A stretch of 39,635 nucleotides of DNA from a virus. The stretch is taken from the IMG/VR virus record IMGVR_UViG_3300045988_045810, positions 1-39,635 of that record, one strand, 5' to 3'. Below, piece after piece: positions 1-39,635 of this stretch. Position 1 is the stretch's first letter. Every line of letters starts with the position of its first letter. The notes below the pieces were generated by a model that was not told the DNA's origin, did not search any database, and was given only the letters and a program-made list of their open reading frames with translations. Made by a program: the position numbers and the translations under genes.

Positions 1-99
1 CGCGCCGGAAAAGGCGGGGAAGAAGCACGTCGAGGTGACCGATGAGGAGCGTCGTGAGGCTTTGGAGTCGATGAGCAGCATCTTCGGCTTCAAAAAAAG
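1..99. repeat. Terminal overlap, identical to 39537-39635 (circular assembly closure)
   Basis: Base-by-base comparison of both ends gives 99/99 identity. The junction lies inside a reading frame. Confidence 0.95.
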
Positions 100-106
100 T
101 GAATAG
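2..106 (+). CDS. 3' end of the tail assembly chaperone -1 frameshift product (continues from 39280..39635 across the junction)
   Basis: The open frame ...APEKAGKKHVEVTDEERREALESMSSIFGFKKSE ends at TAG 104-106. It is the same frame as 39280 onward. Confidence 0.6.
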   Translation, partial: APEKAGKKHVEVTDEERREALESMSSIFGFKKSE

Positions 107-117
107 AGGAGGCTGTC

Positions 118-3100
118 ATGGCTGGCGGTAGTGAGCTTGGTTCCGCGCATGTGAGCATTTTCCCGCAGATGAAGGGCTTCCGCCAGAATGTGGCCAAGGA
201 GACCGGCAAGGCCGTCTCCGACATGAAAAACTCCTTCACGAAGGGTTTCAATGGCGCGCAGAAGGGCAAGCAGATCGGCAGCGCCTTCAAAAGCGGTTTC
301 AACAGTGGTGCGGCCGAGCTGAATTCCGAAGCCCTGAAGTCCTTTAAAAAGGACGTGGCGCAAGCCTCGCAGAAGAATACGGACGCCTTGCTGAAATTCA
401 AGGCGGCTGGCGTGCAGGTGCAGGCCGCGCAGGAGAAGCTGAACGCGGCCACACAGAAATATGGTGCGGACAGCACGCAGGCTCAGGCTGCGGCCATCAA
501 ACTCGAACAAGCTCAAATCAAACAGAAGACGGCGGCTGACAATCTCAAGGCGGCGTCCGACAACCTCAAGACGGCGCAAGGACGGCTCAAGGACCTCGAA
601 ACGCAATTGGCGGCCGAATCCGACAAGTCCAAGAATGCGTTCAGCCGTATGGCTTCCGGCTTTACCTCAACGGCACAGCAGATCGTCGGTAAGATTCCAG
701 GCGTGAACGCGGCGGTGCAGAAGATCAGTTCGACGGCTGGCGAGGTCACGTCCAACATCAAAAGCAAGTTTTCGGCTGCTTGGAATGCGCTGCCGGAGGG
801 TGCGCGTAATGCTGCCGCGAAGGCCGGCAGCGCCTTGCATTCTGGCTTGAGCAAAGCGTCCGGCTTCGCGTCGAAGGCCGTGTCCGGCATCGGCAAGGCC
901 GCGAAGGGCATGGCCACCGTCGTGTCCGGCGCCGCTGCCGCCGCTGGCGGATATCTGGTGAATTTCGGCAAGCAGGCCGTGGATGCGGCCCTCAAGGCCG
1001 GTGAGGTGACCGCGAAATTCCAGCAGGTCGCCAAGAACAATAACTGGAGTGATGAAGAGCAGAAGTCGCTGCTCAGCCTGAATAAGACGCTTGGACAGAC
1101 CGGCGTCATATCCGGTGGCACCTTGAAGGCCGCTCAGGCACAGCTCGGCACTTTCGCGCTGACCGCCGATCAGGTCAAGACCTTGACGCCCGCTTTGGCC
1201 GACATGATCGCCAACAACAAGGGCTATAACGCGACGGCTCAGGATGGCGTGCAGATCGCGAATCTGCTCGGCAAGGTCATGACCGGCAGCGCCACGGCAC
1301 TGTCGAAATATGGCGTGACGATGACCGACGCGCAGAAGAAGGTCTTGCAGGAGGGGTCGGCGTCCGAGAAGGCCGCTATGGCAGCGCAGGTTCTGGAAGC
1401 TAATTTCGGTGGCATCAACAAGGCCCTTGCGGAGACTCCGCAGGGCAAGATGACCATACTGCAGCATGAGATCGCCGGGTTGAAGACTTCGGTCGGCAAT
1501 GATCTCATCGCGGCGTTCGGCGGGGTCGGCGGCGCGGTCATCAAGATGGTGCAGGCCGTCGAACCGCTCATCACCGCGTTTTTTGATAAGGTGGCGTCGC
1601 TGGCCGAGAAGATCGGTCCACCCTTGGAAAAGGTGTTCGGTGCTGTCGCTGACAAGATTGGCAAGCTTGATTTCAGTGGCTTTGCCAAGAGTCTTGGCTC
1701 ACTGTCCGGGCCTATCGCGGCTGTGACCGGCTTGCTGGGTGCGGCTGGTCTTGGCGGCGCTTTGAGCGGATTGAGTGGCGTGCCGATCATCGGCAGCATG
1801 TTTGGCAGCTTGGGCAAAGTGCTCGGTGGTCTTGGTGGTCCTATCACTTTGGTGATTGGCGCTCTGGCGGGATTGATTGCCACGAGCCCACAGCTCCGCA
1901 GCGAATTCGGCACGATGCTCAAGAATGTCTTCGTCAGCTTGCAGCAGGCATTCCAAATGCTTCAGCCGTCAATTCAGACGCTGATGAAGGCTTTCAATCA
2001 GTTGTCTCAGGCTCTGATTCCGGTGCTTGCCCAAATCATTCCGCTTCTGACGCCGATAATCTCGACGCTGATAGGAGCTATGGTTCCGGCCATTCAAGGC
2101 ATCTTGACCGTGGTGACCACGGTGGTGCAGGCATTGGTCCCGATTATCCAGGGACTCGCGCCAGTAGTGACCGTCGTGCTGACTGCCATCACGTCCGCGA
2201 TACAGTCGCTGACGCCGATTATTTCGCAGATCAGCAGTCTGGTTGTCAATCTGGTCTCGACTGTTGTCGTTCCATTGATTCAGCAATTGGCCCCTATCGT
2301 GACTAGTGCGTTGACTGGCATTGCCTCAGTCGTGCAGGGTCTTGCTCCGATAGTGTCGGCGGTAATTTCCGCAATCATTGGTTTCATTCAAAATACGCTT
2401 TTCCCGGCAATTCAGGTAATGACGCCTTTCATCCAAGGCGTCATTGGTTCCGTCCAGCTCATACTTCAAGGCGCGATGACATTCATTCAAGGTGTCATCA
2501 ACGTTGTCTCCAGTCTCATTTCTGGAGATTGGCGGCAGGCGTTTGAGGGATTCCAACAGATTGTCAAGGGTGCCGTGGAAACGGTGCTTGGCATTATTGG
2601 TGGCATCGGGAGCGCGATTATGGGCATCTTTTCCGGTGCTGCCACATGGCTTTTGACTGCCGGCGCGTCAATCATCGGCGGACTGATTTCCGGCATCACA
2701 AGCGCCATGAATGTCCTTGGTGGTTTTCTCGGAAGCATCAGAGGGCACATCTCCGGCTTCTTCTCCGGTGCCGGTTCTTGGCTCATCAGTGCTGGCAAGG
2801 CCATTCTTAGTGGCTTGCTGAGGGGCTTGATGTCGGCATTCGGTCCGGTCGCAAGCTTTGTGAGCGGTATCGGTGACTGGATTGTCAAGCATAAGGGTCC
2901 GCTCAGCTACGACAAGGTGATGTTGCGTCCTGCTGGTCAGGCGATCATGCAGGGCTTTGACAAGAGCCTTAAGGCTGGCTGGAAGGACGTGCAGCGCACT
3001 GTCAATGGCATGAATGCGCAGATCAATGGCGGTTTCGATGTGGATGCGTCGAAGTCGGGGCGCGCGAATGTCAGCAACGGCGGTGGTTCGACCACGTATG

Positions 3101-3189
3101 TCCAGCAGACCTTCAATTATCCGGCGATCGCTCCGACGAGCATCAGCACGCAGCAACGATTGCAGACGGCGGCAATGCCGCAATGGTGA
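118..3189 (+). CDS. Tail tape measure protein
   Basis: 1023 aa, directly after the chaperone pair. Ala/Lys/Gln coiled-coil N-terminus and a long hydrophobic Gly/Ala/Ile/Val repeat core. SD GAGGAGG lies 7 nt upstream. Confidence 0.9.
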   Translation: MAGGSELGSAHVSIFPQMKGFRQNVAKETGKAVSDMKNSFTKGFNGAQKGKQIGSAFKSGFNSGAAELNSEALKSFKKDVAQASQKNTDALLKFKAAGVQVQAAQEKLNAATQKYGADSTQAQAAAIKLEQAQIKQKTAADNLKAASDNLKTAQGRLKDLETQLAAESDKSKNAFSRMASGFTSTAQQIVGKIPGVNAAVQKISSTAGEVTSNIKSKFSAAWNALPEGARNAAAKAGSALHSGLSKASGFASKAVSGIGKAAKGMATVVSGAAAAAGGYLVNFGKQAVDAALKAGEVTAKFQQVAKNNNWSDEEQKSLLSLNKTLGQTGVISGGTLKAAQAQLGTFALTADQVKTLTPALADMIANNKGYNATAQDGVQIANLLGKVMTGSATALSKYGVTMTDAQKKVLQEGSASEKAAMAAQVLEANFGGINKALAETPQGKMTILQHEIAGLKTSVGNDLIAAFGGVGGAVIKMVQAVEPLITAFFDKVASLAEKIGPPLEKVFGAVADKIGKLDFSGFAKSLGSLSGPIAAVTGLLGAAGLGGALSGLSGVPIIGSMFGSLGKVLGGLGGPITLVIGALAGLIATSPQLRSEFGTMLKNVFVSLQQAFQMLQPSIQTLMKAFNQLSQALIPVLAQIIPLLTPIISTLIGAMVPAIQGILTVVTTVVQALVPIIQGLAPVVTVVLTAITSAIQSLTPIISQISSLVVNLVSTVVVPLIQQLAPIVTSALTGIASVVQGLAPIVSAVISAIIGFIQNTLFPAIQVMTPFIQGVIGSVQLILQGAMTFIQGVINVVSSLISGDWRQAFEGFQQIVKGAVETVLGIIGGIGSAIMGIFSGAATWLLTAGASIIGGLISGITSAMNVLGGFLGSIRGHISGFFSGAGSWLISAGKAILSGLLRGLMSAFGPVASFVSGIGDWIVKHKGPLSYDKVMLRPAGQAIMQGFDKSLKAGWKDVQRTVNGMNAQINGGFDVDASKSGRANVSNGGGSTTYVQQTFNYPAIAPTSISTQQRLQTAAMPQW

Positions 3190-3213
3190 CACACAAGTGA
3201 AAAGGGTGGTGCA

Positions 3214-4119
3214 ATGATTCTCACGGATTATCTCATCAATGGTCAGCAGCTGACCGGTGAGCATTCGAACCTGATAGTCGGCACCACCCATTTCACGAGC
3301 ATCAGCCCGCGCATTAATTCCGTCACGGTGAATGGTCGGAGTGGTGTGATGCTTCCTGCTGGCCCACTGGCTTTCGGCGCGCCGGAAATCACGCTGAAAT
3401 TCATCACGAATGGGCCTGATGCGGATACTCTGATGCACCGCTTCTACCGCTTGTGCCGTTTGGCTTCCAAGCTGACGCGCGTGGAGCGTGACACGGTGTC
3501 CGGTTGGACTCGGCGCATGACCGCCAGCGCGGTGTGCACGTCATGTCAGCCGGACGGTGACGAGATTCCGTGGGATGACCACCGCGCGGCCACCGCCGTC
3601 TTCCAATTGCCTGACGTTTATTGGCAGGGGGAGCAGTGGCAGGAGCGCACCTTGGACGCGACTGGCGGGCGTCTCATGGCCGGTAGTGTCGATAAGCCCA
3701 GCAACAAGGGGTATTGGACGCGCTGGGCTGGATTGCCGAACGCCTCGCCCTCGCAGCTTTTCGACACCATCCCCGGTGGCTGGCTGTCCAATGCACCACT
3801 CACCGCGCTGGCATTGCGTTTCGGTGCCGCAACCGCCGTCACGATCAGTGACCCGATAAGTGGCACGAATCTGCTGTGGGGTGGCAAACGCGACGCCTCA
3901 CGACCTTATCTTTTCGTCGATGTGGCCAATCGCAAGGCGTGGACGGCTGCCAACGCCGACGCATGGTCAGGCGGCACGGATGTGACGTCCGGCGTCGACT
4001 GGACCACCGAGCCACTGCAGGTGTGGCCCGCGATCGATTCCGGCGATTATCGCCTCGCAATCAAACAGACCGGCGGCACCGACAAGGTGGTCTGCCGGTT
4101 TTTGCAATCCTGGGAGTGA
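3214..4119 (+). CDS. Distal tail protein (Dit-like), called by position
   Basis: 301 aa, immediately after the tape measure. SD AAGGGTGG. Carries a YWTRWAGLPNASPS motif shared with the fibre. Confidence 0.55.
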   Translation: MILTDYLINGQQLTGEHSNLIVGTTHFTSISPRINSVTVNGRSGVMLPAGPLAFGAPEITLKFITNGPDADTLMHRFYRLCRLASKLTRVERDTVSGWTRRMTASAVCTSCQPDGDEIPWDDHRAATAVFQLPDVYWQGEQWQERTLDATGGRLMAGSVDKPSNKGYWTRWAGLPNASPSQLFDTIPGGWLSNAPLTALALRFGAATAVTISDPISGTNLLWGGKRDASRPYLFVDVANRKAWTAANADAWSGGTDVTSGVDWTTEPLQVWPAIDSGDYRLAIKQTGGTDKVVCRFLQSWE

Positions 4120-4122
4120 TTC

Positions 4123-7100
4123 ATGGCAAAGTCCCTTCATGCCCGTCTCGTGGCCTATCGTCCGTTCGGCGCGCGTATCGGCGTCCTTGCGGATCCGGTG
4201 AGCTTCAGCGCGTCGATGCTCCACGATGATGACGGCGCAATCAGCATTGAATATTCCATGCTTTCCGGTGACGCGCAGGCGTTCGACCGTGAGCTGACGG
4301 ACGGGCTGGAAGTGGCCGTGGAGGTGTCGGACGGCACCGGTTATAGGGAGCCGGACAATGCTCGCTATGTCATCACTGGGCGCAGCGGCAAGACGGACGA
4401 CCGTACCAAGACCGTCACCTATTCCGGCCAGTCGATCAGTTGGCTCCTGAGCAAGGCGGAGAACAACGATTCCAGCCATCTGCTCGCGGACGGTGACAAC
4501 AAGGGCAAGAGGCCCTTCTATTCGTCGAATCCGGGTGTGATTCTCAAGACCCTGTTGGACGAGAACAAGGCGCGTGGCGGCGTGGCCACCGGCCTGACGC
4601 TCGGCTTCGATACCGCGAGGGACGCGGGCGGCGAGGCATGGGCGAGGAAGTACACGCTTTACTATTCCTTGGGCACCGACCTGCAGACCATTCTCAGCTC
4701 GCTGGTCAACGGCGGCGGCTGCGACTGGCGCACCAGCGGGCGCACCTTGAAAATGTGGAACGCCGACAGCACGACATTGAGCCGTGACCTGAGCAAGAGC
4801 GTCGTGCTCCAGCTTGCTCGCGATATCAGCGAGGCGCCATTTGAGGAGTCCATCGCGGATTTGGCCAGCACCATCCTTGTCGAGGGTGACAATAATCTGC
4901 TTTTCCGCATGGATAATCCGGCCGCGCCGACACCGTGGGGCAAGTGGGAGTCCTACAGCTCGCAGGGTGGCGTGTCCGATAAGGACACTGCCCAGGCCTT
5001 TATGCAGTCCACGCTTGATGATGCGGCTCGTGTGCGTGGTCAGTACACGCGCGACTTGGTGACCGCGAATGTGGATAATCTGCCGCTCATCGACTATCGC
5101 GTCGGTGACTGGATCACCGCGCCCACCGTTTCGCACGGGGAGAAGGTGCGCGTGCAGGAAATCGACCTGAGCATGCGCCAGAATGAGGGACTATCCTGCT
5201 CAATCGCTCTGAATGATATCAAGTATGATGCCTCGGTCAGGCAGGCGAAGAAGATAAAGGGCATTACCGGTGGCGCGGCATTGGCTGGCAGTGAGAGCGG
5301 CACCACTGTCTCCACTGACCATGATCATCGCGTGCCTAAAGCGCCGCTCGGCCTTGTGGTGCAAACTGATGCGTATATCGGCAGCGACGGTTTCGCCCAC
5401 GGCTTGGCCACCGCCATGTGGTCCGCAGTGACCGAAGCCACGAATAACACGGCCATTGAGATCAGCAATTACGCCATCGAGTGGCGCAAGCATGTGGACG
5501 GTGCGCCGTGGCATGCCGCCGGCGCTACCGACAAGCTCCAGCTCGGCTTCGGCAACCTGGACTGCGGCACTCAGATCGAGGTTAGGGTACGCGCCGTGCC
5601 GACATATTCCGACAAGCTGGGTGATTGGTCGGCTGTCGTGGTGGCCACCGTCGAATCCGATACGACGCCGTGCTCAGTGCCCTCCGAGCCGACAGTCTCA
5701 TCCAAGCTAGGCGTGGTCACCGTCCACTGGGACGGCAGGACCTCCACCGGGGCGCGGATGGAGCCGGACTTCGACCATATCGAAGTAGGCGAAGGCGCTA
5801 CCGCTGCTGGAATGCGCATCATCAGCGCCTCTCAGGCCGGCCAAGGCGATTACCTCATCACCGGTCTGACCGCAGGCTCGCAGCACTCCTATGCTTTGCG
5901 TTCCGTGGACCATGCGGGCAACCGCTCCGACTGGTCTGCGATTGCCACTGTGACCGTGGCGTCCGCCGTGTCGCCTGATGAGGTCAAGCAGATTCAAAAG
6001 GATTTGGCTGACAATCAGACGGCTTTGAAGGATAATGCGGCGAAGCTGACGCAGGCGCAGAAGGACATCCAAGCCAACAAGTCTAATCTTGACGCGGCGT
6101 CCAAGTCGCTCGCCCAGGCGCAGACCGACCTGACGCAGGCCCGGAAGGATATCGCGCAGACCAAGAGCGACCTGACCGCCGCGAATGGCGAGATCAGCAC
6201 GGCGAAGGAGTCGGCGGCGCAGGCGTATGCCGAAGCACATTCGAAGAATCACACTTTCCGTGGGCCTGACGAGCCGAAGGACAATCTGATTGTCGGTGAC
6301 TTGTGGCTCAAGACGCAAAAGTATTGGACGAGGTGGCAGGGAGAGAAGAACGCCTCACCGAGCCTCTTGGCTGACTTCTACACGTACTGGCAGGGCGCGC
6401 CTAACGCCTCGCCCAGCGTGCTTGTGCCATTGTCTGATCGCGTGATTGACACGCTTGTCTGGGATGGTGCCGCTTGGAACCACATGGGCTATGCCGACGT
6501 GGAGCGCAATGCCGACGAAATCGCTCAGGCGAAGTCCGACATCGCGGATAACGCCGCGAAGACCACCGACGCGAAGAAGGCTGCTGAGAATGCCACTGCC
6601 GCAGCGAAAAACGCGCAGGGCGCGGCTGACACGGCCAATGGTGCAGCGAAGACCGCTCAGGACACCGCCAATGCTGCTACTGCTGCTGCGAAAAGTGCGA
6701 CCGCGACCGCCGGTCAGGCCAAGGATGCCGCCAATGCCGCACAGACCGCAGCCGAATCTGCGAAGAAGACCGCTGGCAATGCGGAGACGCTGGCTAACAC
6801 CGCCAACGCTTCGGCCAATGCTGCCAAGACGGACGCGGCCAATGCCAAGACCACTGCTGCCAATGCGTCGAGCGTGGCGACTCAGGCCAAGGCCACCGCC
6901 GATAGCGCGGCCCAGTCCGCCACCGATGCGGCCAATGCAGCCCAGAAGGCCAATACCGCAGCAGCTGCCGCCGCTGGCGTGGCGAACGGCAAGGCCGACG
7001 TGCTGATCCAGAGCACGGCGCCGGATACGTCGATGCGCAAGGCTTCGACCCTCTGGATTGACACCACGAATGGTGCGAACACGCCGAAAAGGTGGAATGG

Positions 7101-8991
7101 TAGTGCTTGGGTGGCTGTGACCGATAAGGCCGCGACCGACGCCGCGAACGCCGCCGTCAAGGCCAATACGGCTGCGAAGACCGCGCAGGATACGGCAGAC
7201 AAGGCCAATATTGCTGCCGCTAATGCCGCGTCTCAGGCGAATCAGGCTCAGGCCGCCGCGAAAAAGGCGCAGACCACCGCGGATGGCAAGAATCTGATCT
7301 ACCGTGGCCCCGACGAGCCGAATCATGATGGCTTGAAGCCGGGGGACATGTGGTGGCGCACGCAGAAGTATTGGACGAGGTGGAAAGGCGAGAAAAACAA
7401 CTCACCGAGCCTCTTGGCCGACTTCTACACCTACTGGCAGGGCGCTCCGAACAACAGTCCGAGCGTCTTGGTGCCCTTGTCCGATCGTGTGGTGGAAGTC
7501 CTTACGTGGGATGGTACGCGCTTCGAGCCTTTTGACCTCGTGGCGAACAACATCCTCGCGTCTGGAACCGTGGCCGCGAAGCATCTCGCCGTGGATTCCG
7601 TGACCGCCGAGAAGGTCAAGGCCAATGCCATCACGGTGGACAAGCTGGCCGCGAATTCGGTCACGACTGAAAAGCTGGTGGCTGACGCGGTGACCGCCGC
7701 GAAACTCGCCGCCAACTCGGTGCAGGCGCGAAATATCGTCGCACTGTCCATCACGTCCGACAAGATTGCCGCCAATTCCGTGACAACTGGCAAGCTCAAG
7801 GTCACGGAAGACATGACCGTGGCGCTGCTCAACGTCCACAAGATTCAAGCGGGCGACATCGCCGCCAATGCCGTGACCACTGCCGCTTTGGCTGCTGGCG
7901 CGGTAAACGCCGACAAGCTGGCCGCTAATTCGGTCAATGCGTCCAAGATTGTGACTGGTGCCATCACAGCCGACAAGCTGGCGGCAAACAGTGTGACGGC
8001 CGTCAAGATCGCGGCTGGCACCATCACGTCCGACAAGGTGGCGGCAGGCCAGTTCCGAGGCTACGTGTTCACCGGCGCCGTCTTCCAGAGCTCCGAGGCC
8101 AAGAACACCGGCATGAAGCTCAATAGCACGGCCTTGCAAATGTGGGACAGCAATCACAACCGCACCGTCTACCTGGACGGCGAGGGGAAGAGCAATGTGC
8201 TGACCGGCACGTTCCAAACCCGCACGAGCGGGCACAGGGTGCGTATCAGTCCGGATTATCAGACCTACATCATCGGCGGATCTGAGACTTTCACCGGTGA
8301 TGGCATCGAATTTCCGGCTTACAACGGGTCCACCGCCTACTTTTCGCATCCGGCCATTGCTTCTGTCATCCAGTCGAATCAGGTCGGCTCGATGGGCGAA
8401 CTGGACTTGTGGAGCGGACACGTGAGCAAGAACGACCCCGCCGCGTTCATGTCTCTCAGATCGAAGCCGCGCAAGAAAGGCGGTACCGGCAGCGGCGGCG
8501 TCACATCCAGAGTGCATGCCGTGGCGAACACGGATTACGACGAGCCGGACGAGAGCAAGAAAAGCAGCGCTTACCTCACTCTGTCCGGCGATAGCGCGAA
8601 CGGTTCGAAGTGCTGGCTCGGAGCGCAAGACGCGAACGGCGAGGTCGGAGTCGGCGCGAACATCGGCACCGGATACCTGCATCTCGGCGGCTATCTCGGC
8701 GGCATCACGAACCGTTTTACATTCCAGGCCCAGACTGCGTGGAAGGCGTGGTATCCGAATCCCGGCCAGAGCATCGCGAACGGCGCATCAATGCAAGTCA
8801 ACTGCACGCTCAGCCCGACGAAATACGGCCACTATTACGTCGTCGCGAACGCGGATTCGCAATGGGCGGGCATCATCGCGCACCCATGCAACACGGGCGG
8901 GCAGAGCGGCTTCCAACTGAAGCTTTACAACGCCGACCAGCCTTGCCCGGTCGACGTGTACGCCGAATACCTCGCCTATCTGGTCAAATGA
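4123..8991 (+). CDS. Tail-tip / host-specificity fibre protein (Tal-like N-terminus, FN3-like segment, coiled coil, repeat-rich C-terminal region)
   Basis: 1622 aa, third gene after the chaperones. FN3-like HWDG...YALRSVDHAGNRSDWS, an Ala/Asn/Thr/Lys-rich coiled coil, and a run of ANSVTxxKL-type repeats. Confidence 0.85.
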   Translation: MAKSLHARLVAYRPFGARIGVLADPVSFSASMLHDDDGAISIEYSMLSGDAQAFDRELTDGLEVAVEVSDGTGYREPDNARYVITGRSGKTDDRTKTVTYSGQSISWLLSKAENNDSSHLLADGDNKGKRPFYSSNPGVILKTLLDENKARGGVATGLTLGFDTARDAGGEAWARKYTLYYSLGTDLQTILSSLVNGGGCDWRTSGRTLKMWNADSTTLSRDLSKSVVLQLARDISEAPFEESIADLASTILVEGDNNLLFRMDNPAAPTPWGKWESYSSQGGVSDKDTAQAFMQSTLDDAARVRGQYTRDLVTANVDNLPLIDYRVGDWITAPTVSHGEKVRVQEIDLSMRQNEGLSCSIALNDIKYDASVRQAKKIKGITGGAALAGSESGTTVSTDHDHRVPKAPLGLVVQTDAYIGSDGFAHGLATAMWSAVTEATNNTAIEISNYAIEWRKHVDGAPWHAAGATDKLQLGFGNLDCGTQIEVRVRAVPTYSDKLGDWSAVVVATVESDTTPCSVPSEPTVSSKLGVVTVHWDGRTSTGARMEPDFDHIEVGEGATAAGMRIISASQAGQGDYLITGLTAGSQHSYALRSVDHAGNRSDWSAIATVTVASAVSPDEVKQIQKDLADNQTALKDNAAKLTQAQKDIQANKSNLDAASKSLAQAQTDLTQARKDIAQTKSDLTAANGEISTAKESAAQAYAEAHSKNHTFRGPDEPKDNLIVGDLWLKTQKYWTRWQGEKNASPSLLADFYTYWQGAPNASPSVLVPLSDRVIDTLVWDGAAWNHMGYADVERNADEIAQAKSDIADNAAKTTDAKKAAENATAAAKNAQGAADTANGAAKTAQDTANAATAAAKSATATAGQAKDAANAAQTAAESAKKTAGNAETLANTANASANAAKTDAANAKTTAANASSVATQAKATADSAAQSATDAANAAQKANTAAAAAAGVANGKADVLIQSTAPDTSMRKASTLWIDTTNGANTPKRWNGSAWVAVTDKAATDAANAAVKANTAAKTAQDTADKANIAAANAASQANQAQAAAKKAQTTADGKNLIYRGPDEPNHDGLKPGDMWWRTQKYWTRWKGEKNNSPSLLADFYTYWQGAPNNSPSVLVPLSDRVVEVLTWDGTRFEPFDLVANNILASGTVAAKHLAVDSVTAEKVKANAITVDKLAANSVTTEKLVADAVTAAKLAANSVQARNIVALSITSDKIAANSVTTGKLKVTEDMTVALLNVHKIQAGDIAANAVTTAALAAGAVNADKLAANSVNASKIVTGAITADKLAANSVTAVKIAAGTITSDKVAAGQFRGYVFTGAVFQSSEAKNTGMKLNSTALQMWDSNHNRTVYLDGEGKSNVLTGTFQTRTSGHRVRISPDYQTYIIGGSETFTGDGIEFPAYNGSTAYFSHPAIASVIQSNQVGSMGELDLWSGHVSKNDPAAFMSLRSKPRKKGGTGSGGVTSRVHAVANTDYDEPDESKKSSAYLTLSGDSANGSKCWLGAQDANGEVGVGANIGTGYLHLGGYLGGITNRFTFQAQTAWKAWYPNPGQSIANGASMQVNCTLSPTKYGHYYVVANADSQWAGIIAHPCNTGGQSGFQLKLYNADQPCPVDVYAEYLAYLVK
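6319..6444 (+). repeat. Intragenic duplication, copy 1 (encodes KYWTRWQGEKNASPSLLADFYTYWQGAPNASPSVLVPLSDRV)
   Basis: Aligns along its length with 7366-7491, with scattered substitutions. Confidence 0.85.
7366..7491 (+). repeat. Intragenic duplication, copy 2 (encodes KYWTRWKGEKNNSPSLLADFYTYWQGAPNNSPSVLVPLSDRV)
   Basis: Aligns with 6319-6444, in the same reading frame of the same ORF. Confidence 0.85.
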
Positions 8992-9000
8992 TTGGAGGGA

Positions 9001-9570
9001 ATGTTGTCAGCGACTTTTGAAATGGATGATAACGGATTGTGTATCATCCGCTGCGATCCGCCGGTGAACGGGTCGGACAGTTTCGTCTTCCGGCCTGAGG
9101 TGATCGCATCGTGGAAGGCGCTGCTCGGATTGGCTTCGACCCGTGAGGCGGTAGCGGCGATCATGCAGGGCAAGGAGGATACAAGCCGATACGACCATGC
9201 CACCGGCAGGGGCGTGTGGACTGGAGCGTTCGAAGCGTTGGAATCCGCTTTGACGGATTCCGCGACCGGCGTGAGCATGATGTCCGACGATGGGGAAGTG
9301 TTGAATGACCCGCTGACCGCCGCACGCAACAGGACGCGTGAGGGCATGAATCTTCCGGTCATGTCGAATGAGACCGACGCGCGGATGTGCGCCGCATTGA
9401 CTGCTGACGGTTCCGGTGTGGAAGCGTCCAGCGGCATCGATGTGGCCTGCACGCGGGATATCGACGGATTGGACGCCTTCCTTGATGACGAGTCCAGCCA
9501 AAACATGTTGGACGAATGCGAGGAACGCTTCTACGAATCGCTCATGCCAAGACAAAACCAACAGAATTAA
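9001..9570 (+). CDS. Hypothetical tail-associated protein (start uncertain: TTG 8992 or ATG 9001)
   Basis: ORF follows the fibre gene on the same strand with high GC3. The GGAGGG just upstream is very close to the ATG. Confidence 0.55.
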   Translation: MLSATFEMDDNGLCIIRCDPPVNGSDSFVFRPEVIASWKALLGLASTREAVAAIMQGKEDTSRYDHATGRGVWTGAFEALESALTDSATGVSMMSDDGEVLNDPLTAARNRTREGMNLPVMSNETDARMCAALTADGSGVEASSGIDVACTRDIDGLDAFLDDESSQNMLDECEERFYESLMPRQNQQN

Positions 9571-9581
9571 GGAGATTGATT

Positions 9582-9899
9582 ATGGCCGATGAGACCACTG
9601 AAACCACTACCGCTGATACCACTACTGCCGTGACGCCCTCTGAGCCGTCCGGTGTGCTTGATTTGCGTCCGCCGAAGGAGTCGGTGCGCGCGGAATTGTG
9701 CCGTCTCGGATTGGAGTTTTCCAGCGCTGACGGCACCGCCGAATCGTGGCGCGACTACCAGCGTGGCGTGCTGGCCACGTTCGACGATACGGGCACGTCC
9801 GTGACGTTGACGGACGTGAAGACGAATCTCGGACGCACCCTCACACTCGACGAGCTTAAGGCCGTGACTCGTATCGACACGATGACCGCCGCCGACTAA
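9582..9899 (+). CDS. Hypothetical protein
   Basis: ATG preceded by AAGGAG (9568-9573). Thr-rich N-terminus. Last gene before a terminator. Confidence 0.6.
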   Translation: MADETTETTTADTTTAVTPSEPSGVLDLRPPKESVRAELCRLGLEFSSADGTAESWRDYQRGVLATFDDTGTSVTLTDVKTNLGRTLTLDELKAVTRIDTMTAAD

Positions 9900-9924
9900 C
9901 CCCGCTTTTCACCATTTTTTTCAA

Positions 9925-9958
9925 CCCCTGCAATCCACACGGATTGTGGGGGTTTCGC
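9925..9958 (+). terminator. Rho-independent terminator closing the tail operon
   Basis: CCCCTGCAATCC-acac-GGATTGTGGGGG forms a 12-bp stem (two G-U pairs) followed by TTTCGCATT. Confidence 0.6.
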
Positions 9959-9976
9959 ATTAAAAGGAGACTTATT

Positions 9977-10147
9977 TTGACTCAGATTCCAGCCGACGCG
10001 AACGAGGTCATCGACTCTCTTTCCGTGCAAATCGGCACTCTCACGAAGCAGATCGCAATCCTGACCAGTCAGCTCAATGCGGCCATGAAATTGGTTCCGG
10101 CCGACGTGCTCGAAAGCGTGAAGGGGGATACGCATGCAGAGGATTAA
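9977..10147 (+). CDS. Small coiled-coil protein heading the paralogue unit (TTG start)
   Basis: AAGGAG 7 nt upstream of the TTG. Heptad-like IDSLSVQIGTLTKQIAILTSQLNAA. Overlaps the next start. Confidence 0.45.
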   Translation: MTQIPADANEVIDSLSVQIGTLTKQIAILTSQLNAAMKLVPADVLESVKGDTHAED

Positions 10148-10658
10148 CTGGTTCCCCGACCCGCTCATCACCGGAAAACTCTCCGCGGAAATCAACAATG
10201 GCGCAGCAAAAGCTGTTGTGGTCGCCGACAATAAGAATTGGCTCAAAGTCACCAGCACCGCGACCGGCGATAATTTCGGACAATTCTCACTGTCGGACGG
10301 CCTCATCCCACCGGCTGGCACGTATCACGTGCACGCCAGGGTATACGCGCAGAAGGCCGCCGCCAATTTCATCGTCTACAGCAACGTCAACTCCTCGTGG
10401 AAGCAGTTGCTGAACAAGCCGGTCGCCGACGGGCAAACCCTCACGGTGGACTCCGAGATCACGATTCCGGAAGGATGCCAGCGTCTCCTCGTCAGGATGC
10501 AATTGGGGAGGGAGGTCGGCTTGATCGGCATGATGAGCGAAATCCTCATCGAATCGGCCGACACTTACGATAAAGCCGTGGGGGGGGGCTTCCGGGCTTC
10601 TTCTCGGGGGACACGATGCCAAAGGAGTGAGCTTCGTCGGGCGGGTGATGTCCGATGA
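10134..10658 (+). CDS. Receptor-binding-like paralogue 1, read with G9. One extra G would end it at 10630 with the conserved FFSGDTMPKE C-terminus.
   Basis: N-terminal INWFPDP resembles the NLCTSPS / ITNYASSP starts of paralogues 2 and 3. The frame changes at the G9 tract. Confidence 0.7.
   Translation: MQRINWFPDPLITGKLSAEINNGAAKAVVVADNKNWLKVTSTATGDNFGQFSLSDGLIPPAGTYHVHARVYAQKAAANFIVYSNVNSSWKQLLNKPVADGQTLTVDSEITIPEGCQRLLVRMQLGREVGLIGMMSEILIESADTYDKAVGGGFRASSRGTRCQRSELRRAGDVR
10580..10588 (+). repeat. Homopolymeric G9 tract inside paralogue 1
   Basis: Counted directly: g at 10580 plus eight g at 10581-10588. Confidence 0.95.
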
Positions 10659-11023
10659 TGGTCACGAACCTATGCACGAGCCCATCCTCGACCATCACCC
10701 TGAAAGCCGACAAGTGGGTGAATATCACGACCCTTCCGAGCGTGAATGGGGCGACATATCAGATCAGCGTCGAGGTGAACGTCACAGGCGGCACTATCTC
10801 GATAATCGGAGCGGATGGCGACATCAACGCAAGACAACGTGTCAGCTACAAGATGATCATCAACAATTCCCATCCGATATCAATGAGTTATCACGTCAAG
10901 TCAGGCAGTCCGACCGTCACAGTGACGAACATGCTCATCTGCACGTGGGACGAATACCAGGCGAACAAGACCCTGCTCGACAGCATCGAATATTTCGACG
11001 GGGATACGATGCCACGCGCCTAA
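10655..11023 (+). CDS. Receptor-binding-like paralogue 2 (ends YFDGDTMPRA)
   Basis: 122 aa with an NLCTSPS start motif. The C-terminal motif is shared with paralogues 1 and 3. Confidence 0.7.
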   Translation: MMVTNLCTSPSSTITLKADKWVNITTLPSVNGATYQISVEVNVTGGTISIIGADGDINARQRVSYKMIINNSHPISMSYHVKSGSPTVTVTNMLICTWDEYQANKTLLDSIEYFDGDTMPRA

Positions 11024-11042
11024 TCCTTATGGGGGTGGTGGC

Positions 11043-11417
11043 ATGAGTGTCATCACGAATTATGCGTCCAGCCCGCTTGCCGTTTGCACCGTCAATGGTG
11101 CTGGCCGTAACAATTTCCCAGACTGGAATGTCACTAATGATGCGCCGGCCGAGCACGTCGTGAGCGCAAGAATCCAGCTTGTGTCCGGCACTGGCACGAT
11201 CAGATTCGGATGGGACAGTGCTCACACGCTTGACAAGACGGGACGTCTGACAGCTTATCCGTCATCGAACATTTTCCCTCAAATCACGGTCATCACCACC
11301 GGTGATGCCGTCTGGAAAGTCAGCCACGTTATTGTCGCCTCACAAGCGGAATACAGTCAGCTGACATCAAAATACAGACTTGGTTATTTCGATGGCGACA
11401 CCATGCCAAAAGATTAA
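11043..11417 (+). CDS. Receptor-binding-like paralogue 3 (ends YFDGDTMPKD)
   Basis: 124 aa with the same N- and C-terminal motif architecture. Confidence 0.7.
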   Translation: MSVITNYASSPLAVCTVNGAGRNNFPDWNVTNDAPAEHVVSARIQLVSGTGTIRFGWDSAHTLDKTGRLTAYPSSNIFPQITVITTGDAVWKVSHVIVASQAEYSQLTSKYRLGYFDGDTMPKD

Positions 11418-11438
11418 ACGATTTCAAGGAGATGTGAT

Positions 11439-11828
11439 GTGTTTCAAACGTTTTTAGCGGGTTTTGGTGGTGTGGGTGGCGCGTGCGCGGTAATCACACT
11501 ATGTCTCAAAATCTGGCCGGGGGCGCTCGAATCATTGGCTACTGGGCTGTATGCCCACGTCAATCCCGAGCGCTTGCCGTATAACAGCGTGCTTTCCCAG
11601 CATTTCGCCAAAACACGAATGCTCGGAGAACGTACCGAAAAATTCGACGAGCGCATGGACGAGTTGTGCCGTGACACCATCAAAAACACGATCATCAGCC
11701 TGATCTACGGCGACCAGTCACACGACCATTCCGAGGCCGTCCGATACGAGCTGGCTAAGCTCGAAAAACTCGACGCGCAATGCTGGATCATCTCAGCAGC
11801 CGAAAAATACTTGGAGGACCGGCAATGA
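11439..11828 (+). CDS. Membrane-anchored protein (possible holin-like or lysis accessory), GTG start
   Basis: AAGGAG 7 nt upstream. One N-terminal TM segment (FLAGFGGVGGACAVITLCL) and a helical C-terminal part. Confidence 0.55.
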   Translation: MFQTFLAGFGGVGGACAVITLCLKIWPGALESLATGLYAHVNPERLPYNSVLSQHFAKTRMLGERTEKFDERMDELCRDTIKNTIISLIYGDQSHDHSEAVRYELAKLEKLDAQCWIISAAEKYLEDRQ

Positions 11829-11914
11829 CACGACTGCTCATCGCGGGCGGAGCCTACCTGATTCTCCTCACGCTCATTCTGGTTTTCAACCACAACGCCC
11901 ACAAAAAGCGTTGA
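11825..11914 (+). CDS. 29-aa single-pass membrane peptide
   Basis: ATGA overlap with the upstream stop. MTRLLIAGGAYLILLTLILVFNHNAHKKR. Too short for the ORF track. Confidence 0.45.
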   Translation: MTRLLIAGGAYLILLTLILVFNHNAHKKR

Positions 11915-11935
11915 TATCGATTTTCACAACCGCAA

Positions 11936-11962
11936 GGCCATCTCTTCGGAGGTGGCCTTTTT
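11936..11962 (+). terminator. Rho-independent terminator
   Basis: GGCCATCTC-ttcg-GAGGTGGCC followed by TTTTTATT. Confidence 0.6.
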
Positions 11963-11996
11963 ATTGCCCCCTATTGGGGGTGGGAAGGAGGCCGTC

Positions 11997-12116
11997 ATGG
12001 ACGAAGTGACCATGACGCCGGAAATGACACCGCAGGGCGACAGTCTGCCGCCCATTGACATCCCGGTCGTGTCCGAAACGGATGCGGCCAAGGCTGTCGA
12101 AGGATTGGAGGACTGA
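11997..12116 (+). CDS. 39-aa acidic protein upstream of the lysin
   Basis: GGAAGGAGG SD. MDEVTMTPEMTPQGDSLPPIDIPVVSETDAAKAVEGLED. The stop lies 1 nt before the lysin ATG. Confidence 0.45.
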   Translation: MDEVTMTPEMTPQGDSLPPIDIPVVSETDAAKAVEGLED

Positions 12117-12117
12117 C

Positions 12118-12912
12118 ATGGCAAGCGTCAGCGCTCTCATCAATCGTATGCGTTACTGGTGCGCAGTCGCCAATCTCGGCTACAGCCAGTCCGACCGCTG
12201 GAACTTCAACCCATCGGGGGGTAATTGCGATTGTTCCAGCCTGGTAATCCACTGCCTGCGCGAGGCGGGCTTCGACACCGGTTCGGCCACCTACACCGGC
12301 AACTTGTCCGGTGAGCTGACCAAGCGCGGATGGACGCGACTCCCAGCGAATGGTAATCCGCAGCCGGGCGACATCCTGCTCAACGACGTGCACCACGTGG
12401 CCGTCTACCTTGGCGGCGGCAAGCTCGCGCAGGCGTCCATCTCCGAGCGTGGCACGGCCTACGGCAAGGCCGGGGACCAGACCGGCCGCGAAACCAACAT
12501 CAGGGGCTACTACAGCTACCCGTGGAACTGCTACCTCCGCTACGGCGGCGGCAACACCTCTTCGGCATCCACCGGCGCCCTAGCCGTGGACGGCAACGTC
12601 GGCCCCGCCACGGTACGCCGCTGGCAGCAGGTGATGGGCACCGCGGTGGATGGCATCATCAGCGGCCAGCAGGTGCCTGACGGCAGGACTTACGCGCGTC
12701 CCGCCATCGATTCGAGCGTGGTCCGCTACGGCGCTGGCGGCAGTGATCTGATCCGTGCCGTGCAACGTCGCCTGGGCTGCGGCACTGATGGTCTGCTTGG
12801 CCCCGCCACCATTCGCGCCATCCAAGCGCACTACGGCCTGGCTCAGGACGCGAGCTTCGGCCCCGCGACCGCACGCGCCTTGCAGACGGCACTCAATCAA
12901 AACCGATTCTAA
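12118..12912 (+). CDS. Endolysin: NlpC/P60- or CHAP-type cysteine peptidase with C-terminal peptidoglycan-binding repeats
   Basis: The N-terminal NCDCSSLV...HHVAVY Cys/His pattern is typical of these peptidases. The C-terminus repeats G(P)AT...LQ motifs as in PG_binding_1. Confidence 0.8.
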   Translation: MASVSALINRMRYWCAVANLGYSQSDRWNFNPSGGNCDCSSLVIHCLREAGFDTGSATYTGNLSGELTKRGWTRLPANGNPQPGDILLNDVHHVAVYLGGGKLAQASISERGTAYGKAGDQTGRETNIRGYYSYPWNCYLRYGGGNTSSASTGALAVDGNVGPATVRRWQQVMGTAVDGIISGQQVPDGRTYARPAIDSSVVRYGAGGSDLIRAVQRRLGCGTDGLLGPATIRAIQAHYGLAQDASFGPATARALQTALNQNRF

Positions 12913-12923
12913 GGGGGTTTAAT

Positions 12924-13202
12924 ATGGCTCAACATGCAGCGCCGACGACTTTGGAGACCACAGTCAACAATCTCACCAACGAGCGTGAGGACGGTCAGGA
13001 CAACCAGCCGCCGGACGCATACACTCCGGTCTTTTCTAAGCAGGTGCGCACCGTCGTGTACGTGCTCGGGCTGATCGCTTCATGCGTTGGCCTTGGTTTC
13101 ATGACCTTTGGTGATGCGGCTGTCGGCGGCTACATTTCGACCGTGGCCGGCTTCATCGCCAGCGGTCTTGGCGTCGCCTACAATCCGCTGCGCCGTGATT
13201 GA
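12924..13202 (+). CDS. Holin (two TM segments)
   Basis: 92 aa next to the lysin. TM segments VVYVLGLIASCVGLGFMTF and ISTVAGFIASGLGVAY. SD AAGGGGG. Confidence 0.7.
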   Translation: MAQHAAPTTLETTVNNLTNEREDGQDNQPPDAYTPVFSKQVRTVVYVLGLIASCVGLGFMTFGDAAVGGYISTVAGFIASGLGVAYNPLRRD

Positions 13203-13308
13203 TTTTCTAGCGTGAGACTCAAACTCGCGCCGGAAACTCAACCTCGCGTGGAAGAAAATTCACGCACTGTGGTGCTTGTGGAAATTCTTGCACCCTGTTT
13301 TTAAATCT

Positions 13309-13345
13309 GCCCCTTCTCCATTTGGAGGAGGGGCTTTATTTTTAG
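13309..13345 (+). terminator. Terminator after the lysis cassette
   Basis: GCCCCTTCTCC-attt-GGAGGAGGGGC followed by TTTATTTTT. Confidence 0.7.
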
Positions 13346-13355
13346 GACTTTCAAA

Positions 13356-14180
13356 ATGGGCATCAGACAGCAGACGATTGACGATTACGGCGCGTTCGTG
13401 GACAAATTCAAACCGAAGAAGACCACGGATGACTGCTATACCCCCCCCGCAGTGTATGAGACGATAAAGGACTGGGCATGCCGTGAGTTTGGCATCGACC
13501 CCAGCAAGGTGGTGCGACCGTTCTATCCGGGCGGCGATTACGAGCGGTTCGACTATTCGGGCGGTGCGGTGGTTGTGGATAATCCGCCGTTCAGCATCCT
13601 GTCGAAGATCTGCACGTTCTATCGGACGGAGCAAATTCCGTTCTTCCTGTTCGCGCCGTATCTCACGATCTTCTCCAGCACGTCGCGCAATGGGGCGCAC
13701 ATGATCGTCACGAATTCGACCATCGAATATGCTAACGGCGCGCAGGTCAACACCAGCTTCGTGACGAGTTTCGGTGATGACCTGATCCGCACCGCGCCGG
13801 ACTTGGCCAACGCGATCGACGAGACCGTGAAGCGCGTCAGGAAAGAGCAATGCAGGCATCCGCCGAAATACTCGTATCCGCGTGAACTGCTTACCGTGAG
13901 CAGGCTCGGGAAGATTAGCAAGCAGGTCGAGTTCCGCGTCAAGGCTTCAGACGTTGCGTTCACGAGTGCTCTCGACTCGCAGAAGGCCGTGAAGAAGGCC
14001 ATCTACGGCGGCGGCTATCTCCTGAGCGAAGCCAAGGCCGCGGAACTGAAGGCCGCAGAACTAAAGGCCGCAGAACTAAAGGCCGCAGAACTAAAGGCCG
14101 CAGAAGACGTGACAGTCTGGCCTCTCTCCGAAACCGAAAGGCGGATCATCGAAAACCTCGCGCAAGAATCGCGCGGTTGA
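13356..14180 (+). CDS. Orphan N6-adenine DNA methyltransferase (phage type, DNPPF motif IV)
   Basis: TTDDCYTPP near the N-terminus and VVVDNPPFS. No adjacent restriction gene. Sits between two terminators. Confidence 0.7.
   Translation: MGIRQQTIDDYGAFVDKFKPKKTTDDCYTPPAVYETIKDWACREFGIDPSKVVRPFYPGGDYERFDYSGGAVVVDNPPFSILSKICTFYRTEQIPFFLFAPYLTIFSSTSRNGAHMIVTNSTIEYANGAQVNTSFVTSFGDDLIRTAPDLANAIDETVKRVRKEQCRHPPKYSYPRELLTVSRLGKISKQVEFRVKASDVAFTSALDSQKAVKKAIYGGGYLLSEAKAAELKAAELKAAELKAAELKAAEDVTVWPLSETERRIIENLAQESRG
13441..13448 (+). repeat. Homopolymeric C8 tract in methyltransferase codons 29-31
   Basis: Counted directly. Read as ACC CCC CCC (T P P). Confidence 0.95.
14037..14105 (+). repeat. 15-bp coding tandem repeat, about 4.6 copies (AAELK)n
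   Basis: GCCGCGGAACTGAAG, then GCCGCAGAACTAAAG three times, then GCCGCAGAA. Confidence 0.95.
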
Positions 14181-14216
14181 ATTCCTGTTGGAATATTTTG
14201 CACCCACATGCAACAT

Positions 14217-14258
14217 CGCCCCTCTCTCAGCTCTTAAGCTGGGGGAGGGGCGTTTTCG
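14217..14258. terminator. Bidirectional terminator between the methyltransferase (+) and the HTH gene (-)
   Basis: 16-bp stem CGCCCCTCTCTCAGCT / AGCTGGGGGAGGGGCG with a 4-nt loop, then TTTTCGTGTTT. Confidence 0.7.
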
Positions 14259-14261
14259 TGT

Positions 14262-14462
14262 TTATTCGGTCTTGTGTTTGCGTGGCCTGCCTCCGCCGAC
14301 GCCGCGTCCTGGGCGCTGCGCGTTCCATTGGTCGATGGTGTCGGGGAGCCAGCCGCGCGTGCGGCCGATGGTTACGTCCGGCTCGGGCAGGTCGTAGGAG
14401 GCGGCGTTGGCGACGCCGAGGCGTTCGGAGACCTGTTTGATGCCGAGGTATTCAGTCGTCAT
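14262..14462 (-). CDS. Small HTH DNA-binding protein, excisionase/AlpA-like (candidate Xis)
   Basis: 66 aa, MTTEYLGIKQVSERLGV..., with a basic tail. AGGAGGG SD. Lies in an operon divergent from the integrase. Confidence 0.6.
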   Translation of the reverse strand: MTTEYLGIKQVSERLGVANAASYDLPEPDVTIGRTRGWLPDTIDQWNAQRPGRGVGGGRPRKHKTE

Positions 14463-14616
14463 TGTCCCTCCTGTCCCTGATGAGCGTGGCGATGCTCCAG
14501 ATTCCCGCCGCGAGGCCGAACAGTCCGGCCTGCCATGCTTTCCCGGCGCAGCCGAGCGAGAGCGATGTCAGGCCGCATACGATGCCGCATACGGCGAACA
14601 GTGTGCTTGTCTTCAT
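14452..14616 (-). CDS. 54-aa two-TM membrane protein
   Basis: MKTSTLFAVCGIVCGLTSLSLGCAGKAWQAGLFGLAAGIWSIATLIRDRRDNDD. High GC3. Overlaps the HTH start by 11 nt. Below the ORF-track cutoff. Confidence 0.55.
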   Translation of the reverse strand: MKTSTLFAVCGIVCGLTSLSLGCAGKAWQAGLFGLAAGIWSIATLIRDRRDNDD

Positions 14617-14643
14617 GATGGGTCATGAAATAGGATGGAACCG

Positions 14644-14678
14644 GAGGGTTCCGGGCAGTAGGAGTGCTCGGAACCCTC
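14644..14678. promoter_or_regulatory. 10-bp perfect inverted repeat (GAGGGTTCCG / CGGAACCCTC) between the two small membrane ORFs
   Basis: Seen directly, with a 15-nt loop. It starts 4 nt after the 35-aa ORF stop on the minus-strand transcript. Confidence 0.5.
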
Positions 14679-14681
14679 TTG

Positions 14682-14789
14682 TCATCTGCCGTGCCTAGGC
14701 GGCTTTCTGAGCGAGATGACCAGCGCCGCCAGTGCGATGATGTTGCTTGTCACCGAGCTGATGGCGTTTACGATGTCCGTCCATTTCAT
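14682..14789 (-). CDS. 35-aa single-TM peptide
   Basis: GGAAAGGAGGTGAAC precedes the ATG. MKWTDIVNAISSVTSNIIALAALVISLRKPPRHGR. Confidence 0.55.
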   Translation of the reverse strand: MKWTDIVNAISSVTSNIIALAALVISLRKPPRHGR

Positions 14790-14808
14790 GTTCACCTCCT
14801 TTCCTTTG

Positions 14809-14849
14809 TTGACATAAACTATTGTATCAAATATATATAAGTAATGCAA
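14809..14849. promoter_or_regulatory. Interleaved divergent promoters. Plus strand: TTGACA (14809-14814), 17 nt, TATATA (14832-14837). Minus strand: TTGCAT (14849-14844), 17 nt, TACAAT (14826-14821).
   Basis: Hexamers and spacers counted directly, in an AT-rich island between the integrase and the minus-strand operon. Confidence 0.6.
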
Positions 14850-14921
14850 GCCAAAACACAAAAAACAGAGAAAAAATCAACGGATTGATAGACTTGATGC
14901 CACGCAAACGAAGGGGCGAGC

Positions 14922-16091
14922 ATGGCCTACACAATCCGCCAATACCAGACGAAAGCCGGAAAAAGATACGAAGTCAGATACCGCAAGCCGGACGGCAGCA
15001 CGACCGGCAAACGTGGCTTCCGCCGCAAGATGGACGCGGATGCGTGGGGCGCAGCCAATGTGACCACCGCGAAAAGCGTCGGAGCCTACATCGACCCACA
15101 GGCCGGAAGAAGACTCGTGGAGGACTTCTGGGAGCCGTGGCTGGCCGCCAAGAAGACCAAGGCGAAGCCAAGCTACATCAAGTCGCTGGAAGACGCTTGG
15201 CGCGTGCATGTGGAGCCGCAGTGGGGTATGAGGGAGATGCAGTCAATCACGCGCGACGAAGTGCAGCGGTGGGTCACCGATCTGGCAGGACGACGCAGTG
15301 CGTCGGTGACGATTCGCGCCGAGAATCTGCTTCGCAGCCTCATGGAGAGGGCAAAGGCCGATCGGTGCATCCACGACAATCCGTGCGATGGAATCGAGCT
15401 GCCGCGCAAGCAGGTGCGGAAGCATGTCTATCTCTCGGCTGACGAATTGTCTCGTGTGGCGATGCAGTGCGGGTGGCGTGAGCCGATCGTGCTGACCTTG
15501 GGCTTGTGCGGAATGGGGTGGAGTGCGCTTGTGGAGCTCCGTGTCGAGGATGATGACCTGCAACGGTGCAGGCTGCATATATATAGGAGCATCACGCGGC
15601 TTTCCAGCCGACTGGTGGAGACGGACCCGAAGACCCATGATGGGCGTTCGGTGATGTTCCCCCTGGTGTTGCGTCCACTGCTCGCCAGGCAATGCGAGGG
15701 GCGCAGGCCGTCCGATTTCCTTTTCACCGCTCCCGGCGAACCTTTGGACGAGCCGATGGGAAACGGCTGGAATCCGACGCGAAGCGATGGATGGTTCGCG
15801 GTGGCTCTTCGTCGCGCGGGCGTGGACCGTGGCCACATGACGATTCATGATCTGCGGCATACGGCCGCTAGTCTCATGGTGCAGTCCGGCGCTAACGTCA
15901 AGACCGTGCAAAGGCAGCTGGGGCACAAGAGCGCCGCCATGACATTGGACGTTTACGCCGATCTCTTCGATGATGATCTGGACGAGTTGTCGGAGAGGAT
16001 GGGTGGTTTGCTTTTTTCGCAGAATGTGGGCAAAATGTGGGCAAACGTGACGCAAGGTGTCGATGGAACCGTTGAAACGGTTTGTGTCTGA
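14922..16091 (+). CDS. int: Tyrosine integrase
   Basis: 389 aa. C-terminal HDLRHTAASLMVQSGANVKTVQRQLGHKSAAMTLDVYADLF contains the R/H-x-x-R/Y catalytic pattern. attP lies immediately downstream. Confidence 0.9.
   Translation: MAYTIRQYQTKAGKRYEVRYRKPDGSTTGKRGFRRKMDADAWGAANVTTAKSVGAYIDPQAGRRLVEDFWEPWLAAKKTKAKPSYIKSLEDAWRVHVEPQWGMREMQSITRDEVQRWVTDLAGRRSASVTIRAENLLRSLMERAKADRCIHDNPCDGIELPRKQVRKHVYLSADELSRVAMQCGWREPIVLTLGLCGMGWSALVELRVEDDDLQRCRLHIYRSITRLSSRLVETDPKTHDGRSVMFPLVLRPLLARQCEGRRPSDFLFTAPGEPLDEPMGNGWNPTRSDGWFAVALRRAGVDRGHMTIHDLRHTAASLMVQSGANVKTVQRQLGHKSAAMTLDVYADLFDDDLDELSERMGGLLFSQNVGKMWANVTQGVDGTVETVCV
16026..16043 (+). repeat. 18-bp direct repeat GTGGGCAAAATGTGGGCA, left copy (candidate arm-type integrase site)
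   Basis: Identical to 16236-16253. Contains an internal TGTGGGCA doublet. Confidence 0.8.
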
Positions 16092-16128
16092 GGCTTTTCG
16101 CCGGTGGGTTCGAGTCCCGCTGGAGGCA
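16092..16128 (+). other. attP core: 3' portion of a tRNA gene (variable-arm hairpin, T arm, acceptor 3' strand, A73)
   Basis: GGCTTTTCGCC hairpin, T arm GTGGG-TTCGAGT-CCCGC, then TGGAGGC-A. No matching 5' half lies upstream. Overlaps the integrase stop region. Confidence 0.65.
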
Positions 16129-16133
16129 CTTTT

Positions 16134-16168
16134 GGAAACCGCCAGAGATGGCGGTTTTCCTTTATTCT
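16134..16168 (+). terminator. Terminator following the tRNA 3' end and the integrase
   Basis: GGAAACCGCC-agagat-GGCGGTTTTCC followed by TTTATTCT. Confidence 0.65.
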
Positions 16169-16190
16169 CCAACGGTTTTCAGACTTTCCC

Positions 16191-16217
16191 AATTCACTCC
16201 AATTCACTCCAAATCAC
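16191..16217 (+). repeat. 10-bp tandem repeat AATTCACTCC, 2 copies plus a degenerate third
   Basis: Seen directly in the right arm of attP. Confidence 0.85.
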
Positions 16218-16235
16218 GTCATTTCTCTATAAAAC

Positions 16236-16253
16236 GTGGGCAAAATGTGGGCA
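16236..16253 (+). repeat. 18-bp direct repeat GTGGGCAAAATGTGGGCA, right copy
   Basis: Identical to 16026-16043. Confidence 0.8.
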
Positions 16254-16258
16254 CGGAA

Positions 16259-16759
16259 TCACCAGATCATCGGCAGGTTGAGGCATTGGCGCGCCCACCG
16301 TTCCACCGCCAGATTCTCCTCGTCGTCGCCAAGCAGCAGCAAGTATCCGGCGGGTTTTCCGTTCTTCGCATGTTCCAGCTGCTTGATTACGCCCCAGTCC
16401 TTCAAGGTGGTGATTGAGCGTTTGAATTCTTGATTCGCAGCACCTTTCCGCTTTTCGATGTATTCCTGGGCGTCTTCGCTCATGGCCTGCTCTGGCGATA
16501 TGCCTAGCTTGCCGTAGTCGTATGCGAATGTTTCGGCTCCGCGCTTGTAGTATCGGCATGGGTAGCCCTTGGCTTTTGCGTCGGCGGTTGGGCAGTTATG
16601 CTCCGTGTCCCAGTCGTAGGTGACGCTTGCCATGTAGGTGAGCAGCAGTAGTGCCGAGTTGCTTGTGGAGAGAGTGCCGTCAGCCCTCATCTTGGAGAAT
16701 TTGCCCATTTGACCGAGCTGACGGATTGCGTTGAAGTTGCGGTAGCCCATTTCTTCCAT
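16259..16759 (-). CDS. Hypothetical 166-aa protein, possible winged-helix DNA binder (start trimmed from the track ORF)
   Basis: GGGGAGGAAAGAC precedes the ATG at 16759. The track ORF upstream of this runs through the AT-rich non-coding region. C-terminal RSITTLKDWGVIKQLEHAKNGKPAGYLL resembles a wing/recognition helix. Confidence 0.55.
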   Translation of the reverse strand: MEEMGYRNFNAIRQLGQMGKFSKMRADGTLSTSNSALLLLTYMASVTYDWDTEHNCPTADAKAKGYPCRYYKRGAETFAYDYGKLGISPEQAMSEDAQEYIEKRKGAANQEFKRSITTLKDWGVIKQLEHAKNGKPAGYLLLLGDDEENLAVERWARQCLNLPMIW

Positions 16760-16862
16760 GTCTTTCCTCCCCACCTGCTGGTAAATTGGCAAGTGGAGAA
16801 ATGCTCGCGCTTTTTCTTCATCCCCTTCGGTGTGACAGCGCCGGAGGGGCTTTTCTTTACCT

Positions 16863-16900
16863 GTACTTATTTGTACCATTGTCAGAGGACAAATAAGTAC
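16863..16900. promoter_or_regulatory. Palindrome 1: GTACTTATTTGT, 14 nt, ACAAATAAGTAC (candidate operator)
   Basis: Perfect 12-bp arms. The centre contains TGTACCAT. Low-GC divergent intergenic region. Confidence 0.55.
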
Positions 16901-16932
16901 TAACTGGCAGTACGTATAAATACCGCAACCAA

Positions 16933-16959
16933 TACTTATATGTACCATCTGTATAAGTA
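16933..16959. promoter_or_regulatory. Palindrome 2: TACTTATA, 11 nt, TATAAGTA (candidate operator)
   Basis: Perfect 8-bp arms. The centre again contains TGTACCAT. Confidence 0.55.
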
Positions 16960-17072
16960 ATATATAGATTGGTAACATTCTTTTTATAGGCGCAATGCGC
17001 CGAAAGAAGAAAGAGCCGGCACGTCCAATCCCCATCTGCGGTAGCTTGAAGCAAAGATGAGAAGGGGAGACA

Positions 17073-17867
17073 ATGAAGAAACTGATTTACCTCGTGCTAT
17101 CCGTACTGTGCGCAATCTCCGGCATCTACGGCATCTACGACACCATCACCACGCCGCAGGGTGATCTGGTCACAAGCATCATTGCGATTCTGCTCCTCGC
17201 ATTCCTCGCATGGCTTTTCATGCATCTCTTCCTCACACCTGAGCCACGCCATAAGCATCAAGCGGAGAATACAGCTGAACCGTCTCAGGAAGCCCCATCG
17301 GACGCCACGGCAACGCAAACGGCAGAGACGGCCGACACGGAGCGTGGAGACGTCGCGGAAGCCGATTACGACGATTACGTGGCCATCGACATCGAGACCA
17401 CGGGATTAGACAGAAGCGCTCGAATCATCGAGCTAGGAGCCGTGAGAATCAGGCATGGACGCAAAGTCGCGTCATTCAGCCAGCTCGTCAACCCGCAGAT
17501 TCCGATACCGGCCAAGGTCACGCAGATCACCGGCATCACCGACCGGGACGTCAAAGGCAAACCCACCATCGACAAAGCGCTACCCAAGTTCTACGCTTTC
17601 TGTGGGCGTGACACTTGGATAGGCCACAATATCCGACGCTTCGACATTCCGGTGATCGCCAGGGAGGCGCAGAGGGTCGGCGCCGGAATGCCGGACGTGA
17701 GCTTCTACGACACGATGGAATTATCCCAGGCATTGCTGCCGCAGCTTGACCACCATCGCGTGGTGGACCTCATTCGATATTTCGGCATCGCCAAGACCGA
17801 GCGGCATCGCGCCGCCGACGATGCTGCACAGACAGCGCAAATCTTCGAGCATTTGAAGCAGATATAA
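17073..17867 (+). CDS. Membrane-anchored DnaQ/epsilon-like DEDDh 3'-5' exonuclease
   Basis: Two N-terminal TM segments (LIYLVLSVLCAISGIYGIY, VTSIIAILLLAFLAWLFMHLFL) and an acidic linker. Exo I AIDIETTG, Exo II HNIRRFDIPV, Exo III HRAADDAAQTAQIF. Confidence 0.75.
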   Translation: MKKLIYLVLSVLCAISGIYGIYDTITTPQGDLVTSIIAILLLAFLAWLFMHLFLTPEPRHKHQAENTAEPSQEAPSDATATQTAETADTERGDVAEADYDDYVAIDIETTGLDRSARIIELGAVRIRHGRKVASFSQLVNPQIPIPAKVTQITGITDRDVKGKPTIDKALPKFYAFCGRDTWIGHNIRRFDIPVIAREAQRVGAGMPDVSFYDTMELSQALLPQLDHHRVVDLIRYFGIAKTERHRAADDAAQTAQIFEHLKQI

Positions 17868-17870
17868 GCT

Positions 17871-17897
17871 TTATAAAGACTTATAAAGACTTATAAC
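17871..17897. repeat. AT-rich 10-bp tandem repeat TTATAAAGAC, 2 copies plus a partial third, between convergent genes
   Basis: Seen directly. Contains the ACTTATAA motif also found in the 16863-16959 palindromes. Confidence 0.85.
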
Positions 17898-17899
17898 CG

Positions 17900-18487
17900 C
17901 TAGCTGATTTTCGCGTCGAGAAACGCATGATCGCCATCGACATAAGCCCGCTCGATTAGCTTATGCGTCGCGGCGTAAATAAGATCATTGGACGGATACT
18001 CCTTCGCCATCTGACTTTGGATGTCCTGATCGGAAATCGACGGGTCAAGAATCTTCGCCATGATGGGGAATACGCTGTCGATCTCGTCATGCGGCCCATC
18101 GACGTAGACGCGGAGCATGTCGTTTTTCCCGTATCCGAGCACTGCCCCGTAGACCAGCACGTCCACTGACGATTGGCCGAGTCTTCCGTGGAGAGCGTCT
18201 GCGGTGGAGAAAGCGCCGGTGCGATACTCCGTCCGGTAATAGGGGCCGTTCGAATCGCTCGGCGTGAATTTCTCGACGTCGGTTATCGGCGTGGATGAGT
18301 TCGCGTTGAACTCGTCCACAAAGCTCTGCGCCGTCTTCTCGGCTGCCTGTGGTTGTGGCTTCTCCTGCTGTGCGCTGACGTCCGGCGTCTTGGCCGTCGT
18401 GGAATCCGGCTCCTGCTGGCTTCCGCAGCCACAGGCCGTCGCCAGGAGAAGCGTCGCAGCTGTGATGGCAATGATTTTTTTACGCAT
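17900..18487 (-). CDS. Lipoprotein (candidate superinfection-exclusion protein)
   Basis: MRKKIIAITAATLLLATAC is a signal peptide with a lipobox. Its ATG overlaps the ImmA stop (ATGCGTAA). Confidence 0.7.
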   Translation of the reverse strand: MRKKIIAITAATLLLATACGCGSQQEPDSTTAKTPDVSAQQEKPQPQAAEKTAQSFVDEFNANSSTPITDVEKFTPSDSNGPYYRTEYRTGAFSTADALHGRLGQSSVDVLVYGAVLGYGKNDMLRVYVDGPHDEIDSVFPIMAKILDPSISDQDIQSQMAKEYPSNDLIYAATHKLIERAYVDGDHAFLDAKIS

Positions 18488-18968
18488 TGAAAACCCCTTC
18501 TTTGGTATCGCTAAAGGTGATTCGTCCGTTAGGTGAGGTGTTGAGCGTGGCTTGGTAGTCCGCAAGCACCTGCATGGTCACGTTCAGCTCGTCTGCTATC
18601 GACCATAGGTCATCGTCGTACATGTGTTCGAGCAATGCAAGCTCGGCAGGATCGACGAGCGTGAGGGCGGTCTGCGTTCTCGCCCGTCGCTCCTGCTTCG
18701 AACGATCGTTCGAACAACCGGTGTCGCCATGCTTCCAGTGCAGCAGCTCATGCGTGAGCACGCATCTTTTCGCGGTATACGTGAGTCGCCGGTCGATGAG
18801 GATTACGCGGGTTTCGTCATCATAGCAGCCCCATAGTCCGTCCGGCAGGATGGCGCTGGACACGGTGACAGGCAGTCCGACAATGGCGCGGCGCATGGCA
18901 CCGTAGGTCATGCGCCGGTCGATCGGCAGATCAGGCAGGCTCGTCGTAATCCGGCCCAGCCTCTCCAT
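18480..18968 (-). CDS. ImmA/IrrE-family zinc metallopeptidase
   Basis: HELLHWKHGD matches the HEXXH motif. AGGAGG lies 8 nt upstream of the MERLGR start. Overlaps the 3' end of the repressor gene. Confidence 0.75.
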   Translation of the reverse strand: MERLGRITTSLPDLPIDRRMTYGAMRRAIVGLPVTVSSAILPDGLWGCYDDETRVILIDRRLTYTAKRCVLTHELLHWKHGDTGCSNDRSKQERRARTQTALTLVDPAELALLEHMYDDDLWSIADELNVTMQVLADYQATLNTSPNGRITFSDTKEGVFNA

Positions 18969-19293
18969 TGATGGCCTCCTGCTTGCCCTGAGCGTTATAG
19001 GCGGCAAGGCCGTAGCCGCCTGCCTGCGCCTTCCTTTCGGCGGCTTCGACCGCATGACGTTTGGAGTCCATCACGATGTCTCCGATGGATACGCCGGTTA
19101 CTTCGCTGATGCGTTCCAGGTCACTCAGATTGAGCGGGAGGCTGTAGTTTGCCCTCGTGTACCAGTAGACCTCGCCGAAGCCGCACGCCTTGGCGAATTC
19201 CTTGATGGTCATGCCGCTTTGCTTTTGGAGCCTGACGCATTCGTCCATGACCTGCTTGGCGAAATGCGTGACCTCCTGTGCTTTTCTTCCCAT
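18931..19293 (-). CDS. XRE-family HTH repressor (cI-like / ImmR-like)
   Basis: 120 aa with HTH MTIKEFAKACGFGEVYWYTRANY. Divergent from the cro-like gene. Confidence 0.8.
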   Translation of the reverse strand: MGRKAQEVTHFAKQVMDECVRLQKQSGMTIKEFAKACGFGEVYWYTRANYSLPLNLSDLERISEVTGVSIGDIVMDSKRHAVEAAERKAQAGGYGLAAYNAQGKQEAINGEAGPDYDEPA

Positions 19294-19346
19294 GGTTCAA
19301 ATTATAGCTAATTGCGTAGTCATATGTGTATAAATCGTGAAGACTA

Positions 19347-19356
19347 CGTAATTACG
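19347..19356. promoter_or_regulatory. Operator candidate, palindrome CGTAATTACG (copy 1)
   Basis: Perfect 10-bp palindrome in the cI/cro intergenic region. Confidence 0.6.
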
Positions 19357-19370
19357 AATACAAGAAACTT

Positions 19371-19380
19371 CGTAATTACG
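19371..19380. promoter_or_regulatory. Operator candidate, palindrome CGTAATTACG (copy 2)
   Basis: Identical palindrome 24 bp from copy 1. A degenerate third copy, GCTAATTGCG, is at 19307-19316. Confidence 0.6.
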
Positions 19381-19411
19381 TATATTAAAAACCGTCGAAA
19401 GGAAAAACGAG

Positions 19412-19540
19412 ATGTTGAGCACCAAGAAGACCAAGACCCCCGACCACTACCCGTGCGGCCACATGCGCGGCCCCGGCTGGCACGACTGGCGCGCCTGCCT
19501 CACCAAGCAGGGAATCGAGGAGGATGAATGGCCGGTCTGA
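19412..19540 (+). CDS. 42-aa Cys/His-containing leader ORF ahead of cro
   Basis: GAAAGGAAAAACGAG precedes the ATG. MLSTKKTKTPDHYPCGHMRGPGWHDWRACLTKQGIEEDEWPV. Overlaps the cro start. Confidence 0.35.
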   Translation: MLSTKKTKTPDHYPCGHMRGPGWHDWRACLTKQGIEEDEWPV

Positions 19541-19776
19541 CGGAAACAGCCAGCAGAAACCTCAAAGCGGAACTCGCAAGACACGACAAGACACCGAAAG
19601 ACCTAGCAAAAGCATGGGGCCTCGAAATCAGAGCCGTAAACAACAGGCTCAAAGGCCACACGCCACTCTCGACGGACGAAATCGAAAAAGCGGCATCCAT
19701 GCTCGACATGGAATCGGAAACCCTCGTCATGCTCCTCATCCAGCCGATTGACAGCATCAAACAGATCAAGCCGTGA
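19528..19776 (+). CDS. Cro-like HTH regulator
   Basis: 82 aa with HTH KTPKDLAKAWGLEIRAVNNRLKG. GAGGAGG SD. First rightward gene of the switch. Confidence 0.75.
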   Translation: MAGLTETASRNLKAELARHDKTPKDLAKAWGLEIRAVNNRLKGHTPLSTDEIEKAASMLDMESETLVMLLIQPIDSIKQIKP

Positions 19777-19832
19777 GCAGCACTCGCCGACACATGAATC
19801 GAAAGGAGAACACGAAATGAAGATCAAGACGC

Positions 19833-20270
19833 TTGCAAAGGGTGAGAAGGTTGGTGGCTGCGGTGAGCGTCCAGAACATCACTGACATTCTGCTGGGATC
19901 GGGCGTGATCCTGCTGTCCGCGTCCTTGCTCGTCACGATTCATCGCCTGCGTCTCGTGAGCGGCCGATTGGACTCATGCGAACGCGAACTACGGAAATGG
20001 GTCCCGCAGTACAGGAGCGTCGTGATCCATCCGGAGCCTGGGGTTGATGTGCTCATGCGGGTCGGCCCGTGTCCACGGGCCAACGATGGGGATTCGGACG
20101 ATTCCGTCTCCATTCGTCTGCGGCCGCCCGTCGCATCCTCTTCGGACGACGGGATAGGCCGACGCCTGATCCGCTTGCTGGAATCTCTTGAACGTAGGTA
20201 CGGCCCGCGTTCGTTGGAGACTCTGACCAATGAAGCAGAACGAAGCTGTCGCGATCGGCGGGGGCAGTGA
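19833..20270 (+). CDS. Hypothetical membrane protein (start uncertain; overlaps the 3' end of the convergent minus-strand ORF)
   Basis: TM segment ILLGSGVILLSASLLVTI and reasonable GC3. No clear SD. Confidence 0.35.
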   Translation: MQRVRRLVAAVSVQNITDILLGSGVILLSASLLVTIHRLRLVSGRLDSCERELRKWVPQYRSVVIHPEPGVDVLMRVGPCPRANDGDSDDSVSIRLRPPVASSSDDGIGRRLIRLLESLERRYGPRSLETLTNEAERSCRDRRGQ

Positions 20271-20667
20271 TGAGCGCGATGAAGAAGAAATCGCCCGGAG
20301 CCAGATACGGAACGCAGTTTGACGCGGCCCTGGTGCCCTGCTCGCCGTCGTGGCCGACCTCGATGACGATCGCGTCGTCCGGTTCTACCGTGATCCCGTA
20401 GGCTGCCGCGTCGCCGCTGTTGTACATGCGGATTATCCCCTGCGGCCATATGGTGACACCGTTCACGTCGACGAAGAACTCCTTGAGGCCGCTGAGACGC
20501 GGATTCGGACACAGGTTAGTGTCGGTTTCTTCGACGGGGAACCATGCGACTCTTCCGCGAGTATGCCAAGGCCACCAGATGGTCACTCCAGTAAGGATTG
20601 CAGACGCAATGGCAGCGATAATCGCGACCACGACACCGGCCCATGTGGCCACGACGGACGAATCCAT
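20053..20667 (-). CDS. Reverse-oriented membrane-anchored protein inside the early operon
   Basis: Starts MDSSVVATWAGVVVAIIAAIASAILTGVTIWW (TM), then a beta-rich domain. High GC3 in the N-terminal two thirds. The Arg-rich C-terminal tail is doubtful. Confidence 0.5.
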   Translation of the reverse strand: MDSSVVATWAGVVVAIIAAIASAILTGVTIWWPWHTRGRVAWFPVEETDTNLCPNPRLSGLKEFFVDVNGVTIWPQGIIRMYNSGDAAAYGITVEPDDAIVIEVGHDGEQGTRAASNCVPYLAPGDFFFIALITAPADRDSFVLLHWSESPTNAGRTYVQEIPASGSGVGLSRRPKRMRRAAADEWRRNRPNPHRWPVDTGRPA

Positions 20668-20888
20668 AACCCACCAGCTTCCACGACAAAGGGACGACCA
20701 ATGAGAACAACAGTACAGCAGAAGCACACCGACGGAACCATCGCGACCCTGCTCAGAACAGCCCTCGCCAACCGGCACGACTGAAACACGAAGGCATACC
20801 ACCAAACCCTCAACACGATCGTCAAGGAAGCGCATAAATGACCAGCCAACTACTTAACCCGCCGAAACCGCCGGAATCAAGGAAAACC

Positions 20889-21068
20889 ATGAAACCACGA
20901 ATCGAACTCATCGGCACCACCGGCTACGCCATCCGCATCCAGGAAGACAAGAGCGGCCAACTCATCGAGCTTCACGCGGACGGCGAGGAAGTCCTTGCGG
21001 ACATCCCTGAAAGCACCCTCGACAACTTCGCCTACAGCCTCAACGACGACTTGGGAAACATGCGATGA
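20889..21068 (+). CDS. Hypothetical protein
   Basis: AAGGAAAACC precedes the ATG. Its stop overlaps the next start. Confidence 0.55.
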   Translation: MKPRIELIGTTGYAIRIQEDKSGQLIELHADGEEVLADIPESTLDNFAYSLNDDLGNMR

Positions 21069-21259
21069 GCCAATCATTCGAACTGCGAATCATCGAGGAC
21101 GGCACGCACAGCAGCGACCACAGCTGCCTCATCGGACTCAGATTCGACACGGCAGACGGATACCAGGAACACATGCTCAACAAAACCGACCTCATGAACC
21201 TCCGCCGCGAAATCGGACGAACACTCAAAGAACTCAACCAAAAGAAGGACAAGAAATGA
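21065..21259 (+). CDS. Hypothetical protein
   Basis: ATGA overlaps at both ends. Confidence 0.6.
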   Translation: MSQSFELRIIEDGTHSSDHSCLIGLRFDTADGYQEHMLNKTDLMNLRREIGRTLKELNQKKDKK

Positions 21260-21615
21260 ACATCTTCCAACAACGAGAACAAATCCTCGCGAACCTCATC
21301 GAAGCATGCAAGGACCACGACGAAGAGAAAACCAACCACCTGCTCAACCAACTCACGGAACTCGACAAGTCAGCCGAACAGAAGCCGCTGCCAGAAGAGC
21401 CGAAGGAGCGGGGCTTCTATGTCACCGCGAATGATGGTCTGCTCCTGCTTAAGGACAACGATGATGACTGGTCGGCGCGCACATGGGATGACTTGGCTAA
21501 TCCCATCTGGAATGGCGATAGACAGTATGTGAAGTGGCCGACTGTCTGCGAAACGCTCCCGCCTGAAGCCTTCCCGTTAAAGCGAGTGAACACTGGAGAC
21601 GGTAACGATGACTGA
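21256..21615 (+). CDS. Hypothetical protein
   Basis: ATGA overlap with the upstream stop. The track ORF upstream of this start is Arg/Pro/His-rich and looks spurious. Confidence 0.6.
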   Translation: MNIFQQREQILANLIEACKDHDEEKTNHLLNQLTELDKSAEQKPLPEEPKERGFYVTANDGLLLLKDNDDDWSARTWDDLANPIWNGDRQYVKWPTVCETLPPEAFPLKRVNTGDGNDD

Positions 21616-21838
21616 CCATGATTACTGGCTTGAAGACATGCAAGCAATGAAGAAGCGGCGGAAGCCGAACTACACGCGCCGCCGCATCAAATTCGCCCTC
21701 GCGGTGGTCGCCCTCATCGTCACATCCACACTCATGCTCACATGGCATGGCGGCAGCACCACCGCCGCGCTCATGGTGGAAGGCGTGTACATCGCCACCG
21801 CATTGTGGCTGATCGTCAGATTCGCGCCACGCGACTAA
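21608..21838 (+). CDS. Small membrane protein (two TM segments)
   Basis: FALAVVALIVTSTLMLTW and VYIATALWLIVRF. Overlaps the upstream gene. Confidence 0.6.
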   Translation: MTDHDYWLEDMQAMKKRRKPNYTRRRIKFALAVVALIVTSTLMLTWHGGSTTAALMVEGVYIATALWLIVRFAPRD

Positions 21839-22271
21839 AGACTTCCCACCAGCCGACAGTCCAACAAAACAAACCATTTAGGGATGTTTTCGCGGACATC
21901 CACGTTCACCATTGTCGGCTGGCGGGAACCATAACTGAATATCGACAAACAACAAATCCGCCACGGCGTTTACATACACCATTCTGTCGTGGCTTCGGCT
22001 GGGCGACGGTTCGCCCGTCCACGGATTCCAATCCTCTTCTCTCTCTATCAAGAAACGCAGACACTCCGGTGCTTGCAAACCCTTTCAAGTCCGCCTGACG
22101 GCTTCCATCGCCGTCGGCCACGCCACCGGCCGTGAACACGTTCAGGTCATGCTCCAACAGTCAGTGGCGTCGGAACCCAAGGACGGCATCGGTCCGACTC
22201 CGACGCCAGCCACTCAGCCCCATCCACTCGTCAGGGTGGAGCACACAACGTCAACAAGCAAAAGAAAAACA
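21839..22271 (+). other. ORF-poor region of about 430 bp, rich in hairpins (candidate ncRNA or regulatory region)
   Basis: No convincing ORF in any frame, in an otherwise tightly packed operon. Several 6-14 bp inverted repeats (see findings). Confidence 0.4.
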
Positions 22272-22361
22272 ATGAACAATGAAATCCAGCCTTTTGAGTT
22301 CAGGTGCGCATGCATGACCACATTGGACAAGTCCATCGAAGCGGATACCGGACATGAGTAA
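22272..22361 (+). pseudogene. 29-aa ORF; its N-terminus (MNNEIQPFEF) resembles the start of BRO-N/antirepressor domains, so possibly a remnant
   Basis: Short motif resemblance only. Stops after 29 codons. Confidence 0.2.
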
Positions 22362-22572
22362 TCTGCTCACGCCAGCCGAACTGGCCACCATGCTCGGCAT
22401 GAGCGTGCGCACCCTCGCCAACTGGCGGAGCGCAGGCAAGGGCCCGCCATACGTGAAAATCGGCGTGGAACCGCCAGAAGGCCATCAGGACAGGCGCAAG
22501 GTCCGCTACGAGCTTCAAGTCGCAGAAAAGTGGGCCTTGGCACACAAGTACCAGAGGACGGTGGCGAGATGA
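22354..22572 (+). CDS. HTH DNA-binding protein (MerR/excisionase-type HTH_17-like)
   Basis: LTPAELATMLGMSVRTLANWRSAGKGPPYVKIG. Confidence 0.7.
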   Translation: MSNLLTPAELATMLGMSVRTLANWRSAGKGPPYVKIGVEPPEGHQDRRKVRYELQVAEKWALAHKYQRTVAR

Positions 22573-22748
22573 AAAACGGCATGTTCGTCCCAGCGGCGCG
22601 GGTCCAAAGCCGCCCAGATGTCAAAAGCGATGGGAAAGTACGCTTCGACACCGGCAAGCCGACCCTCACGCAGCAAGGAATCGACGTGGACAAGTTCATC
22701 AGCGACAACCACGCGCTCATCGAAAACTTAAGGAAAGGAACACGTTGA
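22569..22748 (+). CDS. Hypothetical protein
   Basis: ATGA overlap with the upstream stop. Confidence 0.55.
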   Translation: MKNGMFVPAARVQSRPDVKSDGKVRFDTGKPTLTQQGIDVDKFISDNHALIENLRKGTR

Positions 22749-23377
22749 AACACGAATACACGGGCGACGAGCTCGCCGAACTGAAGAAAATCTACGACGA
22801 GTCGGGAGAAGCCGGACTCCAGATCGGCGAAATGCGGGCGTTGCGCAAGGCCGGACTCCTCACGCAGGGCCTACCGGAGAAACCGGCGGAACCGTCGAAA
22901 CGCGATCTCATCCTCGCGCATTGCAGAAACCGCATCGACCAAGGCCAACCGTTCGACGGCAAGGAAACCGCCGAAGCGCTCGGCATAAGCCAGAAAACGG
23001 CAGGCAACATCATCGGCCAACTCCGCAAGGAAGGACTGCTGCCGGCCTTCGACCAGCATTCACCCCGCAAAACACGGAAAAACGCCACGACCGGAAAGAA
23101 GAAAGAAACCATGACCACCACATCGAAACTCACAGTGGACAAAATCACCGCAACGAAACTCACCCCCGTCGGAACCATCAGCGTCGGGCCACAAGCCACA
23201 GCCGATCCGCGCATCATCATCGCAAACGCCTTGGTCGACATCTTCGACGCGGTGAGCGCCTTGCAGCGAACCGCGTTCCAAGCCAACGACAAGGTGGTTT
23301 ACGGTTTCGCCACGAAACTGCTCACCGGCGAATTGATGGACATCAAAGCCAACTACAGCAAGGATGTGGCGAAGTGA
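22745..23377 (+). CDS. Hypothetical protein with an internal HTH-like segment (TTG start)
   Basis: TTGA overlap. KETAEALGISQKTAGNIIGQLRKEGLL. Confidence 0.6.
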   Translation: MKHEYTGDELAELKKIYDESGEAGLQIGEMRALRKAGLLTQGLPEKPAEPSKRDLILAHCRNRIDQGQPFDGKETAEALGISQKTAGNIIGQLRKEGLLPAFDQHSPRKTRKNATTGKKKETMTTTSKLTVDKITATKLTPVGTISVGPQATADPRIIIANALVDIFDAVSALQRTAFQANDKVVYGFATKLLTGELMDIKANYSKDVAK

Positions 23378-23550
23378 AGCTCCATTTCGATAGCGAGAGC
23401 GGCGTTTTCACCATCAAGCCAGAGTCCAAGGCAGAAATCACCAAGCTCAGGACGTCCGCGTTGGGCATCGCCAATCTGCTGGTCGATTATTTCGACGCCG
23501 ACATCATCAAAGCAGACATAAACAAGCCAAGCAATCAGCAGGGAGCCTGA
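23374..23550 (+). CDS. Hypothetical 58-aa protein (GTG start)
   Basis: GTGA overlap with the upstream stop. Ends 1 nt before the exonuclease gene. Confidence 0.45.
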   Translation: MKLHFDSESGVFTIKPESKAEITKLRTSALGIANLLVDYFDADIIKADINKPSNQQGA

Positions 23551-23551
23551 A

Positions 23552-24517
23552 ATGAAGCGTATTCCACTCAAGGATACGGAACGCTACACGATCGAGCGCT
23601 TCCGGCAGTGCAAGAAGACGGAACGTCATCTCGCGTGGCTGAAGAGCCGCAAGGCCGGTGTGGGAGGTTCGGACATGAGCACGATTCTCGGCCTGAACGC
23701 TTTCAAAACGCCTTACGAATTGTGGCTTGAGAAGACGGGTCGCGTGGAGCCGGAGGACATTTCGGACAAGTGGGCGGTGGTCAAGGGCAATGCCCTGGAA
23801 AACGAATTGAGGAAGCGTTTCCGCGCGGCACATCCCGAAATGCTCGTCACCGACGGTACGGACAAGCAATTCATCAGCCGCGAAAAGCCCTATCTGAGGG
23901 CTTCCCTTGACGGCATCCTGCAAGGTGAGGACGGCAGCCTTGGAATCCTTGAGATCAAGACGGCGGGTAATCGTCGATCGGGAGACTGGAAGGACGAGGA
24001 CGGAAACCTCCGTATTCCGCCATACTACTTGGCTCAAGTCGAATTCTACGCGCTCGTCACCGGCTGGACGTGGGGCTACGTATACGCGGCCATCGGAGAC
24101 GACGAGCCGGTAGAGATTCCCTTCGAGGCGGACGTGGAGGACATGGCCGCGATCGACAAGGCCGCAGCCGACTTCTGGCATTTCGTCACTTCCGGCACTC
24201 CACCGCAGCTCACCACAGGCGGGGACGTGCAGAAGGCGTTCCCCGAACCCACGCCGGACATCGTGGACGAAAGCGCCGACGATGACCTCTACGACCTGCT
24301 CGCAAGATACGAGAGCGCCACCGGAATGCTGAATAACATGAAGGCCGCTCAGAAGGAATTGCAGGAGCAGATCATTCTGCGCATCGGCTCGCACACCGGC
24401 ATCAAGTGCGGGAATTTGCAAGCCACCTACAAGCCTATGATCCGCAAGGAATACACCGTCAAAGCCACCACATACCGCAAATTCGCATTCAAAACCATCG
24501 AAGAAAAGGAGCAATAA
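23552..24517 (+). CDS. YqaJ/lambda-Exo-type recombination exonuclease (PD-(D/E)XK)
   Basis: GVGGSDMSTILGLNAFKTPYELWLEKTG and LEIKTAG motifs. Directly upstream of recT. Confidence 0.8.
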   Translation: MKRIPLKDTERYTIERFRQCKKTERHLAWLKSRKAGVGGSDMSTILGLNAFKTPYELWLEKTGRVEPEDISDKWAVVKGNALENELRKRFRAAHPEMLVTDGTDKQFISREKPYLRASLDGILQGEDGSLGILEIKTAGNRRSGDWKDEDGNLRIPPYYLAQVEFYALVTGWTWGYVYAAIGDDEPVEIPFEADVEDMAAIDKAAADFWHFVTSGTPPQLTTGGDVQKAFPEPTPDIVDESADDDLYDLLARYESATGMLNNMKAAQKELQEQIILRIGSHTGIKCGNLQATYKPMIRKEYTVKATTYRKFAFKTIEEKEQ

Positions 24518-24519
24518 AA

Positions 24520-25380
24520 ATGGGAGCAATCGCACAGCAGGCGCAAGGGCAGCAGTTGCAGCCGCTCAATCCGAAGGGCAAGCTCAAGCAGCTTGTGGAG
24601 CATTCATGGCCGCAGATCGCACGCGTCATCGGTGGCAACCTCGACAGCGAGGCGCTGTTGCAGATGTGCATCAGCAGCATCAACCGCACACCCGCCTTGG
24701 CCGACTGCACGCCGGTCAGCGTCCTTTCCTGCTTCATGCAATGCGCGGCACTTGGCCTGCGCCCGTCCGACGTGGACGGATTGGGACAGGCGTACATCCT
24801 GCCCTATGGCAACAAGAACTATGCCACGGGGGAGAAGCAGGCCACGTTCGTCATCGGCTACAAGGGCATGCTGAAACTGTTGGAGAACAGTGGAATCTAC
24901 GCGCAGCCGCGAGCAGTCTACGAGGATGACAACATCAAGCTCAAGCTTGACGAAAATGGCGTGCCGACCATCGAATGCCCCGACGAGGTGAACGTGGACG
25001 CCGACCACAGCGAGGACAAGCTGAAATTCGTGTACCTCTCCGTCCAGCTGCCGAATGGCGGACGCTACGCCGACTACATGTCACGTCGTGACCTGCTCGA
25101 ATACCGCGAGAAGTACGCTCCACGCAATCGCAGCCGTCAGATCACCGGCCCGTGGGTGAAGAACTTCGTGGAGATGGCGAAGAAGACCATCATCCGTCGC
25201 AGTTTCAAATATCTGCCGGTCAACATCGAGGCGAAGAAGGCCGCGAGCGTGGACGAGACCACACCGGATTACAGCGACGTGTTCCAGCCGGTGATAACCC
25301 CGGATTCCACGGATGACGTGACCGCCGAAGTCATGGACACCGACACTGAGGCCGATTCGGAAGCAAAGGATGGTGAGTGA
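24520..25380 (+). CDS. recT: RecT-family single-strand annealing protein
   Basis: CFMQCAALGLRP...AYILPYGNK...FVIGYKGMLKL pattern. SD AAAGGAG. Confidence 0.8.
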   Translation: MGAIAQQAQGQQLQPLNPKGKLKQLVEHSWPQIARVIGGNLDSEALLQMCISSINRTPALADCTPVSVLSCFMQCAALGLRPSDVDGLGQAYILPYGNKNYATGEKQATFVIGYKGMLKLLENSGIYAQPRAVYEDDNIKLKLDENGVPTIECPDEVNVDADHSEDKLKFVYLSVQLPNGGRYADYMSRRDLLEYREKYAPRNRSRQITGPWVKNFVEMAKKTIIRRSFKYLPVNIEAKKAASVDETTPDYSDVFQPVITPDSTDDVTAEVMDTDTEADSEAKDGE

Positions 25381-25868
25381 TGGCCGGAGAAACCGTAATC
25401 ACCGTGGTGGGCAATCTGACCGCCGACCCTGAGATTCGCACTTTGAGCAATGGCGGCACGGTGGCGAATTTCAGCATCGCGTCCACGCCACGCGTATACA
25501 ACAGCCAGGCCAACCAGTGGGAGGACGGTCAGGCGCTGTTCCTCCGCTGCTCGGCCTGGCGTGACCTCGCCTCGCATTGCGCCCAGACGCTCCGCAAGGG
25601 CATGCGCGTCATCGCCCAGGGCAGGCTGCAGCAGCGCTCCTATCAGGCGCAGGACGGTTCCAACCGTACCGTCATCGAAATGACCGTGGACGAGATAGGA
25701 CCGTCGCTCCGTTATGCGACGGCGCAGGTGCAGAAGATGCAGTCAGGCGGATACCAAGGCGGCAACGCCAATGGTGGCGGCTATCAGCAGCCGCAGCAGG
25801 CACAGCAGCAGTCGCAGGCTCCGGCAGATGACCCGTGGGGCGCTCCGGCTGGAGAGCCTGACTTCTGA
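25377..25868 (+). CDS. ssb: Single-stranded DNA-binding protein
   Basis: VVGNLTADPEIRTLSNGGTVANFSIAS OB-fold start. Gly/Gln-rich linker. Acidic tail ending EPDF. Confidence 0.9.
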   Translation: MMAGETVITVVGNLTADPEIRTLSNGGTVANFSIASTPRVYNSQANQWEDGQALFLRCSAWRDLASHCAQTLRKGMRVIAQGRLQQRSYQAQDGSNRTVIEMTVDEIGPSLRYATAQVQKMQSGGYQGGNANGGGYQQPQQAQQQSQAPADDPWGAPAGEPDF

Positions 25869-25993
25869 TGCGTGAGTGGATTGAGCCGCCGGACGTGCTG
25901 CCCACATGTCCGATTCATGGGTGCGCGCTGTATCCGGCGCGCCCCATCCCATGCCCAATATGCGAGGAAGAAGCCGAGGAAGAGGAGGAATGA
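25868..25993 (+). CDS. 41-aa zinc-ribbon-like protein with a poly-Glu tail
   Basis: TGATG overlap with ssb and ATGA overlap with rusA. MREWIEPPDVLPTCPIHGCALYPARPIPCPICEEEAEEEEE. Confidence 0.45.
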   Translation: MREWIEPPDVLPTCPIHGCALYPARPIPCPICEEEAEEEEE

Positions 25994-26382
25994 TGATGCA
26001 GGAATTCGTCGTGGACATTCCACGGGACGAATGGTGGACGCAAAACCGTCGCGGCCACTGGCGGGTGAAATTCGCGCACACAAGCGCAGTCAAACAGCGT
26101 GCCATGGCATTCGCCAGATTCTGGCTCCAAAACGGCCACCACCGTCCACAACACTTCCCAGTGCACGTCACCGCGACCATCCACCCATTGACCCACGGGC
26201 GCTTCGACCCGGAGAACGCGGCACCCATGGTCAAAGCCATCCTTGACGCGCTCACCGATACCGGCTTCTGGCCCGACGATGACTCAAAGCATCTCATCGG
26301 CCCCGACTACCGCGGCGGAGAGCCAAGCAGCCGAAAAGGCTGGTACCGAATCACAATCCGAATCGAAGAAGAGGAACACTAA
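25990..26382 (+). CDS. rusA: RusA-family Holliday junction resolvase
   Basis: RFDPENAAPMVKAILDALTDTGFWPDDDSKHL matches the RusA acidic catalytic motif pattern. The start is one of three consecutive ATGs. Confidence 0.7.
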   Translation: MMMQEFVVDIPRDEWWTQNRRGHWRVKFAHTSAVKQRAMAFARFWLQNGHHRPQHFPVHVTATIHPLTHGRFDPENAAPMVKAILDALTDTGFWPDDDSKHLIGPDYRGGEPSSRKGWYRITIRIEEEEH

Positions 26383-26384
26383 TC

Positions 26385-26624
26385 ATGGCTACGAACGTGA
26401 CCGAAAAAGACAAGACGCTCAACGAGATCATCGACTGGGCGAAAAGTCGCTGTCATGAAGCCGCACTTTCCAGATTCGACGTTCGCAGAAAGAGCGACCG
26501 AGACTTCTATGACGGCCAAGTTAACGCATTCCATGAAATGCTAGAGCTTTGCCGTTCCATGCTCGGCTATTCCGGCACCATGCCTTCCGAGGTGCCTAAC
26601 CAAAGCGAGGACGCGAAGGAATAA
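26385..26624 (+). CDS. Hypothetical protein
   Basis: 79-aa ORF at the start of a lower-GC stretch. Confidence 0.6.
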   Translation: MATNVTEKDKTLNEIIDWAKSRCHEAALSRFDVRRKSDRDFYDGQVNAFHEMLELCRSMLGYSGTMPSEVPNQSEDAKE

Positions 26625-26626
26625 TC

Positions 26627-26866
26627 ATGTGGTTCAAACGCAGACGCAACGAATATGGGTGTCCAATGTGCGGCAGACTACCTGTCATCAAAGAAGGAGA
26701 AACAGAGAAATACCATGAAACCATCGAAGCCGTGAAAACAATAACCATATACCGGCTTCAATGCCCCCGAAACCACCTTTCTACAAACTGGTACAGCGAC
26801 CCTATGAATGCAAGCATCAACTGGAAACACGTCGTTGACGAATACAAGAAGGAGGACACGAAATGA
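26627..26866 (+). CDS. Zinc-ribbon protein, tentatively Lar-like restriction alleviation family
   Basis: CPMCG ... C ... NASINWKHV resembles the Lar-family CxxCG ... AIxxWN layout. Weak, motif level only. Confidence 0.35.
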   Translation: MWFKRRRNEYGCPMCGRLPVIKEGETEKYHETIEAVKTITIYRLQCPRNHLSTNWYSDPMNASINWKHVVDEYKKEDTK

Positions 26867-27069
26867 GCAGTCAATACAAGGTTTGCCCGCTGTTTTGGGC
26901 TGATCGCGGCAGCGGCCGTCGCTTAGTCAATATGGAGGCGCTTGAAGAGCTGCTGAACGAGGGTTGGAAGATTCTGCGGGTGGATACCATGCCGGCAACG
27001 GAATTGCGTGATAACGCCGTCACAGCGACGAACGTCTACATCCTTGAGAGGGAGGCTAATGATGATTAG
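26863..27069 (+). CDS. Hypothetical protein
   Basis: AAGGAGGACACGAA precedes the ATG. ATGA overlap. Confidence 0.6.
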   Translation: MSSQYKVCPLFWADRGSGRRLVNMEALEELLNEGWKILRVDTMPATELRDNAVTATNVYILEREANDD

Positions 27070-27310
27070 TCAATACGACAAGGACATGTGTTGCCTGTAT
27101 ATCGCTGAGGGGATGAACTACATCTGGCAACAACGAGAGAACCAAGAGCTTTCCCGAATACTTGAATCATTGGCCGATAGGAAGCTCATGAAGCGTGTCC
27201 ATGGCGGGTATGCGATCACACTCAAGGGCCTGTTGGCAGTCAAGGTGTGGAGACTTCACCTGTTCCTGTTCCATCACGATGAATGCAAGTACTTCAGGAG
27301 GAAGAAATGA
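27059..27310 (+). CDS. Hypothetical protein (possible small winged-helix)
   Basis: GGGAGGCTA precedes the ATGATG start. Overlaps the upstream stop. Confidence 0.5.
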   Translation: MMISQYDKDMCCLYIAEGMNYIWQQRENQELSRILESLADRKLMKRVHGGYAITLKGLLAVKVWRLHLFLFHHDECKYFRRKK

Positions 27311-27792
27311 GCAGGACTGAAACCACCGCCATGCTGTCCAAGCTGGTCGAGAAGAGGTTGAAGAATCGCGTGAGCTATTGGGCTAGCGAGGTTAACTTCG
27401 ACCTTGGAACACCACGGAACAGGCGCATCGACTACATCGGATTCAAGCCTTTCACGCCCGGCTACGTGCTCGAACCAAGCAGTGTGGAACTCGGCACTTT
27501 CTCCTGCTATGAAATCAAGTCATGCATGGCTGATTTCAAATCGGGTCACGGGCTGACGTTCTACGGTGACGAAAACTATCTAGTCACCACGCCTGAGCTT
27601 GCGGATGAACTGCGCGTGGGCCACCAGATTCCGCGAGACATCGACCAAGTGTTGGTGCCCACGGCCAAAGGGGACAAGCTCAGATGCCTGTACGACGTGT
27701 CCTATGGAGACAAGCGGAATAGCTACAGGCGGCGTCCGGCGAGTGAGATGCTGTACGCCATGATCGAAGCGAACGGAAAGAGGACGAATTGA
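27307..27792 (+). CDS. MmcB-like PD-(D/E)XK nuclease
   Basis: AGGAGGAAGAA precedes the ATG. IDYIGF ... YEIKSCMADFKSG core motif layout. Confidence 0.55.
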   Translation: MSRTETTAMLSKLVEKRLKNRVSYWASEVNFDLGTPRNRRIDYIGFKPFTPGYVLEPSSVELGTFSCYEIKSCMADFKSGHGLTFYGDENYLVTTPELADELRVGHQIPRDIDQVLVPTAKGDKLRCLYDVSYGDKRNSYRRRPASEMLYAMIEANGKRTN

Positions 27793-28025
27793 GCATCCTG
27801 CTTGACGAGGCCAACGCTTATGAGCGTGGCATGGATGATGATTTGACTTTGGCGAAACGGCTCTGCTGGGACAGCTACGAATGGGATGGCGTCGATAGCG
27901 ACTGTGTGGCGAAAGACGAGGACGACGCATGGGATTACGCGGGGGAAATCTGCGGCTATCAGGAGGACTTCATCGACCGGGCGCGCGACCTGCTCGAAGT
28001 GGCACGCAAGGCGGTAAACGAATGA
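27789..28025 (+). CDS. Highly acidic 78-aa protein (TTG start)
   Basis: 23 Asp/Glu against 8 Arg/Lys by count. TTGA overlap. Confidence 0.55.
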   Translation: MSILLDEANAYERGMDDDLTLAKRLCWDSYEWDGVDSDCVAKDEDDAWDYAGEICGYQEDFIDRARDLLEVARKAVNE

Positions 28026-28156
28026 GCAAGGCAATCCGATATGTCGAGTGCGCCCACTGCGGCGAGACGGTGGGCAGCTATTACGTCACCTGCCCTTACT
28101 GCGGGTATCGGCTGGTGGACGCGAAGCAAGCCGTAATGATGGGTTTGTCATGGTGA
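28022..28156 (+). CDS. 44-aa zinc-ribbon protein
   Basis: CAHCG ... CPYCG. ATGA overlap. Confidence 0.5.
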   Translation: MSKAIRYVECAHCGETVGSYYVTCPYCGYRLVDAKQAVMMGLSW

Positions 28157-28329
28157 CGCTTGACCCGCCACCGGACTTGTTGGAGATCGCCGAAGCCCTG
28201 GACGCGATGGCGAAACCACACGTGGGAAGCGGCTGGGCGAACACCAACTACACCGACCTGCCCTGCACCACGCCACGGCAGGAGGCAATCTGGATGGAAT
28301 TCAACGGCATCACAAGAGGGGAGGATTGA
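28150..28329 (+). CDS. Hypothetical protein
   Basis: Overlaps both neighbouring genes, same strand. Confidence 0.5.
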   Translation: MVTLDPPPDLLEIAEALDAMAKPHVGSGWANTNYTDLPCTTPRQEAIWMEFNGITRGED

Positions 28330-29120
28330 TGGCAAGGCGCGGTTACGTGCAATTGGCCAATGGCTTCTATCTCAACCGGAAGGTACGCCGGTTGCGTCGC
28401 ACCATGCCCTCTGCCGTCAGTGCGTTCGTCGTCATGCTTTCCTACTGCGGTGACAACCTCACGGACGGCTTCGTGGACTCGGACACGGCGGAATTCGTGC
28501 TCGACATCACCACGCAGGAGCTTGACGCTTTGCAGCAGGTCGGATTGATCGAGGCCGTGGATGGCGGCTATGTCATCCACGATTATCTCGAACATAATCG
28601 GAGCCGTCAGCAGGTGATGGCCAAGCGCAAGCGTGAGCATGACCGGTATTCTGCTGGCAGTCTGCCGGCAGAAATTGCGCAGACTGCCGGCAGAATCGAA
28701 ACAGAATCGGGACAAACACCAGAACACCAGAACACCAGAACCCAAAAGAAAGAGAAAGAAGAATATTCTTCTTCTTTCTCCAAAGAAATCGGGCTGAACG
28801 ACTTCGAGCTGGTCAGGGAGAAAGCCCACGCCAATGCCGCCATAATCCGCGATTACCCGAATCTCGACCTGTCAGACGCGTGGAACGCATTCTTAAGCCG
28901 ACATTATGGCGAAAACCGCACGATAGCCGACTGGACGCGCCTGTGGAAGGGCTGGTGCCAACGCAGAGCCAAAATGAGCGGCATACCACCCTCGAAACGC
29001 CACGTGCACACGTGGAAATGCTCTCACGTGCTCGAAGCGCTCGGACGCGACGAAGAAACAGCACAGGCAGACGAAAAGGCCTGCGAATTAGCCGACAGAC
29101 TCAACAAGGAGAAATCATGA
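28326..29120 (+). CDS. Putative replication initiator / replisome organiser (N-terminal winged-helix-like domain)
   Basis: 264 aa. N-terminal domain, then a low-complexity linker that carries the ori-like repeats, then a C-terminal domain. This matches the lambda O-type layout. Confidence 0.5.
   Translation: MMARRGYVQLANGFYLNRKVRRLRRTMPSAVSAFVVMLSYCGDNLTDGFVDSDTAEFVLDITTQELDALQQVGLIEAVDGGYVIHDYLEHNRSRQQVMAKRKREHDRYSAGSLPAEIAQTAGRIETESGQTPEHQNTRTQKKEKEEYSSSFSKEIGLNDFELVREKAHANAAIIRDYPNLDLSDAWNAFLSRHYGENRTIADWTRLWKGWCQRRAKMSGIPPSKRHVHTWKCSHVLEALGRDEETAQADEKACELADRLNKEKS
28662..28773. repeat. ori-like repeat cluster inside the replication gene
   Basis: CTGCCGGCAGAA twice (28662, 28684), CAGAATCG twice (28691, 28702) and CACCAGAA three times in tandem (28717-28740). 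These are followed by the AT-rich palindrome AAGAAGAATATTCTTCTT (28756-28773). Confidence 0.5.
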
Positions 29121-29272
29121 AACACGAACCGGTAATCATGTACAGCCGAGAATGGTTGGAACACGAGCGCCGCAAAGCATGGCGAGAAGGCTACGCGGCC
29201 GGATGGAAAGACCAGGAATGCGACTTCCCGCCACACACCACAGAAAATCCATACAAGGAGACAACACGATGA
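29117..29272 (+). CDS. Hypothetical 51-aa protein
   Basis: ATGA overlap. Confidence 0.5.
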   Translation: MKHEPVIMYSREWLEHERRKAWREGYAAGWKDQECDFPPHTTENPYKETTR

Positions 29273-29418
29273 GAATCAAGAAAGTCCTCGAAGACATGAT
29301 CATCAAGTGGCATCAGGCCGGTTACGCGCTTGACGAGATCGCGCCGCTCGTGCCGCAGGTGCCGAAAGCCGAAATCGCCGCACTCATCCGCCAGCACGAC
29401 AAGGAGACCAGACTTTGA
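29269..29418 (+). CDS. Hypothetical 49-aa protein (HTH-like)
   Basis: ATGA overlap. WHQAGYALDEIAPLV. Confidence 0.5.
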   Translation: MRIKKVLEDMIIKWHQAGYALDEIAPLVPQVPKAEIAALIRQHDKETRL

Positions 29419-30167
29419 CCAACTGCCAGCACTGCCGGAAGCCAATGAAGCCGGTGGCCGCGAATCTGCTCTGCGCCAGCTGCCGAGAAAACTACTGGCA
29501 GCTGATCCGCCAGCTCGGACACGTCCAACTGCCCGCCCTGCGGAGCATCATGCTCCGACAGGCCCGCATCGGCACCCCAGCACACACGCCAAGCCGAGGC
29601 AACGCACCAATACCCATCGACACCCACGCTCAAGACCTCATCGCAGACAGCGAAGCATGGTTGGCGGAACAGGCGGGCAAAATACGCGCCGCATACGCTG
29701 GATACGACTGGCGGAAAGCGTGGTTCGCCATAATCAGCAACCGGCGCACCATCCTCGACATGAGCACTGCAGCAGACGATTACGCAGCCCTGGAACACAT
29801 CAGCCGACGCAACGAGACGGCCTTGACACCAGAAGAGGCAATGGTCATCATCGGCACATGCCCACAATGCGGCCACCAAGCCACCAGCACGCCACAGGCC
29901 GACGAATGGACATGCCCGCACTGCAAATGGCAAGGCGGAGTCCAAGCCATCAAAGCCACCCGCGACAACAAACTCTGGCAACTCGAATACACCGGAAAAC
30001 CAGTCGAAGTCGCAAGATACCTCTCCAAAATGGACATCCACTGCACAAGCGACCAGATCCGCCAATGGCTCACCAGAGGCAAACTCCACGCCACGCCGAC
30101 AAAACACAAAGGAGAGTACGTGTTCAACCTCGGAGAAATAACCGCCATGCTTGACTGTCACAATTAA
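29415..30167 (+). CDS. Zinc-ribbon plus C-terminal HTH protein (candidate late-gene regulator), TTG start
   Basis: CQHC...CASC and CPQC...CPHC pairs. C-terminal VEVARYLSKMDIHCTSDQIRQWL. Last gene before the late promoter. Confidence 0.55.
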   Translation: MTNCQHCRKPMKPVAANLLCASCRENYWQLIRQLGHVQLPALRSIMLRQARIGTPAHTPSRGNAPIPIDTHAQDLIADSEAWLAEQAGKIRAAYAGYDWRKAWFAIISNRRTILDMSTAADDYAALEHISRRNETALTPEEAMVIIGTCPQCGHQATSTPQADEWTCPHCKWQGGVQAIKATRDNKLWQLEYTGKPVEVARYLSKMDIHCTSDQIRQWLTRGKLHATPTKHKGEYVFNLGEITAMLDCHN

Positions 30168-30189
30168 AATGCTATACTGTCGTACAGTA
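30151..30189 (+). promoter_or_regulatory. Near-consensus promoter: TTGACT (30151-30156), 16 nt, TATACT (30173-30178), overlapped by the palindrome TACTGT-CGT-ACAGTA (30175-30189)
   Basis: Hexamers and spacer counted directly. Located upstream of the tRNA-like gene and the packaging operon. Confidence 0.6.
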
Positions 30190-30233
30190 GTAAAATGGTT
30201 CAGCCTGAAAGGGCTGGGCCATTATTCATATCA

Positions 30234-30388
30234 GCTTCGGTAGCTCAGTGGCAGAGCACGAGGGATAGCACAGATACCAGAGGACGGATACCAAACCGGC
30301 CATGGCTTCATGATTCTTTGCGAATGCCCGTGATCAGAGATAGTGCATCCCACACCATGCGCTGGTTCGACTCCAGCCCGAAGCACCA
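30234..30388 (+). tRNA. Aberrant tRNA-like gene: canonical acceptor, D and T arms plus an encoded CCA, but about 80 extra nt replace a recognisable anticodon arm
   Basis: GCTTCGG (30234-30240) pairs with CCGAAGC (30378-30384). D arm is GCTC-AGTGGCA-GAGC. T arm is GCTGG-TTCGACT-CCAGC. Then A-CCA at 30385-30388. I could not find an anticodon. Confidence 0.7.
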
Positions 30389-30403
30389 CAAGGCGGTGAC
30401 CAC

Positions 30404-30712
30404 ATGCCAGGAAGAACGCGCAAGACCAGCCGCCAATTCGAAAAAGACAAGGCCACATTCTTCACACAATGCAAGGCACAGCATGCAGGCTGCTGGTTGT
30501 GCGGCATGCCAATCGACTACAACGCAGTCAAGAACACCACAGATGACTCATTCAATCTCGATCACATGTTCCCGGTCAGCAAGCATCCCGAACTCCAATT
30601 CGACCCAGCAGGCTTCAAGCCGAGCCACACCAGCTGCAACCGCTTGAGAGGCAACCAAGATCCGCCAGCGCCAATCGGAACACTCTCAAGACAATGGATA
30701 ACAACAGCATGA
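30404..30712 (+). CDS. HNH endonuclease (packaging-associated type)
   Basis: CWLCG ... DHMFPVSKHPE ... SHTSCN matches the HNH motif. Immediately upstream of the terminase genes. Confidence 0.85.
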   Translation: MPGRTRKTSRQFEKDKATFFTQCKAQHAGCWLCGMPIDYNAVKNTTDDSFNLDHMFPVSKHPELQFDPAGFKPSHTSCNRLRGNQDPPAPIGTLSRQWITTA

Positions 30713-30852
30713 GCCCAACACGAGGGGTAGGGGCGGTGAAATCGTAAAACCAACGACAGAGCGCAAGACGTCCCGCGTGGTTGGTCTTCCTCTCCCCGAC
30801 AAGTGAAATTGTTGGCGGGTCGCGCGCGATGGCAGATTAGGGGGTGTTTTCG

Positions 30853-31191
30853 ATGAGTGCGAAGTTTCCGAGTCGGAATGTGGCGGAGGCGTTGGAGCGT
30901 TCGTTGAAGAACGCTGACCTCAAGGCTGTGAATTCTGCTGTTGTCGCTGCGGCTCGCGTGTTGGCTGAGCGTATCGATTATCTGACGTTCTCCGGTTTTG
31001 TCGATGAGAACGGCAAGCTCGACAACGTTTCGCTGCCGACGTTCCTCAAATATTGTCAGTCGCTTGGTTTGACGGTGGATGCTCCGGCTAAGGTTGGTCG
31101 TCCTGCGAAGCCGAAGGTTGAATCGAAGCCGGAGGCGCGTAAGAGCGACAAGGTTGTGCAGATGGAAGATTTCATGAAGCGTTTCGGCTAG
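30853..31191 (+). CDS. terS: Terminase small subunit
   Basis: Position between HNH and TerL. 112 aa with a basic C-terminal half. SD TAGGGGG. Confidence 0.65.
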   Translation: MSAKFPSRNVAEALERSLKNADLKAVNSAVVAAARVLAERIDYLTFSGFVDENGKLDNVSLPTFLKYCQSLGLTVDAPAKVGRPAKPKVESKPEARKSDKVVQMEDFMKRFG

Positions 31192-31201
31192 GAGGCGTTC
31201 G

Positions 31202-32815
31202 ATGGCGTCGGAAGATTTGAGTGTTTTCGGCGCCATTGATGATGAGAGGCACGGCGTGACACTGCCGCGTATCTTCACGCCGCCGTTGCGTCCGCTGACG
31301 AAGGAAACTTCGAATGGGTTCGCGGTGATCGCTTTCGCTGAAATCATGCTGCACGTGCATCTCTACCCGTGGCAGCAGTGGCTGCTTGTCCATGCGCTTG
31401 AATTACTTGAGGATGGCAGTTATCGCTTCCGCAAGGTCATCGTGCTTGTGGCCAGACAGAACGGCAAGACCACGCTGATGGGCGTGCTGGCCGCATGGTG
31501 GCTGTTCGTGGACTCCAACAAGCATCCCGACCGAGTGCCGCCCGTGAAGTTCCTCGTGGTCGGCGCAGCGCAGACATTGGACAATGCGAAGGGGCCGTAC
31601 AATCAGGTCAAGGAGTGGTGTAATCCTGCTCCGGCGACTGATGAGGAAGCGGATCTGGTGATTCCAGACCTCGCCGCGATGACGCAGAAATTCGTCAACA
31701 CGAACGGCGAGGAGGCGATCATCACCCGCTCGAAAGCCCGGTATATCGTCCGCGCGGATAAGAATATTCGCGCGAAGAGCGCTGCACGTGTGGTGTTTGA
31801 TGAGCTTCGTGAACAGCATAATGACGATGGCTGGAACGCTGTCTCGCAGACCACGAAGGCCGTGTGGAGTTCGCAATTGTGGGGCATCTCTAACGCTGGC
31901 GATTATCGGTCTGTGGCCTTGCGTAAGCAGGTGGACAAGGGCCGTAAGCTCGTGGACGCTTGGAAGCAGTATGTGGCTGATGGTGTGGATGCTGCCGAGG
32001 CTTTCGCCAATGGCGAGCAGGACGGGTCTTTCGGATATTTCGAGTGGAGCGCCCCTGACAAGTGTCCGGTTGATGATGCCGACGCGATTCGCCAGGCTAA
32101 CCCGTCACTCGGCTATGGTCCGATGACCGTGGCCAGTGTCCGAAGCGATATTGATGGCATGACCGAGGCCGCGTTCCGCACCGAAGTCTTGTGCCAGTGG
32201 GTAACGGCCGATATTACGCCCTATGTTAACCCGAAGCTTTGGGCGCATGGCACTGATAATGCGTCGTGCATCCCCGACGATAATCGCGTGGTGTTGGCCG
32301 TCGATACCAGCGCCGACAGGCAGACAACCTATGTCGCTGCCGCTGGCCTTCGTGCCGATGGTCTCCCGCATGTCGAGCTGATCGCCAGGCGCGACGGCAT
32401 GTTGTGGGTGCCGCATTTTCTTGACTTGCTTCGTGAGAGCTGGCCGAATGTCTGTGAGATTGCCGTGCAGTCGAAGGGTTGTCCGGCTGTCGATTTCATC
32501 GACCCGCTCACGGAAAAAGGCTGGAATGTGCATTTGATTGAGGGCTTCCGGCTTGGCGCGTGCTGTGGCCGTTTCCTTGACCGCGTGCGCGAGGGCAAGC
32601 TCCGTCACCTGCCCCAGCCTGCCATCGAACAGCAAGTGTCGGTGGCTGTCACAAGGCGTCTTGGCGAGGTCGAGGTGTGGGACCGCGCGAAGAGCGCCTT
32701 GCAGATCAGCGGCCTCATCGCCGAATCCGAGGCGCTATACGCGCTTGAGACCATGCAGGTCGAAGTGGAAACACCGAAATATTCGCCGAGCGTGACGCAT
32801 TTCGCCGTTGTCTGA
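31202..32815 (+). CDS. terL: Terminase large subunit
   Basis: 537 aa. Walker A-like VARQNGKTT. Located upstream of the portal. Confidence 0.9.
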   Translation: MASEDLSVFGAIDDERHGVTLPRIFTPPLRPLTKETSNGFAVIAFAEIMLHVHLYPWQQWLLVHALELLEDGSYRFRKVIVLVARQNGKTTLMGVLAAWWLFVDSNKHPDRVPPVKFLVVGAAQTLDNAKGPYNQVKEWCNPAPATDEEADLVIPDLAAMTQKFVNTNGEEAIITRSKARYIVRADKNIRAKSAARVVFDELREQHNDDGWNAVSQTTKAVWSSQLWGISNAGDYRSVALRKQVDKGRKLVDAWKQYVADGVDAAEAFANGEQDGSFGYFEWSAPDKCPVDDADAIRQANPSLGYGPMTVASVRSDIDGMTEAAFRTEVLCQWVTADITPYVNPKLWAHGTDNASCIPDDNRVVLAVDTSADRQTTYVAAAGLRADGLPHVELIARRDGMLWVPHFLDLLRESWPNVCEIAVQSKGCPAVDFIDPLTEKGWNVHLIEGFRLGACCGRFLDRVREGKLRHLPQPAIEQQVSVAVTRRLGEVEVWDRAKSALQISGLIAESEALYALETMQVEVETPKYSPSVTHFAVV

Positions 32816-32833
32816 ACCCAGTGAGGAGGTTTC

Positions 32834-34117
32834 ATGGGTTTCTTTTCCAGATGGCTCAAGAAAAGCCCCGTATCCGTGGCCCAGAAGTTCTCCGAATCGC
32901 CAGTGAACATTTCACAGGTGGCGCAGATTCCAATCGACTGGTTCGGCGCTGGCGTCTATGAGCGTGAGGCGGCTGTGCGTACCGTCATCGACCATATCGC
33001 GCGGAACATCGCCAGCATGCCATTCAAGGTCTACATTCGCCAGTCTGACGGCGATCGCGTGGAGGACACCACAAGCCCATTGGCGCAATTGATGGCCAAG
33101 CCGAGCGTGCTTCCGGGCATGACACGCTACAGATTTTTCTACTCTTTGCTGTGTGATGGCCTGCTGAATGATCGGTGGCTTTGCCTGCTCGATGCCGACA
33201 AGCAGTCCGGTCGATTGTGGCTTCGTCGTATTCCGGTGCAGAATTTCACGCTTTCCGGCAACACTCTTGATGAGATTACAGGCGTGCAGATCAGTACCGG
33301 CCAGCCGGAAGGAAGCCAGTATTTCAAGCTGCCTGACCCGCAAATTCTGCTGGATGTGGGTTACAGCACGTCCGGCATCGGCGGTTCTCCGGTGTCCGGC
33401 ACTCTCGCACCGCTTTTGGCGGAGGCTCGTGAGATGGCCGAATATCGTCGTGCGATAGCGAAGAACGGCGGCCAGATTCCAGCGTACATCTCCCGTCCGA
33501 AGGAGATGCCGTGGCCTTCGCAGGAGGCGCAGGACGAATTCGTGCAGGGCATGCGGAATTACAAGGCTGGCGGCAATCTCGCCGGTGGATGGCCCCTGCT
33601 CAACGACGGCATGGAAATCAAGACGGTGGACGCCTTCAAGCCGATTGACATGCAGGACATCGACGCGAGGAACAAGATACGCATCGACGTGGCCAACGCC
33701 TTCCACATCGCGCCCGAAAATCTGGGCTTTCGCAGTGGCACCAATTCCAACATCGCTTCCTACAAAGAGCAGATGTGGAACGTCGAATTGATGCCGTACA
33801 TCGTGGCTTTCGAGCAGTCGCTCAACCTGCTGCTGCCCGACGCGCTCGGACAGCCGGACGCCTACATCGAAGCGAACGTGGACGCGAAACTGCGCGGTAC
33901 CTTCTCCGAGCAGTATCAGGCGCTTTCCACGGCCACGGGGCGCAGCTTCATGACCACGAACGAGGCGCGCCGCATCCTGAACTATCCGAAGGTCGAGGGC
34001 GGTGACGATCTGGTGACGCCATTGAACGTCGCGACAGGAGGCCAGCCCAGCCCGCAGGATGGCGGCAGGACGCAGAACGCGCAACAGAACAATCCAGTGA
34101 ACGGAGAAGACCAGTGA
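32834..34117 (+). CDS. Portal protein (HK97-type)
   Basis: 427 aa between TerL and the prohead protease. Confidence 0.85.
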   Translation: MGFFSRWLKKSPVSVAQKFSESPVNISQVAQIPIDWFGAGVYEREAAVRTVIDHIARNIASMPFKVYIRQSDGDRVEDTTSPLAQLMAKPSVLPGMTRYRFFYSLLCDGLLNDRWLCLLDADKQSGRLWLRRIPVQNFTLSGNTLDEITGVQISTGQPEGSQYFKLPDPQILLDVGYSTSGIGGSPVSGTLAPLLAEAREMAEYRRAIAKNGGQIPAYISRPKEMPWPSQEAQDEFVQGMRNYKAGGNLAGGWPLLNDGMEIKTVDAFKPIDMQDIDARNKIRIDVANAFHIAPENLGFRSGTNSNIASYKEQMWNVELMPYIVAFEQSLNLLLPDALGQPDAYIEANVDAKLRGTFSEQYQALSTATGRSFMTTNEARRILNYPKVEGGDDLVTPLNVATGGQPSPQDGGRTQNAQQNNPVNGEDQ

Positions 34118-34893
34118 ATCTCAAACAGCTCAGATTCAACGTGAAGTCCTTGGACGATTCGGCTGGCGAGGGCGTTTTCAGCGGTTATGCCAGCACTTTC
34201 GGCAACAAGGACCTGCAGGGTGACGTGATCGCCAGGGGCGCTTTCGCGGAGACCTTGGAGAAGGATTACAACGGCGGTGCCGGTATTCCAATCCATTGGA
34301 ACCATCAGGACGGCAAGCCGACTGACATCATCGGCCGCACCTTGAGCGCCGTCGAGGATGAGAAGGGCCTGCTCATTTCGGCCCAGCTTGACATCGACGA
34401 TAATCCGACCGCTCAGCAGGCTTACGACCTGCTCAAGGATGGCAGGGTGCATCAGATGAGCATCGGCTTCGTGCCGACGAAGACTGCGTGGATTACGGAG
34501 AAGGGTGACGGCCCGTGGGGCGGACATTCTGAATTCCAGCAGATCAAGCTTTTCGAGATCAGCGTGGTGCCGGTGGCGGCGAATCAGCAGGCCGAGATTC
34601 TGGCCGTGAAGTCGGGTCGTGCCATCAGTTCCGCCAATGAGGAGAAGCTGCGTGCCGTCTTGGCCTCGCTGAACGAGGTGCTTGACGGCATCGATTCCGA
34701 CAACGATTCCGGCGCTTCCGATGAGAAGTCGGATAAGCAGGATGATTCCAAGACCGACGATAAGCCGGACGATAAGAAGCTTGACCCTAATAGGGGCAAG
34801 GACGCGGAGGCCGAGAAGGCCGAGCGCCTGAATGTAATCAAATCCGCCCGTGAATTGGTCACTGGCGGCAAGGACAACAAGGAGACCAAATGA
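34114..34893 (+). CDS. HK97-family prohead protease with an acidic/Lys-rich C-terminal extension
   Basis: FSGYASTFGNKDLQGDVIARGAF ... HQMSIGF pattern. GTG start overlapping the portal stop. Confidence 0.8.
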   Translation: MNLKQLRFNVKSLDDSAGEGVFSGYASTFGNKDLQGDVIARGAFAETLEKDYNGGAGIPIHWNHQDGKPTDIIGRTLSAVEDEKGLLISAQLDIDDNPTAQQAYDLLKDGRVHQMSIGFVPTKTAWITEKGDGPWGGHSEFQQIKLFEISVVPVAANQQAEILAVKSGRAISSANEEKLRAVLASLNEVLDGIDSDNDSGASDEKSDKQDDSKTDDKPDDKKLDPNRGKDAEAEKAERLNVIKSARELVTGGKDNKETK

Positions 34894-36095
34894 GTTTCAA
34901 TGATCGTCTCGCCAAGACCAAGGCCGCCATCGAAGCGGTGCTGGCCAAGGGCGAGGATAATCTCGACGCTTCCGACATCGAGAAGCTGAAGGGCCTGAAC
35001 GCCGAGGCGCATGAATTGCAGGACTCCATCGAGACGCTGGACACCGTGCACAAGCGCTTCGAGAGTCTGACCGATAATCTGGCTGACTCTCAGAAGAGCG
35101 GCGCCGCGTCCGGCGAGTCTCTTGGCGATTTCGTGGTGAAGAGCATCGGCGAGCAGCTGGTGAAGATGAAGGGCGTGTCCGGCGCTTCCATCGCCGCACC
35201 TGAATGGCTGCCGAACCGCAAGGCCAACACAGACACTCAGGTAACCGGTGGCCCGTCCGGCGCGTATGGCTCTCTGCTGACCTATGTTGACCCGAACTTC
35301 GTGGAAGGCTATCGCCGTCCGACCATCACCAACCTCTTCGGTGTCGGCGCGATCAGCGGACAGGCCATCACATACTTCGTGGAAGGTGAGCAGGAAGGTG
35401 ATTTTACTGCCGTCGGTGAAGGCGATGAATTCAGCCAGATTCATTATGCCAACGCGACTCAGCATACCGATTCCCTGTCCACCATCGCTGGCTTCATCAA
35501 GGAGTCTGGTGACATGATTACTGACCTCGCCTTCTTAAAGTCCGACATCGATGGCCGCCTGCTCTACAATCTGAGCATCAAGGAGGAGCAGCAGCTGCTC
35601 AACGGCGATGGCGCCGGCAAGAACATCAAGGGCCTGCTTAAGCGTGACGGCATCCAGACCTACACGGCTACCGACGCCGGTAACGATGTCGCTATCCTGC
35701 ACGCGCAGACCATGATTTCCACCGAGACCGGCATGATGCCGGATGCTCTGGTCATCAATCCGGCAGATTATGAGACTCTTCGCGAGAAGAAGGATAACAA
35801 CGGCGCGTACATTGGCGGTGGCCCGTTCTATGGAGTCAATGGCGGTGCGGTGAACATCACCCCGTCCCTGTGGGGCATGAACACCGTCGTATCCCCGGCA
35901 GTCACCCAGGGCACCGCCGTTGTGGGTGCTTTCAAGCGTGCCGCGACCTTCTACCGCAAGGGCGGTGTCGCTGTGGAGTCCACCAACTCCAATGACACCG
36001 ACTTCATTTCCGATCTGGTGACCATTCGTGCCAAGGAGCGTGTGGCTCTGGCTGTGCGCGTGCCGAAGGCTTTCGTCACCCTGACCTTGAAGTAA
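34890..36095 (+). CDS. Major capsid protein (HK97 fold family)
   Basis: 401 aa after the protease. N-terminal coiled-coil delta-like region. ATGA overlap. Confidence 0.85.
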   Translation: MSFNDRLAKTKAAIEAVLAKGEDNLDASDIEKLKGLNAEAHELQDSIETLDTVHKRFESLTDNLADSQKSGAASGESLGDFVVKSIGEQLVKMKGVSGASIAAPEWLPNRKANTDTQVTGGPSGAYGSLLTYVDPNFVEGYRRPTITNLFGVGAISGQAITYFVEGEQEGDFTAVGEGDEFSQIHYANATQHTDSLSTIAGFIKESGDMITDLAFLKSDIDGRLLYNLSIKEEQQLLNGDGAGKNIKGLLKRDGIQTYTATDAGNDVAILHAQTMISTETGMMPDALVINPADYETLREKKDNNGAYIGGGPFYGVNGGAVNITPSLWGMNTVVSPAVTQGTAVVGAFKRAATFYRKGGVAVESTNSNDTDFISDLVTIRAKERVALAVRVPKAFVTLTLK

Positions 36096-36102
36096 GGAGG
36101 AA

Positions 36103-36453
36103 ATGATGGCTCGACAGTTTCGAGTGATTCCGGCCGCGTCGGCGAAGCTTGACCCGAACGCCGACGTGGCGGACGTTGTCTTCGTCGGTTCGAATGGCAA
36201 GCCGACCGACATCGGCGGTTCCGCCGCCGCGCCGTATGTGCTTCCTGCTGCCGCCGAGGACGCTCTCGGTGGCGTGAAGCTGGCTAATGTCGCTTCTGCT
36301 GGCAAGGCCAATGCCGCTGTGGCTGTAGCCGTTGGCGATGCGCCTACCAAGGCTGAGCATGACGCTCTCGTGACCGCTTACAACGAGTTGGCCAAGGAGT
36401 TCAATGCGCTTGTGGCTGGTCTTGTGGCTGCGGGCGTTGTGAAGACGAGCTGA
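36103..36453 (+). CDS. Hypothetical head-associated protein, Ala-rich
   Basis: AAGGAGGAA SD. Follows the capsid gene. Confidence 0.6.
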   Translation: MMARQFRVIPAASAKLDPNADVADVVFVGSNGKPTDIGGSAAAPYVLPAAAEDALGGVKLANVASAGKANAAVAVAVGDAPTKAEHDALVTAYNELAKEFNALVAGLVAAGVVKTS

Positions 36454-36468
36454 GATTTGGAGGTCGGC

Positions 36469-36984
36469 ATGAGTGATGTGAATGTGATTCCTGACATGAT
36501 TGCCGACCCTTCGGCTTTCGAGGATGATGCGCGGTTTCGGCTTAAGGCTGCCCAGGCGGCTATCAGGCGTGAGTGTGGCTGGCATGTCATGCCGAACACG
36601 GCATTGTCCGGCGTCATCAACTCGCGTGGCGGCACAGTGATTCGACTGCCCGCGCGTCATGTGACGAGCATTGAATCATTGACCGACCGGGACGGTAACA
36701 AGCTGGCCTACGCCTACGACCCCGAGACGGGTTTGGTCGAGTCCTTGTCCGGTGGCTTCCCCGCCGGAATCGCGGCCATCCGATACGAGATTCACGCCGG
36801 ATATGATGATGCGCCGGACGTGCAGCAGGTGCTCGTCAACGCCGCGAAGCGTGCTGGCATGAGTCCGGTCGGGCTCGTCACCTCGCAGTCCACGAATGGC
36901 AGCAGCGCGAGCTTCGACGTGATGTCGCTCATGCAGGATGAGAAGGACAAGCTCAAACCCTACAAGCTGGGAGGCTTGCCATGA
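36469..36984 (+). CDS. Head-tail connector (gp6-like), called by position
   Basis: GGAGG lies 5 nt upstream of the ATG. Order is conserved with HK97-like modules. Confidence 0.55.
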   Translation: MSDVNVIPDMIADPSAFEDDARFRLKAAQAAIRRECGWHVMPNTALSGVINSRGGTVIRLPARHVTSIESLTDRDGNKLAYAYDPETGLVESLSGGFPAGIAAIRYEIHAGYDDAPDVQQVLVNAAKRAGMSPVGLVTSQSTNGSSASFDVMSLMQDEKDKLKPYKLGGLP

Positions 36985-37376
36985 GCCTGCTTGACGATTT
37001 GAACACCACTGGTGGCGGCTGGCACATGCCCGGAGCGACAAAGTGGAAGCGGCTTCGTGCGAAAAAGGTCATGGACCGGTATTCGGGCGAGTTGACTGGT
37101 GAAGATTGGGATCACCCGGACGTGCTGGAATTCAATGGCTCGCTGGCAAGTTCCAGCAGCATGAGGACTCCTGATGCGCTTCGTGAGGAGACTACGAGCA
37201 CGGCCTACCTCACCTCGCCTGAACTGTCTTTGGATGTGATGCCTGGTGATCGTATCAAGGCCATGCCGGATGACGGCAGGTGTTGGGAGGTGTCCGGCTA
37301 TCCGTCGCGTGATGCCAATGCTTTCACTTCGTGGCAGCCGACGGTCGAGATTCCACTATCCGAGTACAGGGGGTGA
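36981..37376 (+). CDS. Head closure / head-tail adaptor, called by position
   Basis: ATGA overlap. Gene order. Confidence 0.5.
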   Translation: MSLLDDLNTTGGGWHMPGATKWKRLRAKKVMDRYSGELTGEDWDHPDVLEFNGSLASSSSMRTPDALREETTSTAYLTSPELSLDVMPGDRIKAMPDDGRCWEVSGYPSRDANAFTSWQPTVEIPLSEYRG

Positions 37377-37382
37377 TGGCTT

Positions 37383-37661
37383 TTGGGTGTGATGGTCAAA
37401 TTCAACGATCGATATTTCGATGAGCTGATGAATTCGGCTGGCGTCAAGGCCATGACCCGCAGGGCGGCCGAAAAGACCTTGGAATATGCGAAGTCTCACG
37501 CTCCCGTGGACACCGGCGCATACCGTGACGGCCTCCAGATCGAGGAGGTCAAGCATGCGCACCGTACCACATGCATGGTGGTCGGCACCGATCCGAAGAC
37601 TCTGCTCGTGGAGTCGCGGACCGGCAATCTCCGCAAGGCGCTCAAGGCTGGCAAGTCATGA
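37383..37661 (+). CDS. HK97 gp10-like tail component
   Basis: HAPVDTGAYRDGLQIE motif. TTG start after AGGGGG. Confidence 0.55.
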   Translation: MGVMVKFNDRYFDELMNSAGVKAMTRRAAEKTLEYAKSHAPVDTGAYRDGLQIEEVKHAHRTTCMVVGTDPKTLLVESRTGNLRKALKAGKS

Positions 37662-38077
37662 CGGCAGTGCTACCACCAGACCTCGAAACATGGCTGTGCG
37701 CTTACCTCCGTGGCGAGCTGAAGCCCTCCTTCGGCAAGATTCTCGTGCACATTCGAGAGCCGGACGATTACAACGGCTCCTATCCTCTCGTGGTCGTGCG
37801 TGACGATGGCGGCAGCCAGTCCAATCGCGTGCTCTTCGACCGCAGTATTGGCATTACCGTGCGTTACGGCTCACGTTCCGCTCCGGGTCCTTGTCGTGAT
37901 TTGGCGGCTCGAATCTACGGCCTGCTCACCGACCCGGCAATTTGCTCGCTTGACGGTTCACCGATTGCGGGCATTGATGAGGACGGGTGCAATGGCCCGT
38001 ATTTCGTGGCCGAGGACGCGAACATCGCCAGATGCTATCTGACTCTCGAATTCTCCGCTATTGGAGAATTCCAATAA
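37658..38077 (+). CDS. Tail terminator / completion protein, called by position
   Basis: ATGA overlap. Last gene before the major tail protein. Confidence 0.5.
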   Translation: MTAVLPPDLETWLCAYLRGELKPSFGKILVHIREPDDYNGSYPLVVVRDDGGSQSNRVLFDRSIGITVRYGSRSAPGPCRDLAARIYGLLTDPAICSLDGSPIAGIDEDGCNGPYFVAEDANIARCYLTLEFSAIGEFQ

Positions 38078-38090
38078 TTCTTAATTTTTA

Positions 38091-38122
38091 GGCGTTGAAA
38101 CGTTTGTTTCAGCGCCTTTTTT
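38091..38122 (+). terminator. Hairpin plus T-run upstream of the major tail gene
   Basis: GGCGTTGAAAC-gttt-GTTTCAGCGCC followed by TTTTTTG. Confidence 0.6.
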
Positions 38123-38139
38123 GTTTGAAAGGACAAAAT

Positions 38140-38793
38140 ATGGCAGCTGATTCAGCAGGCAATGACCTGAGCGCCGCGAAGATCGTGGTTACAAGCGCCT
38201 TCCGCTTCGCACCTTATGATGCGACGCAGAATCTGACCGCCGATCTCATCGCGCCGACCGTAGCCGACGTGAAGACCGGCTTGGACAAGATTTTCACCAA
38301 GGGTGGCTTCGTCGGCCTTATCACCGAGGATGGTGCCCCGCAGGACAGCCGTGACGCCGATGATGCGATCAAATTCCACCAGCCTGGATATTCGATCAAT
38401 GGCAAGGCGTCGCTGACCGCGCAGTTCACGGTGGCCGAGGATAACGACATCACGCGCCAGATGACGATCGGCAAGCCGGACTCCAGTGGCGTGTATCACG
38501 TGACCGACGTGATTCAGAACGGCAAGTGGTTCTGCTATCAGGAGACGGTGTTCAAGAATGGCACGCATCGCCGTCGTCTTGGTGTCGTGAATCTGACCGG
38601 CAACGAGCAGGGTCAGGATACGGCCGGCAAGAACACCGGTGACGCTTGGACCATCGAATGGATTCAGGATGACGCCTGCGATTCCGGCGCCTCGAAGTAC
38701 CTGCAGTCCTTCGTGACTCCGACTGTTTCGTCCGGTTCTCATAACACCGGTCATCAGGCTGATGATTCCGAGTCTCAGCCGGTCACCGACTGA
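38140..38793 (+). CDS. Major tail protein
   Basis: 217 aa, immediately upstream of the G/GT chaperone pair. SD GAAAGGA. Confidence 0.75.
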   Translation: MAADSAGNDLSAAKIVVTSAFRFAPYDATQNLTADLIAPTVADVKTGLDKIFTKGGFVGLITEDGAPQDSRDADDAIKFHQPGYSINGKASLTAQFTVAEDNDITRQMTIGKPDSSGVYHVTDVIQNGKWFCYQETVFKNGTHRRRLGVVNLTGNEQGQDTAGKNTGDAWTIEWIQDDACDSGASKYLQSFVTPTVSSGSHNTGHQADDSESQPVTD

Positions 38794-38908
38794 CATTGAC
38801 TCTTCCCTGCACATGTTTCTTTCTTCCTTTCTTCGCATGTGCTGGGATTCTTCCTCTTCATCCAGTGAAGCAAAGGAAAAATTTTTAGTCGTTTGAAAGA
38901 AGGAAGAA

Positions 38909-39328
38909 ATGACCAAGAATGTGATGCCCTCCGCCGCCGATTTCGAAGCCTGGACTCAGGAGGACGAGGAGAAGGCGCTTGAAGCGTCGGCCGAGCAGAT
39001 GAAGGTGAAGCACCTCATCAAGGACGGCAGCGTATGGTTCCTCGCACCGCACGGCCACATTTACAAGCTGCCTCTGAATCTCAGCATCGATGATTTCGTG
39101 CGCCTGTCCGACCTGCAGTCCAACACGGAGCAGATTCAGACGTTGAAGGATATTCTCGCGGCTTTCGCTAGCGAGGATGCGGCCAAGGAGTTGGCGAAGG
39201 AGCCGGCAATGGTTCCATTCAACATCCTCAACGATTATGGTGAGCTGCTGGCGAAGATTCAGGGTGTGGAATTGGGAAAATCGTCGGCTTCTGCCAGCTC
39301 CTCCAAGGAGCAGACGGCAATCGAATAA
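38909..39328 (+). CDS. Tail assembly chaperone (gpG-like)
   Basis: 139-aa acidic protein between the major tail and tape measure genes. Contains the slippery heptamer near its 3' end. Confidence 0.8.
   Translation: MTKNVMPSAADFEAWTQEDEEKALEASAEQMKVKHLIKDGSVWFLAPHGHIYKLPLNLSIDDFVRLSDLQSNTEQIQTLKDILAAFASEDAAKELAKEPAMVPFNILNDYGELLAKIQGVELGKSSASASSSKEQTAIE
39274..39280 (+). promoter_or_regulatory. -1 programmed frameshift site G_GGA_AAA
   Basis: The heptamer GGGAAAA is in the correct phase (codons TTG GGA AAA). The -1 frame is open from 39244 to the TAG at 104-106. Confidence 0.7.
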
Positions 39329-39635
39329 GAGCCGATTTCGCGGCTCGCGGGTGGAGTCTGCAGGCCGATTTGGGCGGCAGACTCCGCTACTGCGACGCGA
39401 TCGCATTGTGGGAAAATCTCTCGGCCGACCCGAGCACATATACGGGTATGACTGCGGTGCATATGGTGCTGCCGATGGATGCGGCGGCTATCATCACCGC
39501 GATTCAGGCTGGTGGCACGTCGATTCTGGGCGATCTCGCGCCGGAAAAGGCGGGGAAGAAGCACGTCGAGGTGACCGATGAGGAGCGTCGTGAGGCTTTG
39601 GAGTCGATGAGCAGCATCTTCGGCTTCAAAAAAAG
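39280..39635 (+). CDS. Tail assembly chaperone frameshift extension (gpT-like part of the G-T fusion), continuing to base 106 across the junction
   Basis: The -1 frame reads IVGFCQLLQGADGN...ILGDLAPEKAGKKHVEV..., ending just before the tape measure start. Confidence 0.65.
   Translation, partial: MVGFCQLLQGADGNRIRADFAARGWSLQADLGGRLRYCDAIALWENLSADPSTYTGMTAVHMVLPMDAAAIITAIQAGGTSILGDLAPEKAGKKHVEVTDEERREALESMSSIFGFKK
39537..39635. repeat. Terminal overlap, identical to 1-99
   Basis: 99/99 identity. Confidence 0.95.

What the first reader, a model, noticed from the sequence alone, without database searches (positions are those of the whole stretch)
9977..11417. Three tandem paralogous receptor-binding-like genes; a G9 tract switches the C-terminus of the first
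After the tail-operon terminator, a separate unit encodes a small coiled-coil protein and three paralogues of 120-170 aa. Each paralogue starts with an N-x-x-x-x-P type motif (INWFPDP, NLCTSPS, ITNYASSP). Paralogues 2 and 3 end in YFDGDTMPRA and YFDGDTMPKD. Paralogue 1 runs into a G9 tract (10580-10588) and, as sequenced, ends in an unrelated Arg-rich tail at 10658, with its stop overlapping the paralogue 2 start (ATGA). With one more G the frame reads GGGLPGFFSGDTMPKE and stops at 10630, which restores the family C-terminus exactly. The tract therefore separates an ON form carrying the conserved, probably docking, C-terminal motif from an OFF or alternative form. Candidate mechanisms are slipped-strand phase variation, transcriptional slippage, or a homopolymer sequencing error. 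Phase-variable receptor-binding modules would diversify host range without an invertase.
Basis: seen in the sequence. Interest (0 to 1): 0.7.

Follow-up and report, generated by a model that had tools for sequence, protein, structure and literature searches.

The report
G-run switch in phage adhesin gene
A run of nine G's near the end of a small sugar-binding-type gene of a Bifidobacterium gut phage differs in length between otherwise near-identical phages, which puts a conserved 13-residue protein tail in or out of frame; the same kind of hypermutable switch is already known from Campylobacter phages.

Summary
G9 lies at 10580-10588 in a 174-aa ORF. One more G gives ...GGGLPGFFSGDTMPKE and a stop at 10628-10630, which matches the C-termini of the two downstream genes.

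The tract is not a one-off. Of 90 distinct related haplotypes from public viral, metagenome and Bifidobacterium adolescentis assemblies, 88 carry an uninterrupted G run at this position. Run lengths are G7 to G12, and all three reading frames occur.

- Loci with identical gene bodies or near-identical flanks differ in tract length.
- The 33 nt after the tract vary almost only at third codon positions of the FFSGDTMP frame, so that frame is the selected one. The Arg-rich tail is an OFF product.
- The neighbouring 122-aa gene shows no such length split.
- The protein models as a carbohydrate-binding-module beta-sandwich. The Gly linker and conserved motif form a flexible tail outside the fold.

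Best reading: a slipped-strand poly-G contingency locus that toggles a probable docking peptide of a tail-associated adhesin. Reversibility, virion association and any host-range effect are untested.

This is a new member of a known kind (Campylobacter Fletchervirus poly-G receptor-binding proteins). I found no report of it for bifidobacterial phages. A second variable tract (C7-C9) lies 2.9 kb downstream.

The parts
9923..9954 (+). Terminator-like hairpin after the last tail-operon ORF (14-bp stem, weak U-tail).
   Evidence: -23.1 kcal/mol, z = -3.74, and 0 of 200 shuffles fold as well. The consensus terminator scan did not list it.
9977..10147 (+). 56-aa ORF, helical or coiled-coil by eye, overlapping the P1 start by 14 nt. 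It is conserved in synteny.
   Evidence: A 56-aa gene is called at the same place in 13 independent Logan, ENA and NCBI contigs. It has no Pfam, PHROG or NCBIfam hit.
10134..10658 (+). P1 as sequenced: the 174-aa OFF (-1 frame) form. It is a CBM-like beta-sandwich (residues about 5-141) plus a helix, a Gly linker and an out-of-frame Arg-rich tail.
   Evidence: AF2 model of the 98%-identical in-frame homologue P0001: pLDDT 84.7, pTM 0.82. Foldseek matches CBM22/4/16/61 with probability 1.0 and TM 0.5-0.6, and phage tail-fibre or minor-tail modules.
10580..10588 (+). G9 homopolymer. This is the hypervariable tract; G10 or G7 would be in frame for this allele.
   Evidence: Lengths in relatives are G7 x10, G8 x8, G9 x40, G10 x25, G11 x4 and G12 x1 among 88 distinct haplotypes. 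Identical bodies carry different lengths.
10589..10630 (+). Conserved C-terminal coding segment, LPGFFSGDTMPKE plus stop. It is read only when the tract is G7 or G10.
   Evidence: variable sites fall 1:1:7 by codon position in this frame, and 14 of 15 haplotypes keep LPGFF[ST]GDTMP and the stop. Residues 148-165 have pLDDT below 50.
10655..11023 (+). P2, 122 aa, ending YFDGDTMPRA. It is the constant member; its ATG overlaps the stop of the OFF (-1) form of P1.
   Evidence: There are 1215 homologues; 119 of the 120 listed are 121-122 aa long and one is 107 aa, with no 165/175-type split. The AF2 model is poor, at pLDDT 40.
11043..11417 (+). P3, 124 aa, ending YFDGDTMPKD. This third slot holds different gene types in different relatives.
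   Evidence: The slot holds a 130-aa type in most relatives, this 124-aa type in a few, and a tract-bearing P1-like type in L094.
11439..11828 (+). Context only: a 129-aa ORF with a hydrophobic N-terminus, probably a holin, directly downstream. The endolysin follows at 12055..12912.
   Evidence: endolysin matches ELLD, NlpC/P60, Amidase_5 and PG_binding_1. A 129-aa gene is called after the three small genes in 12 of the 13 contigs; the thirteenth is cut off inside it. 'Holin' is inference.

Best explanation
The G run is a hypermutable simple-sequence (contingency) tract in a gene of a temperate Bifidobacterium adolescentis-group phage.

**How it works**
- Slipped-strand mispairing during DNA replication adds or removes G's.
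- In the ON lengths (G7 or G10 for this allele; G9 for alleles with GTT before the run), P1 is a 165-aa free-standing CBM-type beta-sandwich. It is followed by a flexible Gly linker and the conserved peptide LPGFF(S/T)GDTMPxx, a motif P1 shares with the two downstream genes.
- In the other lengths the fold is still made but the peptide is lost. The window's G9 gives a 24-residue unselected Arg-rich tail. G8 or G11 give a read-through of about 305 aa across P2 in a wrong frame.

**Shown**
- The tract, the frame logic and the length polymorphism among near-identical phages.
- Purifying selection on the motif frame.
- The CBM fold, with the motif lying outside it.

**Inferred**
- The peptide docks the module onto the tail tip or baseplate. 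Tract length would then decide whether this adhesin is displayed, giving progeny with mixed adsorption properties.
For: **Length polymorphism**
- 50 loci share the 24 nt upstream of the tract. Their run lengths are G7 x2, G8 x4, G9 x27, G10 x12, G11 x4 and G12 x1.
- Among 90 distinct haplotypes, including alleles only 35-60% identical in the body, 88 keep a pure run of 7-12 G.

**Speed of change**
- Six of eight groups with an identical 446-nt gene body contain different lengths.
- Loci with 0 and 2 mismatches in 2400 nt of flanks differ: G9 versus G8, and G9 versus G10.

**All frames occur**
- Of 67 unique loci, 30 are in frame, 26 are window-like and 11 are in the third frame.
- Forms of 165 aa and of 174-177 aa sit in the same 90% protein clusters. 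By my tally of the members listed, about 225 contigs carry in-frame forms and about 241 carry -1-frame forms. Both forms occur in NCBI B. adolescentis isolates.
- Third-frame products of about 305 aa exist.

**Internal control**
- Of the 120 P2 homologues listed from the same kinds of assemblies, 119 are 121-122 aa long and one is 107 aa. None shows a frameshift-type length class.

**Selection**
- Substitutions in the 33 nt after the tract fall 1:1:7 by codon position of the motif frame.
- The -1-frame peptide varies freely: FRASSRGTRC, FRASSPATRC and so on.

**Tract purity**
- GGG makes up only 7.4% of Gly codons in this genome.

**Within-sample hint**
- Four of 49 viral contigs end 0-57 nt after the tract.

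**Fold**
-.

**Precedent**
- Fletchervirus phages carry poly-G tracts of 7-11 G in receptor-binding proteins (Sorensen 2021, as described in bioRxiv 10.1101/2025.10.21.683753 and cited in PMC12823448).
Against: - No reads were available. Within-sample heterogeneity, reversibility and switching rate are therefore not shown.
- G9 is the commonest length both where it is in frame (GTT alleles, 8 of 12) and where it is not (GTG alleles, 23 of 51). The mode follows run length, not frame. That fits mutation pressure, but it would also fit a length bias in sequencing or assembly.
- The in-frame share (45%) is only modestly above one third, and the loci are not independent.
- Synonymous purity of three Gly codons is weak statistical evidence on its own, because only 5 of the 11 downstream third positions are polymorphic.
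- Function is unproven. Pfam, PHROGs and NCBIfam give no significant hit for P1, P2 or P3.
- The genes are packed against the lysis cassette, behind a terminator-like hairpin, so a role in the virion is an inference from fold and position.
Confidence: 0.7

Rival explanations
1. The window's G9 is a homopolymer consensus error. The real genome has G10 and an intact 165-aa P1, and nothing is switched in this phage.
For: Homopolymers of 9-10 G are a classic site of miscalls. G9 is the modal call in both frame contexts. No reads were available. The exact 174-aa product of the window is not on record elsewhere.
Against: Lengths range over six values, G7 to G12, in independent assemblies from several pipelines (IMG/VR, ENA, Logan, NCBI isolates). 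Out-of-frame forms are about as common as in-frame ones. The adjacent P2 gene shows no frameshift-type length class in the same data. An error in this one window would not remove the population-level polymorphism.
Confidence: 0.1
2. The genome-encoded state is meant to be out of frame. The conserved C-terminus is produced from G9 templates by programmed -1 ribosomal frameshifting on G_GGG_GGG, or by RNA polymerase slippage on the G run, giving two products in a fixed ratio.
For: In the window's zero frame the tract reads GT G_GGG_GGG GGC, a formally perfect X_XXY_YYZ heptamer. A -1 slip gives exactly GGGLPGFFSGDTMPKE (direct reading). G9 is the commonest state of this allele group.
Against: The -1 configuration is not conserved. 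45% of unique loci are in frame, 16% need the opposite shift, and GTT-preceded alleles are mostly in frame at G9. No stimulatory structure lies 5-9 nt downstream; the predicted fold pairs the G run itself with CUUCUUCUC and is not better than shuffles (z = -1.85). From general knowledge, known transcriptional slippage favours A/T runs. Slippage may occur incidentally on any G9 but is not needed to explain the data.
Confidence: 0.1
3. The instability is neutral. The tract is an unstable sequence inherited with a recombining constant 3' module in a host lineage with poor indel repair. P1 is dispensable, and frameshifts are simple decay with no adaptive switching.
For: The ON share is only modestly above one third. 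The mode follows length, not frame. A second G/C run in the same genome also varies (C7-C9), so long G/C runs may simply be unstable here. One haplotype (L033) has a stop inside the motif.
Against: The motif frame downstream is under purifying selection in haplotypes of every tract length. That is hard to keep if the frame were usually unread. The tract stays pure in 88 of 90 haplotypes, although GGG is the rarest Gly codon (7.4%) and adjacent codons have diverged synonymously. In-frame lengths 7, 9/10 and 12/13 all occur, so the linker tolerates variation.
Confidence: 0.1

Closest known systems
Poly-G tracts in receptor-binding protein genes of Campylobacter Fletchervirus phages (Sorensen et al. 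2021, Cell Rep 35:109214; known to me through PMC12823448 and bioRxiv 10.1101/2025.10.21.683753)
   Same: A homopolymeric G run of 7-11 lies inside a phage gene of the host-recognition module. Length changes shift the frame and create phenotypically mixed progeny.
   Different: The host is a Gram-positive, high-GC gut commensal and the phage is temperate and siphovirus-like. No sequence relationship was found (no PHROG hit). Here the tract sits 13 codons from the end, so only a short C-terminal peptide is toggled while the folded domain is always made. Receptor binding by P1 is not shown.
Bacterial and phage contingency loci (simple-sequence-repeat phase variation); T2/T4 contingency loci (Gomez, Barrick and Waters, bioRxiv 10.1101/2025.10.21.683753)
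   Same: Reversible frameshifts by polymerase slippage at homopolymers. Length polymorphism far exceeds point divergence.
   Different: That preprint found repeats of 6 bp or more under-represented in coliphage tail-fibre genes, whereas here the tract is conserved in a tail-module gene family. The switching rate was not measured here.
Rin shufflon of Bifidobacterium breve/longum prophages (Mavrich et al. 2018, PMC6109161)
   Same: Bifidobacterial temperate phages with several small tandem genes downstream of the tail genes that vary the receptor-binding end. The aim is the same: diversifying host recognition.
   Different: Rin uses a tyrosine invertase and 11-bp rix sites to fuse alternative C-terminal cassettes to a constant N-terminus. 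Here there is no invertase at the locus, no rix site and no inverted repeats. All three genes are complete and co-oriented, and the switch is a homopolymer. That paper does not mention poly-G or frameshifts.
Carbohydrate-binding modules (CBM4/9/16/22/61-like beta-sandwiches) embedded in phage tail fibre, minor tail and host-specificity proteins
   Same: The P1 model matches these folds (probability 1.0, TM 0.5-0.6). One homologue carries a precomputed PF02018 hit. The N-terminal N-x-x-x-x-P strand motif is typical of such modules (from memory).
   Different: P1 is a free-standing protein of about 165 aa, not a domain of a large tail protein. Its sequence does not reach any Pfam threshold. Sugar binding is untested.
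Poly-G tract in a methylase gene of Bordetella phage BPP-1 (Liu et al. 2004, as cited in bioRxiv 10.1101/2025.10.21.683753)
   Same: A second homopolymer (C8, 13441-13448) in this phage varies in relatives. It lies in an ORF with a DNPPF motif that resembles motif IV of adenine methyltransferases.
   Different: The methyltransferase assignment here rests on a motif seen by eye. The ORF matches only phrog_21498, of unknown function.

Membership tests
Simple-sequence-repeat contingency locus (phase-variable gene) | A homopolymer or short repeat lies inside the reading frame. | tested here: met
   G9 at 10580-10588 inside ORF 10134..10658.
Simple-sequence-repeat contingency locus (phase-variable gene) | Repeat length is polymorphic among closely related genomes, far in excess of point divergence. 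| tested here: met
   Lengths G7-G12. Six of eight groups with identical bodies differ in length. Flanks with 0 and 2 mismatches in 2400 nt carry different tracts.
Simple-sequence-repeat contingency locus (phase-variable gene) | Length changes move a selected coding segment in and out of frame. | tested here: met
   Frames are 30: 26: 11 in 67 unique loci. The downstream frame is under purifying selection, with variable sites 1:1:7 by codon position.
Simple-sequence-repeat contingency locus (phase-variable gene) | Reversible, high-frequency switching occurs within a clonal lineage. | not testable with these tools
   This needs reads or fluctuation assays. The only hint is that four of 49 contigs break 0-57 nt after the tract.
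Simple-sequence-repeat contingency locus (phase-variable gene) | ON and OFF states differ in phenotype. | not testable with these tools
Fletchervirus-type poly-G receptor-binding protein | The tract-bearing gene encodes a receptor-binding protein of the virion. | tested here: inconclusive
   P1 has a CBM fold with tail-fibre-like structural neighbours and lies between the tail genes and the lysis genes. There are no virion or adsorption data.
Fletchervirus-type poly-G receptor-binding protein | Sequence homology to the Campylobacter phage proteins. | tested here: not met
   P1 matches no PHROG family. Only 50 representative clusters match the profile among 1.84 billion proteins. The named members seen in other searches are B. 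adolescentis or uncultured Caudoviricetes proteins.
Carbohydrate-binding module, CBM4/9/22-like | Beta-sandwich (jelly-roll) fold superimposable on solved CBMs. | tested here: met
   AF2 pLDDT 84.7. Foldseek against PDB gives 4xup, 3p6b, 2zew and 1gui at E 1e-6 to 1e-7 and TM 0.5-0.6.
Carbohydrate-binding module, CBM4/9/22-like | Sequence reaches the Pfam family threshold. | tested here: not met
   The window's P1 gets only a sub-threshold CarboxypepD_reg hit, 17.1 bits against a cut-off of 32.3. A single homologue, P0037, carries PF02018.
Carbohydrate-binding module, CBM4/9/22-like | Binds a carbohydrate. | not testable with these tools
Rin/Min-type shufflon | A site-specific invertase gene lies adjacent to the variable cassettes. 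| tested here: not met
   No ORF between the tail genes and the lysis genes matches a recombinase family. The only recombinase found is the integrase at 14922..16091.
Rin/Min-type shufflon | Crossover repeats (rix, TTCCCTAACCC) or inverted repeats flank the cassettes. | tested here: not met
   No match with up to 1 mismatch. Only short chance-level inverted repeats were found.
Programmed -1 ribosomal frameshift site | An X_XXY_YYZ slippery heptamer lies in the zero frame. | tested here: met
   GT G_GGG_GGG GGC (direct reading).
Programmed -1 ribosomal frameshift site | A stimulatory structure lies 5-9 nt downstream. | tested here: not met
   the tract itself pairs with the downstream CU-rich stretch (z = -1.85). 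The next hairpin starts about 39 nt downstream.
Programmed -1 ribosomal frameshift site | The two-frame arrangement is conserved in relatives. | tested here: not met
   30 of 67 unique loci are in frame and 11 of 67 need the opposite shift.

The most novel reading that the evidence does not exclude
The three (sometimes more) free-standing modules share one C-terminal peptide. They compete through it for a common docking site on the tail tip, making a plug-in adhesin system. The poly-G tract at the domain-peptide junction of P1 decides, genome by genome, whether that particular sugar-binding head is loaded. Each burst would then contain virions with different adhesin mixtures. The third slot is swapped by recombination and can itself carry a tract (L094). 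Together with the second variable tract, in a possible methyltransferase, the phage would carry a small set of contingency loci, a strategy not described for phages of gut Actinobacteria.
Probability: 0.3. Interest if true: 0.7.

Novelty: new member of a known kind. Interest (0 to 1): 0.55.

Why it matters
Bifidobacterium adolescentis is one of the commonest adult gut bifidobacteria, and its phages are almost uncharacterised. No permissive hosts were found for the induced bifidoprophages studied in PMC6109161.

This locus is present in hundreds of public assemblies, with ON and OFF states about equally common. It gives a concrete, cheaply testable handle on how these temperate phages vary their host-recognition apparatus. 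It adds a homopolymer switch to the invertase shufflon already known in the genus.

It also has a practical side. Automated annotation splits this gene family into forms of 165, about 175 and about 305 aa, so the frameshifted forms should not be read as pseudogenes or as different proteins.

Tried and rejected
- **Family searches.** Pfam, PHROGs and NCBIfam on P1, P2, P3, the 56-aa ORF and the two upstream small ORFs gave nothing significant. A PDB sequence search with the P1 profile gave only a chance-level hit.
- **Phage genome records.** Only one unannotated faecal contig is related (MT836445). Bifidobacterium phage PMBT6 matches only 50 nt, at window 11451-11500 in the putative holin ORF.
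- **P2 structure.** The model was too poor to use (pLDDT 40), so I could not test whether P2 and P3 share the P1 fold.
- **Body-only profile comparison** of the gene types was not significant. I therefore do not claim full-length paralogy.
- **Shufflon.** Rejected: no rix site, no invertase, no meaningful inverted repeats.
- **Obligatory -1 frameshifting.** Rejected as the main mechanism.
- **Hairpin around the P2 ribosome-binding site and start codon.** It could couple P2 translation to the P1 frame. It is conserved but shows no compensatory changes, so I left it as unproven.
- **Lysis-module role.** I considered that the modules might be cell-wall-binding subunits of the endolysin. Relatives keep the three genes while swapping the endolysin type (ELLD/amidase versus GH25+CW_7), which argues against a specific partnership.
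- **Exact look-up of the window's 174-aa product** found nothing.
Full report
**1. What is in the window**

The window is a circularly closed temperate phage genome of about 39.5 kb, with a 99-nt terminal overlap.
- The tail module is a tape measure protein (118..3189), a Dit-like protein (3214..4119) and a 1622-aa tail protein (4123..8991).
- Two small ORFs follow, then a 14-bp terminator-like hairpin at 9923-9954.
- Next come a 56-aa ORF (9977..10147) and three small genes: P1 10134..10658, P2 10655..11023 and P3 11043..11417.
- After these come a holin-like ORF, an endolysin (12055..12912) and an integrase (14922..16091).
- Named homologues point to Bifidobacterium adolescentis as host.

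**2.

G9 lies at 10580-10588. As sequenced, P1 ends in ...VGGGFRASSRGTRCQRSELRRAGDVR, and its TGA overlaps the P2 ATG. One extra G gives ...VGGGLPGFFSGDTMPKE with a stop at 10628-10630. P2 and P3 end in YFDGDTMPRA and YFDGDTMPKD. The 15-nt GDTMP-coding stretch recurs three times, 393/394 nt apart.

A lone G9 is not improbable in this composition: 15 of 100 shuffles contained one. The argument therefore has to come from relatives.

**3. Relatives**

An exact search with the 24 nt upstream of the tract found 49 IMG/VR contigs and one genome contig. Their run lengths are G7 x2, G8 x4, G9 x27, G10 x12, G11 x4 and G12 x1.

A profile-guided scan added 80 more loci, with P1 bodies down to 35% identity.
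- Over all loci there are 90 distinct haplotypes.
- 88 of them have an uninterrupted run of 7-12 G at the same codon position: 7 x10, 8 x8, 9 x40, 10 x25, 11 x4 and 12 x1.
- Only two are interrupted: L001 with G6CGG, and L128.

The codon before the run is GTT in some alleles, where G9 is in frame, and GTG in others, including the window, where G10 or G7 is in frame. Reading ORFs from their starts in 67 unique loci gave 30 in frame, 26 in the window's frame and 11 in the third frame.

In the 5.8-billion-protein collection, forms of 165 aa and of 174-177 aa sit in the same 90% clusters. By my tally of the listed members, about 225 contigs carry in-frame forms and about 241 carry -1-frame forms. 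NCBI isolates include WP_368100458.1 (165 aa) and WP_368101240.1 (176 aa). Third-frame products of about 305 aa also exist. They arise because that frame is open across P2, as ORF 10627..11046 shows.

**4. The tract changes faster than its surroundings**

Six of eight groups with an identical 446-nt P1 body contain different lengths. Two pairs of loci with 0 and 2 mismatches in 2400 nt of flanking sequence differ in tract: G9 versus G8, and G9 versus G10.

The neighbouring P2 gene serves as an internal control. Of its 120 listed homologues, 119 are 121-122 aa long and one is 107 aa, with no frameshift-type length class.

Four of 49 viral contigs end 0-57 nt after the tract, against roughly 0.2 expected. 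This is what a within-sample length mixture would do to a de Bruijn assembly, but it is only a hint.

**5. Which frame is real**

In the 33 nt after the tract, variable sites fall 1:1:7 by codon position of the FFSGDTMP frame.
- 14 of 15 haplotypes keep LPGFF(S/T)GDTMP and a stop at the same place.
- Individual haplotypes occur with up to six different tract lengths.
- The -1-frame peptide changes freely.

So the motif frame is the selected one, and the Arg-rich tail is an OFF product, not an alternative functional end.

GGG accounts for only 7.4% of Gly codons in this genome. Even so, the three Gly codons stay GGG in nearly all haplotypes, while adjacent codons have diverged synonymously. That suggests selection for the run itself, but it is not strong statistically.

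**6. What the protein is**

AlphaFold2 with 76 homologues gives a confident beta-sandwich for residues 5-141 and a short helix at 142-146. Confidence is low from residue 148 onward, which covers the Gly linker and the motif.
- Foldseek places the fold among carbohydrate-binding modules CBM22/4/16/61.
- Among viral models, it matches modules of tail fibre, minor tail, BppU-type and host-specificity proteins.
- No sequence library names the family, and it is narrow: 50 representative clusters in 1.84 billion proteins.
- P2 could not be modelled.
- Profile comparison links the P1, P2, P3 and 130-aa types at E 1e-6 to 1e-9, but for P1 only through the last 35-45 residues. Bodies with the ends trimmed are not significantly similar.

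The three genes therefore share end modules around diverged or unrelated cores. The third slot is swapped between relatives: a 130-aa type in most, the window's 124-aa type in a few, and a second tract-bearing P1-like gene in L094.

**7. Mechanism**

The best-supported reading is DNA-level slipped-strand variation of a poly-G contingency tract. The tract toggles a flexible, conserved C-terminal peptide while leaving the folded module intact. The claim that the peptide docks the module on the tail is inference from three things:
- it is conserved across three otherwise dissimilar proteins;
- it lies outside the fold;
- the genes sit next to the tail module.

**8. Rivals**

- **Programmed -1 frameshifting.** It is formally possible on GT G_GGG_GGG GGC. 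However, the two-frame arrangement is not conserved and there is no stimulatory structure.
- **Sequencing error.** It could explain this one window but not six lengths across independent pipelines alongside a stable neighbouring gene.
- **Neutral instability.** It is hard to square with the codon-position pattern downstream.

G9 is the modal length in both frame contexts. This fits a mutation-driven length equilibrium with weak selection while the phage sits as a prophage. It is also the main reason to want reads.

**9. Comparison with what is known**

The nearest precedent is the poly-G tracts of 7-11 G in receptor-binding proteins of Campylobacter Fletchervirus phages (Sorensen 2021, described in bioRxiv 10.1101/2025.10.21.683753 and cited in PMC12823448). 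The general concept of phage contingency loci is set out in that preprint.

Bifidobacterial phages are known to vary their receptor-binding protein with the Rin invertase shufflon (PMC6109161). This locus has no invertase, rix site or inverted repeats. Neither that paper nor a survey of bifidobacterial prophages (PMC8705816) mentions homopolymer switching.

I file it as a new member of a known kind. Its particular twist is that only a 13-residue C-terminal peptide is switched.

Noticed in passing
window 13441-13448 (ORF 13356..14180, + strand): A second variable homopolymer. C8, in frame here (TAC ACC CCC CCC GCA), lies near the start of a 274-aa ORF. In related loci the run is C7 x8, C8 x14 and C9 x8 (some loci are duplicates). 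C7 or C9 would truncate the protein after about 30 residues. The ORF matches only phrog_21498, of unknown function. It contains a DNPPF motif reminiscent of adenine methyltransferases, seen by eye only; Pfam, NCBIfam and PDB searches gave nothing.
   Followed up: partly
window 14034-14105: A 15-nt unit repeated 4.8 times, encoding (AELKA)n near the C-terminus of the same 274-aa ORF. This is another potentially length-variable repeat. Copy number in relatives was not examined.
   Followed up: no
L094 4448-4457 and 5377-5386: One relative carries two tract-bearing genes. Its first gene has G10, and its third-slot gene has a G10 in the context ...GCGCTC G10 TATCCTCGC ('ALGGGYPRFF' type). L054 and L120 also show this type. 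L055, from the Bifidobacterium ruminantium DSM 6489 genome, carries a G9 in the standard CTTCC ('LPGFF') context.
   Followed up: partly
L028 (contig IMGVR_UViG_3300045988_033152), L027, L021, L006: Four of 49 viral contigs end 0-57 nt downstream of the G tract; one ends inside it. This suggests assembly breaks caused by mixed tract lengths or by poor read quality at the run.
   Followed up: partly
window 1-99 and 39537-39635: A 99-nt exact terminal direct overlap. The window is a circularly closed contig holding a complete temperate phage genome of about 39.5 kb.
   Followed up: yes
window 10580 onward compared with L001 9349 onward: There is a mosaic junction at the tract. Against the faecal contig MT836445, similarity is 92% from the tract onward and 89% over the 56-aa gene, but the P1 body between them is unrelated (142 aa, starting MQRINLWPNPKFDP). 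In that allele the tract is interrupted (G6CGG) and in frame.
   Followed up: yes
L134-L145 (about 3.3-3.5 kb into each locus) compared with window 12055..12912: Relatives with the same order of small genes carry different endolysins. Some have an ELLD/amidase/PG_binding_1 type like the window; others have GH25 + CW_7 + LysM. This shows module swapping in the lysis cassette.
   Followed up: no
window 10636-10658: A small conserved hairpin has the P2 Shine-Dalgarno-like GGGTGAT in its loop and the 3' arm reaching to just before the P2 ATG. It has 7 pairs and only one-sided changes. P1 translation in the OFF frames runs through it. P1 translation in the ON frame stops 6 nt before its 5' arm. Tract length could therefore also affect P2 translation, but this is unproven.
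   Followed up: partly

Follow-up and report, generated by a model that had tools for sequence, protein, structure and literature searches.

In a 39,635-nt stretch of viral DNA (hereafter the window), a gene for a tRNA-like RNA lies, as the sequence-only reading had placed it, between a conserved promoter and the HNH endonuclease and terminase genes. The features of the locus are listed by position.

29415 to 30167, plus strand: upstream gene, here called p908, encoding a 250-aa protein (PHROGs phrog_908, function unknown)
30151 to 30178, plus strand: sigma-70-type promoter, TTGACT, a 16-nt spacer and TG-n-TATACT (extended -10), with 10/12 matches and the TG present
30195 to 30231, plus strand: leader hairpin ATGGTTCAGCC / GGCTGGGCCAT, loop TGAAAG, then the U-rich tract TATTCATAT (terminator scan)
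30234 to 30388, plus strand: tRNA-like RNA gene, 155 nt from the acceptor 5' strand to CCA, with 85 distinct homologues
30234 to 30257, plus strand: acceptor 5' strand (30234-30240), U8 A9 and D arm GCTC-AGTGGCA-GAGC (30243-30257), by direct reading
30262 to 30271, plus strand: 5' strand of the long arm, P1b GGGAT (30262-30266), bulged A30267 and P1a GCAC (30268-30271), pairing with 30343-30351
30267 to 30343, plus strand: 77-nt "intron" called by ARAGORN in intron mode at 33/34 of a tRNA-Ala(UGC), unlikely to be real
30272 to 30281, plus strand: junction strand J1/2, AGATACCAGA, with its core ATACC kept in all subtypes (alignment A3)
30282 to 30301, plus strand: hairpin P2, GGACGG, variable loop ATACCAAA and CCGGCC (RNAalifold)
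30302 to 30331, plus strand: hairpin P3, its base ATGG (30302-30305) with CCGT (30328-30331), paired in 99.7% of cells
30332 to 30342, plus strand: junction strand J3/1, GATCAGAGATA, conserved GAT...A-rich (alignment A3)
30343 to 30351, plus strand: 3' strand of the long arm, GTGC (P1a) and ATCCC (P1b) (RNAalifold, covariation)
30352 to 30360, plus strand: nine-nt linker at the variable-loop position (3-9 nt in other subtypes)
30361 to 30388, plus strand: T arm GCTGG-TTCGACT-CCAGC, acceptor 3' strand CCGAAGC, discriminator A and CCA (T-stem covariation)
30404 to 30712, plus strand: HNH endonuclease gene, the first late gene (phrog_338)
30844 to 31191, plus strand: TerS gene, after the HNH gene
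31202 to 32815, plus strand: TerL gene, after TerS (Terminase_6)

The p908 protein, with two Zn-ribbons and a C-terminal winged helix, is a probable DNA-binding regulator. A Pfam search returned no family, the only match being a sub-threshold one to the Zn-ribbon of HypA; sequence searches of NCBIfam and the PDB gave nothing informative, and in an otherwise poor AlphaFold model (pLDDT 58) the C-terminal wHTH is the one confidently modelled part. A homologue is annotated as "PhnA protein" in B. adolescentis and B. catenulatum. The promoter is essentially invariant across 76 distinct leaders, and the distances quoted for it earlier are right, the -10 hexamer ending at 30178 and the element starting at 30234. 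Between the two, a hairpin (30195-30222) is followed on its 3' side by the U-rich tract. This leader hairpin has the G+C-rich stem and U tract of an intrinsic terminator and is both conserved and covarying (75 distinct leaders have 97.9% of their pair cells paired, and one pair occurs as U-A, C-G and U-G). An interruption breaks its U tract, which reads UAUUCAUAU in the window and UUUUUCAU in many relatives. The hairpin thus appears terminator-like and would have to be read through for the element to be reached. Because it intervenes between promoter and element, the element is not the extreme 5' end of the transcript, contrary to what had been proposed for it. A similar promoter-plus-terminator arrangement precedes the HNH gene in Propionibacterium phage B3 and Arthrobacter phage Andrew, where promoter and terminator stand alone; no tRNA-like element was found in three more distant actinophages with a homologous HNH gene (B3, LGCM-VI and Andrew).

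On the downstream side, the CCA is separated from the HNH ATG (30404) by 15 nt, as first reported, a gap equally compatible with a purely cis role. The terminator scan detected no terminator between the element and the following gene, and across loci the element is co-oriented with the first late gene and lies 15-35 nt upstream of it. In actinophage genomes, tblastn locates the homologues at the right end. Among Bifidobacterium phages the locus is an accessory slot for tRNAs: in sister phages without the element, the same slot holds tRNA-Trp(CCA), tRNA-Ser(CGA) or another aberrant tRNA-like RNA. Since approximately 10% of phages with a TerL at least 90% identical lack it, the element is accessory rather than core, and the existence of such phages led us to reject a packaging (pRNA-like) RNA. 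A p908 homologue of at least 62% identity lies directly upstream in 68 of the 69 TerL-relative loci that bear the element, the remaining one (L204) being cut too short to include the upstream flank, and the RNA subtypes described below recombine freely with p908 alleles. Of the linkage to the late operon seen in the single sequence, the position before the HNH gene stands but coupling to that gene does not, as two loci (L252 and L274) have different HNH and terminase types 3' of the element. The element is tied to the p908-promoter-terminator module and the accessory tRNA slot, not to the HNH gene. We also rejected an attP remnant; the integrase-adjacent tRNA 3' fragment (16100-16128) has another acceptor strand (TGGAGGC) and lies 14 kb away.

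The shell of the RNA is that of a tRNA, and here the sequence-only reading was borne out. Read from the letters, GCTTCGG (30234-30240) and CCGAAGC (30378-30384) form a 7/7 acceptor stem, T8 and A9 come right after the acceptor 5' strand, the D arm follows at 30243-30257, and the T arm (30361-30377) leads through the acceptor 3' strand to discriminator A30385 and an encoded CCA (30386-30388); D and T arms are 103 nt apart (30258-30360). The canonical features thus comprise a 7-bp acceptor, A14, G18G19 and A21, a TTCGA-type T loop, and a discriminator followed by CCA. Acceptor, D and T arms are intact in the family and the CCA is mostly encoded, the ACCA tail being present in 69 of the 85 variants (81%) and an encoded CCA missing from the other 16; ACTT and GCTA variants occur. 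The D loop varies in length and sequence, with A14, GG and A21 retained (GG in 83/85), and the T stem covaries, with three pair types at one position (UA in 51, CG in 21 and GC in 12) and two at another. Exceptions to the canonical shell are the D-type variants, which have C at T-loop position 55 and in which the seventh acceptor pair is an A.A mismatch (A7.A66), and for this reason the shell is not under uniformly strict constraint. Features of an RNase P substrate are present, namely 12 bp of coaxial acceptor and T stems, G1, a 3' RCCA and an elbow with a G19:C56-type pair. The nearest shells are those of a phage tRNA-Phe(GAA) and of a CUA-suppressor tRNA that shares the anticodon stem GGGAU/AUCCU, suggestive of an origin near these tRNAs; the acceptor GCTTCGR is found in phage tRNAs of many isotypes.

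In place of the anticodon loop there is, as had been noticed, a structured domain. The insert is a three-way junction composed of the long helix P1, hairpins P2 and P3, and conserved junction strands. P1 (GGGAT-A-GCAC, 30262-30271, with GTGC-ATCCC, 30343-30351), already picked out from the single sequence, is recovered in both the MFE fold and the RNAalifold consensus and covaries, from G-C to A-U (GC in 62, AU in 21) and from A-U to G-C (AU in 64, GC in 9). The P2 stem is 83% paired, with a single mismatch whose position differs between A and D types, and its loop varies in sequence and length. The base of P3 shows a wobble-to-Watson-Crick change (UG in 61, UA in 22), and its distal part (30306-30327) is variable and partly dispensable, the distal loop being deleted at one locus (L271). 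One of two small hairpins proposed for this region, CAUG-GCUU-CAUG (30301-30312), is not conserved, being absent from B- and D-type variants; given the near-complete pairing at the base of P3, the family-wide helix is AUGG (30302-30305) with CCGU (30328-30331). The last base of the 30352-30360 linker, C, is positioned to pair with G15 as in tRNA. Inspection of the junction strands revealed no hammerhead, k-turn, C/D-box or T-loop motif that was consistent across subtypes.

The family, gathered by nhmmer and pattern scans, comprises 85 distinct variants, 145-162 nt long, that come from prophages of Bifidobacterium and from human-gut viral contigs; among the variants, subtypes A-D can be distinguished. 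The element was found in more than 150 viral contigs, and its carriers are temperate phages of the Bifidobacterium adolescentis/catenulatum/ruminantium group, so that the family is abundant yet phylogenetically narrow. One carrier is B. ruminantium DSM 6489 (contig NZ_JDTK01000023), with the element at 4075-4235 of locus L131. Full-length forms account for 68 of 70 gut-metagenome loci that match the insert-bearing pattern, and 69 of 80 TerL-relative loci give a model-length match. In a check against homologues, as had been suggested, 90-92% of pair cells are paired, as compared to 28-40% when the partners are slid, and because 85 distinct homologues share the architecture at this level, the structure is far beyond chance. 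Compensatory changes support both the T stem and P1. The three-way junction and its strands are kept across approximately 35% sequence divergence, and in two deeply diverged subtypes the junction motifs ATACC, CCATGG and GAT...A persist while the loops diverge freely. Variant lengths differ by non-multiples of 3, and the region is therefore non-coding. Deletion derivatives at four loci (L316, L347, L271 and L223) and a remnant at a fifth (L177) indicate that the element decays in some lineages. Literature searches returned no description of the RNA. We conclude that the element is almost certainly an undescribed tRNA-derived non-coding RNA that, to judge from its position, would be made together with the late genes.

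One could instead read the element as a tRNA with an intervening sequence of 72-83 nt, of an undescribed kind, excised between positions 33 and 34 (30267-30343) and yielding a ∼78-nt tRNA whose anticodon would be UGC, or CGC in D types. The claim that no excision gives a U33-type loop was mistaken; removal of 30267-30343 leaves A-U-UGC-A-U. The proposed ARAGORN check came out mixed, default mode finding 0 genes in the window and intron mode fitting tRNA-Ala(tgc), i(34,77), exactly on 30234-30388. With a single junction applied throughout, 66 of the 85 variants would give a 7-nt loop with U33, a purine at 37 and an NGC anticodon; in A-C types U is the last base of the 5' "exon" and G that of the "intron", and the slot is otherwise occupied by real tRNAs in sister phages. 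However, the alanine identity element G3:U70 is absent, 3:70 being U-A in 84/85 variants (C.A in the other), and 19/85 variants would have a non-canonical loop (C37, C33 or only 6 nt). ARAGORN calls differ by subtype (Ala-tgc, Thr-agt, Ala-agc with an intron at 38/39, Ala-cgc, Asp-gtc, or none). The "anticodon" and loop ends are paired strands of P1a and P1b, which explains their conservation. At 72-83 nt the insert is, as had been said of it, too small for a group I intron, these being ∼200 nt or more, and Rfam gave no intron or ribozyme match at E up to 10. In the supported structure, inspection of the junctions shows no bulge-helix-bulge of the archaeal/eukaryal tRNA-intron type: a lone bulged A marks the 5' junction and the 3' junction falls within the 4-bp helix P1a, in place of the 3-4-3 arrangement, and no endonuclease for this motif is known from bacteria. 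Among metagenome contigs there were 0 insert-less joined junctions versus 70 insert-bearing ones, and the only short forms in viral contigs are the deletion derivatives L316 and L347. The missing G3:U70, the 19/85 non-canonical loops, the size of the insert and the lack of insert-less alleles (0 vs 70) together make an intron very unlikely. Compared with bacterial tRNA genes that do carry group I introns, the element shares an insertion at the anticodon loop of a good tRNA gene and a 5' junction after U, but it differs in its 72-83-nt insert, in identity elements that mismatch the anticodon and in having no intron-less alleles. The corollary, that the junction is a new short intervening sequence removed between 33 and 34 by self-catalysis or by a host or phage enzyme, with release of a functional UGC/CGC tRNA of unusual aminoacylation identity, is a long shot.

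Rfam 15 gave 0 matches at the gathering threshold, and neither it nor default ARAGORN knows the element; at E up to 10, Rfam returned solely a 13-bit partial match to tRNA-Sec. The element does not have a contiguous 5-bp anticodon stem with a 7-nt loop in a length of 72-95 nt. It resembles tmRNA (SsrA), which is processed by RNase P, in that its ends form an acceptor stem, T arm and CCA while a long helix and domain replace the anticodon arm. Unlike tmRNA, it lacks G3:U70 (3:70 is U-A) and the series of pseudoknots, has a full D arm, and measures 155 nt as opposed to about 350 nt; no tmRNA was called by default ARAGORN in the window or by Rfam. A tmRNA-like tag was considered and rejected, the 21-codon frame that ends at the conserved TGA of CGTGAT being broken by subtype indels. 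Like YrlA and other bacterial Y RNAs, some of which are phage-encoded, the element is non-coding and imitates the elbow of a tRNA, with its D and T arms, but does no decoding. In YrlA, however, the RNA ends lie in the Ro-binding stem, on the anticodon-stem side, and a loop caps the acceptor-like stem, a permuted topology, whereas the element's ends form the acceptor stem and Rfam finds no match; none of the window genes that were scanned proved to be a Ro/Rsr gene. For small self-cleaving ribozymes (hammerhead, twister, pistol, hatchet and HDV-like), Rfam gave no match in 30100-30500 at E up to 10, and on inspection the junction lengths of ∼10/0/11 nt do not fit the 7/3/1 of the hammerhead.

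The reading we favor, in which we place about even confidence, is that of a tRNA-derived, non-decoding structured RNA that would be processed like a tRNA from the late transcript and act by binding. Its structure, conservation, genomic context and non-canonical anticodon region are observed, and its processing, stability and action in trans are inferred. The tRNA "top half" and elbow would have been kept, with an extended arm bearing a ∼70-nt three-way junction in place of the anticodon loop. Late in infection, RNA polymerase would pass the leader hairpin and transcribe the element with the late genes, and host tRNA-maturation enzymes would excise it as they would the real tRNAs of the slot in sister phages, RNase P cutting at G30234 and the 3' end being trimmed to the encoded CCA. 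The product would be a stable RNA of ∼155 nt, much as the engineered "tRNA scaffold" stabilizes foreign RNA. In the scaffold of Ponchon and Dardel, the anticodon stem-loop is said to be swapped for a foreign structured RNA with acceptor, D and T arms kept, and the chimeras are reportedly processed by tRNA enzymes and stable in bacteria. The element similarly retains acceptor, D and T arms around a different RNA module; it differs in being natural, phage-encoded and conserved. As the branched arm bars decoding, the element would act through binding, with the three-way junction as the putative working surface, most plausibly as a decoy or sponge for a protein that recognizes the tRNA body or by showing the junction to a specific partner. 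Other phage-encoded tRNA-type genes lie in accessory loci too, among them phage tRNAs proposed to act against tRNA-targeting defences, but the known defence-countering ones are decoding tRNAs with altered anticodon loops. A tRNA body that is expressed late and cannot be cleaved could titrate anticodon nucleases or CCA-modifying enzymes; that the element is a natural tRNA-scaffolded decoy blocking such a tRNA-targeting defence is a tentative proposal, and we would expect it to prove wrong. Observations that count against the scaffold model are the 16/85 variants without CCA, the D-type departures at position 55 and the seventh acceptor pair, the decay derivatives, and the 15-nt gap before the HNH gene with its equal fit to a role in cis.

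Alternatively, one could envision a role in cis, the element serving as a processing or stabilizing handle of the late mRNA, as in the tRNA "punctuation" and t-elements of organelles, where mRNA ends are set by RNase P and 3' processing. RNase P acting at G30234 would remove leader and hairpin and leave a base-paired, nuclease-resistant mRNA 5' end, or else a defined 5' end would be created just before the HNH ribosome-binding site, with the three-way junction adding stability only. Such systems, together with the E. coli tufB co-transcripts, likewise place tRNA-type structures in polycistronic transcripts; those structures are organellar or decoding tRNAs, whereas the element has a conserved extra domain and is a phage accessory. 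The constant co-orientation, the 15-35-nt distance to the first late gene with no intervening terminator and the position after a conserved promoter-terminator leader would all suit a handle, as would the different tRNA-like RNA and the real tRNAs that share the position in sister phages; the presence of these RNAs there suggests that tRNA-likeness at that spot may be what matters. Yet B3 and Andrew have the promoter-terminator leader and HNH gene with no tRNA-like element, some close relatives (the L169-type cassette) lack one in the stretch from the last upstream gene to HNH, a 5' handle needs no encoded CCA although 81% of variants have one, and the conservation of the junction strands and three-way junction over approximately 35% divergence would go unexplained. 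We consider a handle possible but somewhat unlikely. Of the putative roles offered by the sequence-only reading, the intervening sequence and the aminoacylatable mimic are made less likely by our evidence relative to the processing handle and the decoy.

A decaying phage tRNA gene with a neutral or selfish insertion and no present function would accommodate the deletions, the loss of CCA, the T-loop and acceptor mismatches, the outright loss in several lineages and the narrow phylogenetic range, but it is improbable in view of two deeply diverged subtypes that retain every helix through compensatory changes along with the junction motifs, of the dominance of full-length forms (68/70 metagenome loci, with 69/80 TerL-relative loci of model length) and of the tertiary nucleotides retained in D-loop length variants. 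A part in a late-transcription switch, whether as an RNA acting on RNA polymerase or the terminator (put-like, or an accessory of a Q system) or as a binding site for the Zn-ribbon/wHTH protein, would fit the close p908 allele that accompanies the element wherever the upstream flank was captured, the position directly after promoter and terminator, and the resemblance on inspection of the conserved CCAUGG to the terminator 3' strand. The element lies 3' of the terminator, however, and so could not act on it in cis in a first pass; the free recombination of subtypes A-D with p908 alleles, the short and palindromic nature of the CCAUGG complementarity and the tRNA shell, which is left unexplained, make a switch a very remote prospect.

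With its promoter-terminator late leader and its accessory tRNA slot, the locus is a clear case of both in phages of Bifidobacterium. Genes of this kind escape default tRNA finders and Rfam, and intron-mode finders will mislabel them as tRNA-Ala. If real and expressed, the tRNA-derived binding RNA that we favor would be a natural case of the tRNA scaffold, in which a virus uses the tRNA body as a chassis for processing and stability. Since prophages of a major genus of the human gut carry it in abundance, the element offers an accessible system for the study of non-decoding tRNA mimics in phage-host conflict, and the candidate roles to ask about are decoys for tRNA-directed toxins, competitors of tRNA enzymes and punctuation of the late transcript.

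All arms of the tRNA-like shell that the sequence-only reading had described at 30234-30388 (+) can be read directly in the sequence.

Arms of the element in the window
(+) acceptor stem, GCTTCGG/CCGAAGC, 7/7 paired, with T8 A9 next
(+) D arm, GCTC-AGTGGCA-GAGC
(+) T arm, GCTGG-TTCGACT-CCAGC, with discriminator A and an encoded CCA

The D and T arms lie 103 nt apart, and in the MFE fold of the window element (-50.9 kcal/mol, z = -2.1) a cloverleaf forms in which a long branched domain makes up the anticodon arm. ARAGORN at default settings reports no tRNA or tmRNA in the whole window, and Rfam 15 yields no match at gathering thresholds and no meaningful match within 30100-30500 at E up to 10. 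An ORF overlapping the element (30195-30647) was ruled out as a real gene because length differences among variants are not multiples of three.

A pattern limited to the D arm and T loop, spaced 85-115 nt apart, matched 98 viral contigs, about 83 of which carry the element; the acceptor strands alone gave more than 98 matches in viral contigs, a lower bound. GenBank phages hold a single copy, on a human-faecal contig, and among species-representative genomes the element is present in Bifidobacterium ruminantium DSM 6489 and one MAG contig; annotations of the protein adjoining it exist for B. adolescentis and B. catenulatum. In gut metagenomes 70 loci were found; 68 are full length, and some lie on contigs of 100-490 kb and therefore in integrated prophages. 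The 85 distinct variants that we gathered span 145-162 nt and form four subtypes.

Subtypes of the element
A, as in the window
B, in which the P3 loop is longer
C, in which the T stem is GTGGG/CCCAC and the arm register is shifted
D, diverged, with acceptor GCTTCGA/ACGAAGC, T stem GCCGG/CCGGC and arm GGAAT-A-GCGC/CGC-ATTCC

The RNAalifold consensus of 41 close variants recovered the acceptor stem, the D arm, the insert helices P1b (GGG/CCC), P1a (GCAC/GUGC), P2 (GG.CGG/CCG.CC) and P3, and the T arm. In a MAFFT alignment of 85 sequences, standard pairs occupy 90-92% of pair cells, as against 28-40% after a shift of the 3' partners by 1-3 columns. The long arm (P1a/P1b) shows compensatory pair changes.

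Pair counts in the 85-sequence alignment
T stem, position 1: UA 51, CG 21, GC 12
T stem, position 2: CG 72, UA 12
P1b: GC 62, AU 21
P1a: AU 64, GC 9, broken 12
P3 base: UG 61, UA 22

The P3 register of the MFE fold (GGCUUC/GAA.GCC) breaks in the D type, at 79.6% paired, and was rejected; AUGG (30302-30305) with CCGU (30328-30331) is paired in 99.7% of cells. Because of the RNAalifold helices and a P3 base pairing kept family-wide, the insert is, on comparative grounds, a predicted three-way junction, with P1 as closing helix and P2 and P3 as neighbouring hairpins with zero linker. The two junction strands, of about 10 nt each, bear the conserved motifs ATACC and GAT...A-rich, and the hairpin loops vary freely; one copy (L271:2623-2770), a decay product of the element, lacks the P3 loop. 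Shell nucleotides of tertiary interactions are kept despite D-loop length change (GG in 83/85 variants), ACCA is encoded in 69/85, and D-type T loops are mostly TCCGACT. We regard the covariation as supportive rather than overwhelming, since the family is narrow and independent substitution events are few. Two contigs (L316 and L347) hold 74-nt decay products of the element, with a deletion between CGGTC repeats.

One could envision a tRNA from which an intron is removed through an undescribed splicing route. The sequence-only reading had held that no excision leaves a U33-type loop, and this proved incorrect: ARAGORN -i reads the window element as tRNA-Ala(tgc) interrupted at 33/34 by a 77-nt intron, and this one excision leaves the canonical-looking loop A-U-UGC-A-U. 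However, the calls differ by subtype (Ala-tgc, Thr-agt, Ala-agc with the intron at 38/39, Ala-cgc, Asp-gtc, or none at default settings), and a single uniform junction gives a non-canonical loop (C37, C33 or six nucleotides) in 19/85 variants. The universal alanine determinant, G3:U70, is absent, 3:70 being U-A in 84/85 variants, and the 'anticodon' with its flanking A32/U33 and A37/U38 is conserved because these form the paired strands of P1a and P1b. The insert, at 72-83 nt, is far below group I intron size, no ribozyme model matches (Rfam 15, 30100-30500, E up to 10), and the bulge-helix-bulge motif is absent. In the metagenome collection the insert-bearing junction is present 70 times and the joined-exon junction 0 times, and the short forms in viral contigs are solely deletion derivatives, none of which ARAGORN identifies as a tRNA. 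The discordant calls, the loops, 3:70, the P1 pairing, the insert size and the junction counts together make splicing very improbable. What the analysis does show is a conserved, structured, tRNA-derived RNA gene that is unable to decode as it stands.

The window represents the genome of a temperate siphovirus in circularly permuted form (57.8% G+C). Within it the element occupies an accessory slot immediately upstream of the late genes and in their orientation, with a promoter and a terminator-like hairpin ahead of it.

Genes referred to in the window
14922-16091, tyrosine integrase
28326-29120, replication initiator
29415-30167 (+), 250-aa Zn-ribbon/winged-helix protein (phrog_908)
30404-30712, HNH, after the element and followed by TerS and TerL

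Homologues of the HNH gene lie at the right end of actinophage genomes, immediately before cos. The promoter, CTTGACTGTCAC..TT.AAATGCTATACT, is essentially invariant in 76 distinct leaders; about 17-25 nt past it is a covarying hairpin (97.9% paired, with UA, CG or UG at one pair) and then a U-rich tract (window 30195-30231), and the element starts 8-12 nt beyond these. A comparable promoter and terminator, without the tRNA-like element, lie ahead of HNH in Propionibacterium phage B3 and Arthrobacter phage Andrew. Together with the upstream Zn-ribbon/winged-helix gene, the promoter and hairpin of the window resemble a late leader of the lambda Q/PR'-tR' type; the leader looks to be under antitermination control of the late-gene type, for which the upstream protein is only a candidate regulator.

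Just downstream of the integrase gene is an attP-like 3' fragment of another tRNA (16100-16128, GGTGGGTTCGAGTCCCGCTGGAGGCA), probably the integration core. The gene adjoining this attachment site (17073-17867) encodes a 264-aa protein with an RNase T/DEDDh exonuclease domain (Pfam PF00929, E 2.5e-35) that has matches to 'DEDDh' in PADLOC and to the candidate defence family PDC-S48; defence or moron genes of prophages are often placed beside the attachment site. The lysis/integrase region (14460-14790) contains a minus-strand cassette of small hydrophobic proteins with a stem-loop (GGAACCGGAGGGTTCC...), which recurs at L169:2000-2360 and in L169-type phages lies directly upstream of HNH; since its place of insertion differs, it acts like a mobile module.

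Of 80 loci with a TerL at least 90% identical to that of the window, 69 have the element, and a close allele of the upstream protein directly precedes it in all 68 with captured upstream flank (L204 is too short). RNA subtypes and protein alleles recombine freely, and in L252 and L274 the protein, promoter, hairpin and RNA are kept while the HNH/terminase genes downstream differ. Element-less loci have the upstream protein solely as a 26%-identical version; most have their own promoter at the corresponding place, several with a terminator-like hairpin next.

Occupants of the slot in element-less loci
tRNA-Trp(CCA) or tRNA-Ser(CGA)
aberrant 100-nt tRNA-like RNA, 'Pro-GGG'
toxin-antitoxin-like and small membrane-protein cassettes

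Because these relatives hold tRNAs or other cassettes there, the element is one occupant of a variable accessory slot that opens the late operon and otherwise contains real tRNA genes. The second aberrant RNA (about 100 nt; L169:1023-1122 and L178, about 1049-1149) is unrelated to the element; ARAGORN -i labels it 'tRNA-Pro(ggg)', its anticodon loop has 9 nt (CUGGGAUAG), its extra arm is long and its T stem weak, and in L178 it directly follows a normal tRNA-Trp(CCA) and has an extra arm unlike that of L169. L177 (about 1056-1080) has a tRNA-Ser and then a 24-nt remnant of the element's 3' end, and L223 (about 800-925) a degenerate D-type copy whose D arm is damaged and whose junction is truncated. 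In L217 and L221 (about 1000-1500), an ORF resembling RelE/ParE-like 'addiction module killer' proteins (by eye, in translated sequence) lies in the slot upstream of tRNA-Trp, with its own consensus-like promoter (TTGACA...TACAAT).

Late in infection, read-through of the leader would permit transcription of the element, RNase P and 3' trimming would excise it as for the tRNAs of the neighbouring slots, and a stable RNA of about 155 nt would accumulate, whose three-way junction or tRNA body may bind a partner. An attractive but speculative possibility is that it serves as a decoy for toxins or nucleases that are directed at tRNA and set off late in infection. The chief competing view is that of a handle acting only in cis, for processing or stabilisation. 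It is favoured by the real tRNAs and the other tRNA-like RNA at the same position in sister phages; against it stand the conserved junction module, the encoded CCA and the fact that the element is dispensable. Compensatory changes between the A and D types, together with the predominance of full-length copies, weaken the explanation as a pseudogene.

The shell of this tRNA-derived RNA is closest to phage tRNA-Phe(GAA) genes and a CUA-suppressor tRNA, the latter being identical to the element in its anticodon stem (GGGAU/AUCCU) and T arm. This fits an origin from a phage tRNA gene in which the anticodon loop gave way to a junction module. A CUA-anticodon (amber-suppressor-type) phage tRNA in L317 and L328, with acceptor stem, anticodon stem GGGAU/AUCCU and type-C T arm in common with the element, is a possible relative of the ancestral tRNA.

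We found no equivalent RNA in Rfam 15 or the searchable literature; the element may be among the unnamed candidate phage RNAs that existing large catalogues list (PMC10690425). In kind it is best filed as a 'tRNA-like non-coding RNA', having its topology in common with tmRNA and its design with engineered tRNA scaffolds, although it is a member of neither. Unrelated viral contigs (L028, L082, L010/L022/L078 and L081/L087) contain tRNA-shaped sequences with an element-like D arm and T loop and 90-115-nt inserts, comprising a short anticodon-like hairpin and a large extra arm in L028 and two hairpins in L082. Insert-bearing tRNA-like genes may thus extend more widely among phages. The present element is real; it is abundant in a group of phages of medical relevance, and standard tools overlook it.
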